NCBI GenBank assembly: GCA_036011265.1
Contig: DASCNB010000011.1
Span: forward strand, 1-51,758
Source of the DNA: Nitrospinota bacterium
GTDB lineage: Bacteria > Nitrospinota > Nitrospinia > CAJXCL01
Length of the DNA: 51,758 nucleotides
Direction: 5' to 3'
The position numbers and the translations under genes are program-made. Shown here one piece after another: positions 1 through 51,758 of the stretch. Within the stretch, counting starts at the first letter, position 1. Every line of letters begins with the position of its first letter. The notes under the pieces are model-generated. The model ran no database searches. It was not told the origin of the DNA and was given only the letters and a program-made list of their open reading frames with translations.

Positions 1-721
1 TTTTACTATTTTCATTCAGCTGGCATTTCCATCTCAATGCCACAACATCCGTTGAATTTTCAATTCCAATTATCAAGGGAATTTTTTTATGTAACTTAGC
101 TGCAAGTTCCTTGGCACGATTGCCCGGAGTACTCTTCTTACTATTGTACTTTTCTTCCAGCTTTTGAATAGCATTAATAGTATCTAATATATTCAAGGTT
201 TGATTTTCAATAATATTCCATTTTTGAAGAAAGACGATCATTGGGAAAAAGAGGTACCCCATAGCAGCCCTGGGTGGTATTCCCGAAGGAATTTTAACTA
301 TTGGCACTTTCTGTCGGTTTGCAAGAAATGCTAATCTACCACCACTTGTAATGGCTACAACCTTTGATTTTCTTTTAAGCACTTCCTTAAAAGCAGTTAA
401 AGTTTCTTCTGTATCTCCTGAGTAGCTAACCGCAAACACCAGACTTTTTTCATTAACAAATTGCGGCAAATCATAATTTCGATTGACTATAATGGGTACA
501 GGAGATTCATTAATGAAAAGAGTTTTCAGCAAATCTCCAACGATAGCGGAGGCACCCATCCCAAGTATCACTATGTTTTGAACTTTTTTGGGTTTAGAAA
601 AATTTGGACAGGCTTTGGCAATATCAACGGCACTCTGGCATTGCTCAGCAAATCCTGAAATATGGCGAAGCAACAATCCTTTATCTACTTTAGTTATAGT
701 TTTTAAATTATTGAGTATCAT
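1..721 (-). CDS. bifunctional phosphoglucose/phosphomannose isomerase (SIS domain), N-terminal 240 codons; C-terminus runs off the left window edge
   Basis: Not in the ORF track because there is no stop in the window. I checked the minus frame codon by codon from the ATG (719-721) to position 2 and found no stop. Translation MILNNLKTITKVDKGLLLRHISGFAEQCQ...VILGMGASAIVGD...VFAVSYSGDTEETL...RWKCQLNENSK shows SIS phosphosugar-binding patterns and the RWK.Q.NEN box I associate with the PGI/PMI family. Confidence 0.7.
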   Translation of the reverse strand, partial: MILNNLKTITKVDKGLLLRHISGFAEQCQSAVDIAKACPNFSKPKKVQNIVILGMGASAIVGDLLKTLFINESPVPIIVNRNYDLPQFVNEKSLVFAVSYSGDTEETLTAFKEVLKRKSKVVAITSGGRLAFLANRQKVPIVKIPSGIPPRAAMGYLFFPMIVFLQKWNIIENQTLNILDTINAIQKLEEKYNSKKSTPGNRAKELAAKLHKKIPLIIGIENSTDVVALRWKCQLNENSK

Positions 722-882
722 TCATTCTCCAATTTAATAAGTTGATAAAACAACTTTTTAAGATATCATATTTTCACTTAATATTAAAGTAATAGTTCAG
801 AAATTGTGGAAATGAAATTGTATTATTACCGCCTATTATTTCTCAGCAATACTCCATCAAGCATGTTTCAAAAAAATAATAG

Positions 883-1695
883 TTACTTTTTAGCTACAGC
901 CCATATATTATTTGAAAAAAGAAAATTTAAAGGAAAGATTAAAGAAAAAGGGAAAAGATGACATACTACTTGACGGGCGAATTCTAAAATTTTTTCTTTC
1001 GTAGAGTTCTTTTTTACTGGACTGATATATTCATTTCCCAACCATACTTTTGCATAAAAACCAGCCTTTGTTAAACAATCTTTCAAGCTTAATATCGTTT
1101 GTTCATTAATGTGAACTTTTAAGTCTGTTTCATTTCGGATTTCCCTTGTCAGCAGATTTTGTTTAAAAATGCGGTTTAATATTTTATTTACCGGTCGTTC
1201 CCATAAGGGGTAACCAAAATCATTATACCATCGGTTTGGTGAGGTATGGATTATCAGTTCTCCATTTTCTTTCAATGTTCTTTTACATTCTTTCAAGCAT
1301 TGCAAAAGATCGGCAGGTGAAAGATGCTCTGCTACATCCATAAAAAATATTTTGTCAAAAGTACTCTCTTTAAAGGGCAAAGTATCCCCGGAAGCTTGAT
1401 GAACTGAAAAAAAAGACGTTTTATTATCCGGAAGTGATTGTTTCGCTACTTTAGCAATTTCAATCGCGTCAGAAGCATAGTCTATGCCATAGGAATGAAT
1501 ATTTTCCCTAGCACATGCCAGAACAAAATCCCCTCTTCCACACCCTATATCAAGAATTTTCATCGCTGACCTTAATTTTGCCATATTAACGGCATCTTTG
1601 AGCCTAGGAGAGATTAATCCTTTTTTGAAACAATCTATACCTTCCATTGAAAGAAAATATTCTTTTGAATAAAGTTTTGAATCTGGAGTTTTCAT
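883..1695 (-). CDS. class I SAM-dependent methyltransferase
   Basis: 270-aa ORF. SAM motif I ILDIGCGRGDF, then acidic loop GIDYASDA and FFMDVAEHL. 4-nt overlap with the upstream GT4 gene. Confidence 0.8.
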   Translation of the reverse strand: MKTPDSKLYSKEYFLSMEGIDCFKKGLISPRLKDAVNMAKLRSAMKILDIGCGRGDFVLACARENIHSYGIDYASDAIEIAKVAKQSLPDNKTSFFSVHQASGDTLPFKESTFDKIFFMDVAEHLSPADLLQCLKECKRTLKENGELIIHTSPNRWYNDFGYPLWERPVNKILNRIFKQNLLTREIRNETDLKVHINEQTILSLKDCLTKAGFYAKVWLGNEYISPVKKNSTKEKILEFARQVVCHLFPFSLIFPLNFLFSNNIWAVAKK

Positions 1696-2828
1696 AATAG
1701 TGATTTATATATTTCAATATGTTTTTTTACGGCAGAATCCCATGAAAAATCTTTTTTAGCCTTTTCTTGTGCGGTTTTTGTCCTGTTTTGCATTTTTTCT
1801 ATATTTTCTAAGGCAAAAATAATTGCCCTTGTTAAAGACTCAATATCTTCAGAAGGTACTAATCGCCCGGTTTCTCCGTCTTTCATTATTTCCGGTATTG
1901 CTCCTGCTCTTGTGGATATAACTGGTATTCCAGCGGCCATAGCTTCAGCAATGGTTAATCCGAAACTCTCGATTCTGGATGGAAGAATGCATAAATTACA
2001 GTTGGACATAATTTTTTGAATTTCAATTTTTCCTTTCCAACCATAAAAAATAACGTTATTATTAACACCCAGTTCTTTACAAAGCCTTTTGCTTAAATCC
2101 ATATAATTTCCCTCTCCAATTAAATGAAGTTTAAAATCCGGAAACTTTTGAAGCACATTTGCAAAAGATTTCACCAAAATATCGATTCCCTTTTCATGCT
2201 CTACCCTCCCAAAGTACAGCAGGTTTGAAATTTTATCTTTCTTTTGAACAGCTACATTAAACCAGGATGGGTCTACACCCGGAGAAATGGTTTTTATGAC
2301 ATTGCGGTACTTTCCCTGTATTCCGTTTATGACCAATCTCCTCGAAAAGTTGCTGTATGTTAACAACAGATCAGCTTTGATTGCAACTGCTCTCAGGAGA
2401 TAAAAATTCAACCTTTTTAACAATTGGATTGGACATCTTAACGCTTTTATAATTCCGGTCTTTGGAATAAATGGGGAATGAGATGTGAGAACAAATTTAG
2501 AACCTCTTAATTTTACCAGGTACGGAATAAAAAAGGCTTCTTCACCATTTCCATGAATAATATCTAAATGAACTTTTCTGCTTAATTTAAGAACCTGAAA
2601 AGCAACAGAAAAGATATTGAGATTTACAGTCTTAACATTAAAATGCTTCGCAAATATGGCACTGTAATTCAAAGAAGGCAGGCTTTTATTTTGGCTGTTG
2701 CCGGTATAGACAACCCAGACATTGCAGTTGTTTTTCGCCAAGTTTGTTGCAAGATAGTGAACTGCAATTTGTCCTCCTCCTTTAAAATCAGACCATGGAG
2801 AAGAATTAACTGTCAAGCAAATATTCAT
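1692..2828 (-). CDS. GT4-family (GT-B fold) glycosyltransferase
   Basis: 378-aa ORF. C-terminal retaining GT-B signature RIESFGLTIAEAMAAGIPVISTRAGAIPEI (E-x7-E type). Confidence 0.85.
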   Translation of the reverse strand: MNICLTVNSSPWSDFKGGGQIAVHYLATNLAKNNCNVWVVYTGNSQNKSLPSLNYSAIFAKHFNVKTVNLNIFSVAFQVLKLSRKVHLDIIHGNGEEAFFIPYLVKLRGSKFVLTSHSPFIPKTGIIKALRCPIQLLKRLNFYLLRAVAIKADLLLTYSNFSRRLVINGIQGKYRNVIKTISPGVDPSWFNVAVQKKDKISNLLYFGRVEHEKGIDILVKSFANVLQKFPDFKLHLIGEGNYMDLSKRLCKELGVNNNVIFYGWKGKIEIQKIMSNCNLCILPSRIESFGLTIAEAMAAGIPVISTRAGAIPEIMKDGETGRLVPSEDIESLTRAIIFALENIEKMQNRTKTAQEKAKKDFSWDSAVKKHIEIYKSLL

Positions 2829-2905
2829 AGTAAGCGCTCAACCATCAGTTGTCAGCTATCAGATAGGCAAAAGCTTGGTTAACAAGATTGCAGGATGGGC
2901 AAGAT

Positions 2906-2991
2906 TTTTGGTTGCGACTTTCGCCGGGCTGTATCATTCTATGGCTTAATTAAACTTTTGTTTCTATCCTGAGCATCTTGTTTATCCTGTC
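2906..2991. repeat. intergenic repeat element, copy A (core ttttggttgc...gggctgtatcattc plus catcttgtttatcctgtc)
   Basis: Shares the exact 10-mer ttttggttgc (2906-2915) with 4189-4198, followed by a similar about 25-nt tail. Also shares a catctt(c)gt..cctgt block with copy B. Locally G+C-richer than the surroundings. Confidence 0.35.
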
Positions 2992-3018
2992 AAAAATTCT
3001 CCTGACCGAACTATTGCG

Positions 3019-3491
3019 TTATAATAATGGAATAGTATTTAGATTAACTGAATAAAGGCTTCTATCTCTTTTTTTAAATCTATCTGCTGTTGGAAAAAAT
3101 TTATCAACTAATCTATCCAACCGGTCTCCCATCAACTCAAATCCCTAAATATTTCTAAAGAGGCAACAGAATGTTAAAAACTCATCAAGAGAAGCAACAG
3201 GTTCTTCTGAAACTATTGCTGGACGAATATCCTTACGCTCAAATGTCATTCGATACAATAACTACTTATGCCAATGCTCTCCACCTTCGAAAGCCCCGTT
3301 AATTTCCTTAGCAATTATCTTAAATATTCTTTCACAAACATTGTAAAAATCATGCAAAATAGAACCTTTAACACACCTTGTCTCTGATTTATTAATATAA
3401 GGTTTAACTCCTTTTTTAATTTTTCAATATTGGAAAGCTCAATAACAATTAAACCTTTTATTTCTTGTAAAAAACTATTTTCCAGATTCAT
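3019..3491 (-). pseudogene. HEPN-domain (HepT-like) toxin gene, disrupted by a frameshift and in-frame stops
   Basis: My translation: MNLENSFLQEIKGLIVIELSNIEKLKKELNLI... in one frame. It then continues as SILHDFYNVCERIFKIIAKEINGAFEGGEHWHK*LLYRMTFERKDIRPAIVSEEPVASLDEFLTF..FRNI*GFEL in shifted frames with stops. The start overlaps the stop of the MntA-like remnant, as in TA pairs. Confidence 0.5.
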
Positions 3492-3825
3492 AAATTACTC
3501 TACCTTTTTCCAAAACAAGCCTTTTAAATTCAGCGTTTATATCTTCAAAAGGTTTTATGTCAATAACTGTCTTACATTCTCCTCAACAATGCCCAATGGC
3601 CTTAAAGTATTGGCCTCCTAAGCCTTCTACAACAAGATCATCATCCGAACTTATAATTATCTTTCCATTAACCATAGACCCAAAAAGTATTATACATTTG
3701 AATAAGTAGTGATATCTTAGGATATTAACAGCATTATTTAAATCATTCTGAAGATATTTCTTCCTCAGCTTGATCTTTTTAGTCTTATTCAATAATATTC
3801 TTTCTGCAATATATGAGATTTTCAT
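3475..3825 (-). pseudogene. MntA-like minimal nucleotidyltransferase antitoxin gene, frameshifted
   Basis: Track ORF 3583-3825 carries FGSMVNGKIIISSDDDLVVEGL (the GS-x9-12-D-x-D nucleotidyltransferase motif) and stops early. The expected C-terminus VIDIKPFEDINAEFKRLVLEKGRVIYESGK is readable in another frame down to 3475. Confidence 0.5.
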
Positions 3826-3868
3826 TTGTTCTCCCAGATAAGTTTCGTTTCATCATAACAAATAAATA

Positions 3869-4093
3869 TTACAGTATGATCAAGTCAATCAGATCTAATA
3901 GCTCAAAATGCTTATCCCTTGTTAGCAGTATGCCGTCGACTTCCATGCAGCAAGCAGCTATCCATACATCGTTAATGGGTATCTTGTTTCCTTTCTGCAC
4001 TGCAAATTTGTAAAATTGTGCTTTTTTAGCAAAGTTTTTGTAAACCATTAAAAGGAATGGAGCATATATTTTGCTGATGGTACGAATCAACAC
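3869..4093 (-). pseudogene. PIN-domain (VapC-like) toxin, C-terminal fragment only
   Basis: 74-aa ORF with KGNKIPINDVWIAACCMEVDGILLTRDKHFELL, the typical C-terminal half of PIN nucleases. The N-terminal acidic residues and a cognate antitoxin are not found. Confidence 0.45.
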
Positions 4094-4144
4094 AGATTAA
4101 AACATTTTGTTTTCAGTCTAAGCCTGAAAATAAAAAAGAATATA

Positions 4145-4222
4145 TCCGCGTAAATCTGTTTAATCAGCGTCATCTTCGTCCTGTTTTATTTTGGTTGCTG
4201 CCCCTAGCTAGACTGCATAGTC
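4145..4222. repeat. intergenic repeat element, copy B (tccgcgtaaatctgtttaatcagcgtcatcttcgtcctgttttattttggttgctgcccctagctagactgcatagtc)
   Basis: Contains ttttggttgc at 4189-4198 and a tail similar to copy A, in the same orientation. Copies A and B bracket the toxin-antitoxin remnants. Confidence 0.35.
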
Positions 4223-4504
4223 GGAATAGAAATTCGTATATTGATTAATTTTTCCTTTTCTGAAGAAATTCTAAGGCTTAAAGACATCCATACTCACCTT
4301 CTTGTATTTCAATGCTAATATTGTATCGCACAATAGCAAGTTAGACAAAAAAAATTCAGTGAAAAATATTTTATTAACTCTTTGCTCGTAAAATAATACT
4401 TGATTCCTATCAAATACTCTAAAAGCCATTTGCGCTTTCTTTGCCTTCTCTGTCTTGAATTTAATACTGCAGTCCATCCAAAAACAAACTTCTAAAATCA
4501 GTCC

Positions 4505-4521
4505 TTTTTTTTTGGGGGGGG
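4505..4521. repeat. composite homopolymer tract T9G8
   Basis: Sequence tttttttttgggggggg read directly at 4505-4521, in the intergenic region about 300 nt upstream of the plus-strand SDR gene. A G8 run stands out in this AT-rich DNA. Confidence 0.9.
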
Positions 4522-4817
4522 CATATATCTCTCTTCAACAGGCTGTCAATGAAAGTGCCCCTTTATCTGAGAAAAGAAGGGAGGAATTTATCTGATCGCC
4601 AATGGGTCATAGATTTACTAACACTTTCAATTATACGCCTTTTAATTCCTATTCTTGTATTAATATTAAACCTGTGATAACTTTTCTCTTAAACACCGGC
4701 TTAATATATGTTTTTTACTTTCTTTGGAATAGTGCTATTTCAGCAGGGAAACCAAGATGTCTTAACTTCTTTTCACATTTTTAGTAAAAAAAGCAAACAA
4801 TAGAAAAGGAATATTAT

Positions 4818-5540
4818 ATGAAAAATGTTTTTATCACAGGAGGAAGCTCCGGTATTGGATTAGCTCTGGCGAAGGATTATGTGAAAGAGGGTTATCGTGT
4901 AGGGATATGTGGAAGAGACCCCAATAAGTTTAAAAATATTAATGGAATCACTTTTTACGAAGCTAATGTAACAGACAGGGAAAATTTACGGCAGTCCATC
5001 ATCGATTTTGCAGAGAAGGGCCTTGATATTCTTATTGCAAATGCTGGAATTTCTGCTATTGAAAAAACAAGGATTCCTGATTTTGAAAAAGCTAGAAAAA
5101 TTATTGATGTTAATCTCATTGGCTTACTCAACACGTTTGAAATTGGAGTTGAATTATTTAAAAAAAATGGCGGACACCTAGTGGCCATCTCTTCTGTTTC
5201 AGGATTTGTCGGGCTTCCTGGTACCGCTGCTTATTGTTCGTCTAAAGCAGCTGTTTTAAAGCTGTGTGAATCTTTTGCAATTGATTTTAGGCCTATAGGT
5301 ATTCATGTAACAGCCATTGCTCCCGGGTTTGTTGATACTCCTCTTACAAAACTTAATAAACACCCTATGCCTTTTATTATCTCCTCGTCTAAGACGTCCA
5401 AACTTATTAGAAATGCCATTTCAAAAAAAAAGGAACTCTACGTATTCCCATTTGGAATGTATTTGATGATTACAATTTTAGCTTACATGCCCCGCATGCT
5501 TTATCGAATGCTTATGAGAAGTATTAGTTTCTATAAATAG
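4818..5540 (+). CDS. short-chain dehydrogenase/reductase (classical SDR)
   Basis: 240 aa. ITGGSSGIGLALA cofactor motif, NAG, catalytic S...YCSSK. Confidence 0.8.
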   Translation: MKNVFITGGSSGIGLALAKDYVKEGYRVGICGRDPNKFKNINGITFYEANVTDRENLRQSIIDFAEKGLDILIANAGISAIEKTRIPDFEKARKIIDVNLIGLLNTFEIGVELFKKNGGHLVAISSVSGFVGLPGTAAYCSSKAAVLKLCESFAIDFRPIGIHVTAIAPGFVDTPLTKLNKHPMPFIISSSKTSKLIRNAISKKKELYVFPFGMYLMITILAYMPRMLYRMLMRSISFYK

Positions 5541-5562
5541 AGAAATAGCCAGAGGAAATGCT

Positions 5563-7200
5563 GTGTTTAACAAAAAAAATAATTTGGTAATTACAATATC
5601 CTTATTTTGCATAATTCTTTTTAAACGATTGATTTTTTTGAATTTAGGAGTAAATCTTGAGGAAGCCAAAGACCTTGAAGCAATAATTAAAATCACTAAT
5701 GGTGAAGTACTTTACCGGGATTTCTATTATATTTACGGATTTCTGGGTTTATACTTAAATGCAGCAGTATTCAAACTTTTTGGCGTTGCTGACATTCTGA
5801 TTCCGCGTCTAATTGTCTCCCTGTTTTTCGCTTCTTCTGTATTTTTTGCTTACAAGATCGCATTGAGATTTGTATCTCCATTTTGGGCTTTTGTAGCAGT
5901 ACTGCTTGGTTTTTCCGGGCTTGTTACAAGGGAACATACATATGGTCACATTTTTGCGTTTGCCGGTATTATAACGTCTCTATGGGCAGGGCTTTCATAT
6001 ATCAATGAGAGGAACCTCAGGTATCTGATTTTAGCAGGACTGTCGACAGGCATTGCTTTAATAAGTAAACCATTGCCGCAGGGGATTTTAGCAAGTTTTG
6101 CACTAATGAGCTTACTGGTTTACGAATATTTTTTTATAGATAAGAAGTGGAACCCGCTTCCTTATGTGGCTTTTATTTTAAGCCTCCTGATTTTTCCGTC
6201 CTTGGGAGTTTTATATTTTTATTCACAAAACGCGCTTTTATTATTTTTAAAGTCGTTATTTCCCATGTTTAGTGGCGGAGCTTTCCATCCCAGCACTTAT
6301 TTTTATATCCCGTCTATTGTTCCTGATGCTTTTTTTTCTGCAAGAAGTTTAGGAGAACTGAAGGCTATTTTGAACATTTATTTGTATCAAAATTTAAGGT
6401 GGTGGCTGATCTCAATTTTATTTATTATCGGCATTGCATATTCAATTCGTAATTTGTACAGGGACAGACAAAATAGCCATTTTTTATCTGTTTTATTTTT
6501 GAGCAGTTTTTCAATGGTTTTTGAACTTCAGAGAATCCTGATCCCTGGTTTAAACCCTTATGTAAGTCTGTTTCCTACGTTTGTGTTGTTGATTTACTTT
6601 GGAATCAAAATAAATACTTCCCGGCATGCAAAGCAGATGGTCCAAATTATGATCTTTTTATTGCTTTTCCTTTATTTTATATATCCGCCTTTAATTTATT
6701 ATATTAATTATAAAAATAACGGACAACCGCTCCGGTTAAAATATGCAGATAATGTTATCGTAAAGCCTTTTACCTATAATGCATATAGAGAAGCTGTAAG
6801 TTTTATCAAAGAAAAAACGGACGTTGCTGATAAAATAGTTGTCGCGGATTACAATTCTTTCTTTTTCTTATTTAGCGAGAGAGAAAACTTATTTTCAGAG
6901 AATTTTTATTTATTTAGCGTAACAACATTTCATCCACTAGGGAAAAGTTTTTCAATTACTTATAAAAAAAAAATACTCAGAGAAAATGCAATTATTGAAC
7001 GCATTAAGACAGAAAAGCCGGCGCTGGTTTTAATCCCTTCTGATTATCTAACTGCTAATTCCATTGAACAGTCTGTGTTCTTAAAATACATAATCAATAA
7101 TTGGAACAAATGCAAAGAAACAGGCGTCGGGACAAAAAGAACCGCGTTTGATAATAATATAGGTGTTACTATATTTTGTTCATCTGAAAGAAATTTTTAA
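5563..7200 (+). CDS. polytopic GT-C-fold glycosyltransferase-like membrane protein (ArnT/PMT-like) with a C-terminal soluble domain
   Basis: 545 aa with a GTG start. About 11 hydrophobic segments. N-terminal loop GEVLYRDFYYIYGFLG resembles the first periplasmic loop of ArnT/PMT_2 proteins. The last about 170 aa are hydrophilic. Confidence 0.5.
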   Translation: MFNKKNNLVITISLFCIILFKRLIFLNLGVNLEEAKDLEAIIKITNGEVLYRDFYYIYGFLGLYLNAAVFKLFGVADILIPRLIVSLFFASSVFFAYKIALRFVSPFWAFVAVLLGFSGLVTREHTYGHIFAFAGIITSLWAGLSYINERNLRYLILAGLSTGIALISKPLPQGILASFALMSLLVYEYFFIDKKWNPLPYVAFILSLLIFPSLGVLYFYSQNALLLFLKSLFPMFSGGAFHPSTYFYIPSIVPDAFFSARSLGELKAILNIYLYQNLRWWLISILFIIGIAYSIRNLYRDRQNSHFLSVLFLSSFSMVFELQRILIPGLNPYVSLFPTFVLLIYFGIKINTSRHAKQMVQIMIFLLLFLYFIYPPLIYYINYKNNGQPLRLKYADNVIVKPFTYNAYREAVSFIKEKTDVADKIVVADYNSFFFLFSERENLFSENFYLFSVTTFHPLGKSFSITYKKKILRENAIIERIKTEKPALVLIPSDYLTANSIEQSVFLKYIINNWNKCKETGVGTKRTAFDNNIGVTIFCSSERNF

Positions 7201-7275
7201 CGGAGAGTTGCCTGGAGACGTAAAACTTATAGGGTTAAATAAACAACGCAGGGAGACCTTGTTTAAATTGATATT

Positions 7276-8379
7276 CTATGTTTTAGTGCATCTTGCGCAT
7301 CCTGGAAATAATCCCTTTTTCAAGCTTCTTCTAAATTTAATAAATTTTTCTGAATTCCATATATCAAGAAAAGGTTTTTCATTTATGTTTCCTACAGAAT
7401 ACTTAAAAGCCTCGCATGGAACAACATCTCCATTGGGATAAATAAAAGCTCCCCTGTGCACAAAGTAACATTTTCTTGATGTTTTAAATTTACTCGAATA
7501 CCAATCTTTCATTTCTTCTAGACTTAAATCGGGAGTCATGCTAAACCTTCCCTTGTATTCATTAGTAAATTTCTTGATTTTATCAAAATAGATACTTGCT
7601 TTTTCTTTAGGGTCATAAAAATAATTAACTTCGTCTATATGCTCTCCCGGAAATGTTTTATCCATAACCTGTTTATTTATTTTAACATCTTCTTCAGCAA
7701 CATACGTAGGGTGTCCAAACCTTATTAAATCAACTTTTAATTCCTCTCCAAGCTCTACTATTTTCCCTAATTCATCAAGGTTTTCTTCTAAAATTGTAGT
7801 ATGAAGCATGATTTTTGTTTTTCTATTTTTGTACGTGGAGAATTCTTTTATGGCGTTAAGGGTTTTCTCGTAAGCTCCTTTAATGCCGAGGATATCATCA
7901 TGTTTATGCCCAATTCCTTCCATCGCAAAAACGACATAACTCATTTCCACATCTACTATTTCTTTAATCAGTTCAGGCGTAAATAGGGTCCCGTTAGTAA
8001 AAATGCCACACTTCATTCCATAAGCCTTAATCCTTTTGGCAATTTCAATAAAATCTTTTCTGATTGTCGGCTCTCCGCCAAAGAAAGTTATACTCGGCTT
8101 ATAAGGAGAGACTTCCTTTAGCAGCTTATCTATTCCTTCAAAAGTTAAATCATTTTTATCTTTATTCAGCAGGGCTCCCACATTGCACATACTACATTTT
8201 GCATTGCATTTCAATGTTAGAAAAAGAGCAATATTGATCGGAGCATGATTTTTCCCATCACCACGAATATAATAATCGTAAGAAAAAAGAAAAATCTCTT
8301 TTAATGCTCTTAAGTAGGAATAAGCATTAAATTTGGTTATGGCTACATGATGCCTTTCGATCGAAGTTAATATTGACAT
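7276..8379 (-). CDS. radical SAM enzyme with C-terminal SPASM/twitch-like Cys cluster
   Basis: 367 aa. LTLKCNAKCSMCN (CxxxCxxC), FFGGEPT. C-terminal cysteines in GDVVPCEAF and FPGCARCTK. Confidence 0.8.
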   Translation of the reverse strand: MSILTSIERHHVAITKFNAYSYLRALKEIFLFSYDYYIRGDGKNHAPINIALFLTLKCNAKCSMCNVGALLNKDKNDLTFEGIDKLLKEVSPYKPSITFFGGEPTIRKDFIEIAKRIKAYGMKCGIFTNGTLFTPELIKEIVDVEMSYVVFAMEGIGHKHDDILGIKGAYEKTLNAIKEFSTYKNRKTKIMLHTTILEENLDELGKIVELGEELKVDLIRFGHPTYVAEEDVKINKQVMDKTFPGEHIDEVNYFYDPKEKASIYFDKIKKFTNEYKGRFSMTPDLSLEEMKDWYSSKFKTSRKCYFVHRGAFIYPNGDVVPCEAFKYSVGNINEKPFLDIWNSEKFIKFRRSLKKGLFPGCARCTKT

Positions 8380-8388
8380 TTTATTATT

Positions 8389-9816
8389 CTATATTTTTAT
8401 AACTGCCTTAAAACCTCTCCAAAACCTTTTTATATCGACCATGCTTTTGATGGAAAATAGCTGTCTAATCATATAGCTTGGTCTTATATAGAATTCTTTG
8501 TACGCTCTGGATATGGATTTTTTAATATAATCTTCTGTTAGCCCATCAGGAACATAATGAAGTTTGGAACTGCTGGAATTAATTAAGCAAGAGAAACTAC
8601 CAAAATTCTCATGAAGCAGCTTTCCTTCTTTTTTTATGATTTCGTACAATTCATTTCCCGGGTAAACCATTACCGCGTAAAATGCAACAACATCCGTTGA
8701 GAGTTTTTTGGCAAAACTTATGGTATCTTCTATGCTTTGTTTTGTTTCTCCGGGCATTCCTATAATTATCAGTGCCATTGTTTTTATCCCGACTTTTTTA
8801 GACCATTTTATAGCCTGCATACTCTGCTCTAATGTTATGCTCTTTTTTATTCTATCTAAAACGACTTGATTCCCCGATTCAATTCCATAACTGATCATCC
8901 AGCATCCCGCTTTTTTCATTTTATGCAGTAATTCCAGATCGACAGAATCGACTCTTGACGAGCAACTCCATGAAATATCAATTTTTTTGTTAAGAATTTC
9001 ATCACATATCCGCATAACTCTTTTTTTATCAATTGTAAAAAGGTCATCAAAAAATTTAATGTCTTTCACACCATATTCTTTTACCAGGACTTCTATTTCA
9101 TCAACAACGTTGTTAGCAGTCCTTGCTCGAAATTTATTTCCAAATACAGATCTATCGCAGAAAGTACATTTATAAGGACATCCCCTGCTGGTAATCATGT
9201 GCGCGGAAGGAAGTCGCTTATAACCTCCCGGCATTGGAGCATAAAAGTCTAAAGAAGGGAAAAGTTCTCTTGCAGGATAAGGAATTTCGTCAAGATTTTT
9301 TATAGGCAGTTTTCTTTCATTTATTATTACATTTCCATTTTCTCGCCAGACCAAAGACTTAATCTCACTAAATTTTTTCTTCCCGCTTTCAATCGTTTTG
9401 ACGAATTCCAGAAAAGAATATTCTCCTTCTCCTAAAATGCCAAAGTCAAAACAAGCCTCTTCCAAAGTTTTTTCCGGTAAAGAAGTAAAATGCGGACCAC
9501 CGATAACAAACACTGTATCTTCAGGTAAAATTGCTTTTAAATAATTAGCGACTTTGATTGCGTTAGTTATAGTGAGAACAGTTGCCGTAAAGGCCAGAAT
9601 ATCAGGATTAATTTTTTTTAACTTTTCCCCCAAGGCTTCTCTGGATATTTTAAGAGGCACGCAATCTAAAATTTCGACGTTGAATTCATTTTTTTTAAGG
9701 ACAGCGGCAATATATGCTATCCCTAAAGGCATAATGACATTAGAAACCTCTTCCAGGCTTCCAGTTTGTTCTTGCGGTGGATTAACTAGTACTATTTTAG
9801 TTTTTTTATCAGGCAT
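8389..9816 (-). CDS. B12-binding-domain radical SAM enzyme (class B) #1
   Basis: 475 aa. N-terminal Rossmann-like B12 domain (KIVLVNPP...LGIAYIAAVLKK...DILAFTA), then TSRGCPYKCTFCD. Confidence 0.8.
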   Translation of the reverse strand: MPDKKTKIVLVNPPQEQTGSLEEVSNVIMPLGIAYIAAVLKKNEFNVEILDCVPLKISREALGEKLKKINPDILAFTATVLTITNAIKVANYLKAILPEDTVFVIGGPHFTSLPEKTLEEACFDFGILGEGEYSFLEFVKTIESGKKKFSEIKSLVWRENGNVIINERKLPIKNLDEIPYPARELFPSLDFYAPMPGGYKRLPSAHMITSRGCPYKCTFCDRSVFGNKFRARTANNVVDEIEVLVKEYGVKDIKFFDDLFTIDKKRVMRICDEILNKKIDISWSCSSRVDSVDLELLHKMKKAGCWMISYGIESGNQVVLDRIKKSITLEQSMQAIKWSKKVGIKTMALIIIGMPGETKQSIEDTISFAKKLSTDVVAFYAVMVYPGNELYEIIKKEGKLLHENFGSFSCLINSSSSKLHYVPDGLTEDYIKKSISRAYKEFYIRPSYMIRQLFSIKSMVDIKRFWRGFKAVIKI

Positions 9817-10032
9817 TATTATTTTGTCTTCATTTATGTCAATTCAAGCTTACTCAAAGAACTATATAAGAATAGTAAGAGGTTAAACTAATTAACAAGG
9901 GAGGATCAAAGAACTCATAAAAAAATGATAATTAATAAATGGTAAAACTTCAAGAATTTTATTTTAGCAATAACCGATTTCAAAGACGCTGGAACATCAC
10001 ATTTGCAATTGAGAATTACTTAATAAATGATA

Positions 10033-11154
10033 TTATTGTAATGAATTCTCGACAGCTTTACAGATAAATTCAATATTTTCGTTATTTAATTCAGGGAAAA
10101 TTGGAAGAGATAAAATTTCGCCCGCACATTTTTCTGCGAGGGGAAAATCTCCTTTTTTATAATTCAAGTTTTTGTACGCTTTTTGAAAGTGAACAGGTTT
10201 TGGATAGTGCACACTTGTTACGACGCTATTTTCCAACAATTCTTTAATTTTCTTTCTTTTTTGGGTTTTTATCACATATAAATGATAAACATGCTTAGAA
10301 AATTCCTTTTCGACTGGAGTAGTTACTTCTGTATGCTTAAGCAGTTTATTATAAAGTTTTGCGTGTTTCCGCCTTTTATTATTCCACTGATCAAGGTACC
10401 TTAATTTAACACCCAACACCGCAGCTTGCAATTCATCAAGCCTGCTGTTAAACCCACATATTTTATTGTGATATTTTTTTTCTTCTCCGTAGTTTCTCAA
10501 CATTATTAATGTTTGAGCAATTTGCTCGTTATTTGTTGTAATCATTCCTCCATCACCATAAGCTCCCATGTTCTTTGTTGGATAAAAACTAAAGCACCCT
10601 GCGTCTCCTAAAGAACCAACCTTTTTGCCCTTGTATTCAGCGCCGTGTGCCTGGCAAGCGTCTTCTATAACTTTCAAATCGTATTTTCGAGCAATCTCTA
10701 TTATAGGATCCATATCCGCAGGCTGCCCATAGAGATGAACAGGAATCACTATTTTAATCTTCTTCGAGATTTTTTTTTTTAAAAATTCTTCTAATCCACA
10801 GGCAGACATTGTGAACGTTTCCGGATCAATATCTACAAAAACCGGTTTCGCATTAGCAGAGTTAATGGCAGCAATCGTTGGTACAGCAGTATTAGGAACG
10901 GTCACAATTTCATCACCTGGTTTAACGCCAGAGGCAAGCAAAGATAAATGTATTGCTTCTGTGCCTGAACCTACTCCAACGCCGTATTTTGCTCCACAAT
11001 ATTTTGCGAAGTCATCTTCAAAAACCTTCAATTCATTTCCTAAAACAAAAACACCACTATTTAAAACTCTAAAAATAGCCTGTTCTATTTCCCCTCTTAA
11101 ATTGTTGAATTGTTTGGTTAAATCAATGAAAGGAATCTTATTCATAGTTACCAA
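10033..11154 (-). CDS. DegT/DnrJ/EryC1/StrS-family PLP-dependent sugar aminotransferase (ArnB-like)
   Basis: 373 aa. [17 protein letters not shown], and the PLP-lysine context [16 protein letters not shown]. The true start may be the MNKIPF Met at 11145. Confidence 0.85.
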
Positions 11155-12149
11155 TAATGCTGTTTAAATTTTTTATAATAATTTATGGACTCTTTTAAGC
11201 CTTCCTCAAGTCTTATTTTGGGTTTCCACCCCACAGTATTTTTTATTTTACTAATATCAGAAAAAAAATTTCCCGGTTCCTGTGCGGCTCTTTCAGTCGA
11301 GAACGGAGAAAGTTCCCATGATCCAATACCTGCTAGATCAATAATTAATTTAGCTAACTCAAGGAAGCTGGAAGGTTTATCTATTCCAACGTTAAACACT
11401 TCTCCATAAGCTTCTTCGCATACAGCACACATTATAATTGCATCTACGGCATCATCCACGTAAAGAAAATCTCTAAGAATAGAACCGTCTCCAAACACTT
11501 TAATTACTTGATTATCTAAAGCCTGGCGTATAAACCAGTTTGCGACACCAAACCGACTATGTTTCATCTGAGCCCTTTTCCCATAAGTATTAGTTAACCT
11601 GAGCGTCATAGACCGAATTCCAAGATTATCATTATAAATTTTAAATAGTCTTTGTGCAGTTAAACTCGTCAATTCATAAACACCTTTAGGGTTTATAGGC
11701 GCATCTTCATTAACGGGGAGCTTTGTCGCCGTCCCATATTCACCCCGTGTTCCGGTATAGATCAATTTTGTATTTTTATTATATTTTTTACACGCTTCCA
11801 GGAGTACAACGGAACCTCTGACATTTATATCTATATCCGGGAATGGATTTGTGAGACTTAAAACATGGTCATTTTGACCTGCCAGATGAAAAATATAATC
11901 TTTATTTCTAACAATGTAATGCATACTGTTTTCATCTCTTATATCGCTATAATTAACATTAACTTTATCTTTAATAGATTCGATATTAAACGAGTTCCCC
12001 CCGAGACCGTCAATCATTGCATCCAATAATGTAACTTTAGCGCCTAATTCAACCAGCCTAATCGCAAGGTTGCTTCCTATAAAACCTAAGCCGCCAGTAA
12101 TAAGAACTTCTTTATTTTTAAAAAAATATGAGTTAATTAAATTATTCAT
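11148..12149 (-). CDS. extended-SDR NAD-dependent sugar epimerase/dehydratase-like protein with an atypical active-site motif
   Basis: 333 aa. [12 protein letters not shown] Rossmann motif. At the expected YxxxK position the sequence reads [11 protein letters not shown] (Y-x3-S), which I re-read from the DNA. Confidence 0.7.
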
Positions 12150-13111
12150 TTTTTATTCTTGTCTTGATGTACTTCACGAATAATAAATTGAGGAGTTTGA
12201 TTACTGCTTAAATAAAGATGTCCAAGATATTCCCCTATAAAGCCTAAAATAAGAAGCTGCACACCAGAAAAAATCAATATAGCTATAGCCATAGACGGCC
12301 AGCCAAGTGGTATGTTTGGAATTAAAAACAGTTTTTCAATAACCACAACAATACTTAAAATAACTCCTAACAGGCTAAAAAATAAGCCGAGCAAGGAAGC
12401 AATTCTTAATGGAATTATTGAAAAATTCAATAACATATTGAGCCACAATCTAAGCATTTTTTTTAATGTATAACCGGATTTACCTGCTTTTCTTTCCGAG
12501 TGACGGACTTCTATTTTCCCTATATTTCTGGAGCATCTCAATGCTAAACCATCAATATAGGGAAAAGGTCCTCTATATTTGATAATTTCTTGAACAACGA
12601 AACGACTGAGACATTTAAAACTAGAGAGGTAAAGACCTTTAGGTTTGTCTAACATAAAATCAGCTATCCAGTTATTAAACATGCTTACCATATTTCTATA
12701 CCAGGAATGTTTTTTTCTTTTATAGTAGGAATAGACAATATCATACCCATTTTCTGAAGCTTCGTTTACAAGTTTAATTACCTCTTCAGGGGGATTTTGA
12801 AAATCATCGTCTATGATAACCACATAATCTCCATTCGCATGATTGAGCCCTGCCATTACAGCATTGTGTTCTCCAAAGTTTTTTGAAAGATTAACATAGG
12901 TAACAATAGAGCTATATCTTGAATAAAGGTTCAGACAAACACTGTGGCTATTATCACTGCTATCATCATTGATCAGCACAATTTGAACATTTAGATCATT
13001 CAATATAGTTACCAGTTTTTCCACTAACTTGTCGATAGTATCTTCGCTGTTATAAACAGGAATAACTATTGAAATAAGCATAATAGAGACCTTTATAAAA
13101 ATATCGTTCAA
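12146..13111 (-). CDS. GT2 polyprenyl-phosphate glycosyltransferase (ArnC/GtrB-like) with two C-terminal TM helices
   Basis: 321 aa. IVIPVYNSEDTI, LINDDSSDNS, IIDDDFQNPPEE. C-terminal hydrophobic helices LLNFSIIPLRIASLLGLFFSLLGVIL and MAIAILIFSGVQLLILGFIGEYLG. The likely start is the Met at 13081. Confidence 0.75.
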   Translation of the reverse strand: MNDIFIKVSIMLISIVIPVYNSEDTIDKLVEKLVTILNDLNVQIVLINDDSSDNSHSVCLNLYSRYSSIVTYVNLSKNFGEHNAVMAGLNHANGDYVVIIDDDFQNPPEEVIKLVNEASENGYDIVYSYYKRKKHSWYRNMVSMFNNWIADFMLDKPKGLYLSSFKCLSRFVVQEIIKYRGPFPYIDGLALRCSRNIGKIEVRHSERKAGKSGYTLKKMLRLWLNMLLNFSIIPLRIASLLGLFFSLLGVILSIVVVIEKLFLIPNIPLGWPSMAIAILIFSGVQLLILGFIGEYLGHLYLSSNQTPQFIIREVHQDKNKK

Positions 13112-13311
13112 TAATTAACAAATGTACTGCAATCTCTCTTTTCTGATGCATTGCCTTGAGACGCTAACAAAGTTTAAATGTCCATAGATTCCCGATCAAG
13201 TTAGAAATGGCAACTTTATGCCTGAAATGGTAACTCTCTATTTCTTGTCATCCCGTATGCTTTTTATCATTCTCTCAAAAGCAGCAGCCTAACTTGCTTT
13301 CAGTCAGATTT

Positions 13312-14829
13312 TCACGAAAATTGTTTGGTAAACTCATCAATTCGCGACTCCTTATTCAATAATTTCCATACAAGACTCCAACAATATTTTAAAGTATTCC
13401 TATCTATTTTAGGGTTATTAAACATAGATCCTTTTGACCAACCCATATCATCCCAGTTCCATGAATTAGAAAGTTGGCCATTAGCTATGCATTCATCGTA
13501 AAGAGCGGATCCAGGAAAGGGTTGAACCATAAAAAATTGGCACGCAATCATGCCCGCATCTATTTGCTTTTTAGCCAGCATAAAAGTGTTAGTTAGTTCA
13601 TCAGCCTCTTCGTCCGGATAGCCTATCATAAAATTACCGTCAGCAACTATTCCAATTTTATTTAATTTCCTTATTAAGTCTAAGGTGTCACATCTTTCTA
13701 TGTCCCACTTTCTCCGCGAGTATTTGTCAATAATTCTTTGCGTTCCTGATTCAAAAGGCAGGGATATTTTTCTAAACCCTGCCTCGTAAAGGGCATGTAT
13801 TAATTCCTCATCGACAACATACTTCCCATTCTTTCGCTTGAATAGATTTATAATGTTTACTCCGTTTACGTCCGCCAATTTGAAGGAATAGTTATTCAGT
13901 ATTTTCAAGATATTAAATACTCTTTTCTTGTTTGTCAAAAAGGAGTCATCATTAATATAAAGATAATTAACACCAATATCTTTTAGTTTAACAAATTCAT
14001 TTTTTATTCGTTCAACTGAATGAACTCTAAAAGAACCTATTTTGCCAGCCTCACCTCCCTGTTCATTTGATATATGGCAGTAGTGACATTTAAATGCACA
14101 TCCTCTTGATGTAAACATGCTGGCATACTTTACTAAGCTATCATTTTTCATCCATCCTTCCCTGCCTCCCCAAACTCTGCCTATTTCCCAGTATTTTTGA
14201 TTCGGTAATTTTTCCCATGACGGCATAGGAATTTTATCAAGGCTAGAGATAACTTCATTTTCTGGATTAACAATGATTTTGTTATTATTTTTAAAAGCGA
14301 TTCCCGATATCTCAGAAAGAGGAGGATTTTCTGAATGAAGAAAGTTTGCAAACATCACAATAGCTCTTTCCCCTTCAGAGAGAAAAATGAAGTCAAATCC
14401 ATTTTCAAAAAAATGCTCTTTGAGGGTTCTTGCATTGCATCCACCAGCAATAAGTATTTTCTCCGGAAAATTATTTTTAACCATATTGCTTATTTCAAAA
14501 CATCTTGAAGTCTGCTGTGTAAATATTGATGTTATTGCAATTACATCAAAATTACTTACCTCTTCTATAATTCTGCTCTGGGACATTCCTATTCTAGACA
14601 ATAAAGGAGAAATCTTTTTTTTTTGATAAAAGGTATCCTCCAACCTGTCGTCAGGCGTTCCAACACTCATATCTAGGATTTGTGAGTGGAAACCCGCATT
14701 AGTCAACGCAGCATCCAGATATGCCAGAGCAAGGCTGCCATCGGGTCTTATCATCTCCTCAGTTCTAAATTGTAATGGAGGCAACACCAACAAAAACTTA
14801 GGATTTTTAATTTTAAATTTCTTATTCAT
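13312..14829 (-). CDS. B12-binding-domain radical SAM enzyme (class B) #2
   Basis: 505 aa. N-terminal B12-like domain (FLLVLPP...LALAYLDAALTNAGF...DVIAITS), then TSRGCAFKCHYCH. Confidence 0.8.
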   Translation of the reverse strand: MNKKFKIKNPKFLLVLPPLQFRTEEMIRPDGSLALAYLDAALTNAGFHSQILDMSVGTPDDRLEDTFYQKKKISPLLSRIGMSQSRIIEEVSNFDVIAITSIFTQQTSRCFEISNMVKNNFPEKILIAGGCNARTLKEHFFENGFDFIFLSEGERAIVMFANFLHSENPPLSEISGIAFKNNNKIIVNPENEVISSLDKIPMPSWEKLPNQKYWEIGRVWGGREGWMKNDSLVKYASMFTSRGCAFKCHYCHISNEQGGEAGKIGSFRVHSVERIKNEFVKLKDIGVNYLYINDDSFLTNKKRVFNILKILNNYSFKLADVNGVNIINLFKRKNGKYVVDEELIHALYEAGFRKISLPFESGTQRIIDKYSRRKWDIERCDTLDLIRKLNKIGIVADGNFMIGYPDEEADELTNTFMLAKKQIDAGMIACQFFMVQPFPGSALYDECIANGQLSNSWNWDDMGWSKGSMFNNPKIDRNTLKYCWSLVWKLLNKESRIDEFTKQFS

Positions 14830-14857
14830 GGTATTTTTATTGTGAATTAACTTTCCT

Positions 14858-15640
14858 TTATTTTTTAAATTGTGCAGATAAGCTTATATATTTTTTTTTT
14901 GAAACCGCAAAAAAAGCTTCCGCATATTGAAATGGCTGACCTGATACAATCGCCCTATATCGATTTAGCCCTCTTGCTAAATCTATTAAATCAGTTTCAT
15001 TTGTTTGTGATTCATGGCATTTTATGGCTGAAATTTTCCTTTCCATAAATGGAGTTATATCAACAATGTAATTAGGGATAAGAGTCGACCACAATTCATA
15101 ACAACAACATAAAAAATCCCCATTATATTGATTGGCTGCAAGGGCAAGAATTTTTGCTGTGGCCCTATGGTCAGAATGGTTTTCCATAAAAAAAGGAGTA
15201 AAAACCATGTCCGGTTTTATTTCATTTAAGCGAGAAAGGACAAAATTTACAGCATTTTTGTCAGGCTTTAAACGAAAATCATGATAACCAAGAAAATGAC
15301 TTTTTTTAATCCCAAGTTTTTCACTCCCCTTCAAGGCTTCATTTCGTCTTGTTGTAGATATCTCGTCCGACTCAACAGCACCGCTTTTCTTACCATTTGT
15401 AAGAAAGATTGTTTCACCATAATACCCTCTTTCTTTAAGAACAAACAAAGTTCCTCCACAACCGAGTACATCATCGTCCGGATGGGGCGCAACGACCAAC
15501 ACCTTTTTAACGTCATCAAGATTTAGAGGGGAAGGTGTTGTGGAACTCAGGGATCTAAGAGTGCTGTAATAAGAACCAATGATGCCATCTCTTTTAATTC
15601 GATAAAGATTAATGAAAAGATTATATATTGATGTCTTCAA
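14858..15640 (-). CDS. PIG-L/LmbE-family N-deacetylase
   Basis: 260 aa. VVAPHPDDDVLGCGG zinc-site motif and downstream HSDH. Confidence 0.8.
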   Translation of the reverse strand: MKTSIYNLFINLYRIKRDGIIGSYYSTLRSLSSTTPSPLNLDDVKKVLVVAPHPDDDVLGCGGTLFVLKERGYYGETIFLTNGKKSGAVESDEISTTRRNEALKGSEKLGIKKSHFLGYHDFRLKPDKNAVNFVLSRLNEIKPDMVFTPFFMENHSDHRATAKILALAANQYNGDFLCCCYELWSTLIPNYIVDITPFMERKISAIKCHESQTNETDLIDLARGLNRYRAIVSGQPFQYAEAFFAVSKKKYISLSAQFKK

Positions 15641-15867
15641 TTATTCGATAACTCGGAAATAATTTCAATTGCGCTTTTTATACTTAGCATGCTCGTAATT
15701 TCATCCATGGACATGCTAACTTTGAACTCTTCTTCAATCGCGGAAACTAAACTAATATGAGCCAGCGAGTCCCACTCTGGTAGGTCATCCATCGATGTTT
15801 CTACCGTAATTTTTTCCTTTTTTACGTCAAGTACAGAAGAAAAAAGATCGATTATTTTTTCAGTCAT
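15637..15867 (-). CDS. acyl carrier protein #1
   Basis: 76 aa, acidic, with phosphopantetheine-site pattern EWDSLAHISLVSAIEEEF. 4-nt overlaps on both sides. Confidence 0.8.
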   Translation of the reverse strand: MTEKIIDLFSSVLDVKKEKITVETSMDDLPEWDSLAHISLVSAIEEEFKVSMSMDEITSMLSIKSAIEIISELSNN

Positions 15868-18119
15868 ATTTTGTCAATCTCAATAAATTTCATGCTTTTA
15901 GGTTCGTAATCAGAAACCCCAATGCTGTAAAGCTTGGCGTCATTTTCAGTGCCCGCCGGACTAAAACCAAAGTCATTATAAAAAGATTTTACTATAGAAT
16001 TTTTCCGTGTACGAATATACCTCCCCCAGACTTCCCGTACTCCGTTTTTCGTTGCTTGCCCTATAATGTAGTCAAGAAAAAAATCTTCTAACTTCCTCCC
16101 CAGTACGCGACAACTCATAAGAAATGTGTCTAGATACCAGCAATTATCTTCTTTCTTATTTATAATGACCCCTACTATTCCGATATCACCAAAAATATCT
16201 TTTACTTTCAATCCATACACGTCTGATGAGGATGCCTCGGCAAGACATCTAAGCTCTCCCTCAGAGTACCGTTTTGTCGTTAAATTAAACTGATTTGTTT
16301 TATTAATCAGTTGCGTGATTCTTGGCAATGTAAATTTATCCGCTTGAAATATATGAGCCTTCATTTTAAGTGTTTCAAGGTATTCTTCAAGAGTTTGAGT
16401 GCTCTCCTTCAGATATTTCCGTTTAATCTCTCCCATGTACATTTTGCCACGTTTTTTGTCTTCTTCCGTTAAGTAAAGTGTATCGAGATCGTTTAATTTG
16501 TTAAGGACCTCTGTATATCCTGAAGGGTCTTTCGGCATCTCCGGCACGAGTACTTCCGGTAGTTTGTCTCTAATTAATTTTCTCTCGGCAGGATTGTCAT
16601 CTACAAATATAAAACTATCAAGATTTAAGTTGATTTCCTCTGCGATTTCTAACAAATTATCAACTTTGCTTTTCCAGTTAATTTTCACGCATGCGAAGTG
16701 TTCTTCGCGAAGTATCATATCAGGGTGGTCTCGAATCACCTCTATTGCGTCGTCAAAGTTGTTTTTGCTGTTGATTGCAAGGATAATTCCCTTGCTAAAG
16801 TAACTTTTTAACAGCTTTTGAAATTCTACATAGGCATTCCCCGGTGGTTCGATCCCCAGTTTTATATTTTCGAAACCATCTTCTCCGACAATTCCTCCCC
16901 ACAGGGTATTATCCAAATCCAAAACTATACATTTTCTGTTTTTAAATTTTATTGCTTTGACGAATCGCATGTAATCTCTAGCAATAAACGGCATTGCCCG
17001 CGCGGCAATCTCGACTTTAGCCAAAGTTCTTTTTGTTTCATCTGCTGCAAATTCTTTACCAACTTTAGACAAGGTGCGTTCCGTATCAACAATCTTAATT
17101 TTATTCCCATGTTTTCTGCAAAGAGACAAGAGCCTTTTGTTAAGATAGTTAACAACTCTTTCCTGGCTGTTTTTTTCCATCAAATCGTTAATTGAAAAAG
17201 GAGAATAGGTTGGAAGGGTAAAACGGTTAATCAGGATGGTTGCTTTCGAATTGTTTGCATAGAAGGAAATTGATTTATCAAGGGTATCAAACCTATCCCT
17301 TGCAAGTTGCCAGAGTTTCCGAGTCTCTATTTCGCAAAGTTCGTAATACAACTCGCTAAAAAATTGTCTTGTGTGAATAGCTAACAATACAATATCAGGC
17401 TGAAAACCGTAAAGACCACTGTAAAGATCGAGCATTTCCTGATTATACATGTCGTAACCTGCCTTATAAAATTCAGGTTTTATGTTTATTAAACGGCATT
17501 CCAGCTCGAGGTAGATTTCGATTTGGTCAAAAGTAAAGTTTGAAAGTAAAGCAAACTTGATTTTATTTTTATCAGCATTGTCGGTTTTTCGAGATATTAT
17601 TTTTTGCAAGGCATTGCGATAAGCTAAAGGCGAGTTTGTGGAAAGCGTTAGTTTTCTTAAAACATTAACAGCATGCAAGGGTTTTCCATCGAAATCAAAG
17701 GCGTCAAATAACGCGCAATATAGTTCTATGTTATCCTGGAAACGGTAACATCCTTCCTCCAGAATAGAAATCGCATTTTTAGTATCACCTGCCCCATTAA
17801 AAGATTTTCCCAAGAGAGAAAAATACTCAGCGTTATGCTTGAAATCCGCACAGAGACTCTCTAAAAATCTCACTGCTTTTTCATATTTTTTTTCATTAAT
17901 TAAAGTTTTTGCGAGATAAAACACAGCAGTTCGCATTTTACTTTTTATTTCAGGATCACTTACAACTTCATCTGCCAGAAGGGCCATCAAGTTTTTTTCC
18001 GCTTCACTAAAAAGCCCTTTCTCTATCAAATCCTCGATAGTCAAAAGAATTGTAAAGGAAGAAATCTTTTGTTTTGTTTTAACAGTGAGGTTGGTATCTT
18101 GAGGTAAAATATCTTTCAC
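15864..18119 (-). CDS. FkbH-like HAD-IIIC phosphatase/glyceryl-ACP loading protein with an N-terminal TPR-like region and a C-terminal GNAT-like domain
   Basis: 751 aa. HAD motif I VLDLDNTLWGG, FVDDNP. The C-terminal FLMSCRVLGRKLEDFFL region is typical of FkbH-family proteins. The first about 190 aa are helical repeats. Confidence 0.7.
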   Translation of the reverse strand: MKDILPQDTNLTVKTKQKISSFTILLTIEDLIEKGLFSEAEKNLMALLADEVVSDPEIKSKMRTAVFYLAKTLINEKKYEKAVRFLESLCADFKHNAEYFSLLGKSFNGAGDTKNAISILEEGCYRFQDNIELYCALFDAFDFDGKPLHAVNVLRKLTLSTNSPLAYRNALQKIISRKTDNADKNKIKFALLSNFTFDQIEIYLELECRLINIKPEFYKAGYDMYNQEMLDLYSGLYGFQPDIVLLAIHTRQFFSELYYELCEIETRKLWQLARDRFDTLDKSISFYANNSKATILINRFTLPTYSPFSINDLMEKNSQERVVNYLNKRLLSLCRKHGNKIKIVDTERTLSKVGKEFAADETKRTLAKVEIAARAMPFIARDYMRFVKAIKFKNRKCIVLDLDNTLWGGIVGEDGFENIKLGIEPPGNAYVEFQKLLKSYFSKGIILAINSKNNFDDAIEVIRDHPDMILREEHFACVKINWKSKVDNLLEIAEEINLNLDSFIFVDDNPAERKLIRDKLPEVLVPEMPKDPSGYTEVLNKLNDLDTLYLTEEDKKRGKMYMGEIKRKYLKESTQTLEEYLETLKMKAHIFQADKFTLPRITQLINKTNQFNLTTKRYSEGELRCLAEASSSDVYGLKVKDIFGDIGIVGVIINKKEDNCWYLDTFLMSCRVLGRKLEDFFLDYIIGQATKNGVREVWGRYIRTRKNSIVKSFYNDFGFSPAGTENDAKLYSIGVSDYEPKSMKFIEIDKI

Positions 18120-18136
18120 AAAAAACTATCCTTTTT

Positions 18137-18889
18137 CTACATCATAATCATACCTCCACATACAGGTAAATTAATACCTGTAATGTGGTTTGCGGAATCA
18201 GAAGCTAAAAATAATACAGAATTTGCCACGTCCTCAGTAGTGGTATTTTTTTTCAAAGGAGTTTGTTGAGCAAACATCTTCTTCATTCGTTCCGGAATGT
18301 GAGAAGTAAAATCGGTTTCCGTCAATCCCGGTGACACCATATTCACAGTCACACCATGTGATGCAAGATCCACTGCCAAGCTTTTGGAGAGCCCTATCAT
18401 TGCGGTTTTTGCCGTAACATAATGTCCCATTTTTTGCGGAGGAAGCCCCACTGAATACTGACTAACAATGTTAATTATTCTACCAGCTTTCTTTTCCACC
18501 ATTCCCGGCGCAAATGCTTTACTGCAATAAAATGTGCCTTTGACAGCAGTATCTATCTGTTTTTTTAGGTCCTCCCAGTTCAAGTCTAAAATAAATTTTG
18601 CCTCTATGGATGAAGACGCATTATTAACAAGGATATCAATACCTCCAAATCGTTTTTTTATGTCCTCTGCCATTTCGTTTACGTTTTCTTCATTTGCAAC
18701 ATCTGCCTTGAAAAGAATACCTTCGTTCCCCAATTCCTGTATTTTTCCTAAAGTTTCATTCGCGGCAGCCTCATTTTGACAATAATTGACGGCTATCCGG
18801 CAACCATTTTCTGCCAGTTTAAGTGCAATTGCCGCCCCTATGCCACGACTTGACCCTGTAACCAGAGCCGCTTTATTCTTTAATAACAT
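18137..18889 (-). CDS. FabG-like 3-oxoacyl-ACP reductase (SDR)
   Basis: 250 aa. VTGSSRGIGAAIA, NNAS, S...YVTAK. Confidence 0.8.
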   Translation of the reverse strand: MLLKNKAALVTGSSRGIGAAIALKLAENGCRIAVNYCQNEAAANETLGKIQELGNEGILFKADVANEENVNEMAEDIKKRFGGIDILVNNASSSIEAKFILDLNWEDLKKQIDTAVKGTFYCSKAFAPGMVEKKAGRIINIVSQYSVGLPPQKMGHYVTAKTAMIGLSKSLAVDLASHGVTVNMVSPGLTETDFTSHIPERMKKMFAQQTPLKKNTTTEDVANSVLFLASDSANHITGINLPVCGGMIMM

Positions 18890-18897
18890 TTAATCTT

Positions 18898-19320
18898 CTA
18901 TGTATTTGAGTTTTCTATTCCCGTCATAACCATTGCATTTCCGTCGATCAATAATATCTCATCTTTTTTGACGGACATTTTTAGAGTAAGGATTTTCTGT
19001 GCTTCCTGCTTTTTAATTATTTCTCCAGAAACTTCCACAGTGTCTCCCACAAAAACTGGTTTTCTGAAGTTAAGCTCCTGTGTTAAATAGAGCGCTCCTT
19101 CTCCAGGTATGTGCATACCCACAATAGTAGAAAAAAAAGAAGCCAAAAGCATCCCATGACAAACAGGTCGTCCGAACTTTGTATCAGACGCAAAAATTTC
19201 ATCATGGTGTATTGGGTTACGGTCTCCCGTAACTCTCATAAATTCTTCAACTTTATCTTTTGTAACTGTAACTTCGAATTTATGCTTCTGCCCAACCTCA
19301 AACTCATCAAATTTACCCAT
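18898..19320 (-). CDS. MaoC-like (R)-specific hydratase/dehydratase (hot-dog fold)
   Basis: 140 aa. GDRNPIHHDEIFA....GRPVCHGML. Confidence 0.8.
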   Translation of the reverse strand: MGKFDEFEVGQKHKFEVTVTKDKVEEFMRVTGDRNPIHHDEIFASDTKFGRPVCHGMLLASFFSTIVGMHIPGEGALYLTQELNFRKPVFVGDTVEVSGEIIKKQEAQKILTLKMSVKKDEILLIDGNAMVMTGIENSNT

Positions 19321-19480
19321 TGTACAAACTTTCTTTCAATTATTCGGATATATGATATTTGTTCGAGGGTTGCGAGATAAAAAGAATTAATTTTAACACA
19401 TCATAAAGCATTCATAATTATAAATGTATTTTATAATACTATTATTCCCACAGCCACTATTAAAAATAAATGAGAGGAAT

Positions 19481-20032
19481 TTACCTTTTAATAAATCTCA
19501 ACTCTCGACTTTTTGACACTGCAATAGTAAATTCTGAAATATCTTGAGATATAATTGCACCGGCACCAATCACCACTCCTTCTCCAATTTTAACTCCAGG
19601 TAATATTATGCAATTTGCCCCTATCCAGACGTCTTTTCCAATAAAAATATCTTTTTCCTTTTCAGGTTGCTCTGTATAAGGTATTTTTTTATAAAATGAG
19701 TGATTCGACGATATAATAACCGTATTTTGACCAATACTTACATTTTTACTAATAACGATTTTTGAATTCTCTGAAGCCCATATGCTACAATTCGAATCAA
19801 CGACTAAACCGTCCATTAAGGTAATATTTTTCCCGTAACGAAAAGATACTGTAGGGTGAATCTCCAAGTCATCCCCTTTAGTTAGCTCCTTAAGAGGGAT
19901 ACAATGTTCATACATATAGTAAAGCTGTTTACGATATATCTCTTTATAAAAGATCGGAGAACAAAGGTTGCGAATAATTCTGAATAATTTTCTTAACATT
20001 CGCTTGTCCTTAACTGATAAATCTTCTTCCAC
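19481..20032 (-). CDS. hexapeptide-repeat (LbH) acyl/acetyltransferase
   Basis: 183 aa. Tandem hexapeptides IGKDVWIGANCIILPGVKIGEGVVIGAGAII. Confidence 0.75.
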   Translation of the reverse strand: MEEDLSVKDKRMLRKLFRIIRNLCSPIFYKEIYRKQLYYMYEHCIPLKELTKGDDLEIHPTVSFRYGKNITLMDGLVVDSNCSIWASENSKIVISKNVSIGQNTVIISSNHSFYKKIPYTEQPEKEKDIFIGKDVWIGANCIILPGVKIGEGVVIGAGAIISQDISEFTIAVSKSRELRFIKR

Positions 20033-21086
20033 TACTAATACGGAGATTAGAGATATTATAATAGAGCCTTAAATACTGCCAGCCCACATGCAAATCACAG
20101 ACCCTGCAAATTCCATTTTTTCTTCCATTTCTGCTTTTAAACTCTCTTCTTGCTTTTGACAAAACAGTACCTTGCCAAACTTCTTTGATTTTTTCCTTTT
20201 TCAAATCTCCCACAACAACATTCGCAAAAATATCCGTACAGCAAAGTACTACCTTTCCATCCCAATTAATAACCATCCATTTCCAGAGCTGATGACAAGG
20301 TGCCTGGTTTCGAAGATTATAATCTTTATATGCCTTATGAGGGTAAGAATCAATTTCTTCTGACAAAAAGGATTTTTTATCAAATAATCCTCCCCAGTTG
20401 GATAGACTGTCCATAGAAGATATAGGGTTAAGCTCTACAGTACAATTTGTATGAAACAGTTCCTTAAAAAGGGGATTATTTCGAATCGATTCTTCGTTAG
20501 TGGAAGTTTTTATTCTGATATTAATTTCAATAGGTCTTTTTGCCTTATCATTCATTTGAAACAATCTGATAAGATTTTTCCATGTTTTTTCAAAAGAAAC
20601 GCCCTTTAGTTCCTCAAATAATTTTTTATCCAGTTCATCCAAACTGATTTCCGTATCAACCTTTTGATCAATTAACTTTTGAGCAATCTTTTCATTCAAT
20701 GCAAAACCATTTGTAATCAATTCCAGCTTATAAATAGATGGAAATTTACGGATAAAATCTATTTTCTTTAAAAAGACTGGATCCAGTAACGGCTCTCCAA
20801 AAGTTCCAAACCGGACGATTCCTCCAACTTTGGCATAGTCTTCTATAATTTTTTCAAACAGCTCAGCACTCATTATCCCTTTTTCAGCCGGTATCTTATC
20901 ATTCGGACACCAAGAACATTTGGCATTGCAAAGGTTGGTATTGTCAATAATGAGAGCGCCAGGGAATTTTTCAAGCAGAGTAGCCTGAGGAAGAACGAGA
21001 AAATCAAAAAAAGCTGATTCGTATATTGTTCTCCTAATGTTATTGATAAAAATAAAAAAAGAACTTCGCTTAATCGAATCAAACAT
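20010..21086 (-). CDS. radical SAM enzyme with C-terminal SPASM/twitch-like Cys cluster #2
   Basis: 358 aa. NLCNAKCSWCPN (CxxxCxxC), FGEPLL. C-terminal cysteines in APCHQLW, VVLCCTDIF and GICRVCD. Confidence 0.75.
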   Translation of the reverse strand: MFDSIKRSSFFIFINNIRRTIYESAFFDFLVLPQATLLEKFPGALIIDNTNLCNAKCSWCPNDKIPAEKGIMSAELFEKIIEDYAKVGGIVRFGTFGEPLLDPVFLKKIDFIRKFPSIYKLELITNGFALNEKIAQKLIDQKVDTEISLDELDKKLFEELKGVSFEKTWKNLIRLFQMNDKAKRPIEINIRIKTSTNEESIRNNPLFKELFHTNCTVELNPISSMDSLSNWGGLFDKKSFLSEEIDSYPHKAYKDYNLRNQAPCHQLWKWMVINWDGKVVLCCTDIFANVVVGDLKKEKIKEVWQGTVLSKARREFKSRNGRKNGICRVCDLHVGWQYLRLYYNISNLRISSGRRFIS

Positions 21087-21096
21087 GATTTAGAGT

Positions 21097-22059
21097 CTAT
21101 TCTATCCGATGTTCCACAAAACATCCAGCTATAAGTCGTAAGTATAGCTTGATTTTATTTCTGTATTTTTCTCTTTGCTTAAGATTAAAAAAGTAAGTTA
21201 GCAACCAATAAAACTCGATTAGAATATTTTTGCATATATCTAATGCTTTCAGTATTAATAAGTCAATACTTCCATAATGTTTTTTATAAAAGTAATATTT
21301 GTTTCGCTGCAAATTTAGAGTTAAAAGGTCTTTAAAATCCTGGCTGCTTTTCAAAACGCTATAGCTGTGGTGGTGGTATATTGTTGCCTCGGCAAGATAG
21401 TAAAAAGAGTAGTGGTTTTTTTTAATCCTGTAACATAAATCCGCGTCTTCCATGTAAGCATATCCAAAGTTTTCATCCATCGCACCAACTTTTTCCAAAA
21501 CTTCCTTTTTTATCATTAAACATCCACCACCAGGCCATAGATCATCCTTAAGTTCCCGTGACACAGAGTAGTCCCACTGGGAAACGTCATATTTATAAAA
21601 TATTTTTGAATGTGCAATATGTTTACTTATGGAAAGAATCTCATAAATCATCCCGGGCAAGTTCGGAAACCGGCAATAGGCTGATTGAGATCTACCATCA
21701 GGATATAAAACCTTGCAAGTCATTGCTCCAATATGGTTTTGTTTCTTCATTAAATCTACCATCCTGGCAAAAGTATTTTCATTAATATAGGTATCACTAT
21801 TGAGCAAAAGAACATTTTTCCCCTGTGATATTTTTATACCCTGGTTTACGGCTTTGGAAAAACCTAAGTTTTTTTTGTTTTTAATTAATTTTACTGATGG
21901 AAATGACGATTCTATTACCTTTACGCTGTCATCAGTGGAACCATTGTCCACAACAATGAGTTCATCCTGAATGCCGTGCGTAAACTTCATAATAGATTCC
22001 AGACACTTTTTCAAAAGGCTGCAAGTATTCCAGTTTACTATTATAATTGATAAGTCCAT
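21097..22059 (-). CDS. GT2-family glycosyltransferase
   Basis: 320 aa. SIIIVNWNTCSLLKKCLES, VVDNGSTDDS, LLNSDTY, MEDADLCYR. Confidence 0.8.
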   Translation of the reverse strand: MDLSIIIVNWNTCSLLKKCLESIMKFTHGIQDELIVVDNGSTDDSVKVIESSFPSVKLIKNKKNLGFSKAVNQGIKISQGKNVLLLNSDTYINENTFARMVDLMKKQNHIGAMTCKVLYPDGRSQSAYCRFPNLPGMIYEILSISKHIAHSKIFYKYDVSQWDYSVSRELKDDLWPGGGCLMIKKEVLEKVGAMDENFGYAYMEDADLCYRIKKNHYSFYYLAEATIYHHHSYSVLKSSQDFKDLLTLNLQRNKYYFYKKHYGSIDLLILKALDICKNILIEFYWLLTYFFNLKQREKYRNKIKLYLRLIAGCFVEHRIE

Positions 22060-22220
22060 AGAGAACCTTAAGAAGGAGTTAATCTTTAAATATCAAGGTT
22101 TCCTTTAGCATTTAACTTTACAGCAAAGATAATTCCAGCTATTAAGAACGTATAAAAAACACAGAAATCATTTCACAATTTAAACGATCCAATGTTTCTT
22201 TGAGGTTATCCTAAAGTTAG

Positions 22221-22266
22221 TTGAAAATTGAAAAAGTGGCTTCCCCGTGAAACAATCCACGGGAAG
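22221..22266 (-). terminator. candidate intrinsic terminator or attenuator hairpin, read on the minus strand
   Basis: Minus-strand reading: CTTCCCGTG-GATTGTTT-CACGGGGAAG (9 bp stem with one bulged G) followed by CCACTTTTTCAATTTTC. It lies about 160-200 nt upstream of the GT2 start at 22059. Confidence 0.3.
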
Positions 22267-22501
22267 AAATTATAAACCCATAAAATAAAGGGACCACTAA
22301 TGAGATTAAATACGAAAAGGAGAAAAAAATCAATAAGAGGTTTAAAAATATATTCGTCAGTGAGAAGTTACTAGGTCAACTGCATTTGGTTTATTCTAAA
22401 GGAAAAGACGGATTGGTTCCATTTTTATGAGCGTTGGGTAAGATGTTTGCGACGGTTAGAGATTATGAAGGAAATTTCAAAAAATATAGAGGTGTAGTAA
22501 A

Positions 22502-22645
22502 ATGTCCCAGCGCTGGCTGACCACTGTTTGTCTGCATTGCGAAAAAGTTTCCAGGAGAATTAAAGGATTTGAATTAATTCCTGCAGTAATCAAAACAATT
22601 GAAACGGAACAAAGTGACGGAAAAGAACTGAAACTTGCTGTCTAA
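22502..22645 (+). CDS. small hypothetical ORF (47 aa) with a CxxC pair
   Basis: MSQRWLTTVCLHCEKVSRRIKGFELIPAVIKTIETEQSDGKELKLAV. GAGGTG lies 7 nt upstream of the ATG. It is below the track cutoff. A second 25-codon ORF (22443-22520, ...KYRGVVKCPSAG) overlaps it in another frame. Confidence 0.2.
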   Translation: MSQRWLTTVCLHCEKVSRRIKGFELIPAVIKTIETEQSDGKELKLAV

Positions 22646-22703
22646 AAAGCAAATTGGTTAATCTATAAAATGGGAGCCACTTTTCTAGATTTTAGTTAAA
22701 ATC

Positions 22704-22729
22704 TTGACATTCTTTCTTCATGATATAAG
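22704..22729 (+). promoter_or_regulatory. candidate sigma70-type promoter (TTGACA; extended -10 TGaTATAAG) for the plus-strand GT-C gene
   Basis: TTGACA at 22704-22709 and TGATATAAG at 22721-29. The spacing is only 14 nt, so the extended -10 would have to carry it. About 90 nt upstream of the ATG at 22820. Confidence 0.2.
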
Positions 22730-22819
22730 CTTACTCAATAAAAGTGAGTTCTGCTTTTTTTGATTAAACACGTCAACCGTATCCTTAATTGACATCAATC
22801 AATTTTTGCTTTTTAAATT

Positions 22820-24061
22820 ATGGTTCAACACTTTAGCATCCGGCAATGGTTTTTTATCGCCATACTCATAAGGTTAATGGTTATGCCTTTTACCCTCCAT
22901 GGCGATATGTTTTTTGTTTATAAATACCCTCATTTTTTTTCTCATGGAGAATGGGATATTTACGGCATGGGCGAAGAAGTCCCTTATTACCCTCCTGGAT
23001 CCGTTCTTTTCTTTGCCTTTCTCCAGTTAATTTACTCGATTATTTTCACTCCTTTTGAAGAGTTTTTTCATACCGTCATTTATACAACCACCGACTCGAT
23101 GGACATGGACAACCTTTTTTTCTCGCTGTTCCTCATGAAGCTCCCCTATCTAATATTCGATATTTTTCTCGTTAAAACCTTTTGGCGAATGTGCGCCGAT
23201 GAAAAATCAAGATCAAAATTTATCGTTTTTTGGGCTCTTAACCCTATAGTTATTTATGGGACTTATATGGTGGGACATCTTGATATCACCCCTACTTTTT
23301 TCGTTGTCCTTGCCTGTTACTTGTCATTAGATAAGAAAAAAAGTCATTGGGCGTGCTTAGCTCTCGCGGGAGGCGCTTTATTCAAGGTCTTTCCCATATT
23401 ATTCCTACCCATGGTCATTTGCATTTCGAGCCGCAATCTTAGAGACGCTTTTCGGCTACTGCTTTATGGGACTCTTCCTATTCTTTTTCTCTATTCAATC
23501 TTTTATTTAATTTCCGGCAAAGAGGTTTTTAACATTTATCGCGTACTTTCCTACCAGGATTTTCAGGTTTCCTTAAACTATTTTAATATCCTCTTAAGGC
23601 TCTGTCAGGCGGCAGTTTATGCTTTGGTCTGCTATTATATTCTCCTCTTACGTTTCCGTTTGGAAAATCTCAATTATGTTACTATTTCGCAATGCTTTTT
23701 AGCAGTCTTTTTTGCAATTTATTGGGGACACTTAATATCTTCCACCCACCGCTATGTATGGTTTATTCCGTTTTTAATCTTTTTTGTACAGCAACATCAA
23801 AAGTGGAGAAAAGCTTTTTACCTTTTACTTTTGATAATAGTTCTTGCCGGTTTAAGATCGCGAGGAAGCTGTTTCGGAATCTTCGGCCCCCTCAACCCCG
23901 AGTTTTTCTTTAGCCTGCCTTCTATTAAGGATGTAACCTGGTATCTGATCGGGCCTCAATTCGATCTAATCATCGAATCGCTTTATAAAATATTAACCGG
24001 TATCATGACAATACTATTACTTAAAAACCTTTATCTTAAAACTCTTACTCATGAAAAATAA
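22820..24061 (+). CDS. polytopic GT-C-like membrane protein (DUF2029/GT87- or PMT_2-like)
   Basis: 413 aa with about 10-11 hydrophobic segments. Loop EEVPYYPPGSVLFFAFLQ. No soluble domain. Confidence 0.4.
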   Translation: MVQHFSIRQWFFIAILIRLMVMPFTLHGDMFFVYKYPHFFSHGEWDIYGMGEEVPYYPPGSVLFFAFLQLIYSIIFTPFEEFFHTVIYTTTDSMDMDNLFFSLFLMKLPYLIFDIFLVKTFWRMCADEKSRSKFIVFWALNPIVIYGTYMVGHLDITPTFFVVLACYLSLDKKKSHWACLALAGGALFKVFPILFLPMVICISSRNLRDAFRLLLYGTLPILFLYSIFYLISGKEVFNIYRVLSYQDFQVSLNYFNILLRLCQAAVYALVCYYILLLRFRLENLNYVTISQCFLAVFFAIYWGHLISSTHRYVWFIPFLIFFVQQHQKWRKAFYLLLLIIVLAGLRSRGSCFGIFGPLNPEFFFSLPSIKDVTWYLIGPQFDLIIESLYKILTGIMTILLLKNLYLKTLTHEK

Positions 24062-24791
24062 TTTTTCAATTTATAAAGTAAGAATAAGGTTTATAAAGAT
24101 ATTAACTATTTTTTTAATTTCCCTTATATTTCTCCTTAACAATCCTGTTCACGTATTTCCTTCCGATCTTGCTAAACGGGCCTTTTTGTATAACGATATT
24201 ATTAATTTTTCAGGACAACTTTATCGATCGGCCAACTTTAACGAAGCCCATTCAATTTCCCAGCAATTTCACTTGAAATGTTCGAATTTTAACCGAATCA
24301 TATTACCTTTATATATGGATAAAAAGGAGGGAAGTTTAAACCTGGAGTTCAACCTTTATGAAGTTGAGGACGATCAAAAGAAACTTATTCATTCTTCTCT
24401 CATCGATTCCGATAGTTTTCCTTTCCCCGCAAAAATAGGGACGCATGCACATGAGGGTGTTCTATTTAACATATGGTTCCCTCCTCAAAACAATTCTAAG
24501 TATAAGACTTTTATTTGGGAATTAGTTAAAACAACTCCCGAATCTAAAGCCACAAAGGTCGGACTTTATTTGACCAATAAACCCCATGAACAGGTAGACC
24601 CTGTTAACATCGATGGTATTACCCGTCCCAGGGAGTATTCTAGCTTTTATGCTTATTGTAGATTTGACTTTAACTGGGGAGATATTTTTAAAACAACGTT
24701 ATTTAGATTAGATCGGGAAAAAATATTCTTGGGATTTTACTTTCTAGTTTTGTGCGGTCTAGTTTTTTATATTAAGAAAATAAAGGATTAA
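24051..24791 (+). CDS. hypothetical bitopic membrane protein (N- and C-terminal TM helices, extracytoplasmic middle)
   Basis: 246 aa. 11-nt overlap with the preceding GT-C-like gene. No motif recognised. Confidence 0.4.
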   Translation: MKNNFSIYKVRIRFIKILTIFLISLIFLLNNPVHVFPSDLAKRAFLYNDIINFSGQLYRSANFNEAHSISQQFHLKCSNFNRIILPLYMDKKEGSLNLEFNLYEVEDDQKKLIHSSLIDSDSFPFPAKIGTHAHEGVLFNIWFPPQNNSKYKTFIWELVKTTPESKATKVGLYLTNKPHEQVDPVNIDGITRPREYSSFYAYCRFDFNWGDIFKTTLFRLDREKIFLGFYFLVLCGLVFYIKKIKD

Positions 24792-24948
24792 ATATTCCAT
24801 TTAATTTAGGCGTTTGGAAAAGGCATTGGCTATTTTACCCTGCTCGGCAGGCTCAGCATGACAAAATAAATGTCGCTCTGAGCTTGCAAAGCCTAGCTCA
24901 AAGCCAATATTAGCTTCCTAGTTTAGCCAAAGTGAAGTAGGGGTATCT

Positions 24949-25746
24949 TTACTTTTTATTAAAAACAGAAACCAAAAGGTACCCGCCGAATAGTTTCGAT
25001 AGTTTGAGGTCTAATTTTTTTAAAATAGGTCCGAAAAAGGGATGTAGCGAAGCATTGATAAAAAATCGATTAAGAGTTTTTAAAATAGGTTTGAATACAT
25101 TTCCTCCTCTAAACAGCATCAAACGCTTAAAAGCCCCTACGAATAAAACAAAAAAACCTATAGAATATTCTTTTTTGGCAAACTTGCACGAAATAGCCTC
25201 CAACTCCTTCTTTAATGTCTTTATCGGGTATTCGCCTCCGAAAGGGTATTCCAGGAACTTTTCAATGGAGGCTTTACCTATGGTGTGAAGAAAAGATCCG
25301 GCGTAGGGTACGATCACGATCACCAGTCCCTTTCCATGGCATACCCTCGACATTTCCTTCAGGCTCGATTCCAATTCATCGTTGAGGTAATGTTCCACAA
25401 CCCCCGCATTCCAGACGACATCATAAGAAGAATTACGGCAAGGAATTTGAAAAAGAGAACCCCTGATTAAATGACAGCGATGGTTCGTGCTCTGGAACAG
25501 TTTTTCCCCTTCCTTTATTGCCTGTTGGGAAATATCGAGTAAGGTTACTTTGGCACCGAGCTGCGCTAATTTATGGGAAATTCGTCCCGAGCCGCTTCCA
25601 ACTTCTATGGCGGTCGTTTCGATAAACGGGGTTTCGCTGATTAATATTTCTACGACGATTTGGGATAAATAATCCCATTCGGTGAGGTTATTTTTATCCT
25701 GCCAAACTTTATCCCATGTGGCTGATATTTTCGTTAGGTTTGACAT
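24949..25746 (-). CDS. class I SAM-dependent methyltransferase
   Basis: 265 aa. [28 protein letters not shown]. Confidence 0.75.
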   Translation of the reverse strand: MSNLTKISATWDKVWQDKNNLTEWDYLSQIVVEILISETPFIETTAIEVGSGSGRISHKLAQLGAKVTLLDISQQAIKEGEKLFQSTNHRCHLIRGSLFQIPCRNSSYDVVWNAGVVEHYLNDELESSLKEMSRVCHGKGLVIVIVPYAGSFLHTIGKASIEKFLEYPFGGEYPIKTLKKELEAISCKFAKKEYSIGFFVLFVGAFKRLMLFRGGNVFKPILKTLNRFFINASLHPFFGPILKKLDLKLSKLFGGYLLVSVFNKK

Positions 25747-26471
25747 TTAAAGTTGCGGCAAATAATTTTTAAATAACCTTTAATGGTTTTCAGGATTTCA
25801 ATCCCCGTGGAACCTTCTTTTAAATAATATTTTAATATGAAGGGGACTTCACCAAATTTATAATTCATTTCATTTAGTTTGATCAGCATATTCACAACAC
25901 TGGAAAACCCTTCTCCGCTGATCAGGTTTTTATCGTATTTTTGGAGCGCTTCTCTAATAACAGATACTTTGTAACCCCTGTAAAAAATGGAGTAATCCGT
26001 AATACCGGGGATGGAAACAAATTTTTTCATACAATAAGAAGCTATGTCGCTTAATATTTTTCTGTATAAGGGAACACCAAGCATCCCTCCGCCCGGAAGA
26101 AACCGGGAAGCGACAACCACATCGCACTCTTTTAGCTTTTCTATGATTGAAATAAGATAATAGGGGTTATGGGTATTGTCGGAATCCATGGTCACGCAAA
26201 TATCGTCTTTTTCTTTACTCAGTTCATTAACTCTTTTAAACCCTTCATAAAAGACATCCTCAATTCCCCTGTTCTTCTCAAAATCGATTATTTCAAGATT
26301 CAGGTATTCTTTGAAAGACTTGATAACGATCCCTGTTTTATCGTTGCTTCCATCGTTGACAATCAGCATCGTAATTTGAAGACCGAAGGATTTTTGAATC
26401 CGGGAGAACCTCTCGAGGAGTCTTTCTATTCCGTCCTCTTCGTTAAACGCGGGTAGCAGTATATAGATCAT
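25734..26471 (-). CDS. GT2 glycosyltransferase, DPM1-like (polyprenyl-phosphate sugar synthase-like), soluble form
   Basis: 245 aa. ILLPAFNEEDGI, VNDGSNDKT, TMDSDNTHNP. 13-nt overlap with the downstream methyltransferase. Confidence 0.7.
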   Translation of the reverse strand: MIYILLPAFNEEDGIERLLERFSRIQKSFGLQITMLIVNDGSNDKTGIVIKSFKEYLNLEIIDFEKNRGIEDVFYEGFKRVNELSKEKDDICVTMDSDNTHNPYYLISIIEKLKECDVVVASRFLPGGGMLGVPLYRKILSDIASYCMKKFVSIPGITDYSIFYRGYKVSVIREALQKYDKNLISGEGFSSVVNMLIKLNEMNYKFGEVPFILKYYLKEGSTGIEILKTIKGYLKIICRNFKCQT

Positions 26472-26637
26472 CTTTTTAATATTTAAAGGTTAAAAGACCG
26501 TATTCAATATGGGAATTTAATTAAGTTGATTGTTAAGTCCTAACTTGGTCAAAGGGCCGGAACTAAATAGGGCTTCCTCCCTGTAAAAGGTATAAATATT
26601 TTCTGAGATAAAAACCACTAAAAGTATTCTTAAGATG

Positions 26638-27594
26638 CTAAAAAGCGCATTTATTAAAATCTATATCTTTAATCCAGTCGTAAGTTGTTTGAAGGCCGAC
26701 GGATAGGTCCGTTTGCGGTGAATACCCGAGAAGCCTTTTTGCCCTTTCTATGGATGAGACTCGTGTCGTAATACTGTCCCATTTCCTTTTTTCTTTAAAT
26801 TGAATTCCACCTTTATTATTAGTTATCCTGTTAATCTCTTCAGCTATTTTTAGTATTCTCGTTTCTTTCCCGGAACCAATATTAAAGGTTTGACCAACCG
26901 CCGCTTCCACCTCGGAGGCCAAAATTGTTCCTACTACCGCGTCGTCTATAAAGTTAAAATCTCTTGTCTCGTCACCGGTTCCCGTTATAATTAAGGGTAA
27001 TCCTTTCACTGCTTTGTAAAAAAAGTTTGGAATAACGTTTCGATATTTCCCAGGGAATTCTCCCGGCCCATAGGAATTAAAGTACCTCAACGCAACAGTA
27101 GGAAGACCGTAATGCTCATGAAAATAGGTGACGTACCTCTCCCCCAACAGTTTCGTAATGGCATAGGGAGTATCGAGGCTGTAGGCAGTCATCACTTCGG
27201 AAAGAGGTTTGTTTTTTTGGCCGTAGATGCAAGATGAAGACGTATAAATAAACTTTTCGACCTTATGTTCAACGGAACGTTCTAAAAGCTTAAGAGTACC
27301 AAAACCGTTTACGGATAAATCTTTTTCCGGAAAATCGATGGAATTTTGATTGGCAAAATTAGCGGCAAGATGAAAAATTATCTTAATTTTTTCTACAAAA
27401 ACAGTTTTCAGGACATCTTCGGAGGTAATGTCTCCCTGGATAAAGAGGACATTTTTTTTGGGGGGAATGTTCTCAATATACCCAGAAGAAAGGTTATCCA
27501 AAACAATAATGCGGCAATCTTCTTTCAAGCTAAGCTTTTCTACCAATCGACTGCCGATAGCACCGGCGCCGCCCGTAACTAATATATTTTCCAT
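26638..27594 (-). CDS. NAD-dependent nucleotide-sugar epimerase/dehydratase (extended SDR)
   Basis: 318 aa. VTGGAGAIGSRL, TSSSCIYG, canonical YAITK. Confidence 0.8.
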   Translation of the reverse strand: MENILVTGGAGAIGSRLVEKLSLKEDCRIIVLDNLSSGYIENIPPKKNVLFIQGDITSEDVLKTVFVEKIKIIFHLAANFANQNSIDFPEKDLSVNGFGTLKLLERSVEHKVEKFIYTSSSCIYGQKNKPLSEVMTAYSLDTPYAITKLLGERYVTYFHEHYGLPTVALRYFNSYGPGEFPGKYRNVIPNFFYKAVKGLPLIITGTGDETRDFNFIDDAVVGTILASEVEAAVGQTFNIGSGKETRILKIAEEINRITNNKGGIQFKEKRKWDSITTRVSSIERAKRLLGYSPQTDLSVGLQTTYDWIKDIDFNKCAF

Positions 27595-27599
27595 AAGAT

Positions 27600-28712
27600 T
27601 TAATCGATTAAATTTATTTTATTTTTCAGCACTTTAACTATTCGTTTCGACGCTTTGCCATCCCAATATCTTGGTGCTCGAGACGATTTGTAATTACCAT
27701 CATAGTTTAAAACGCCCATAGTGGAAGATATTATTTTTTTTGTGTTGTTCCCTACTAGTTCATTCGTTCCCTCGGCAACCGTAATGGGCCGCTCCGTGTT
27801 TTCTCTTAAAGTCAAACAGGGGACGTTCAGTATGGTCGTCTCTTCCTGGATTCCACCTGAATCCGTTAAGATAATTTTAGAACTTACCATTAGCTTTGTA
27901 AAATCAAGATAACCTAAAGGTTCAATAAGCGTTACGTTTTTCATATTGTTCATATACCCCATAAGCCTAAACTTTTTCAACATTTTATCTGTCCTCGGAT
28001 GAACTGGAAATACAACTTTAATTTTTTGCTGAATAATTTTTATCGCATCTAATATGTTTACTAATTTATTTTTATAATCAACGTTTGATGGTCGGTGAAG
28101 TGTTAAAGTAATGTAGTTTTTATTTGTGATCCCCAATTTTCTTAAAATTCCAGACTTATTAGCCATGCTTTTAATTTTATACAACGAATCAATCATAACA
28201 TTTCCAACAAAGTAGATTTTATTTTCAGGGATCCCTTCTTTTAATAAATTTTCTTTAGCTTCTTTGGAGGTTGTAAATAAAATATCGGAAACGCTGTCTG
28301 TAACAATTCTATTAATTTCTTCCGGCATAGTCCTGTCAAAACTTCGCAAACCCGACTCCACATGTGCAACCACTATCCCCAATTTCACGGACGCAATTGA
28401 ACATGCTAATGTTGAATTAACATCCCCAACAACAATTACCAAACCTGGTTTTTCCTTTAACAATTGCTTTTCAAACTCAATCATAATTCTGCCTGTTTGT
28501 TGACCATGGTTTCCAGCAGAAACTCCAAGGAAAATGTCCGGGCTATGTAATCCCAAATTTTTAAAGAAAATACTGGACATATTTTTATCATAATGCTGAC
28601 CAGTGTGTACAATTACATGCTTAAAACAGCTCGGATATTTCTTCATTTCTTTATAAATAGGCGCTACTTTCATAAAATTTGGGCGCCCACCTACAACTAA
28701 AAATACTTTCAT
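27600..28712 (-). CDS. wecB: UDP-N-acetylglucosamine 2-epimerase
   Basis: GGRPNFMKVAPI, HTGQHYD, HVESGLRSFDRTMPEEINR, DSGGIQEETT. The track ORF extends to a TTG at 28760; the ATG at 28712 (MKVFLVVGG) fits family N-termini better. I cannot tell the hydrolysing type from the non-hydrolysing type by eye. Confidence 0.8.
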   Translation of the reverse strand: MKVFLVVGGRPNFMKVAPIYKEMKKYPSCFKHVIVHTGQHYDKNMSSIFFKNLGLHSPDIFLGVSAGNHGQQTGRIMIEFEKQLLKEKPGLVIVVGDVNSTLACSIASVKLGIVVAHVESGLRSFDRTMPEEINRIVTDSVSDILFTTSKEAKENLLKEGIPENKIYFVGNVMIDSLYKIKSMANKSGILRKLGITNKNYITLTLHRPSNVDYKNKLVNILDAIKIIQQKIKVVFPVHPRTDKMLKKFRLMGYMNNMKNVTLIEPLGYLDFTKLMVSSKIILTDSGGIQEETTILNVPCLTLRENTERPITVAEGTNELVGNNTKKIISSTMGVLNYDGNYKSSRAPRYWDGKASKRIVKVLKNKINLID

Positions 28713-28804
28713 TTTTGAATTTTTTGTACTTCTTATTCGTTTAGATTTTTTTATTCCCAAAATATTATTTATCCAATTTTATTAAAAAAAAGATCAGACA
28801 CTTT

Positions 28805-28930
28805 TTAATCATAATGTTGTCCTGTATGAATAATGATTTTATTAATCTCCTTTTGTTTCTTTATATATGAACTTACAATTGCCGCTTTAATAAATTTGGG
28901 TCTCTCCCCAAAAACTGTTGCTATTTTCAT
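28805..28930 (-). pseudogene. orphan N-terminal fragment (41 codons) of a second UDP-GlcNAc 2-epimerase gene
   Basis: My translation is MKIATVFGERPKFIKAAIVSSYIKKQKEINKIIIHTGQHYD*. It parallels MKVFLVVGGRPNFMKVAPI...HTGQHYD of the intact wecB just downstream. Confidence 0.6.
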
Positions 28931-29199
28931 ATTATTCCACTAATTGCAGTTAAACCAATGATACCAATAACCTTCATTATGAGAAGTTGGCAAGGTTTAA
29001 CAAAACAAAATAGGAAAGAAAAAAGAGATTTTATATCTGAAAAGTTTATCAACGTATTATGGCGTCGTTTTCCTTATCATTTTAAAGTTCTAATACCGTT
29101 TTGCACGCAGGCAACAAATGCTTTTTCGAACATTAAACTAATTTCTGCAATCTGAGTTATAAGATATAATTAGAATTTTTCCATATGAAGAGCCTGATT

Positions 29200-29889
29200 T
29201 CATATCTTTTTACAAACCACTAAATGCCAGTGGTAATCATACCCAAAACAATCATCCTGGACAGAAGCAAAAGCAAAATCAGAAAAGTACTTAGAAAAAA
29301 CATCTTCTATTTCTTGTTTATTTTCAAACATTCTCATTATCGCTCCATTTCTGGCATTAAATGGATCGTTTCGAATAATTTGGTACCCCTTTTTCAATTC
29401 TTCACTGCCATGATAGATAAAGCATGTTTTTTTAGGAATGGAAAGAATAAGATGTCTACCTTTTTTGAGCACTCTGTTAAATTCTTTAATATGTTGCCCA
29501 AAGTTTGTACTTTCCTGCATGTAATAGCAGCTATTCCAAGACACAAGATAATCAAAAAAGTTATTCTCAAATGGAATGGAGTCATTCATACCAGCCCTAA
29601 CATCAATATTCTCAAGACCTAATTGGTTTAAATCTGATTTTACTTTTTTTGCAATTTCTTCTGTAATTTCTACTCCATAAACATCAAAACCGCATTTTTT
29701 TAGAAAAGGAAGGTTCTTACCTTTTCCGCAACCTAAATCTAAGACTTTTTGGTCCTTATACTGGGATTTATCAAAATCTAACAATGGATATTTTCCCTTA
29801 AAGATTCTAATCAAATATTCAGCCGGATAACTCATTTCGTTTGCAGAAAGATATATTTTTTCCCATGCTTTCTTTGCATCATAACTCAT
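29200..29889 (-). CDS. class I SAM-dependent methyltransferase
   Basis: 229 aa. VLDLGCGKGKNLPFLKKCGFDVYGVEIT. Confidence 0.75.
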   Translation of the reverse strand: MSYDAKKAWEKIYLSANEMSYPAEYLIRIFKGKYPLLDFDKSQYKDQKVLDLGCGKGKNLPFLKKCGFDVYGVEITEEIAKKVKSDLNQLGLENIDVRAGMNDSIPFENNFFDYLVSWNSCYYMQESTNFGQHIKEFNRVLKKGRHLILSIPKKTCFIYHGSEELKKGYQIIRNDPFNARNGAIMRMFENKQEIEDVFSKYFSDFAFASVQDDCFGYDYHWHLVVCKKI

Positions 29890-29905
29890 AGCAAACTCCT
29901 TAATT

Positions 29906-30673
29906 TTAATTGTTTATGCCTATTACTTCAATTATCTCCCCTGAAGGACCAATGGCAAAAAAAATGTTTAACAGCTTTTTGTTTAAATTAAATTTCTTGA
30001 CCATTTCAGTGACTTTAATACTTTCTTTTTCAAGAGATTCTTTTTCTTTTTCTGCAGAGTTAGTTATAAAGGCGAGACAATTAAATCCTTTTGAATCTAA
30101 ATAAAAGGGTCTATTTACATTTTTTTCTTTTTTTAAAATAATCTGGTATACATCATTAGTAAACATGGAATTAAACTGCAAAAAAGCAAATTTTTTTTCA
30201 ATGCTGATAGGTTTAAAATTAAAATATTCCCAAAAAAGAACTGACTCCTTAATATTTTCCGTTTTTATAATGATTTTATTAAACTTAAATGAGTGTCTCT
30301 CTGCAGTATTTTGAATGTAAACAGGCAAGTCGAAAGCTTTTAAAGTGGCTTTTTGCAATATTATGTTATTTATAATTTGCTCTCCTGTATGCACAAAGTA
30401 ATTCTCCGGCATATTATCAAATATCGGGCTAAGATATGATTCCGCAGGATCTATTGATCTGTGGTTCAGGAGTTCAATGCTAAAGTTGCTGGGGCAGGTA
30501 AGCAGAGCCACATCAAGGTCTTCAGTAAAATGCTTTAGCATCGGTTTTTTTGTGGCCAGATTCTGACAGCTTTTTTCTATAAAATGCTCTTTATACCCTA
30601 AAGATTTGAATATCTTACAATCTTCTTCAAAGTTCAGTGAGGAAAAAGCCACATGATCAATCTGAAAAATCAT
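29906..30673 (-). CDS. hypothetical protein, possibly a two-module VOC (glyoxalase/dioxygenase-like) fold
   Basis: 255 aa. N-terminal IDHVAFSSLNFEEDCKIFKSLGY resembles the first beta-alpha-beta unit of VOC proteins. Weak evidence. Confidence 0.3.
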   Translation of the reverse strand: MIFQIDHVAFSSLNFEEDCKIFKSLGYKEHFIEKSCQNLATKKPMLKHFTEDLDVALLTCPSNFSIELLNHRSIDPAESYLSPIFDNMPENYFVHTGEQIINNIILQKATLKAFDLPVYIQNTAERHSFKFNKIIIKTENIKESVLFWEYFNFKPISIEKKFAFLQFNSMFTNDVYQIILKKEKNVNRPFYLDSKGFNCLAFITNSAEKEKESLEKESIKVTEMVKKFNLNKKLLNIFFAIGPSGEIIEVIGINN

Positions 30674-30756
30674 TTTCTGTAACTACCAACTCCAAGTATA
30701 GTTTTAAATATTTTTTTAATTCCTCTTCTTAATATTCTGTAGTTTGATCCCTGATA

Positions 30757-31584
30757 TTAATCAGGATCGATTGTCCCTGCAATTAAGAAGTTTGGATCAT
30801 TTTTAAGTTCTTTTTTAATCAGCTCAAAGGTATCTTTAGCTGAGATACAAACTATCTGTCCTTTTCCTAAAACGGCTATTTGAGCCAAAGCCATTTCTCT
30901 GGCTTTTCTATCAAATTTCGGATAGTCAGGTCTATAAACCGGATTATCTTTATTATAAGCAAAATGGTAAAATATTCTTTGTTCCACCTTGTCACCCTTT
31001 ATTAGTTCACCATTAAATGGTTTATCGTACCTGTAATGTATTTTTAATTCCCTTTCCACATAATGAATGAACGTGGAAGCGGCGTCAAAATTAAAATTAC
31101 AAAATTTCCCATCAATTTTTATAAACCTGTCCCAAAACCCTTCCTTAGCATAAGGATTCTCAGGGGCATTTTTTGTAATATATTCGGCTTTACTCCCTAC
31201 GGCTGTGATTGAAAAGTTAGCATCTTCCGACCTTAAAGACTCAGGGTCCTTTCTCATCATTTCGGATAAGAAACCACAAATGCCCGGAGTTTTATCAATA
31301 TCAAATTTCTTATTCCAACAAAAGCTATAACTAAAGGTTGGTTGAATCCATGTTCCTTCATTCCCTATCACTTCAAAAACAGCCTCTTTAAATATCCTGT
31401 AATAATCATCTCCGCTTGTCGATTCTTCAAGTTTCCCAAAAGCACCCACATTACTATATGTAAAAATATGGTCTTTTTTTGAGATTCCAACTTCGAGAAG
31501 GGCCTGAATAATATTCTGCCTGTTATAGTTATAAGCTCCTTGTTTCATTTGTTTTTTTTTCAATAATTTCCGCCAATCCCTCAA
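30757..31584 (-). CDS. AAC(3)-family (Antibiotic_NAT-like) N-acyltransferase
   Basis: 275 aa. LLEVGISKKDHIFTYSNVGAFG, EGTWIQPTFSYSF, LRSEDANFSITAVGSKAEYI and ASTFIHYVE follow the order of AAC(3) family blocks. The start is probably the internal Met at 31548. Overlaps the ACP gene. Confidence 0.55.
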   Translation of the reverse strand: MRDWRKLLKKKQMKQGAYNYNRQNIIQALLEVGISKKDHIFTYSNVGAFGKLEESTSGDDYYRIFKEAVFEVIGNEGTWIQPTFSYSFCWNKKFDIDKTPGICGFLSEMMRKDPESLRSEDANFSITAVGSKAEYITKNAPENPYAKEGFWDRFIKIDGKFCNFNFDAASTFIHYVERELKIHYRYDKPFNGELIKGDKVEQRIFYHFAYNKDNPVYRPDYPKFDRKAREMALAQIAVLGKGQIVCISAKDTFELIKKELKNDPNFLIAGTIDPD

Positions 31585-31795
31585 TCGTCATAAATTTTCT
31601 ATCCTGGAATTCATCATTTTCAAAGGAAATATTATATGTTTCTTCTATAACACTTATAAAAGAAATAAATTGGATTGAATCAATCCAGGCTTCGTTAAAG
31701 TAATTAAGATAAAGATTATCTTTAATTGCCTTTTCTTCAATAGATGTGTTTTTTGCAAACCAATTAATCAAGTTATCTTTTATTTCCTTGCTCAT
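31529..31795 (-). CDS. acyl carrier protein-like #2
   Basis: 88 aa. AWIDSIQFISFISVIEETY (DS-motif serine followed by an amphipathic helix). Confidence 0.65.
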   Translation of the reverse strand: MSKEIKDNLINWFAKNTSIEEKAIKDNLYLNYFNEAWIDSIQFISFISVIEETYNISFENDEFQDRKFMTIEGLAEIIEKKTNETRSL

Positions 31796-31873
31796 TAAAT
31801 CCTCATAAAAATATATCTTTTGAACTAAAACATTTACTGCAACATCCTTTTTAAAATAACAACTAAATTAAAA

Positions 31874-33475
31874 CTACAGCTTTGCCAGTCTTTTCCACCT
31901 TTTTTCTGCTTCAAGCAGATCAATAACTGATGACCTGTTACAGGGGATACCATTTTCCTTTGCAAGATTTATAAACCTGATAGCCCTGTCCATAGCTTCT
32001 TCTCGAGAGGGCTGCAAATCTTTTAATTTATAATACCTGAATATAGATAAAGGCTCAAACTCAGGAGGAAACCTATCCTGCAAGCCTCCATTATTATCCA
32101 CGAATTCATCCCTGCCAATTTCACCCTCTCCATAGAAGTAGAATATTGCAAGATCAAGTTCGTAAATATTATTTTTCATTTTTTTTATTAAACTTAGTGT
32201 TTCCTGGAAATGTTCTTCAGTTTCACCGGGAAAGCCCACAATCCAATACGTTGTTGTTTTAATTCCTGATTTCCTAAGACATTCCAAGGAATTCATTTGC
32301 GCTCCCGGTGTTACTTTTTTATTCATCGCTTTAAGTATTTGCGCTGAACCGCTCTCCATTCCAAGTCGTATACGGGATAAACCTGCTTTTGCCCATAAAT
32401 CCGTAAACTCCTGCATCTGTGTATGCTTATCTACGCGCATATAACAATCCATTTCTATTTTTATTTTTTTACTCAGAAGTTTTTTTGCGAGACCATTTAA
32501 ACTATGATTCATTAGAGCATCGGTAAAAAAATATCCTTTCTTACCATATTTTTCCTCATGCGCTTCAATCTCTTTTATAATTCTTTCGACACTCATAGTT
32601 CGAAAGTTACCCCATACCATAGTCTCCGAACAAAAGGAACATTTATATGGACAACCTCTTGAAACGCCGATACCGAGGTTAAAATATTTTTTCAGATTCA
32701 GGTCAGAATAATCCAAAAAAGGAAGAGAATCCATTTTCAGTTGCCCAATGTTGAAATTTAAGGCTGAGATAATTTTGCCTCCAGAATGGGGTTTTTCTAT
32801 AATTTCTTTTAAAACGAGTTCACCCTCACCAAAGATTATTTTATCAACAAAGGAGCATTTGTCTGCTAACTTCTTTAGGTTTTCTGAATCCGAGCTGATC
32901 CCGTTATACGGACCTGGGCCACCTAAAACAGTTGTTACTTCCGGAAATTTATTTTTAATTTCTCTTAATAAAAACAGTGCGGTTCCTAAGGTACTGCTTA
33001 GCATTGAACATCCGACAAAATCTGGATTAACAGAAAGCAACTCTGGAACAATTTTTTTTACATTACTGAAATGTTTGTCTAATACTGCTTCAAGTTTTTC
33101 TATAGTTAGTGCGATTTTAACCTTAGAAACATCACGTAGCAAATACTGGAAATGATCCTTAAGCAATATCTCAATATAGTTTATATATCCTTCAGGATAA
33201 TCGTCTTTAAATACCTTTGCCTGGGAATGAAAACCTAACAATTCAGATCCAAGCCTTGGGAGGATACTTTTCTCTGGAACAACAGATTTTAACACTTCCA
33301 AATACTTCCCCTGTGTATTCCATAGCTCCTGTTCCTCATTGAGATTAACTACTGTAACCTGATGACCAAATTTTTCCAGAAAAGATTTCAAAGAGACTAT
33401 TCCAACGGAAGGAGCAATGATATCCCAAAAAGTAGGCATTATTAGCAACAATTTGCATTTTTTTTTATCACTCAT
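31874..33475 (-). CDS. B12-binding-domain radical SAM enzyme (class B) #3
   Basis: 533 aa. KLLLIMPTFWD...DFVGCSMLSS B12-like domain, then VSRGCPYKCSFCSE. Confidence 0.8.
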   Translation of the reverse strand: MSDKKKCKLLLIMPTFWDIIAPSVGIVSLKSFLEKFGHQVTVVNLNEEQELWNTQGKYLEVLKSVVPEKSILPRLGSELLGFHSQAKVFKDDYPEGYINYIEILLKDHFQYLLRDVSKVKIALTIEKLEAVLDKHFSNVKKIVPELLSVNPDFVGCSMLSSTLGTALFLLREIKNKFPEVTTVLGGPGPYNGISSDSENLKKLADKCSFVDKIIFGEGELVLKEIIEKPHSGGKIISALNFNIGQLKMDSLPFLDYSDLNLKKYFNLGIGVSRGCPYKCSFCSETMVWGNFRTMSVERIIKEIEAHEEKYGKKGYFFTDALMNHSLNGLAKKLLSKKIKIEMDCYMRVDKHTQMQEFTDLWAKAGLSRIRLGMESGSAQILKAMNKKVTPGAQMNSLECLRKSGIKTTTYWIVGFPGETEEHFQETLSLIKKMKNNIYELDLAIFYFYGEGEIGRDEFVDNNGGLQDRFPPEFEPLSIFRYYKLKDLQPSREEAMDRAIRFINLAKENGIPCNRSSVIDLLEAEKRWKRLAKL

Positions 33476-33580
33476 ATAGGCAGGATTTTTATTTGAGTTG
33501 TATCCATTGATTGCCAGAAAGGAAGAAATCGGGCACGCCCTTCTTGATTATTTTTCTTCAATCCGTTGCTCAAATCAATT

Positions 33581-35065
33581 TCAGTTTTTACTTGTTTCCA
33601 TAAATCTTCTTAAAGTCAGTTTATCAACTTTCTCGTTAATATTTTTAGGTAAATTATCGATTGGGACAAACTCATCAACATAATAGTCTCTTCCAAGTTT
33701 TTTTATGATTTCTTTATTTAAGTTCTTTTTTATGTCTTCAACAAATGTTTTATCTTCTAAAACAAAAAAGCAGACTGTCTTCTCTCCTAAAATCGAATCA
33801 TCCAATCCTAATATTACCTGGTCTTCAAAAACATTATTACTGGCTATAAATTTTTCAACCTTCTCGGGATTAATATTGACTCCTCCCCGAATAATGATAT
33901 CTTTTTTTCTTCCATTTATTGTTAAGAATCGATCCTCGTTCAAATAACCAATGTCGCCTGAACGATATTTCTCACCATAAAAATAATCTTCTGTTTTTTC
34001 ATTTAAATAACCTGAAAAACGCCAGGGAACATCTATTAAAAGCTCCTCTTCTTCTGTAAAGGATACCTTTACTCCGTCTAATAATTGCCCGACACTACCT
34101 TCTAACTTTTTCCCAGGGGAATTTGCTGAAACAAAAAGAAGCTCTGACAAACCATAAGTTTCAAATAAGGGAATATTATATTTTTCTTCAAAAAATTTTT
34201 TTGTCCTGACATTTAAAGGAGCTGTGGCAACACAACCTACAATACCGCGTTGCAAGGCATAATTTATTCCTTCCTTTCCTCTATCAACCTTCAACAGCAG
34301 AGATAGAATAGAGGGAATAAAGCAAAAGGTATTAACAGAATATTTGATTGGGAGTTCCCAGAACCTTAAAATACTCGATATATTAAATTGCTCCCCGATA
34401 ATCAGCCGTCCTCCACAAAGAAAAGGCAGGAATATAAGGTTAAGAATCCCTGCCATATATGCCATAGAAAGATTATGATAGAAAATATTTTTTGGCCCAA
34501 AATGAAATACCCTACTAAAGGCTAAAGCACTTTTTGCGAGGTTATTAAAAGAATGAAGAACTCCTTTTGGCTTTCCTACAGAACCTGAAGTCATAGCAAT
34601 CAGGAAAGTATTCTCGTAGTCAACTGAATTAAAAATATCTAAACTCTTTATAGATTCGTTTCTTTTTTCATATAGAGCTTTTTTTATTTCGGTTAAATCT
34701 AAATAATTATCAAATAATGGATTCTTAGGGCCAGAGCAAATAGTTTTCTTATAATTAATTAGTGATATAATATCTTTGATTTCATTTTCTCCTCTATTCT
34801 TATCGACCGGTACAATGACTAATCCAAGTAATAAGGAGGAAAAATAAAGAATAACTAGCTCAAGGGAGTTCGGTTCAAAAAAGATAACGGCATCTTTTTC
34901 TTTAAGCCCCGACTTTTCCAACTGGTCTCTGCCGTTCAAAATGCAATGAAAAAAATCAGAGTAACGCAATGTCCGGCCGTTAAAACCATCAACAACAAAT
35001 ACCTCGTGCCAGTTTTTTTTTAAAAGAGATTTTATGTGTCCAGCAATATCAGCTTTTTGTTCCAT
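33581..35065 (-). CDS. AMP-dependent synthetase/ligase (adenylate-forming; candidate acyl-ACP ligase)
   Basis: 494 aa. MTSGSVGKPKGV (A3), YGLSE, YRSGDIGY, GRKKDIIIRGG. Confidence 0.8.
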   Translation of the reverse strand: MEQKADIAGHIKSLLKKNWHEVFVVDGFNGRTLRYSDFFHCILNGRDQLEKSGLKEKDAVIFFEPNSLELVILYFSSLLLGLVIVPVDKNRGENEIKDIISLINYKKTICSGPKNPLFDNYLDLTEIKKALYEKRNESIKSLDIFNSVDYENTFLIAMTSGSVGKPKGVLHSFNNLAKSALAFSRVFHFGPKNIFYHNLSMAYMAGILNLIFLPFLCGGRLIIGEQFNISSILRFWELPIKYSVNTFCFIPSILSLLLKVDRGKEGINYALQRGIVGCVATAPLNVRTKKFFEEKYNIPLFETYGLSELLFVSANSPGKKLEGSVGQLLDGVKVSFTEEEELLIDVPWRFSGYLNEKTEDYFYGEKYRSGDIGYLNEDRFLTINGRKKDIIIRGGVNINPEKVEKFIASNNVFEDQVILGLDDSILGEKTVCFFVLEDKTFVEDIKKNLNKEIIKKLGRDYYVDEFVPIDNLPKNINEKVDKLTLRRFMETSKN

Positions 35066-36122
35066 CCTGCTCTTTTCCTATATACCTGCTGAAATTATAC
35101 TTGCCGAGATAAATATTTTCTTTGCCACTCATCTTTTGAGCAATACTTTCCAGAACATCCTCTTCCATATTCACCTTATTTACTTTAGTATATTCAATCA
35201 TTAATACTGCCGGATCAACGCTGTATTTTGCAGCAAACTTTTGAATATGATGCATAAAGCTTGAATGAAAATCAGCAAAACCAGATACGATATCCAATGG
35301 AACTTTTCCGGTAACATTTATGAGTGGTTGAATATATTTTTGTCCGATTTCCAGTACCTTTAAAAAATCAATGTTAGTTGCATACCCCTTTTTAAGAAAA
35401 GTTGCTAACAATATTTCAGTAGAAGCGTTACCAGAGCTTCTACCCAGCCCCTGTAATGATGAATCAATATAATCAATACCTGCATCAATCGCTACTAAGC
35501 TATTGGCGATTGCGAGACCTAAATTATCATGGCCATGAAAACCAAGGGGAATATCAGATATCTCTCTAATTACTTTATAGTACTCCTTAATTTGTTCAGG
35601 AAACATCCCTCCAGCTGAATCTACTATGTAGATAATATCAGCGCCATATTGTTCAGAAAGTTTCACTTTTTTGGCAAATTCTTCTGGAGAAAACGAGTAA
35701 GACTTCATAAAGTTGCTTGACACAAGCATTCCATAATCCTTGGCTTTCTTTATAAACGGTTCAGAAGAGGCAACTTTATCAATATCTGTTCCGATCCTGA
35801 GAAAGCCTATATTATGCTTTGCTGCAATATCAATATTTTTTAGTTCGGCAATGCCGGGAATACAGAACATACCATATTTAGCTTTTTTCAGGACGCTTTC
35901 CGCGGCTATCATATATTCTTCATCGGTGTGAGCGGCAACTCCGTAACCCCGGTTACTCGCGTTCATTCCCACACCATGTCCTATTTCAATATACTCAAAT
36001 CCCGCGCTTTCAAGCTCCCTACAAATAATTGAGGTATCGGTCATGGAGAAAGAAAAGTTAACCGCATAACTACCGTCCCTGAGTGTTGTATCAATAATTA
36101 TTACTTTTTCCATTTCAATCAC
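35049..36122 (-). CDS. DmpG/RhiG-type class II aldolase (HMGL-like TIM barrel; 4-hydroxy-2-oxoacid aldolase family)
   Basis: 357 aa. IIDTTLRDGSYAV, FHGHDNLGLAIANSLVAIDAG, GLGRSSGNASTE, and a C-terminal communication-domain-like FADFHSSFMHHIQKFAAKY. Collinear with DmpG as I recall it. Confidence 0.7.
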   Translation of the reverse strand: MIEMEKVIIIDTTLRDGSYAVNFSFSMTDTSIICRELESAGFEYIEIGHGVGMNASNRGYGVAAHTDEEYMIAAESVLKKAKYGMFCIPGIAELKNIDIAAKHNIGFLRIGTDIDKVASSEPFIKKAKDYGMLVSSNFMKSYSFSPEEFAKKVKLSEQYGADIIYIVDSAGGMFPEQIKEYYKVIREISDIPLGFHGHDNLGLAIANSLVAIDAGIDYIDSSLQGLGRSSGNASTEILLATFLKKGYATNIDFLKVLEIGQKYIQPLINVTGKVPLDIVSGFADFHSSFMHHIQKFAAKYSVDPAVLMIEYTKVNKVNMEEDVLESIAQKMSGKENIYLGKYNFSRYIGKEQDGTKS

Positions 36123-36146
36123 TTCCCAACAAACCGGTTCAAGTTA

Positions 36147-36806
36147 TTATTTATAAACACATACTCTCACCGGAGCGCCATCTCCGTCTTTTATTTTTAG
36201 TGGCATTACAATAATGTTCCAACCTTTATAGTCTTCAACTTTATCAAGATTAGCCAGATATTCAACTAATACAATCCCGTTTTCCAGAAAGATCTTGTGT
36301 ACAGGGGAATCACTATTTCCCGTAAGTTTATTGCGGCTGTCATCCGGTGACGGGCTGTCTAAACCAATCAACTCAATTCCTTTTGAAACTAAATATTTTG
36401 CTGCAGAATTAGTAAAATAGGGATAACCTTTATAAAACTTTCTATTACCCCAGTATTCACCCCAACCAAATTTAAAGACCATTTTTTTTGATATTTGAAC
36501 TTGTGCCAACATTTTTTCGGTTATCGCTTCGTCTTCATTAAGATTGCTAAAATCAATTATAGTTACCTTCCCAATTAGTTTTTCTAAAGGGATTTGATCA
36601 ATGGTCGGCCTATCTTTGATAAAATGACGTGGAGCATCAGCGTGAGTCCCTGTATGAGTTCCCAAGCAAACCTCTCTTGTTTCACGACCTTCTATGTTAA
36701 GCCTGCCTAATTGCCTGATGGAAACTTCCGGATGCCAGGGGGCTGCAAAAGTAGTCATGCCTTCCTCAATGGGGTAAGTTAAATCTATAAAGACAGTATT
36801 ATTCAT
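36147..36806 (-). CDS. cyclase-family protein (kynurenine formamidase-like metallohydrolase)
   Basis: 219 aa. GTHTGTHADAPRHF (HxGTHxDxPxH). Confidence 0.75.
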   Translation of the reverse strand: MNNTVFIDLTYPIEEGMTTFAAPWHPEVSIRQLGRLNIEGRETREVCLGTHTGTHADAPRHFIKDRPTIDQIPLEKLIGKVTIIDFSNLNEDEAITEKMLAQVQISKKMVFKFGWGEYWGNRKFYKGYPYFTNSAAKYLVSKGIELIGLDSPSPDDSRNKLTGNSDSPVHKIFLENGIVLVEYLANLDKVEDYKGWNIIVMPLKIKDGDGAPVRVCVYK

Positions 36807-36815
36807 TTTTTTATA

Positions 36816-38105
36816 CTATTTATCTTCATTAACAAGAATATCTTCATCAAGAAGTTTTTTTACAATAGGCAAGCAGTCAATTAAATAAAGGCCAATATTA
36901 TCACATACCTCTAACAAGTCGTGCTTACCATCCAAGTAGTTTAAAAGTAATGATAATGTGTGTGAATATACCCTATTTTTTTTACTTATGTGAGGCATTA
37001 AACCTCTTTTACCGAGTTGAGGTTCACAAGGAAATGGTACACGGTAATAATAATTATTTTCAAGAACTACTAAACACTTGAGAATCGCATTATAACCTCC
37101 CTCCAAACCCGAAGGGGTGATAAGTGATAAGTCATCTAAGGATGTATGATATTCTGGGTATGTTCCAGGCCGTGATCTCATGACTGATACCACCGGTAAC
37201 CTAACATTGGGACTGCAGTATTGCTGCTCATCACTCCCGCCCTTGTCCCAAAAATTGTATTCTTTATAATCTCGCGCAATATTTTTTAACACATGTTTTG
37301 CAACCCGGTCTGTCAGAGTGTCACCCCAGGGTGACGGAGTAAAAGAATAATCACGATCATCTCCTACACATGATACAACAAATCCCGCAACCGTATTTTT
37401 TTTCATGGCATCCAGGTTCCGGCTTAAGTAAACAATAGAACCAATTGTTTCAGGAACAAACACTATCCGGTAAGTATAACGGCGCTCATCTAAGTTACTC
37501 AACCACCTTGCAAGTGCAACTGTTACCACAGGCCCGGAAAGTTCATTATTGGCCATAGATGGGTGACAGATATAAGTTGAAAGTAATATTTCTTTCTTTT
37601 CATTCCCCGGTAAAATAATATCTCCGTATGTCAGGCTCCCTGGTTTTAAGCTGCTGTCTATAACAGCATGATATTTTCCCGGCTTTAATCTTAAGCGTTG
37701 CTCATGCGTTAAGCAAAACCCCCACCAGCGTTTGTAATATGAAGCAACATAAGGTATTGCATTAGGTTGGTCTGGTAAAGAATATAGACGTTTGTCCAGT
37801 TCTTCCAGAGGAAGCCAGATATCCACTGGTTCTGAATAGTTCACGACATGCAAATTGTGCTGCTTAAAATCAATTACTCTATTCCCATTTTCGTCCTCAA
37901 CATAAGCATTGCGGATATTCCACTCATCAGGAACGATCCAATCATATGCCTTAGTTCCAGAGGGAACTTCATGTATCGTAAGGTCGGGCAACAAATCTTT
38001 AATATAGCGTAATGTCTTTCTGTTCCCTTCCCCTGTAAGGCTACGACATATATGGAATAAATCACGCACCCAAGCATATGTTTCATGTCCAATTGAATCT
38101 TTCAT
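36816..38105 (-). CDS. aminopeptidase-like-domain protein (DUF4910/DUF2172 type) of polysaccharide loci
   Basis: 429 aa. N-terminal RDLFHICRSLTGEGNRKTL and CHPSMANNELSGPVV resemble the COG4310-type family. Confidence 0.55.
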   Translation of the reverse strand: MKDSIGHETYAWVRDLFHICRSLTGEGNRKTLRYIKDLLPDLTIHEVPSGTKAYDWIVPDEWNIRNAYVEDENGNRVIDFKQHNLHVVNYSEPVDIWLPLEELDKRLYSLPDQPNAIPYVASYYKRWWGFCLTHEQRLRLKPGKYHAVIDSSLKPGSLTYGDIILPGNEKKEILLSTYICHPSMANNELSGPVVTVALARWLSNLDERRYTYRIVFVPETIGSIVYLSRNLDAMKKNTVAGFVVSCVGDDRDYSFTPSPWGDTLTDRVAKHVLKNIARDYKEYNFWDKGGSDEQQYCSPNVRLPVVSVMRSRPGTYPEYHTSLDDLSLITPSGLEGGYNAILKCLVVLENNYYYRVPFPCEPQLGKRGLMPHISKKNRVYSHTLSLLLNYLDGKHDLLEVCDNIGLYLIDCLPIVKKLLDEDILVNEDK

Positions 38106-38152
38106 GATGATTTATCCTGTTTAACCCTTTCTCATAATAAAATATTATTTTC

Positions 38153-40189
38153 TCAGCTGGTTTTTTTGGCTAATTGAGAAATGACATTTACAACTCTTTC
38201 AGCTGACGAAAGATCATCATCAGGCAAATTTCTTTTCAAAAAATTTCTCTGGATTTTTAATCTTTCTTCTTTGAAGCTTTTATCGTTACGTAATCTGTCT
38301 AAAGCTGGCGTTAGTTCAAGTGGAGATTTAATCTCAATTGCCACCTTTTCCGCACAAAGAGGTAAAAAAGATGGTTTACCGGGTTTATTATAAACGATCA
38401 CAGGTGTATCGTAATAAATAGCTTCAATACCAACGTTTGAATGTGTCACAACAACTACATCCGATGCAGTTAAAAGATCATGAAGATGATTTCTATAAAT
38501 CGAAATACTATTAATGCCATCCCTAGATTTAAAATTACTTACCAACCACTCAGTACTATCATCAAACATTTTAAGCTTAAAGACAGCCCTAGAATTATTC
38601 CTTTTAACAAATTGTTTGAGAAATAATTCATAGAAGTTTGATAATTCAAAGGTAGATATCGTACCATTTATTATAAATTTGTCATAAAATGGTCCAGCTA
38701 TGGCACGAAGTGCAAAAAGCACAATTTCTTCATTTGCTGAAAATCCCAGCCGTTTGCGAGCATTGTAATAAGATTTCTGAGTTTTTATTTTTAACTTTCC
38801 AAATCTTGGTATACCTGTTAATAATAATTTATCTTGACTAATACCGCGGCAAACTTGCATAAGTTCTTGATACCTAATACCAGAAATTTCATGAGTTGGA
38901 TAAAACGGGAAGTGTTTGATATTGCATGGAAGAGGCGATAAAATTTTACCCCCCACTTTAAATCCCGGCTCAACACTATGAGGAATATGCAATACCGAAA
39001 TTCCATTACGTTTTGCTATTTGTGTAAGAATAATGCGTTTGGCTCCCCATCTTTCACAAATCAAAACGATATTAATATTTTTTTTTTTAATAGTATATTC
39101 TGAAATTTGAAAAAATTTAATTAACTCAGGAATTCTTATTTCAATGATTTCTTTCAAGTATCCATCCATAAAATTTAAAAGTGGTATATCCAGAAACATC
39201 CACCTTGGGTGTTTCCTTTGGAAATTTATCTCTTTTTTAAATCTTAATTTCAAATCAGAAACAAATTCTGAAGTTTTATTATTTTCAAAAAACGAGCCAA
39301 TACCTTTTGTTGAAGCACGAATAATACGAAAATTAAAATAGCAATTATTTTCATCGTCAAAATAATAAAGAAGGCTTTTTTCTTTTCTCAAAAAACTTTC
39401 TATTAAATTATTCCCAAAATAAGTTATATCACTCGCTGATAATGTAAGAGCCCTGACCGAATCATTTTTATTTTTATCTATTAAAAATAATCTTTTTGCT
39501 TGATCTACTGTTCCGACCACAAGTTTTTTGATAAAACGGTTTAGGGCAACATGGCTATAATAGATTAATTTTCCTTCCCAAATATTTTGCTTTTCGAAAC
39601 GCCACTGTTTTAATATTTTCTCAAGCATAAGAAATGATCTGTGAGCTTTTGGTTCACTAATGTATACATCATAATTTTTATAGTTTTTCAGAAATTGAAA
39701 TATTTTTTTATGCAGCAATAAACTGCTTTCTTTATACTTGAGTTCAGGGAGTGAAGGATCATTCACTAAAAGAATTTTATTAGGATTTTCATGTTTCAAA
39801 ATATTAGATACATCAAGAATAGCCTTGTTGAGATAACTAATATAGTAAAAGACCTCCTTCTTTAGAGATGTCCCCAAGGAAATGCCATCAAACTTTGTAA
39901 AGTCATTACCTTCATGATCCTCAAACCACTTTCCGGCTAATTCCACAGCAGAGCACTCAGCTTCTTCATATTCTTTCTGATTTCGATAATTATCTATAGA
40001 CTTGCTTTCGATTCCATTTTTTTTTAAAGCTTTTAAAGTCAATCCGTCACCCGCGATACAAATTGTATCTTTATCAATACAAGATTTAAAAGTTTTCAGA
40101 AATATTTCAACTTCATCAAAATTATCGATAAATGCTAAAGTTTTAACCATTTTTTTGTTACGACTGCGTGTAAGCTTTTGAATATGCAA
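38153..40189 (-). CDS. large GT-B-like protein, possibly Capsule_synth (KpsC/KpsS)-related transferase
   Basis: 678 aa (TTG in the track; ATG alternative at 40150). C-terminal SDVVVVTHSNVGIEAIYYDTPVIVY resembles the ...NStvGlEAl..gkPV... block of capsule-synthesis transferases. The rest is unrecognised. Confidence 0.3.
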   Translation of the reverse strand: MHIQKLTRSRNKKMVKTLAFIDNFDEVEIFLKTFKSCIDKDTICIAGDGLTLKALKKNGIESKSIDNYRNQKEYEEAECSAVELAGKWFEDHEGNDFTKFDGISLGTSLKKEVFYYISYLNKAILDVSNILKHENPNKILLVNDPSLPELKYKESSLLLHKKIFQFLKNYKNYDVYISEPKAHRSFLMLEKILKQWRFEKQNIWEGKLIYYSHVALNRFIKKLVVGTVDQAKRLFLIDKNKNDSVRALTLSASDITYFGNNLIESFLRKEKSLLYYFDDENNCYFNFRIIRASTKGIGSFFENNKTSEFVSDLKLRFKKEINFQRKHPRWMFLDIPLLNFMDGYLKEIIEIRIPELIKFFQISEYTIKKKNINIVLICERWGAKRIILTQIAKRNGISVLHIPHSVEPGFKVGGKILSPLPCNIKHFPFYPTHEISGIRYQELMQVCRGISQDKLLLTGIPRFGKLKIKTQKSYYNARKRLGFSANEEIVLFALRAIAGPFYDKFIINGTISTFELSNFYELFLKQFVKRNNSRAVFKLKMFDDSTEWLVSNFKSRDGINSISIYRNHLHDLLTASDVVVVTHSNVGIEAIYYDTPVIVYNKPGKPSFLPLCAEKVAIEIKSPLELTPALDRLRNDKSFKEERLKIQRNFLKRNLPDDDLSSAERVVNVISQLAKKTS

Positions 40190-40290
40190 CTTTTATTCTC
40201 TGATTTCTTTATATAGATATACAATTTTATCAGGATTGCATGACTTTTCGTAAAGGATGTCTACTCCATAAAGTTGAGGAGTTTTTAGTT

Positions 40291-40675
40291 TTAATGCTTT
40301 CGGAGAAAATCATGCTCTTTTCCCTGTTGATCCCAGTGGTTAATGCGTAACATAGCAGATTGATCAGGCTCTTTTGTTTCACGCATTCTGGTTCCAATGA
40401 TTGCTGGAAGCGCTTTATTTTCCCATTGCTCCGGGGGAACAGACAATAGACGTTTTGAGATGCTGTGGTCCCATTTCTTTGAGATAATTCTAAAAATCTT
40501 TAGAGATATATTGGATTCCATTATCGGAGATGATTTCAGGTTTTACTCCTGGATATTTCTCTAATGCTCTCTCTATGGTAATCTCCATGTCATACTCTGT
40601 CATATTTGTTCTTAACTCATGGTGAAGCATATAACGGGAATAAGCATCTATATGCTCCTGCATTATCATAACTTT
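40291..40675 (-). mobile_element. decayed DDE (rve/integrase-core) transposase remnant
   Basis: My translation is IDAYSRYMLHHELRTNMTEYDMEITIERALEKYPGVKPEIISDNGIQYISKDF, followed by frameshifts and stops, with continuation pieces (KEMGPQHLKTSIV, SNGK-like) in other frames. The N-terminal half is missing and I saw no inverted repeats. Confidence 0.6.
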
Positions 40676-40698
40676 CTCCTACAAAACATTTGTTTGAT

Positions 40699-41277
40699 TT
40701 ATAATGGGACGTTTTTTTTTATATGTAAAAAATCGTTTTTCAAAAACCCTACAGTATGCTTAAATAATACGTTACAACACTCACTAATTGAGAGAGTCTC
40801 AGTATCCAAAATTAGTTCTGGTTTATCAGAAAGTTCATAAGGTTCTGTAACTCCAACAAAAGTGTTGAGTTCACCAGCAAACGCCTTTGCATAGAGTCCT
40901 TTAAAATCTCTTTTTTTACAAACTTCAATCGAACATTTTAAATAAACCTCAATGAATGGGGAGAGCGCTTTTCTGGCAATCTCTCTCATCAACCTTTTGT
41001 GAGATATAGTCGAAACGATAGCCACATTTCCCCTTTGATTACAGTCATTGGCAATTCGTATTACATTCTCAAGAACGGCAAATCGTTCTTCAACTGAACT
41101 CCCATAAATCCGATCAAGTTTTTTTCGCAAAACTTCACCATCCAGAAATTCGGCATTATGATAACCTTCCTGCATTAATTTGTCATAAAGCAATTGACCC
41201 AAAGTTGTTTTTCCGGAAGCCGTGACCCCTGTAATCCAAACAGTTCCTTCAACTAGTTTATTTTTCTTAAGTTGCAT
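40699..41277 (-). CDS. cysC: adenylyl-sulfate (APS) kinase
   Basis: 192 aa. P-loop WITGVTASGKTTLGQLL, FLDGEVLRK, VSTISHKRLMRE, FIEVYLKCSIEVCKKRDFKGLYAKAFAGEL..FVGVTEPYE. Collinear with CysC blocks. 25-nt overlap with the Fe-ADH gene. Confidence 0.8.
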   Translation of the reverse strand: MQLKKNKLVEGTVWITGVTASGKTTLGQLLYDKLMQEGYHNAEFLDGEVLRKKLDRIYGSSVEERFAVLENVIRIANDCNQRGNVAIVSTISHKRLMREIARKALSPFIEVYLKCSIEVCKKRDFKGLYAKAFAGELNTFVGVTEPYELSDKPELILDTETLSISECCNVLFKHTVGFLKNDFLHIKKNVPL

Positions 41278-42353
41278 AATACAATATCTTTATCAAATAA
41301 AAAATTTTTTGATCTTTCATTTTTTATTAAGTACTCGTTGATTTGTTTTAATTCATCTGTATCAAGGTAGTGGTCAATATTCATTGAGATATTTACTTCC
41401 CTATATAAATCCCTAAGCTTATTACCAGAAAGTTCACCGAAAATATTTATTATTGCAGAGTCAACATTTTCATCCATTCCGACAACCAGGTCTATTATAT
41501 TTGGTAAAAAAAAGCTAGAAGCTATGCCATGCGGTATTCCTTTGTTAGCCGTTAAATAGTAAGAAATAGCATGTGCTATAGCCGTTTGTGTATTAGAAAA
41601 TGCGAGTCCGGCATTAAGTGCCGCAAACATCATCCTTTCTCTATATTCAATATTACCTAAATCATTTATTAGTTTTGGCAAAATATGAACAATTTCTTTC
41701 GCAGCGACTATGGCATAATTGGTTGAAATAGGATTTGCATTTCTGTTCCATATTGATTCCAAACTATGAGAAAGTGCATCAAGTGCAGTTTGAACAGTTA
41801 GATCTCTTTGCAAAGACAATGTAAGTTCAGGATCACAAATGCTGACTTCTGACCACAAATCTTCTAAATGCAACGAATATTTTTTCTTTTCATCTGAATC
41901 CCAAACAGTTGCCCAACATGTCACTTCACTCCCTGTACCAGATGTCGTCGGAATAGCTATAAAAGGGATAAGACGGTATCCTTCTCTCTCATTTTTTTTC
42001 CTTATAATGGAATCAATAAAAGTAAAATTTTTATCTTTATTATAAACTGATATTACTTTGCTGGTATCAATAACACTTCCACCACCAAGAGCAATTATGA
42101 CATCAAATTTCTTTTGCCAGACAGATTCATAAATAGACTTCAGATTCTTGAAAGTTGGATTTGGATTAACACTATCAATAATTACTTCTATTTTATCGGT
42201 TAAAGACTGTATTTTCTGAATTAAACCTCTTCTCGAAAAACTCTTTGAAGTAATTAAGAGAGCTTTTCTATTCCCTACAAAGTCATCCAATTTATCTAAT
42301 TTGCCTGTACCGAATTCTATTCTTACTGGATTATAATATTTAAAGCATTTCAT
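41253..42353 (-). CDS. group III iron-containing alcohol dehydrogenase (candidate phosphonoacetaldehyde reductase, FomC/PhpC-like)
   Basis: 366 aa. ALGGGSVIDTSK, PTTSGTGSEVT, and metal-site histidines in ALSHSLES and AHAISY..PHG. The function is proposed from context. Confidence 0.7.
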   Translation of the reverse strand: MKCFKYYNPVRIEFGTGKLDKLDDFVGNRKALLITSKSFSRRGLIQKIQSLTDKIEVIIDSVNPNPTFKNLKSIYESVWQKKFDVIIALGGGSVIDTSKVISVYNKDKNFTFIDSIIRKKNEREGYRLIPFIAIPTTSGTGSEVTCWATVWDSDEKKKYSLHLEDLWSEVSICDPELTLSLQRDLTVQTALDALSHSLESIWNRNANPISTNYAIVAAKEIVHILPKLINDLGNIEYRERMMFAALNAGLAFSNTQTAIAHAISYYLTANKGIPHGIASSFFLPNIIDLVVGMDENVDSAIINIFGELSGNKLRDLYREVNISMNIDHYLDTDELKQINEYLIKNERSKNFLFDKDIVLCNLRKIN

Positions 42354-43120
42354 TTGAACATTTCTTTTGCTTTTTCAAGGTCTTCCATAAAATCTACTTC
42401 AATCCATGGAAAGTTATTTGTAGAACTGCAATATATTTTATTTCCTTCTTCTGCCATTTTGGTAAACGCGAAAGAATCATAATTAGTTAAACCATCTTCA
42501 AATAAAACTTTTTCTACATATTTAAATAGATATTCAGGCTGCTTCACATATGCAATACCTGTCCACTCACCCCCAGCCTTGTCGAGAGAAATTTTTTTAT
42601 CTGATTTAATTAGATAGTTTTCTTCAGTAACTATAACCTTCATCGCTTCTTTATCTGTACTGCCAAAATCTACAACTAACTCTATATTATTATTGTTATC
42701 TTTAAACTGTTGAAGTGTTGAGGATATTATATTTTCATGATAGATAATGTCGCTATGTAAGTACACGAAAGGGCTATTACCAGCAAAAGATTTTGCTAAC
42801 CAAAAAGAGGCGAGGTTGTTTGAAATTTTATAAAACGGGTTGGTTATATAAAATATGTCTTCCTCAAACGACTCAATGATCATATCTTTTTTATAACCAA
42901 CAACGATAGCTATGTCATTAATACCATTTTTTCTCAAAATATCAATGGATCTTTTTAATATTTCTTTACCAGAGACTTTCAGCAAAGCTTTCGGTTTTTC
43001 TGAGGTAATTGGATAAAGTCTGCTGGATATCCCGGCAGCAACGATGATAGCTTTGTCAATCAAATTTTTTTCCGAGAAAAAAGGTGATAAGTATTGGTCG
43101 GTTGAGATTAAGCTCGGCAA
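42350..43120 (-). CDS. stand-alone nucleotidyltransferase (LicC/PntC-like cytidylyltransferase candidate)
   Basis: 256 aa with a TTG start in the track. AIIVAAGISSRLYPITSEKPKALLKV signature. 4-nt overlap with the Fe-ADH gene. Confidence 0.7.
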   Translation of the reverse strand: MPSLISTDQYLSPFFSEKNLIDKAIIVAAGISSRLYPITSEKPKALLKVSGKEILKRSIDILRKNGINDIAIVVGYKKDMIIESFEEDIFYITNPFYKISNNLASFWLAKSFAGNSPFVYLHSDIIYHENIISSTLQQFKDNNNNIELVVDFGSTDKEAMKVIVTEENYLIKSDKKISLDKAGGEWTGIAYVKQPEYLFKYVEKVLFEDGLTNYDSFAFTKMAEEGNKIYCSSTNNFPWIEVDFMEDLEKAKEMFK

Positions 43121-43208
43121 GATAGCATTTAAATATTTGCGTTTTTACGTTATACTACTTTTAAACTTTTCCCCGGCCTTTTATATTTGGTTATGAATAT
43201 TTAGATGA

Positions 43209-44738
43209 TCACGTCTGTTTCTGAAGAAACTTAGCGTCAATGTTATCACCATAGTGATTTTTAAACTTTTCGAAATCTCGATGTTTAAGAAGTTCATTCA
43301 GATAGAGAGTTTTTTCATCTACCCAATGCTCAAATTCATGAGGGTTATTAAATCCAGCAACTTTTATTAGCGAATTCCGATATAAAATATCCCTCTTTCC
43401 CCGCGCATCATCCCACCAAAGGTTTTCTTTCAAAACCTGATGGTAAATTGGCGTTCCAGGAAGTGGAGATAGAATGGCAAGGGAATAACTATCAGCACCA
43501 ACTTGTGCCGCAAAGTCAATCGTTTTTTCCATTTCTTCTCGTGTCTCCCCCGGATATCCAACAATCCAGAAAGTATGGACAGATAATCCTGCTTTTTGGG
43601 CATTTTCCACTGATGGTTGAATTTCCTCTAATTTGAGTTTTTTGTGAATAATATCATCCAGTACTCTCTGTACTCCACTTTCGCAACCGAATGTAATCTG
43701 GTAACAACCAGCATCTGCCATCCTTTTGTATAATTCATATTGTCTGTCTCCTTTTTGGTGATAATTTACCTTTACACCGTTTGGTGTGCACCAGGTAATC
43801 CCAAGATGTTCAATGAGGTTACAAAGTTCAAAAAGATTTTTTCTGTTGGCAGTGAGCGTATCATCTTCGAATTGCACTTCATCAATATCATATTTTTTAA
43901 TTCCTTCTTTAATCTCATCATAGATGTTTTGTGGATCTCTCCATCTTACCTTTTGCCCCCACATTAAAGGAGTTGTGCAAAAACTGCATATTTCAGGGCA
44001 CCCCCTTGATGCCATAACATTAAGCACCCGTCTTGATTTGGATTTACTTGAATGAAACAATCCAATCTTGAAATACCCTTCCAAATTCATGAGATCTCTT
44101 GAAGGAAAAGGAAGTTTGTTGATATCTTCTAAAGGGGAGGGTGCTGGATTAATATAGATTAGATTATTTTTAAAGTAAATTAATCCAGGAATATCTTTGG
44201 GATCTTGCTCATTAATAAGTCTTTTTACAAGCTCAGCAAATTGATACTCAACCTCTCCTCTCATAGCAAAATCAATGTTCCTATCCTGCAGATCAACCAT
44301 TTCTCCTGGAACTCTCACATCAGGATGTTTACAGGCAAATTGATAATCTCTCACTGCATTGCTGATATGATTTCCTCCAAGAATTACTTTAACTTTGGGA
44401 TTTACAGTTTTTGCAATCTTTGCAATGGTATAAGCATGATCCATCATGTTAGAGAAGAGAACTGAAACACCAATAATGTCTGGATTTAAGCTGGCAATAT
44501 AAGATGCTATATTTTCATTAGATTCACCAATAAGTACTATTTTATCATCAAGATTTTTCTCATTGCGATATCCCTCTAAAGCACAATCTCTTATGTAAAC
44601 TGCATGACCAGATTTTCTGAGTACCGATCCTAAATATCCAACACCTAACCCTGGTTGAATACGGTTAATACCGCTTTTCATCCCTTTTATGTTGGGTATC
44701 ATTAAAAGAACTCGTGCTTGCTTTGCCATGTTTGGCAC
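43209..44738 (-). CDS. B12-binding-domain radical SAM enzyme (class B) #4, Fom3-like by context
   Basis: 509 aa. VLLMIPN...LGVGYLGSVLRKSGH...DIIGVSVLFS B12-like domain, then ASRGCPEICSFCTT and FGCESG. Located between the Ppd and NTase/ADH genes. Confidence 0.75.
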   Translation of the reverse strand: MPNMAKQARVLLMIPNIKGMKSGINRIQPGLGVGYLGSVLRKSGHAVYIRDCALEGYRNEKNLDDKIVLIGESNENIASYIASLNPDIIGVSVLFSNMMDHAYTIAKIAKTVNPKVKVILGGNHISNAVRDYQFACKHPDVRVPGEMVDLQDRNIDFAMRGEVEYQFAELVKRLINEQDPKDIPGLIYFKNNLIYINPAPSPLEDINKLPFPSRDLMNLEGYFKIGLFHSSKSKSRRVLNVMASRGCPEICSFCTTPLMWGQKVRWRDPQNIYDEIKEGIKKYDIDEVQFEDDTLTANRKNLFELCNLIEHLGITWCTPNGVKVNYHQKGDRQYELYKRMADAGCYQITFGCESGVQRVLDDIIHKKLKLEEIQPSVENAQKAGLSVHTFWIVGYPGETREEMEKTIDFAAQVGADSYSLAILSPLPGTPIYHQVLKENLWWDDARGKRDILYRNSLIKVAGFNNPHEFEHWVDEKTLYLNELLKHRDFEKFKNHYGDNIDAKFLQKQT

Positions 44739-45016
44739 CTATTTATGCATTATTTCCACAAAATTTTAAAAAAATATTGCTATAAAAATTGAAATTGAAC
44801 ACGTTGCTTCTTCTTTGGGAATAGAAGGCTTCATTCCGCAAAAATCATTTTTTATCACATGCCCTTAAAGAAACGCGATGATACTCTTATACAGTGAAAA
44901 AATCGACCTGTGCCTTACCTTTTCTTACAAACTATTTCAAATTGCCTTCTCTGACAATGTAATACGTTGTTTGACGTACTTTCCCTTTAATATTCTCATC
45001 GAATAAATATAAAATT

Positions 45017-46132
45017 TTAATTTCGAAGTTTGTCTATAAATATCCTCTTATTTTCTTCAGGTGTTATTGTTGGCCTTATAAGGTTTTCCCTTGATCCTTT
45101 TTTTATCTTAATAACTATTATTGTTGGGCATTTTTTAATTTTTTTCAGAGTTGTTAAAATATCTGCTACCGTTAAACAAGTTATAGATTCACTATACCCA
45201 CAACCTAACGCTATGGAAGCTATATCTATTTTATCAGAGACAGTGGGCTGTCCTCCTGTTGATTCATACGCGTTATTGTCAAAAACTATATGTATCAAGT
45301 TATTAGGAGCATAAAAACCTATTGTAGCTAAAGTTCCCATGTGCATAATAACACTTCCATCACCATCAAATACATAAATCTTCTTTTCGGGTTTTTGTTT
45401 AGCGATTTCTAATGCTATTGAAGAACAGTGTCCCATGGAACCAACCGTGTAGAAATCATTGCTATGTCCGGTACCACATTCCTCTCTGTATTCAAAAAGC
45501 TCTCTGGAAGTCTTTCCAGTAGTAGCAACAATAATCTCGTTACCGTTAAAAGAATCAATAATAGCCCTTATTGCCTGATCTTTCGTTAATGGTAAGTCGC
45601 TTTTTACCCTTATTCCTGAGTCATACTCTTCCAACAATTCATTCCTAACTATTAATGCAACAGGCATACTTTCACACACTGCCTTGTTCTTGACCTTTTC
45701 TATCTGGTACTTTATCTTATCTTCTTCGAGAATCTCATAGTAAATTTCCAGCTTTTTAAGTAAAGGGAGCATAATTCTACCCATTTTCTTATGTTGTGGC
45801 TCATCCTTTTTCCCTGGTTCTCCTCTCCAACCTGTCATAAGTATCATTGGAATACTAAAAACTTCAGGATCTGCAAGAGAGGTTAATGGATTAATGCAAT
45901 TGCCAATTCCGGAATTTTGCAAGTAAACAACACCAATTTTATTAGTAGCAAGATAATATCCTGCCGCATGAGCTACTGCTGCACCTTCATTTGAGGCTAT
46001 CCTATTAGTCAGCATATCGCTGTTTGCGGCAAGATAACTCATCCATTGCTTAAAAGTGCTATCCGGAACACCGCTAAAATAGACTAAATCATTTTTTTTA
46101 AAAATTTCAAACAGGTTTTCACATGCTATCAT
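45017..46132 (-). CDS. ppd: phosphonopyruvate decarboxylase (ThDP-dependent)
   Basis: 371 aa, a typical Ppd length. N-terminal FSGVPDSTFKQW. ThDP motif FDGDGSVIMHMGTLATIG...FDNNAYESTGGQ. Immediately downstream of PEP mutase. Confidence 0.8.
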   Translation of the reverse strand: MIACENLFEIFKKNDLVYFSGVPDSTFKQWMSYLAANSDMLTNRIASNEGAAVAHAAGYYLATNKIGVVYLQNSGIGNCINPLTSLADPEVFSIPMILMTGWRGEPGKKDEPQHKKMGRIMLPLLKKLEIYYEILEEDKIKYQIEKVKNKAVCESMPVALIVRNELLEEYDSGIRVKSDLPLTKDQAIRAIIDSFNGNEIIVATTGKTSRELFEYREECGTGHSNDFYTVGSMGHCSSIALEIAKQKPEKKIYVFDGDGSVIMHMGTLATIGFYAPNNLIHIVFDNNAYESTGGQPTVSDKIDIASIALGCGYSESITCLTVADILTTLKKIKKCPTIIVIKIKKGSRENLIRPTITPEENKRIFIDKLRN

Positions 46133-46329
46133 TGTATGCTACCCTTTGACAGTGTTTAGCGGATTTCCCGTGGCTTGCTACTGAGTTTCAGCGTGAGTTC
46201 AGCCCAACGCTTGATAAGCAAATTCAAAAAGAAATTGTACTCTACTCTGAAGCTCTCCAACAGCTTACCTCTCGGAGTTTCAATATTCTTTTCTGTAGAA
46301 AAGCTACTAATGCTCGTAATATAAAAAAA

Positions 46330-47964
46330 CTACATATCCATAAAAAAAGAATGGGCTAATTTGTAATTTTCAAAATTCCTAATTTCAATCCAGCCACTAT
46401 TAACCTCAATACCGTATACACTTACTCCTTTATCAATTATTTTTTGTATAATCTGTAGAAAATGTTTTCTCTGTTCTGGTAACTCTATTTTGCTTTTCTG
46501 CTGACGATAAGCATCCTTGAAAATCGCTATCCCTTTTTTTGAAAAATAGGATATTCCTATATATTCAAATTTTGCTTTTTGTGGATCCATATCTTTTCCA
46601 ATTTGAAGAATTTCATTCTCTTTTTCCTGGAACATCTTTCTTTCACCTTTTATTGGATCTTTTTTGGCAACAATATAATCAATAGATGAATCTTTTCTTG
46701 GCATTGAACTATTCATCAGCAAAACTATATCAGAAGAGGTATGGAGTAATTTTTTTATAATCGATTTTTCAAAAAGAACATCAGAAAATATTATCAAGGT
46801 ACGACTGTTTAAACTATCCCTTACCAGCATAATTGAATCGACAAGTGAAGTGTTTTCAAAATCGGCATTATTAAGATAAGTTACACCTTCCAGTTTAAAC
46901 TTCTCTGAATTGTAACCTGTAATTACTGTAATATCGTATAAACGTAGCCTACTAAGAGTTTCAACATTCCTCTGAAGAATAGATTTTCCGTTAATATCAA
47001 GCATTGCAATTGGATAATCTTTAACTATATCCTCCAAAGATTCTTCATAGCTCGGATCTCCCGCAGCAGGGATTATAACTTTTATATCGCTTAATTCTTT
47101 TTTCAAATATAATTTATCCGCTTCCTTAAGTCGTGACATCCCTTGCAATTCAAATACAGTATTCATTGATACGATCGACTTATCAATGGTTTTCAAATTT
47201 TTTCCACTTTTTATAACTTTAAGAACTTTGTTAACAGCCTTGATAGCAGCCCTTATGCAATGATTTGCATAAATTATCATTTTTATACCCATCTCGGCCA
47301 TTTCCTCGACATGTGGCAGAGGATAGGTTGTGGGTACAACAATAAGGGGCGCCCTTTTATTCCATCTTCTACAAAATTCCTTTATTTCTGATATATCTTT
47401 TGCCTTGGAATGTATTAAGATAGCATCTGCGCTCGCATCTACATACGCATTTGCCCTTTTTATAGCTTCATCTATACCCCAACCGGCAATGAGGGCCTCT
47501 ACCCTTGCAAACACCATAAAATTTTCATCTTCCTGAGCGCTCTTTGCTGCCATAATTTTTCCAACAAATTCTGCAATGGAAGCCAGTTCCTGTTTGCCCG
47601 GAACAAAGCTATTCATTTTTGGAAATAATTTATCTTCAATACATACAGCGGCTATATTTGCTGCTTCATATTTTTTTACCATATGGATTACATTATTTGT
47701 ATTTCCATACCCTGTATCACAATCAGCTACAACAGGGATTGTTATTGACTCGTTCATTTCACAAGAACGTTCCAAGTATTGACTCATTGTTAAAATACTG
47801 GAATCAGGAACTGCAAAAGAGGTCGATATCTCCAAACCAGACGCCCATACCCCATCAAACCCGTTTCTTTCAACAAGTTTTGCGCCCAAGCCATCATGAG
47901 CACCGACAATTTTTATTATTTTGTCTTTCTTAAAGAGTTCTCTCAGTTTTTCTGATTTTTTCAT
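46330..47964 (-). CDS. pepM: phosphoenolpyruvate mutase fused to a C-terminal nucleotidyltransferase domain
   Basis: 544 aa. The first about 290 aa are GAHDGLGAKLVERNGFDGVWASGLEIS...CIEDKLFPKMNSF, carrying the PepM-diagnostic EDK-x5-NS motif. The last about 250 aa (about 46330-47082) are an NTP-transferase fold: VIIPAAGDPS...LDINGKSILQ. Confidence 0.85.
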   Translation of the reverse strand: MKKSEKLRELFKKDKIIKIVGAHDGLGAKLVERNGFDGVWASGLEISTSFAVPDSSILTMSQYLERSCEMNESITIPVVADCDTGYGNTNNVIHMVKKYEAANIAAVCIEDKLFPKMNSFVPGKQELASIAEFVGKIMAAKSAQEDENFMVFARVEALIAGWGIDEAIKRANAYVDASADAILIHSKAKDISEIKEFCRRWNKRAPLIVVPTTYPLPHVEEMAEMGIKMIIYANHCIRAAIKAVNKVLKVIKSGKNLKTIDKSIVSMNTVFELQGMSRLKEADKLYLKKELSDIKVIIPAAGDPSYEESLEDIVKDYPIAMLDINGKSILQRNVETLSRLRLYDITVITGYNSEKFKLEGVTYLNNADFENTSLVDSIMLVRDSLNSRTLIIFSDVLFEKSIIKKLLHTSSDIVLLMNSSMPRKDSSIDYIVAKKDPIKGERKMFQEKENEILQIGKDMDPQKAKFEYIGISYFSKKGIAIFKDAYRQQKSKIELPEQRKHFLQIIQKIIDKGVSVYGIEVNSGWIEIRNFENYKLAHSFFMDM

Positions 47965-47985
47965 AAATATATTCCTAATCCGGTA

Positions 47986-48963
47986 TTATCTCTTTCCAAT
48001 TAAATATCTGCTTTCATATTCCCCAGCCAAGGTATTTAAAATTTGAAAATATTCGCTCGATGTATTTTTTTTTATAAACTTCAATTTTCTTTCTTTATCC
48101 TTAACGTCAATTTTCCTGGGAACCCTTTGTTTTTTTAAAGAACGGGTAGTTTTCTTTGTTACTTCTGACCTTATTAAATTTGAAATTAACTCCAGATATT
48201 TATTCGGTGATTCAGCAAACTTTTCAAAAGGAATAAATAGAACCTGTTTTTTTACCGATTCGGAAAGTGATTCATATTTGTTCAGCGACTCTTTAGTAAA
48301 AATATCCACAATTTTAATTAATCGATCTATCGGAGAAATTTTTAAAAATTCCTCAACCCAGCCTGAAGCATAGTAAAGGACATCACCATCTATGCTTTTT
48401 ATAGCCAACTGCCATAGGCGAGGGTTTAATCCAGTACCAACTCCATGACCGCGATCATCCAACGAATAAACCAAATCAACCGGGTGCCTAACCATCTCAA
48501 TCACCCGGAGCCTATCTCCATAAGCATCGATGTATAAATCTATCCTTCGTAAAATATCATGAGTCTGAACTAAAAAAATGGGTCTTTCCTTTTCTATTCT
48601 TTCTAAAACAATATCGCCTTCTTTAGAAAACAACCTCTTAAAATACTTGAGAAAATTTAAACTACTGAAAACCCCTGTACGATCACTAATTTTAAAATTT
48701 GTGTTTCGAGAAATCATTGAATCATATAGTTTCATGTCTATTTCACGACATAGCAAAGCCAGAGCTGCATCCTTCGTGATTTTTTCAAAACTATATAACA
48801 GCGGGATTGATTCAAGGATTGGTTCCATACGCTCTATTTCTACTCTGTCAAAACTACTCAATATTGGCCCTAACATCGATTTCCCTGTACGAGGAAGTCC
48901 GTCTACCAAAATCAACTCTTTAACAATTCTATTGCTTCTTGCAAATTCAATATCCCGCATCAC
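47986..48963 (-). CDS. sulfotransferase-family protein (candidate PAPS-dependent)
   Basis: 325 aa. 5'-PSB-like GLPRTGKSML near the N-terminus and 3'-PB-like MVRHPVDLVYS about 130 aa later. Confidence 0.5.
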   Translation of the reverse strand: MMRDIEFARSNRIVKELILVDGLPRTGKSMLGPILSSFDRVEIERMEPILESIPLLYSFEKITKDAALALLCREIDMKLYDSMISRNTNFKISDRTGVFSSLNFLKYFKRLFSKEGDIVLERIEKERPIFLVQTHDILRRIDLYIDAYGDRLRVIEMVRHPVDLVYSLDDRGHGVGTGLNPRLWQLAIKSIDGDVLYYASGWVEEFLKISPIDRLIKIVDIFTKESLNKYESLSESVKKQVLFIPFEKFAESPNKYLELISNLIRSEVTKKTTRSLKKQRVPRKIDVKDKERKLKFIKKNTSSEYFQILNTLAGEYESRYLIGKR

Positions 48964-49294
48964 ATTTCCATTTCCGATTTACCAATTCCTTTTTTAGACT
49001 AAACTTTTTCGTAAAACTGTTAACAGCTATGTCAAGTGACGCGTTTCTGATTGAAGCTCTTTCCCCCCAAAACACAGCATAACATTTTACAGGCAGACCA
49101 TTGATTAACAAAGGGAATATTGAATTAAACAATTCAAATTACAAGTAAACTCAAGTTGCAAAAAATCTAGACAGTTCAGGACAATTGGAATCTACAGGTT
49201 TAGAATCTGAAGAATAAACGCCATGAAGGGCGCATATATTAAGGATACACAAATTCATAAATCTTAAACTATAGGGCTATTAACTTTATATTTT

Positions 49295-51298
49295 TTATAA
49301 TGACTCTTCATTGCTATATTTTACTTCTCTTCTTAAAAAATTTATTCCTCCTACCCTAAATAAGAGGTTTGAAATCCCTTGATCCGAATTTCCAAAGAGC
49401 TTGAGTCTGGAATTTATTTCGCTTGCGGATTCTTTGTATATGTAAAAAGTACAATTCAAGCTTCCTTTAAATTCATAGAGTTTTTTAGAGGATGTGTCGT
49501 CAAACCACTCGGGCATATTGTAGTCAAATGATTTTTCAATAGGCTCGTCGTAAGAGTTTTTGAGATTAATATATCTTGATATCGTGAATTCTTTCAAATT
49601 CTCCAGTTCCGTGTCATCATGATCGGGTGCTAAATTCTTTATAAAAAAATCAACCATCAAACCTGCATAATCAGTGATTAACAAAGCATAGTAGGTCTGT
49701 ACGAGATTACCACCGATTTCACCTTTTAATACTTTTGAAAAATTTTCTTCATTTGAGCAATAATTTTTTAATTCTTCGACAGTCTCAAATAGCTCTCCTT
49801 CTGCATCGTTTCTATACCTATTAAAAACATCAACAAGGTTATTGGGGGCGGATTCAGAATTTTCGACCAAGGCCTTAATAAACTCATAGAAATTCTGCCC
49901 TTCTTTAATGTATTTTAGAAGTGGTTCAAAAAGCACACTGTGCACAGTCTTCATAATCAACTGCAGAAAACGGGATTTTTTGTAATCTTGTAAACTAAAC
50001 TTATTTGTAGAAACACATATTTCTTCGTATTCAAAACAGTTTTCGCCAAAAAACCTTCCGATATCACGCGGTAAAATCCTGAACCTTGTTTGCATATTAT
50101 ATCTATCTCTAAATTCCTTTGTCTTGATCTCGGTACCATTTAACATCATTAAATTGTGCACAAATACATTGTCAACCCCTGCAGAAATCATAAACCTATA
50201 GGATTCAAAATGACTTTCAAGCGTTTCCATAGGCAAAGGCAGGATTGTTTGGCCTTCAAGTTTATCATCCGGGTTATTAAACGAGTCTTTCAGCTGAATA
50301 TAGGTATTGGCATCGATATTTTTTCTTTTAATGGTTTTTAATGTATCAGGATTTGTGGATTGCAGTGCCGCACGGATAGTTATTGTGCCTGGCTTTAATA
50401 TATTAACAGCTTTGATAACTTTATAAGCATCCTTTCCAGTAGCAACAGTAATACTTTGCGGCCAGTTTTTCTTATCTTGAAGCGTCCGAATAAACTTACA
50501 AATCTCAATATCCCTGGGAAACATTGCAAAATTGCTATCTGTAATATGAAGTAGGGATTTTTGGGCTTTGTTTGAAATATAATCTAATTCCGCCTTTACT
50601 CGTTCAATAGAAAAAAATCTTACCTTGCTATATGTTTTATTGCCCTCATAACAATAAACACAAGAAAACGGACATCCTCTTGTAGTCTGCATCATAGGAA
50701 GAAGCTTTGTATTAAAAAACTTATCCATTGTACCATCTAGATATGGAGAAGGAATCTCTTCTAGCTTTTCATGCCTATAAAAGGGTGAATCAGATGAGAC
50801 AATATCACCATTGCCAGAGAGACAAATAACTCCGTTATGCACATTTTTTTTTATTTTTTTAATTTCGCCATTTTCCTTAATATAATTGCTTACTATGTTT
50901 TCAAATGGTATCTCGCCATCACCACAAACATAATAATCTATATATGGCCTGTCTCTTAAGAATTTTCCCTGACTGCTTAAATCGTAAGAAATATTTGAAC
51001 CACCCATAACTGTCAAAAGATTACTATTCTGTTTTTTAAACTTCCGCAATATCAATGATGATAATTCCAATGTCCACGGATAATTAGTTGTACCCAATAT
51101 GTCTGGAAAGTTCCTATTAATTTTTTCCTCTAATTCATCGACAAATCTAAATATTTCTACACTTACTTTTTCAGCTAAAACTTTTTTTAAGTATGATGAT
51201 AAAAAACTGATCGAAAGAGGAAAAACATAGTTTGATAACACCCGGTTTTCGTATACAGGATCTATCAAGTAAATGGTTACTCTCTTATTGTCAGACAT
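49295..51298 (-). CDS. B12-binding-domain-like radical SAM enzyme #5 with a long C-terminal extension
   Basis: 667 aa. N-terminal Rossmann-like region (VTIYLIDPV...DILGTTNYPW...VMGGSN), TTRGCPFSCVYCYEG, and about 250 aa of unrecognised C-terminal sequence. Confidence 0.7.
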   Translation of the reverse strand: MSDNKRVTIYLIDPVYENRVLSNYVFPLSISFLSSYLKKVLAEKVSVEIFRFVDELEEKINRNFPDILGTTNYPWTLELSSLILRKFKKQNSNLLTVMGGSNISYDLSSQGKFLRDRPYIDYYVCGDGEIPFENIVSNYIKENGEIKKIKKNVHNGVICLSGNGDIVSSDSPFYRHEKLEEIPSPYLDGTMDKFFNTKLLPMMQTTRGCPFSCVYCYEGNKTYSKVRFFSIERVKAELDYISNKAQKSLLHITDSNFAMFPRDIEICKFIRTLQDKKNWPQSITVATGKDAYKVIKAVNILKPGTITIRAALQSTNPDTLKTIKRKNIDANTYIQLKDSFNNPDDKLEGQTILPLPMETLESHFESYRFMISAGVDNVFVHNLMMLNGTEIKTKEFRDRYNMQTRFRILPRDIGRFFGENCFEYEEICVSTNKFSLQDYKKSRFLQLIMKTVHSVLFEPLLKYIKEGQNFYEFIKALVENSESAPNNLVDVFNRYRNDAEGELFETVEELKNYCSNEENFSKVLKGEIGGNLVQTYYALLITDYAGLMVDFFIKNLAPDHDDTELENLKEFTISRYINLKNSYDEPIEKSFDYNMPEWFDDTSSKKLYEFKGSLNCTFYIYKESASEINSRLKLFGNSDQGISNLLFRVGGINFLRREVKYSNEESL

Positions 51299-51427
51299 AA
51301 ATTCTCCTATGACAAAATCTGCTTGTGTTTAAAATAGTGCTTTTATAGAGTTAGCAAAATTTTTATAAACCCAATTGTTTTTTTAAGTATTCCGTTGATT
51401 CAACAATTTGGTCGAGAGTGGTGGAGG

Positions 51428-51758
51428 CTACTTGCCTGTGCATTTAGTTACTTTTTTAATCGAACCCTTGTAACAATCCTGTCGAAAAAAAAGTCTGCTT
51501 CTCCGCACAATTCCCGGCCGAGACAATACATTTTGAAGTAGGGCCATCCTTGGCCACTCACCAGCGACTGTTTGGTGAAGATAAGCCCAATGAACTCCAT
51601 CATTATTATATTTTTTGTCAAAAAAAAATCTCAACCAAAGCATCTTTGCCTTATATGAGAATTAATCTTTCTTATTTCCGGATTTTTACTGATGTAATCA
51701 GCTATAAATGGCAATTTAAAATCCCTTTTACACTCTTTCATTTTCCCATATAGCTCAC
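51428..51758 (-). pseudogene. possible frameshifted gene fragment at the right window edge (SGNH/GDSL-like C-terminus?)
   Basis: Two overlapping minus frames. ...ELYGKMKECKRDFKLPFIADYISKNPEIRKINSHIRQRCFG* is open to the window edge. The track ORF is MLWLRFFFDKKYNNDGVHWAYLHQ.... DGVHW resembles the SGNH block V D-x-x-H. Weak. Confidence 0.2.

What the first reader, a model, noticed from the sequence alone, without database searches (positions are those of the whole stretch)
41253..47964. Fosfomycin-like early phosphonate pathway without epoxidase, inside a glycan locus: predicted CMP-activated, C-methylated hydroxyalkylphosphonate donor
Seen in the sequence: five co-directional minus-strand genes. 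They are the PepM-NTase fusion (EDKLFPKMNSF motif), a ThDP decarboxylase of Ppd length, a B12-binding radical SAM (ASRGCPEICSFC), a stand-alone NTase, and an Fe-ADH that overlaps the NTase by 4 nt. Established knowledge: PepM plus Ppd give phosphonoacetaldehyde, and FomC/PhpC-type Fe-ADHs reduce it to 2-hydroxyethylphosphonate (HEP). In Streptomyces fosfomycin biosynthesis the cytidylyltransferase domain of Fom1 makes CMP-HEP. The B12-radical SAM Fom3 then C-methylates it to CMP-2-hydroxypropylphosphonate, after which FomD hydrolyses it and HppE epoxidises it. Inference: the window encodes the same five activities in one operon. I find no cupin HppE-like epoxidase, no FomD-like hydrolase, and no AEP transaminase next to the module. 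The nucleotide-activated hydroxy(propyl)phosphonate is therefore probably the end donor, and is transferred to a glycan or lipid. To my knowledge, known phosphonoglycans carry AEP, N-methyl-AEP or similar head groups. A C-methylated hydroxyalkylphosphonate decoration would be new.
Basis: partly seen in the sequence, partly recalled or inferred. Interest (0 to 1): 0.85.

Follow-up and report, generated by a model that had tools for sequence, protein, structure and literature searches.

The report
Fosfomycin-like phosphonate module decorating a glycan
A marine bacterium's surface-sugar gene cluster carries the early steps of the fosfomycin antibiotic pathway but not the late ones, plus an unusual kinase, so it probably attaches a new nucleotide-activated carbon-phosphorus group to the cell surface rather than making the antibiotic.

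Summary
In detail: five co-directional minus-strand genes at the stated coordinates encode a PepM-NTase fusion, Ppd, a cobalamin radical SAM enzyme (rSAM), an NTase and a PhpC-type Fe-ADH.

- No HppE, FomD, FomA/B or AEP transaminase occurs in the window, in 10 kb beyond it, or in 87 related loci.
- The rSAM is only 30% identical to authentic Fom3 and forms its own widespread marine clade. That clade is collinear with Fom3 over its full length. In loci with ≥10 kb of flank it sits beside PepM or Ppd in 24 of 33 cases, often next to true Fom1/Fom2/FomC orthologues.
- The NTases are LicC/PntC-type, not Fom1-type.
- HEP- and methylphosphonate-bearing glycans are already known, so only the C-methylated head group would be new.

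An APS-kinase-like gene overlaps the Fe-ADH gene by 25 nt. Its closest relatives worldwide are fused to LicC-like NTases, to PepM-NTase or to a sulfotransferase domain. This suggests a 3'-phosphorylated CMP-phosphonate donor, as in Campylobacter MeOPN biosynthesis. A sulfotransferase-fold gene lies 21 nt upstream of PepM.

The product, the site of methylation and the transferase are all inferred.

The parts
47095..47964 (-). PEP mutase domain (residues 1-290 of the 544-aa fusion protein)
   Evidence: PF13714 E 3.9e-56; TIGR02320 319.2 bits against a cutoff of 319.55. The Ppm-specific motif EDKLFPKMNS is at residue 110. 37% identical to the PepM part of Streptomyces Fom1.
46330..47094 (-). C-terminal LicC/PntC-like nucleotidyltransferase domain fused to PepM
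   Evidence: PF12804 is weak (E 6.5e-4). The best solved relatives are LicC 1JYK and PntC Tde1415 6PD1. 36-39% identical to the equivalent domain in L016 and in the triple fusion P0404.
45017..46132 (-). Phosphonopyruvate decarboxylase (Ppd)
   Evidence: TIGR03297 444.8 bits, above the 312.5 cutoff. 40% identical to Streptomyces Fom2 over its full length.
43209..44738 (-). Cobalamin-dependent (class B) radical SAM enzyme of a marine clade related to Fom3; an alternative ATG start lies at 44729
   Evidence: PF02310 plus PF04055, with CPEICSFC. 30% identical to Fom3-cluster protein P0153 over 484 aa, E 7e-70. hhalign against the Fom3 family gives probability 100%, E 8e-93, 453 columns. The clade is monophyletic with 80% bootstrap. 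The AF2 model has pLDDT 89.7 and its top fold hits are MgmA, TsrM, AprD4 (a diol dehydratase), CysS, TokK and OxsB.
42350..43120 (-). Stand-alone LicC/PntC-like nucleotidyltransferase
   Evidence: PF00483 E 2.7e-13 and PF12804 E 7.9e-11. Best solved relatives are LicC 1JYK (E 8.5e-15) and PntC 6PD1. 42% identical to the NTase next to a CDP-OH_P_transf gene in L016.
41253..42353 (-). PhpC-type Fe-dependent alcohol dehydrogenase (phosphonoacetaldehyde reductase)
   Evidence: TIGR03405 385.4 bits (cutoff 423.7); the next best family scores 173 bits. Authentic FomC scores only 157 bits on the same model. It overlaps the NTase gene by 4 nt.
40699..41277 (-). Divergent APS-kinase-like kinase, proposed 3'-kinase of the CMP-phosphonate
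   Evidence: PF01583 E 1.3e-37. It overlaps the Fe-ADH gene by 25 nt. Its closest relatives among 1.84 billion representatives are fusions: APS_kinase+NTP_transf_3 (P0379, P0383, P0391), APS_kinase+PEP_mutase+NTP_transf_3 (P0404) and APS_kinase+Sulfotransfer_3 (P0381). The subfamily signature is DGE / G(H,Y,S)S / S-H, against DGD / GFS / S-P in canonical enzymes. A homologue lies next to the rSAM or the Fom1-like gene in 14 related loci.
47986..48963 (-). Sulfotransferase-fold protein, 21 nt upstream of PepM; candidate group transferase using a 3'-phosphonucleotide donor
   Evidence: Many homologues carry PF13469 or PF00685. K28, H135 and R159 are invariant in the family. The AF2 model has pLDDT 94.5, and all 45 PDB fold hits at E <= 0.001 are PAPS sulfotransferases, with TPST2 3ap1 at E 8e-8. 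Homologues occur with ATP sulfurylase (L092), with CysNC/CysD (L093) and with a Cj1415-1418-like set (L094).
38153..40189 (-). 678-aa protein with a C-terminal TagF-like CDP-glycerol glycerophosphotransferase domain; alternative candidate transferase
   Evidence: PF04464 E 7e-10 over residues 441-670. Unrelated TagF-like genes flank the rSAM in 7 related loci. However, a 51%-identical orthologue exists in L092, which has no phosphonate genes.
40490..40663 (-). Integrase (rve) gene fragment in the 509-nt gap between the kinase gene and the TagF-like gene
   Evidence: Precomputed PF00665 hit on the 57-aa product in L090/L091; translation checked. It marks a recombination scar at the edge of the module.
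49295..51298 (-). Second cobalamin radical SAM enzyme (KedN5-like), 331 nt upstream of the sulfotransferase-fold gene; membership of the module is uncertain
   Evidence: NF033712 156 bits, below its cutoff; PF04055 and PF02310. Weak homologues lie near the rSAM in several related loci.

Best explanation
The five genes and the APS-kinase-like gene that overlaps the last of them form one module. The module makes a nucleotide-activated hydroxyalkylphosphonate for decorating the nonulosonic-acid-type surface glycan encoded by the rest of the locus. It does not make fosfomycin.

Proposed steps, with their basis:
1. PEP to phosphonopyruvate, by the PepM domain (family membership, strong).
2. To phosphonoacetaldehyde, by Ppd (family membership, strong).
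3. To 2-hydroxyethylphosphonate (HEP), by the PhpC-type Fe-ADH (near family membership).
4. To CMP-HEP, by one of the two LicC/PntC-like NTases (inferred from homology; CTP as the nucleotide is assumed).
5. Modification of the CMP-bound phosphonate by the cobalamin radical SAM enzyme. By analogy with Fom3 this is most likely C-methylation, giving CMP-hydroxypropylphosphonate. The substrate is inferred from gene context. The regiochemistry and the number of methyl groups are unknown.
6. 3'-phosphorylation of the cytidine nucleotide by the divergent APS-kinase-like enzyme. This gives a PAPS-like donor (inferred from gene fusions and from the Cj1415 precedent). Its order relative to step 5 is unknown.
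7. Transfer of the phosphonyl group to the glycan. The candidates are the sulfotransferase-fold protein next to PepM and the TagF-like protein downstream (speculative).

No FomD hydrolase or HppE epoxidase is present, so the activated ester is the end product of the module.
For: Absence of Fom4, FomD, FomA, FomB and AEPT:
- the window plus 10 kb beyond it;
- all 87 related loci.

The rSAM belongs to the Fom3-related superclade:
- Authentic Fom3 (Q56184 = P0284) and the window protein both hit NF038361 best, at 301 and 258 bits.
- The family profiles align over 453 columns at E 8e-93.
- The NJ tree places the window family as sister to Fom3 and its relatives, away from three of the window's other four B12-rSAMs (the fourth, at 49295-51298, shows no BLAST similarity at all).

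Context of the rSAM family:
- In loci with at least 10 kb of flank, 24 of 33 carry PepM or Ppd and 23 of 33 carry an NTase.
- Many carry true Fom1 orthologues, with the CyTase domain 60-68% identical to the Streptomyces one, plus Fom2 and FomC.
- More distant superclade members show the same context (L096, L095).
- CMP-releasing transferases sit beside the rSAM in 19 of the 87 loci.

Kinase:
- It overlaps the ADH gene by 25 nt.
- It is adjacent to the rSAM or Fom1 gene in 14 loci.
- Rosetta-stone fusions link it to NTase, PepM-NTase and a sulfotransferase domain.
- It has a subfamily-specific active-site signature.

Glycan context.
Against: - No chemistry was measured; every step after Ppd rests on homology or context.
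- The rSAM is only 30% identical to Fom3 and lies in a separate clade.
- 9 of 33 well-flanked family loci show no PepM or Ppd, so the family may not act only on phosphonates.
- The window holds five B12-rSAMs, so sugar C-methylation is common in this locus.
- The kinase passes the curated APS-kinase cutoff (140.8 against 138.7 bits).
- The sister locus L092 has orthologues of the sulfotransferase-fold protein (56%), DUF4910 (73%) and the TagF-like protein (51%), a truncated copy of the kinase gene, and an ATP sulfurylase. It has no phosphonate genes. In the window these genes could therefore simply sulfate the glycan.
- No LicD or CDP-alcohol transferase is present in the window, so the transferase is unassigned.
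Confidence: 0.5

Rival explanations
1. The head group is plain 2-HEP, transferred from CMP-HEP. The radical SAM enzyme inside the module works on something else, for example C-methylation of a sugar or another glycan substituent, like the other B12-rSAMs in the locus.
For: The window has five B12-rSAM and two SPASM rSAM genes spread through a glycan locus. 9 of 33 well-flanked family loci lack PepM and Ppd. HEP esters on polysaccharides are already known (PMC5649143).
Against: The gene sits between Ppd and the NTase inside the module. The family and the wider superclade are persistently linked to PepM, Ppd, a CyTase and an Fe-ADH across phyla. Three of the window's other four B12-rSAMs fall outside this superclade, and the fourth shows no BLAST similarity to it.
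Confidence: 0.2
2. The radical SAM enzyme acts on the phosphonate but does not perform Fom3-type C2-methylation. Alternatives are P-methylation to a phosphinate (as in Sden_1168/PhpK), C1-methylation, iterative methylation or a rearrangement.
For: The best curated model is the Sden_1168 P-methyltransferase family (258 bits). Identity to Fom3 is only 30%. A second B12-rSAM follows directly in L005, L013 and L016, which suggests multi-step alkylation in relatives. Solved class-B folds include iterative methylases (TokK, CysS) and non-methylases (OxsB).
Against: The scores are far below the family cutoffs: 258 against 575 for Sden_1168, and 114 against 600 for PhpK. Fom3, a C-methylase, itself hits the same model best. 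P-methylation needs an H-phosphinate, and no HEPD/PhpD-PhpE-type genes that could make one were seen in the window's Pfam scans.
Confidence: 0.15
3. The late steps are ordinary. The APS-kinase-like enzyme and the sulfotransferase-fold protein sulfate the glycan with PAPS. The unphosphorylated CMP-phosphonate is transferred by the TagF-like protein or by an unidentified enzyme.
For: - L092 pairs orthologues of these genes with an ATP sulfurylase and has no phosphonate genes.
- L093 pairs an ST homologue with CysNC, CysD and CysH.
- The kinase passes the TIGR00455 cutoff.
- The ST model matches only PAPS sulfotransferases.
- TagF-like genes flank the rSAM in 7 loci.
Against: - No ATP sulfurylase lies in the window or in 10 kb beyond it.
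- The kinase subfamily is fused to LicC-like NTases and to PepM-NTase.
- It is embedded in compact phosphonate clusters that show no sulfotransferase (L084, L088).
- It lacks the GFS and S-P motifs found in most of the more distant library hits (ranks 76-150: F 56/75, P 67/75) and in both solved structures examined.
Confidence: 0.35
4. The module makes a free, secreted phosphonate small molecule (an antibiotic-like compound) rather than a glycan decoration.
For: It is related to the fosfomycin early pathway. Some related loci (L001-L003) are compact and include ABC-transporter and phosphate-binding-protein genes.
Against: There is no hydrolase to release the phosphonate, no epoxidase and no FomA/FomB-type resistance kinase. 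The module is embedded in a one-strand glycan locus of more than 50 kb with glycosyltransferases, NeuB, a NeuA-like gene and a Wzx flippase. Transferases that release CMP are recurrent neighbours.
Confidence: 0.05

Closest known systems
Early fosfomycin pathway of Streptomyces (Fom1, Fom2, FomC, Fom3)
   Same: The order of chemistry is the same: PepM, Ppd, Fe-ADH reduction to HEP, cytidylylation, then a cobalamin radical SAM enzyme acting on the CMP ester (PMC8158854). The rSAM is a full-length homologue of Fom3. Relatives of the window rSAM sit beside Fom1 orthologues that are 60-68% identical in the CyTase domain.
   Different: FomD, HppE (Fom4) and FomA/B are absent. The NTase is C-terminal and LicC-like, not the N-terminal PF01467 domain. 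The rSAM is 30% identical and in a separate clade. The genomic setting is a glycan locus. A kinase is added.
Phosphonyl tailoring (Pnt) pathway with PntC cytidylyltransferases (Rice et al. 2019, PMC6697681)
   Same: PepM is fused to, and also adjacent to, LicC-like PF12804-type NTases. A CMP-phosphonate serves as donor for cell-surface tailoring. PntC Tde1415 (6PD1) is among the best solved relatives of both NTases.
   Different: There is no AEP transaminase, so the substrate is a hydroxy- rather than an aminophosphonate. The module adds a cobalamin rSAM and an APS-kinase-like enzyme. No LicD-type transferase is present in the window.
Campylobacter jejuni MeOPN donor synthesis (Cj1415-Cj1418)
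   Same: An NTP_transferase-family cytidylyltransferase is followed by an APS-kinase-family enzyme. Together they are reported to yield a 3'-phosphorylated cytidine donor (CDP-phosphoramidate 3'-phosphate) for capsule decoration (PMC11800397). The marine locus L094 has the same four domain types, and its kinase shares the G-H-T variant of the motif.
   Different: The transferred group would be a C-P phosphonate rather than a phosphoramidate. No glutamine kinase or amidase is present. The role of the kinase here is inferred from fusions and was not tested.
PAPS synthesis and PAPS-dependent sulfotransferases
   Same: The logic is the same: a nucleotidyl transfer makes a mixed anhydride, an APS-kinase-fold enzyme phosphorylates the 3'-OH, and a sulfotransferase-fold enzyme with 5'-PSB and 3'-PB elements uses the donor. 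Kinase-NTase fusions mirror the sulfurylase-kinase fusions of PAPS synthases.
   Different: No ATP sulfurylase is in the locus. The kinase subfamily departs from canonical motifs. The proposed donor is a cytidine phosphonate.
Sden_1168 / PhpK cobalamin radical SAM P-methyltransferases
   Same: This is the best-scoring curated model for the window rSAM, and also for Fom3. The family is phosphonate-associated and class B.
   Different: The scores are far below the family cutoffs. The window offers no route to the H-phosphinate substrate that P-methylation needs.
Methylphosphonate- and HEP-esterified marine polysaccharides (Nitrosopumilus, HMW-DOM)
   Same: They are marine, glycan-bound alkyl- or hydroxyalkylphosphonate esters made through PepM, Ppd and an Fe-ADH (PMC5649143, PMC9381506).
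   Different: Those head groups are made by MpnS, or are plain HEP. No cobalamin rSAM, nucleotide 3'-kinase or C-methylated head group has been described for them in the papers I could search.

Membership tests
Streptomyces-type fosfomycin pathway | PEP mutase with the EDKxxxxxNS motif, plus phosphonopyruvate decarboxylase | tested here: met
   PF13714, TIGR02320 and the motif at residue 110. TIGR03297 444.8 bits, above the 312.5 cutoff.
Streptomyces-type fosfomycin pathway | Fom1 architecture: an N-terminal PF01467 cytidylyltransferase fused to PepM | tested here: not met
   The window fusion is PepM followed by a C-terminal LicC-like domain, with no PF01467 hit. The feature is met in related loci L001-3, L007, L010 and others.
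Streptomyces-type fosfomycin pathway | A Fom3 orthologue (CMP-HEP C2-methyltransferase) | tested here: inconclusive
   It is a full-length homologue (E 7e-70; hhalign E 8e-93), but only 30-32% identical and in a separate clade. Activity cannot be tested here.
Streptomyces-type fosfomycin pathway | Late enzymes FomD (DUF402) and HppE/Fom4 (cupin), and resistance kinases FomA/FomB | tested here: not met
   tblastn with the L009 proteins gives no hit at E <= 1e-3 in any related locus (no L009 protein hits the window even at E <= 5) and no such Pfam domains. Only about 62 kb of the genome was visible.
Pnt phosphonyl-tailoring pathway (PntC) | A LicC-like (PF12804/PF00483) cytidylyltransferase fused or adjacent to PepM | tested here: met
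   Nucleotide and substrate specificity were not tested.
Pnt phosphonyl-tailoring pathway (PntC) | An AEP transaminase supplying AEP as the tailored head group | tested here: not met
   No class-V aminotransferase is present. The only aminotransferase is a DegT-type enzyme 30 kb away.
Class B cobalamin-dependent radical SAM enzymes | An N-terminal B12-binding Rossmann domain plus a CxxxCxxC radical SAM barrel | tested here: met
   PF02310 E 4e-15, PF04055 E 1e-21, CPEICSFC. The AF2 model's best fold hits are MgmA, TsrM, AprD4, CysS, TokK and OxsB.
Sden_1168 / PhpK P-methyltransferases | A score above the curated family cutoff | tested here: not met
   NF038361 258 against 575 bits; TIGR04479 114 against 600 bits.
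PhpC/FomC-type phosphonoacetaldehyde reductases (TIGR03405) | An Fe-ADH scoring on the phosphonate-associated model and located beside PepM and Ppd | tested here: inconclusive
   385.4 bits against a cutoff of 423.7, so just below. The next family scores 173 bits, and authentic FomC scores only 157. The context requirement is met.
Adenylyl-sulfate kinase (CysC) | A score above the curated cutoff | tested here: met
   TIGR00455 140.8 against 138.7 bits.
Adenylyl-sulfate kinase (CysC) | The canonical DGD, L-G-F-S/T and S-P motifs, and partnership with ATP sulfurylase | tested here: not met
   The window has DGE, Y-G-S-S and S-H. Its nearest relatives are fused to NTase, PepM or ST rather than to a sulfurylase, and no sulfurylase lies in the locus.
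PAPS-type sulfotransferase fold | A P-loop-like 5'-PSB with catalytic Lys, a catalytic His, a 3'-PB Arg/Ser, and the sulfotransferase fold | tested here: met
   GLPRTGKS and RHPVDLVYS are present. K28, H135 and R159 are invariant. pLDDT is 94.5 and all 45 PDB hits at E <= 0.001 are sulfotransferases. The functional roles of these residues are assigned from memory of SULT enzymes.
MeOPN-type donor system (Cj1415-1418) | Glutamine kinase, amidase, cytidylyltransferase and 3'-kinase all present | tested here: not met
   Only the NTase and kinase types are present in the window. The full set is seen in L094. The comparison is about how the module works, not about membership.

The most novel reading that the evidence does not exclude
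The divergent APS-kinase-like enzyme 3'-phosphorylates the CMP-hydroxyalkylphosphonate. The resulting 3'-phospho-CMP-phosphonate is a PAPS-like donor, and the sulfotransferase-fold protein next to PepM uses it to phosphonylate the glycan.

This would be a third natural class of 3'-phosphonucleotide group-transfer donors, after PAPS and 3'-phospho-CDP-amidate. The sister locus L092, which has an ATP sulfurylase where the window has the phosphonate genes, would then be a cassette swap that feeds the same kinase-transferase pair with a different group.

The head group would be a C-methylated hydroxyalkylphosphonate not yet reported on any glycan. The gene set is widespread in marine plankton.
Probability: 0.25. 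Interest if true: 0.9.

Novelty: new variant of a known kind. Interest (0 to 1): 0.7.

Why it matters
[quoted passage not shown] The genes and head groups behind most of this pool are poorly known.

This window belongs to a large, mostly marine set of loci: 386 metagenomic stretches encoding relatives were found in one scan. These loci combine fosfomycin-type early enzymes with a Fom3-related cobalamin enzyme and lack the antibiotic's late steps.

If the prediction holds, three things follow:
- It defines a new glycan or lipid head group, a C-methylated hydroxyalkylphosphonate.
- It ties vitamin B12 supply to phosphonate production in the sea.
- It shows that the 'antibiotic' enzyme Fom3 is an offshoot of a much broader cell-surface pathway.

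From memory only (Repeta et al. 2016, which I could not check in the library), C-P lyase degradation of marine DOM releases propylene as well as methane and ethylene. A 2-hydroxypropylphosphonate ester would be a natural source of propylene.

The kinase-NTase-PepM fusions also point to a testable new kind of activated donor.

Tried and rejected
**Getting the Fom3 sequence**
- Paper supplements and author manuscripts did not hold it.
- I then queried the protein database with a sequence recalled from memory. The top cluster contains UniProt Q56184 itself (P0284) and lies in a complete fosfomycin cluster.
- All comparisons use the database sequences, not the recalled one.

**Uninformative or empty searches**
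- The promoter and terminator scan of 38-51.7 kb was no better than shuffles.
- Literature searches for this cluster type, for hydroxypropylphosphonate on glycans and for propylene from DOM phosphonates found nothing relevant.
- The supplement naming the Campylobacter strains of GCF 385 is not held.
- The Cj1415 paper is not held.

**Readings rejected or weakened**
- A CDP-polyol (Gtp1-3-like) reading is rejected. The Fe-ADH scores 385 bits on the PhpC model and 31 bits or less on glycerol and glycerol-1-phosphate dehydrogenase models, and PepM and Ppd are present.
- A P-methyltransferase reading is rejected as the main explanation.
- The TagF-like protein as a dedicated phosphonyl transferase is weakened, because L092 has a 51%-identical orthologue and no phosphonate genes.

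**Tests that could not be completed**
- I could not read the diagnostic motifs of the kinase in L092, because the gene is truncated after about 55 residues at the contig end.
- The Candidatus Pseudothioglobus contig (L097) ends 1.1 kb upstream of the rSAM, so it gives no named-organism example of the full cluster.
- The genome-collection scan returned only 4 loci because its peptide patterns were too specific.

**Caveats on sequences from memory**
The motif conclusions rest on the PDB fragments and on library sequences instead.
- The function of the motif residues, such as the Phe stacking on adenine, is also from memory.

Full report
**1. Observation**

| Coordinates | Product | Key evidence |
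|---|---|---|
| 46330-47964 | PepM + C-terminal NTase-like domain | PF13714 E 3.9e-56; TIGR02320 319.2 bits vs cutoff 319.55; EDKLFPKMNS at residue 110 |
| 45017-46132 | Ppd | TIGR03297 444.8 bits vs cutoff 312.5 |
| 43209-44738 | Cobalamin radical SAM enzyme | B12-binding domain, radical SAM core, CPEICSFC |
| 42350-43120 | NTase | PF00483/PF12804 |
| 41253-42353 | Fe-ADH | Overlaps the NTase gene by ATGA |

The Fe-ADH scores 385 bits on TIGR03405, the PhpC/PsrA-type phosphonate-associated model. Its next best family scores 173 bits. Authentic FomC scores only 157 bits on the same model. PsrA is described as a PhpC homologue in PMC13576164.

The module is larger than reported.
- An APS-kinase-like gene (40699-41277) overlaps the ADH gene by 25 nt.
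- A 325-aa gene (47986-48963) ends 21 nt upstream of PepM.

**2. Setting**

The whole window is a one-strand glycan locus with GC near 34%.
- It encodes GT2 and GT4 glycosyltransferases, sugar epimerases and dehydratases, a DegT aminotransferase and methyltransferases.
- It also encodes five B12-binding rSAMs and two SPASM rSAMs.
- Beyond the right end lie a NeuA-like CTP_transf_3 gene, a carbamoyltransferase, NeuB and a Wzx flippase.

Identical proteins occur on many Tara and JGI contigs. They also occur in MAGs labelled either Gammaproteobacteria or Nitrospinota, so the source is an uncultured marine bacterium.

**3. Is the radical SAM enzyme Fom3-like?**

I recovered authentic Fom3 (UniProt Q56184 = P0284). 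Its cluster representative P0153 lies in a complete fosfomycin cluster: Fom3, cupin Fom4, DUF402 FomD, FomA, FomB, Fom1, Fom2 and FomC.

Sequence comparison:
- The window protein is 30% identical to P0153 over 484 residues (E 7e-70).
- Profiles of the two families align over 453 columns, nearly end to end, at E 8e-93.
- Both proteins have the same best curated model, the Sden_1168 family, at 258 and 301 bits. Both are far below its 575-bit cutoff.
- PhpK scores 114 bits.

All-against-all BLAST and a bootstrapped NJ tree show three groups:
- the window family, monophyletic at 80% bootstrap;
- the Fom3 family with its near relatives;
- a large intermediate group.

All three are separate from three of the window's other four B12-rSAMs; the fourth (49295-51298) shows no BLAST similarity to the window rSAM or to Fom3. 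The AF2 model (pLDDT 89.7) matches cobalamin rSAM structures best: MgmA, TsrM, CysS, TokK and OxsB, together with the diol dehydratase AprD4.

The enzyme therefore belongs to the Fom3-related superclade but is not a Fom3 orthologue.

**4. Comparative context**

The family is common. 822 database proteins match at E <= 1e-10. One metagenome scan found 386 stretches encoding relatives.

I examined 87 loci by tblastn.

| Subset | Loci | PepM or Ppd | Any NTase | CMP-releasing transferase |
|---|---|---|---|---|
| At least 10 kb of flank | 33 | 24 | 23 | 12 |
| All | 87 | 36 | 38 | 19 |

- Many loci carry true Fom1 orthologues. The CyTase domain is 60-68% identical, and the PepM domain 56-62% identical, to the Streptomyces protein. 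Fom2 and FomC homologues accompany them.
- The architectures closest to the window are L016 (PepM-NTase, rSAM, Ppd, Fe-ADH, NTase, CDP-OH_P_transf) and L013 (PepM-NTase, CyTase, Fe-ADH, APS-kinase-like, rSAM, second rSAM, LicD).
- More distant superclade members repeat the theme. L096 has CDP-OH_P_transf, a CyTase, the rSAM, Fom1, Fom2 and FomC. L095 has a CyTase fused to an Fe-ADH.
- No locus has a Fom4, FomD, FomA or FomB homologue.
- Enzymes that release CMP while transferring a phospho-group sit beside the rSAM in 19 loci: TagF-like in 7, CDP-alcohol phosphatidyltransferase in 11, and LicD in L013.

This pattern is the main support for a CMP-bound phosphonate that is modified by the rSAM and then used as a donor. 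The caveat is that 9 of the 33 well-flanked loci show no phosphonate genes.

**5. The NTases**

Both window NTases find LicC (1JYK) and the AEP cytidylyltransferase PntC Tde1415 (6PD1) as their best solved relatives. They are Pnt-type enzymes as described by Rice et al. (PMC6697681). They are not the PF01467 domain of Fom1. No AEP transaminase is present, so a hydroxyphosphonate is the likely substrate.

**6. The sixth gene**

The APS-kinase-like protein passes the curated APS-kinase cutoff by 2 bits, but it is atypical.

- An exhaustive HMMER search of 1.84 billion representatives gave only 37 hits at E <= 1e-30.
- The closest hits include fusions:

| Protein | Domain architecture | Note |
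|---|---|---|
| P0379 (rank 1), P0383, P0391 | APS_kinase + NTP_transf_3 | LicC-like NTase |
| P0404 | APS_kinase + PEP_mutase + NTP_transf_3 | 57% and 39% identical to the two window domains |
| P0381 (rank 3) | APS_kinase + Sulfotransfer_3 | |

- Canonical enzymes, including the sulfurylase fusion P0438, the CysN-CysC type P0421 and the solved structures, appear further down the list.
- They carry DGD, L-G-F-S and S-P. The window subfamily has DGE, G-(H/Y/S)-S and S-H. At the S-P site, H occurs in 25 of the top 30 hits, and P in 67 of ranks 76-150.
- The kinase gene lies next to the rSAM or Fom1 gene in 14 related loci, including compact clusters with no sulfotransferase.
- A marine locus, L094, carries the same four domain types. 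Its kinase has the G-H-T variant.

I infer that the kinase phosphorylates the 3'-OH of the CMP-phosphonate. This is an inference from fusions and analogy, not a demonstrated activity.

**7. The transferase**

The 325-aa protein upstream of PepM has a sulfotransferase fold.
- Many of its homologues carry PF13469 or PF00685.
- K28, H135 and R159 are invariant in the family.
- The model has pLDDT 94.5, and all 45 PDB matches at E <= 0.001 are PAPS sulfotransferases.

Its homologues occur in three settings: with an ATP sulfurylase (L092), with CysNC/CysD/CysH (L093), and with the MeOPN-like set (L094).

L092 is a sister locus. It has orthologues of the ST-fold protein (56%), DUF4910 (73%) and the TagF-like protein (51%), and a truncated kinase gene. 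An ATP sulfurylase sits where the window has its phosphonate genes. An integrase fragment lies at the edge of the window module.

Two readings fit.
- The window retains ordinary sulfation and has gained a phosphonate cassette.
- The cassette replaces the sulfurylase as the supplier of the kinase-transferase pair.

I cannot decide between them without the whole genome or assays. The TagF-like protein remains a candidate, but its presence in L092 weakens the case for it.

**8. Comparison with what is known, and novelty**

The module works like the early fosfomycin pathway grafted onto a Pnt-type cell-surface tailoring system, with a MeOPN-like kinase step added. It fails membership tests for the fosfomycin pathway: no Fom1-type fusion, no orthologous Fom3 and no late enzymes. 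It also fails for the AEP-type Pnt pathway, having no transaminase.

Li and Horsman (PMC8942020) list, among unclassified neighbourhoods, Campylobacter clusters in which ppm-ppd is flanked by radical SAM and adenylylsulfate kinase genes. The co-occurrence has therefore been seen, but not explained.

I found no paper in the searchable library that describes this cluster type or a hydroxypropylphosphonate-bearing glycan.

HEP and methylphosphonate esters on marine polysaccharides are established (PMC5649143, PMC9381506).

**9. Verdict**

This is a real and well-delimited feature. The product is unproven, the rSAM is not an orthologue of Fom3, and the kinase probably changes what the donor is. 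I rate it a new variant of a known kind, with interest 0.7.

Noticed in passing
window 7276-8379, 8389-9816, 13312-14829, 20010-21086, 31874-33475, 43209-44738, 49295-51298: One 52-kb glycan locus holds five B12-binding radical SAM genes and two SPASM radical SAM genes, and a further B12-rSAM lies just beyond the right end (L090). This is an unusually high density of radical chemistry for a surface-glycan cluster.
   Followed up: partly
window 40490-40663 (minus strand), in the 509-nt gap 40190-40698: A 57-aa integrase (rve) fragment lies between the kinase gene and the TagF-like gene. It suggests that the phosphonate module arrived or was rearranged by recombination.
   Followed up: partly
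L092 1-13097: Sister locus: PK/PUA_2 and ATP-sulfurylase genes, then the ST-fold gene (56% identical), DUF4910 (73%), the TagF-like gene (51%) and a truncated APS-kinase gene. It has no phosphonate genes, so the sulfurylase and the phosphonate cassette look interchangeable at this position.
   Followed up: partly
L094 1-9050: A marine metagenome contig carries a complete Cj1415-1418-like domain set (a 960-aa PPDK-like kinase, Peptidase_C26, an NTase and an APS-kinase-like gene). Beside it lie an ST-fold homologue, NeuB and a NeuA-like gene. This looks like a MeOPN-type phosphoramidate pathway outside Campylobacter.
   Followed up: no
P0404, P0379, P0383, P0391, P0381 (representative library): Multi-domain fusions: APS_kinase+PEP_mutase+NTP_transf_3, APS_kinase+NTP_transf_3 and APS_kinase+Sulfotransfer_3. 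The Ppm fusion inventory of PMC6697681 reports PF12804, PF01467 and two TPP-domain fusions (which together account for all of its percentages) and no APS-kinase fusion.
   Followed up: partly
L095 4970-7763: A PF01467 cytidylyltransferase is fused to an Fe-ADH (512 aa). Next to it are two tandem B12-rSAMs, a HIT-family protein and a LicC-like NTase. No PepM lies within the 12 kb seen.
   Followed up: no
L005 1806-3299, L013 11660-13150, L016 13856-15343, L095 1209-2723: A second, distinct B12-rSAM family repeatedly sits immediately next to the Fom3-superclade rSAM. This suggests two successive radical steps in those relatives. The window has no member of this second family at that position.
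   Followed up: partly
L001 4321-5067 and 14 other loci: A PhyH-type Fe(II)/2-oxoglutarate dioxygenase is a frequent neighbour of the window-family rSAM (15 of 87 loci). This hints at hydroxylated variants of the head group. None is present in the window.
   Followed up: no
L008 7315-9753, L044 4243-6696, L049 7312-9750: In loci that lack PepM, a TonB-dependent receptor and a DUF6580 gene lie directly upstream of the rSAM. They may serve cobalamin uptake for the B12 enzyme.
   Followed up: no
window 15864-18119, 18137-19320, 33581-36806: Acyl-chemistry genes are embedded in the glycan locus: an FkbH-like/TPR protein, a ketoacyl reductase, a MaoC dehydratase, an AMP-binding ligase, an HMGL-like aldolase and a cyclase. 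They suggest an unusual acyl or hydroxy-acid substituent on the glycan.
   Followed up: no
window 36816-38105; L007 221-1426; L092 9020-10315: A DUF4910/DUF2172/HTH_47 aminopeptidase-like protein recurs in these nonulosonic-acid glycan loci, with or without phosphonate genes. Its role is unknown.
   Followed up: no
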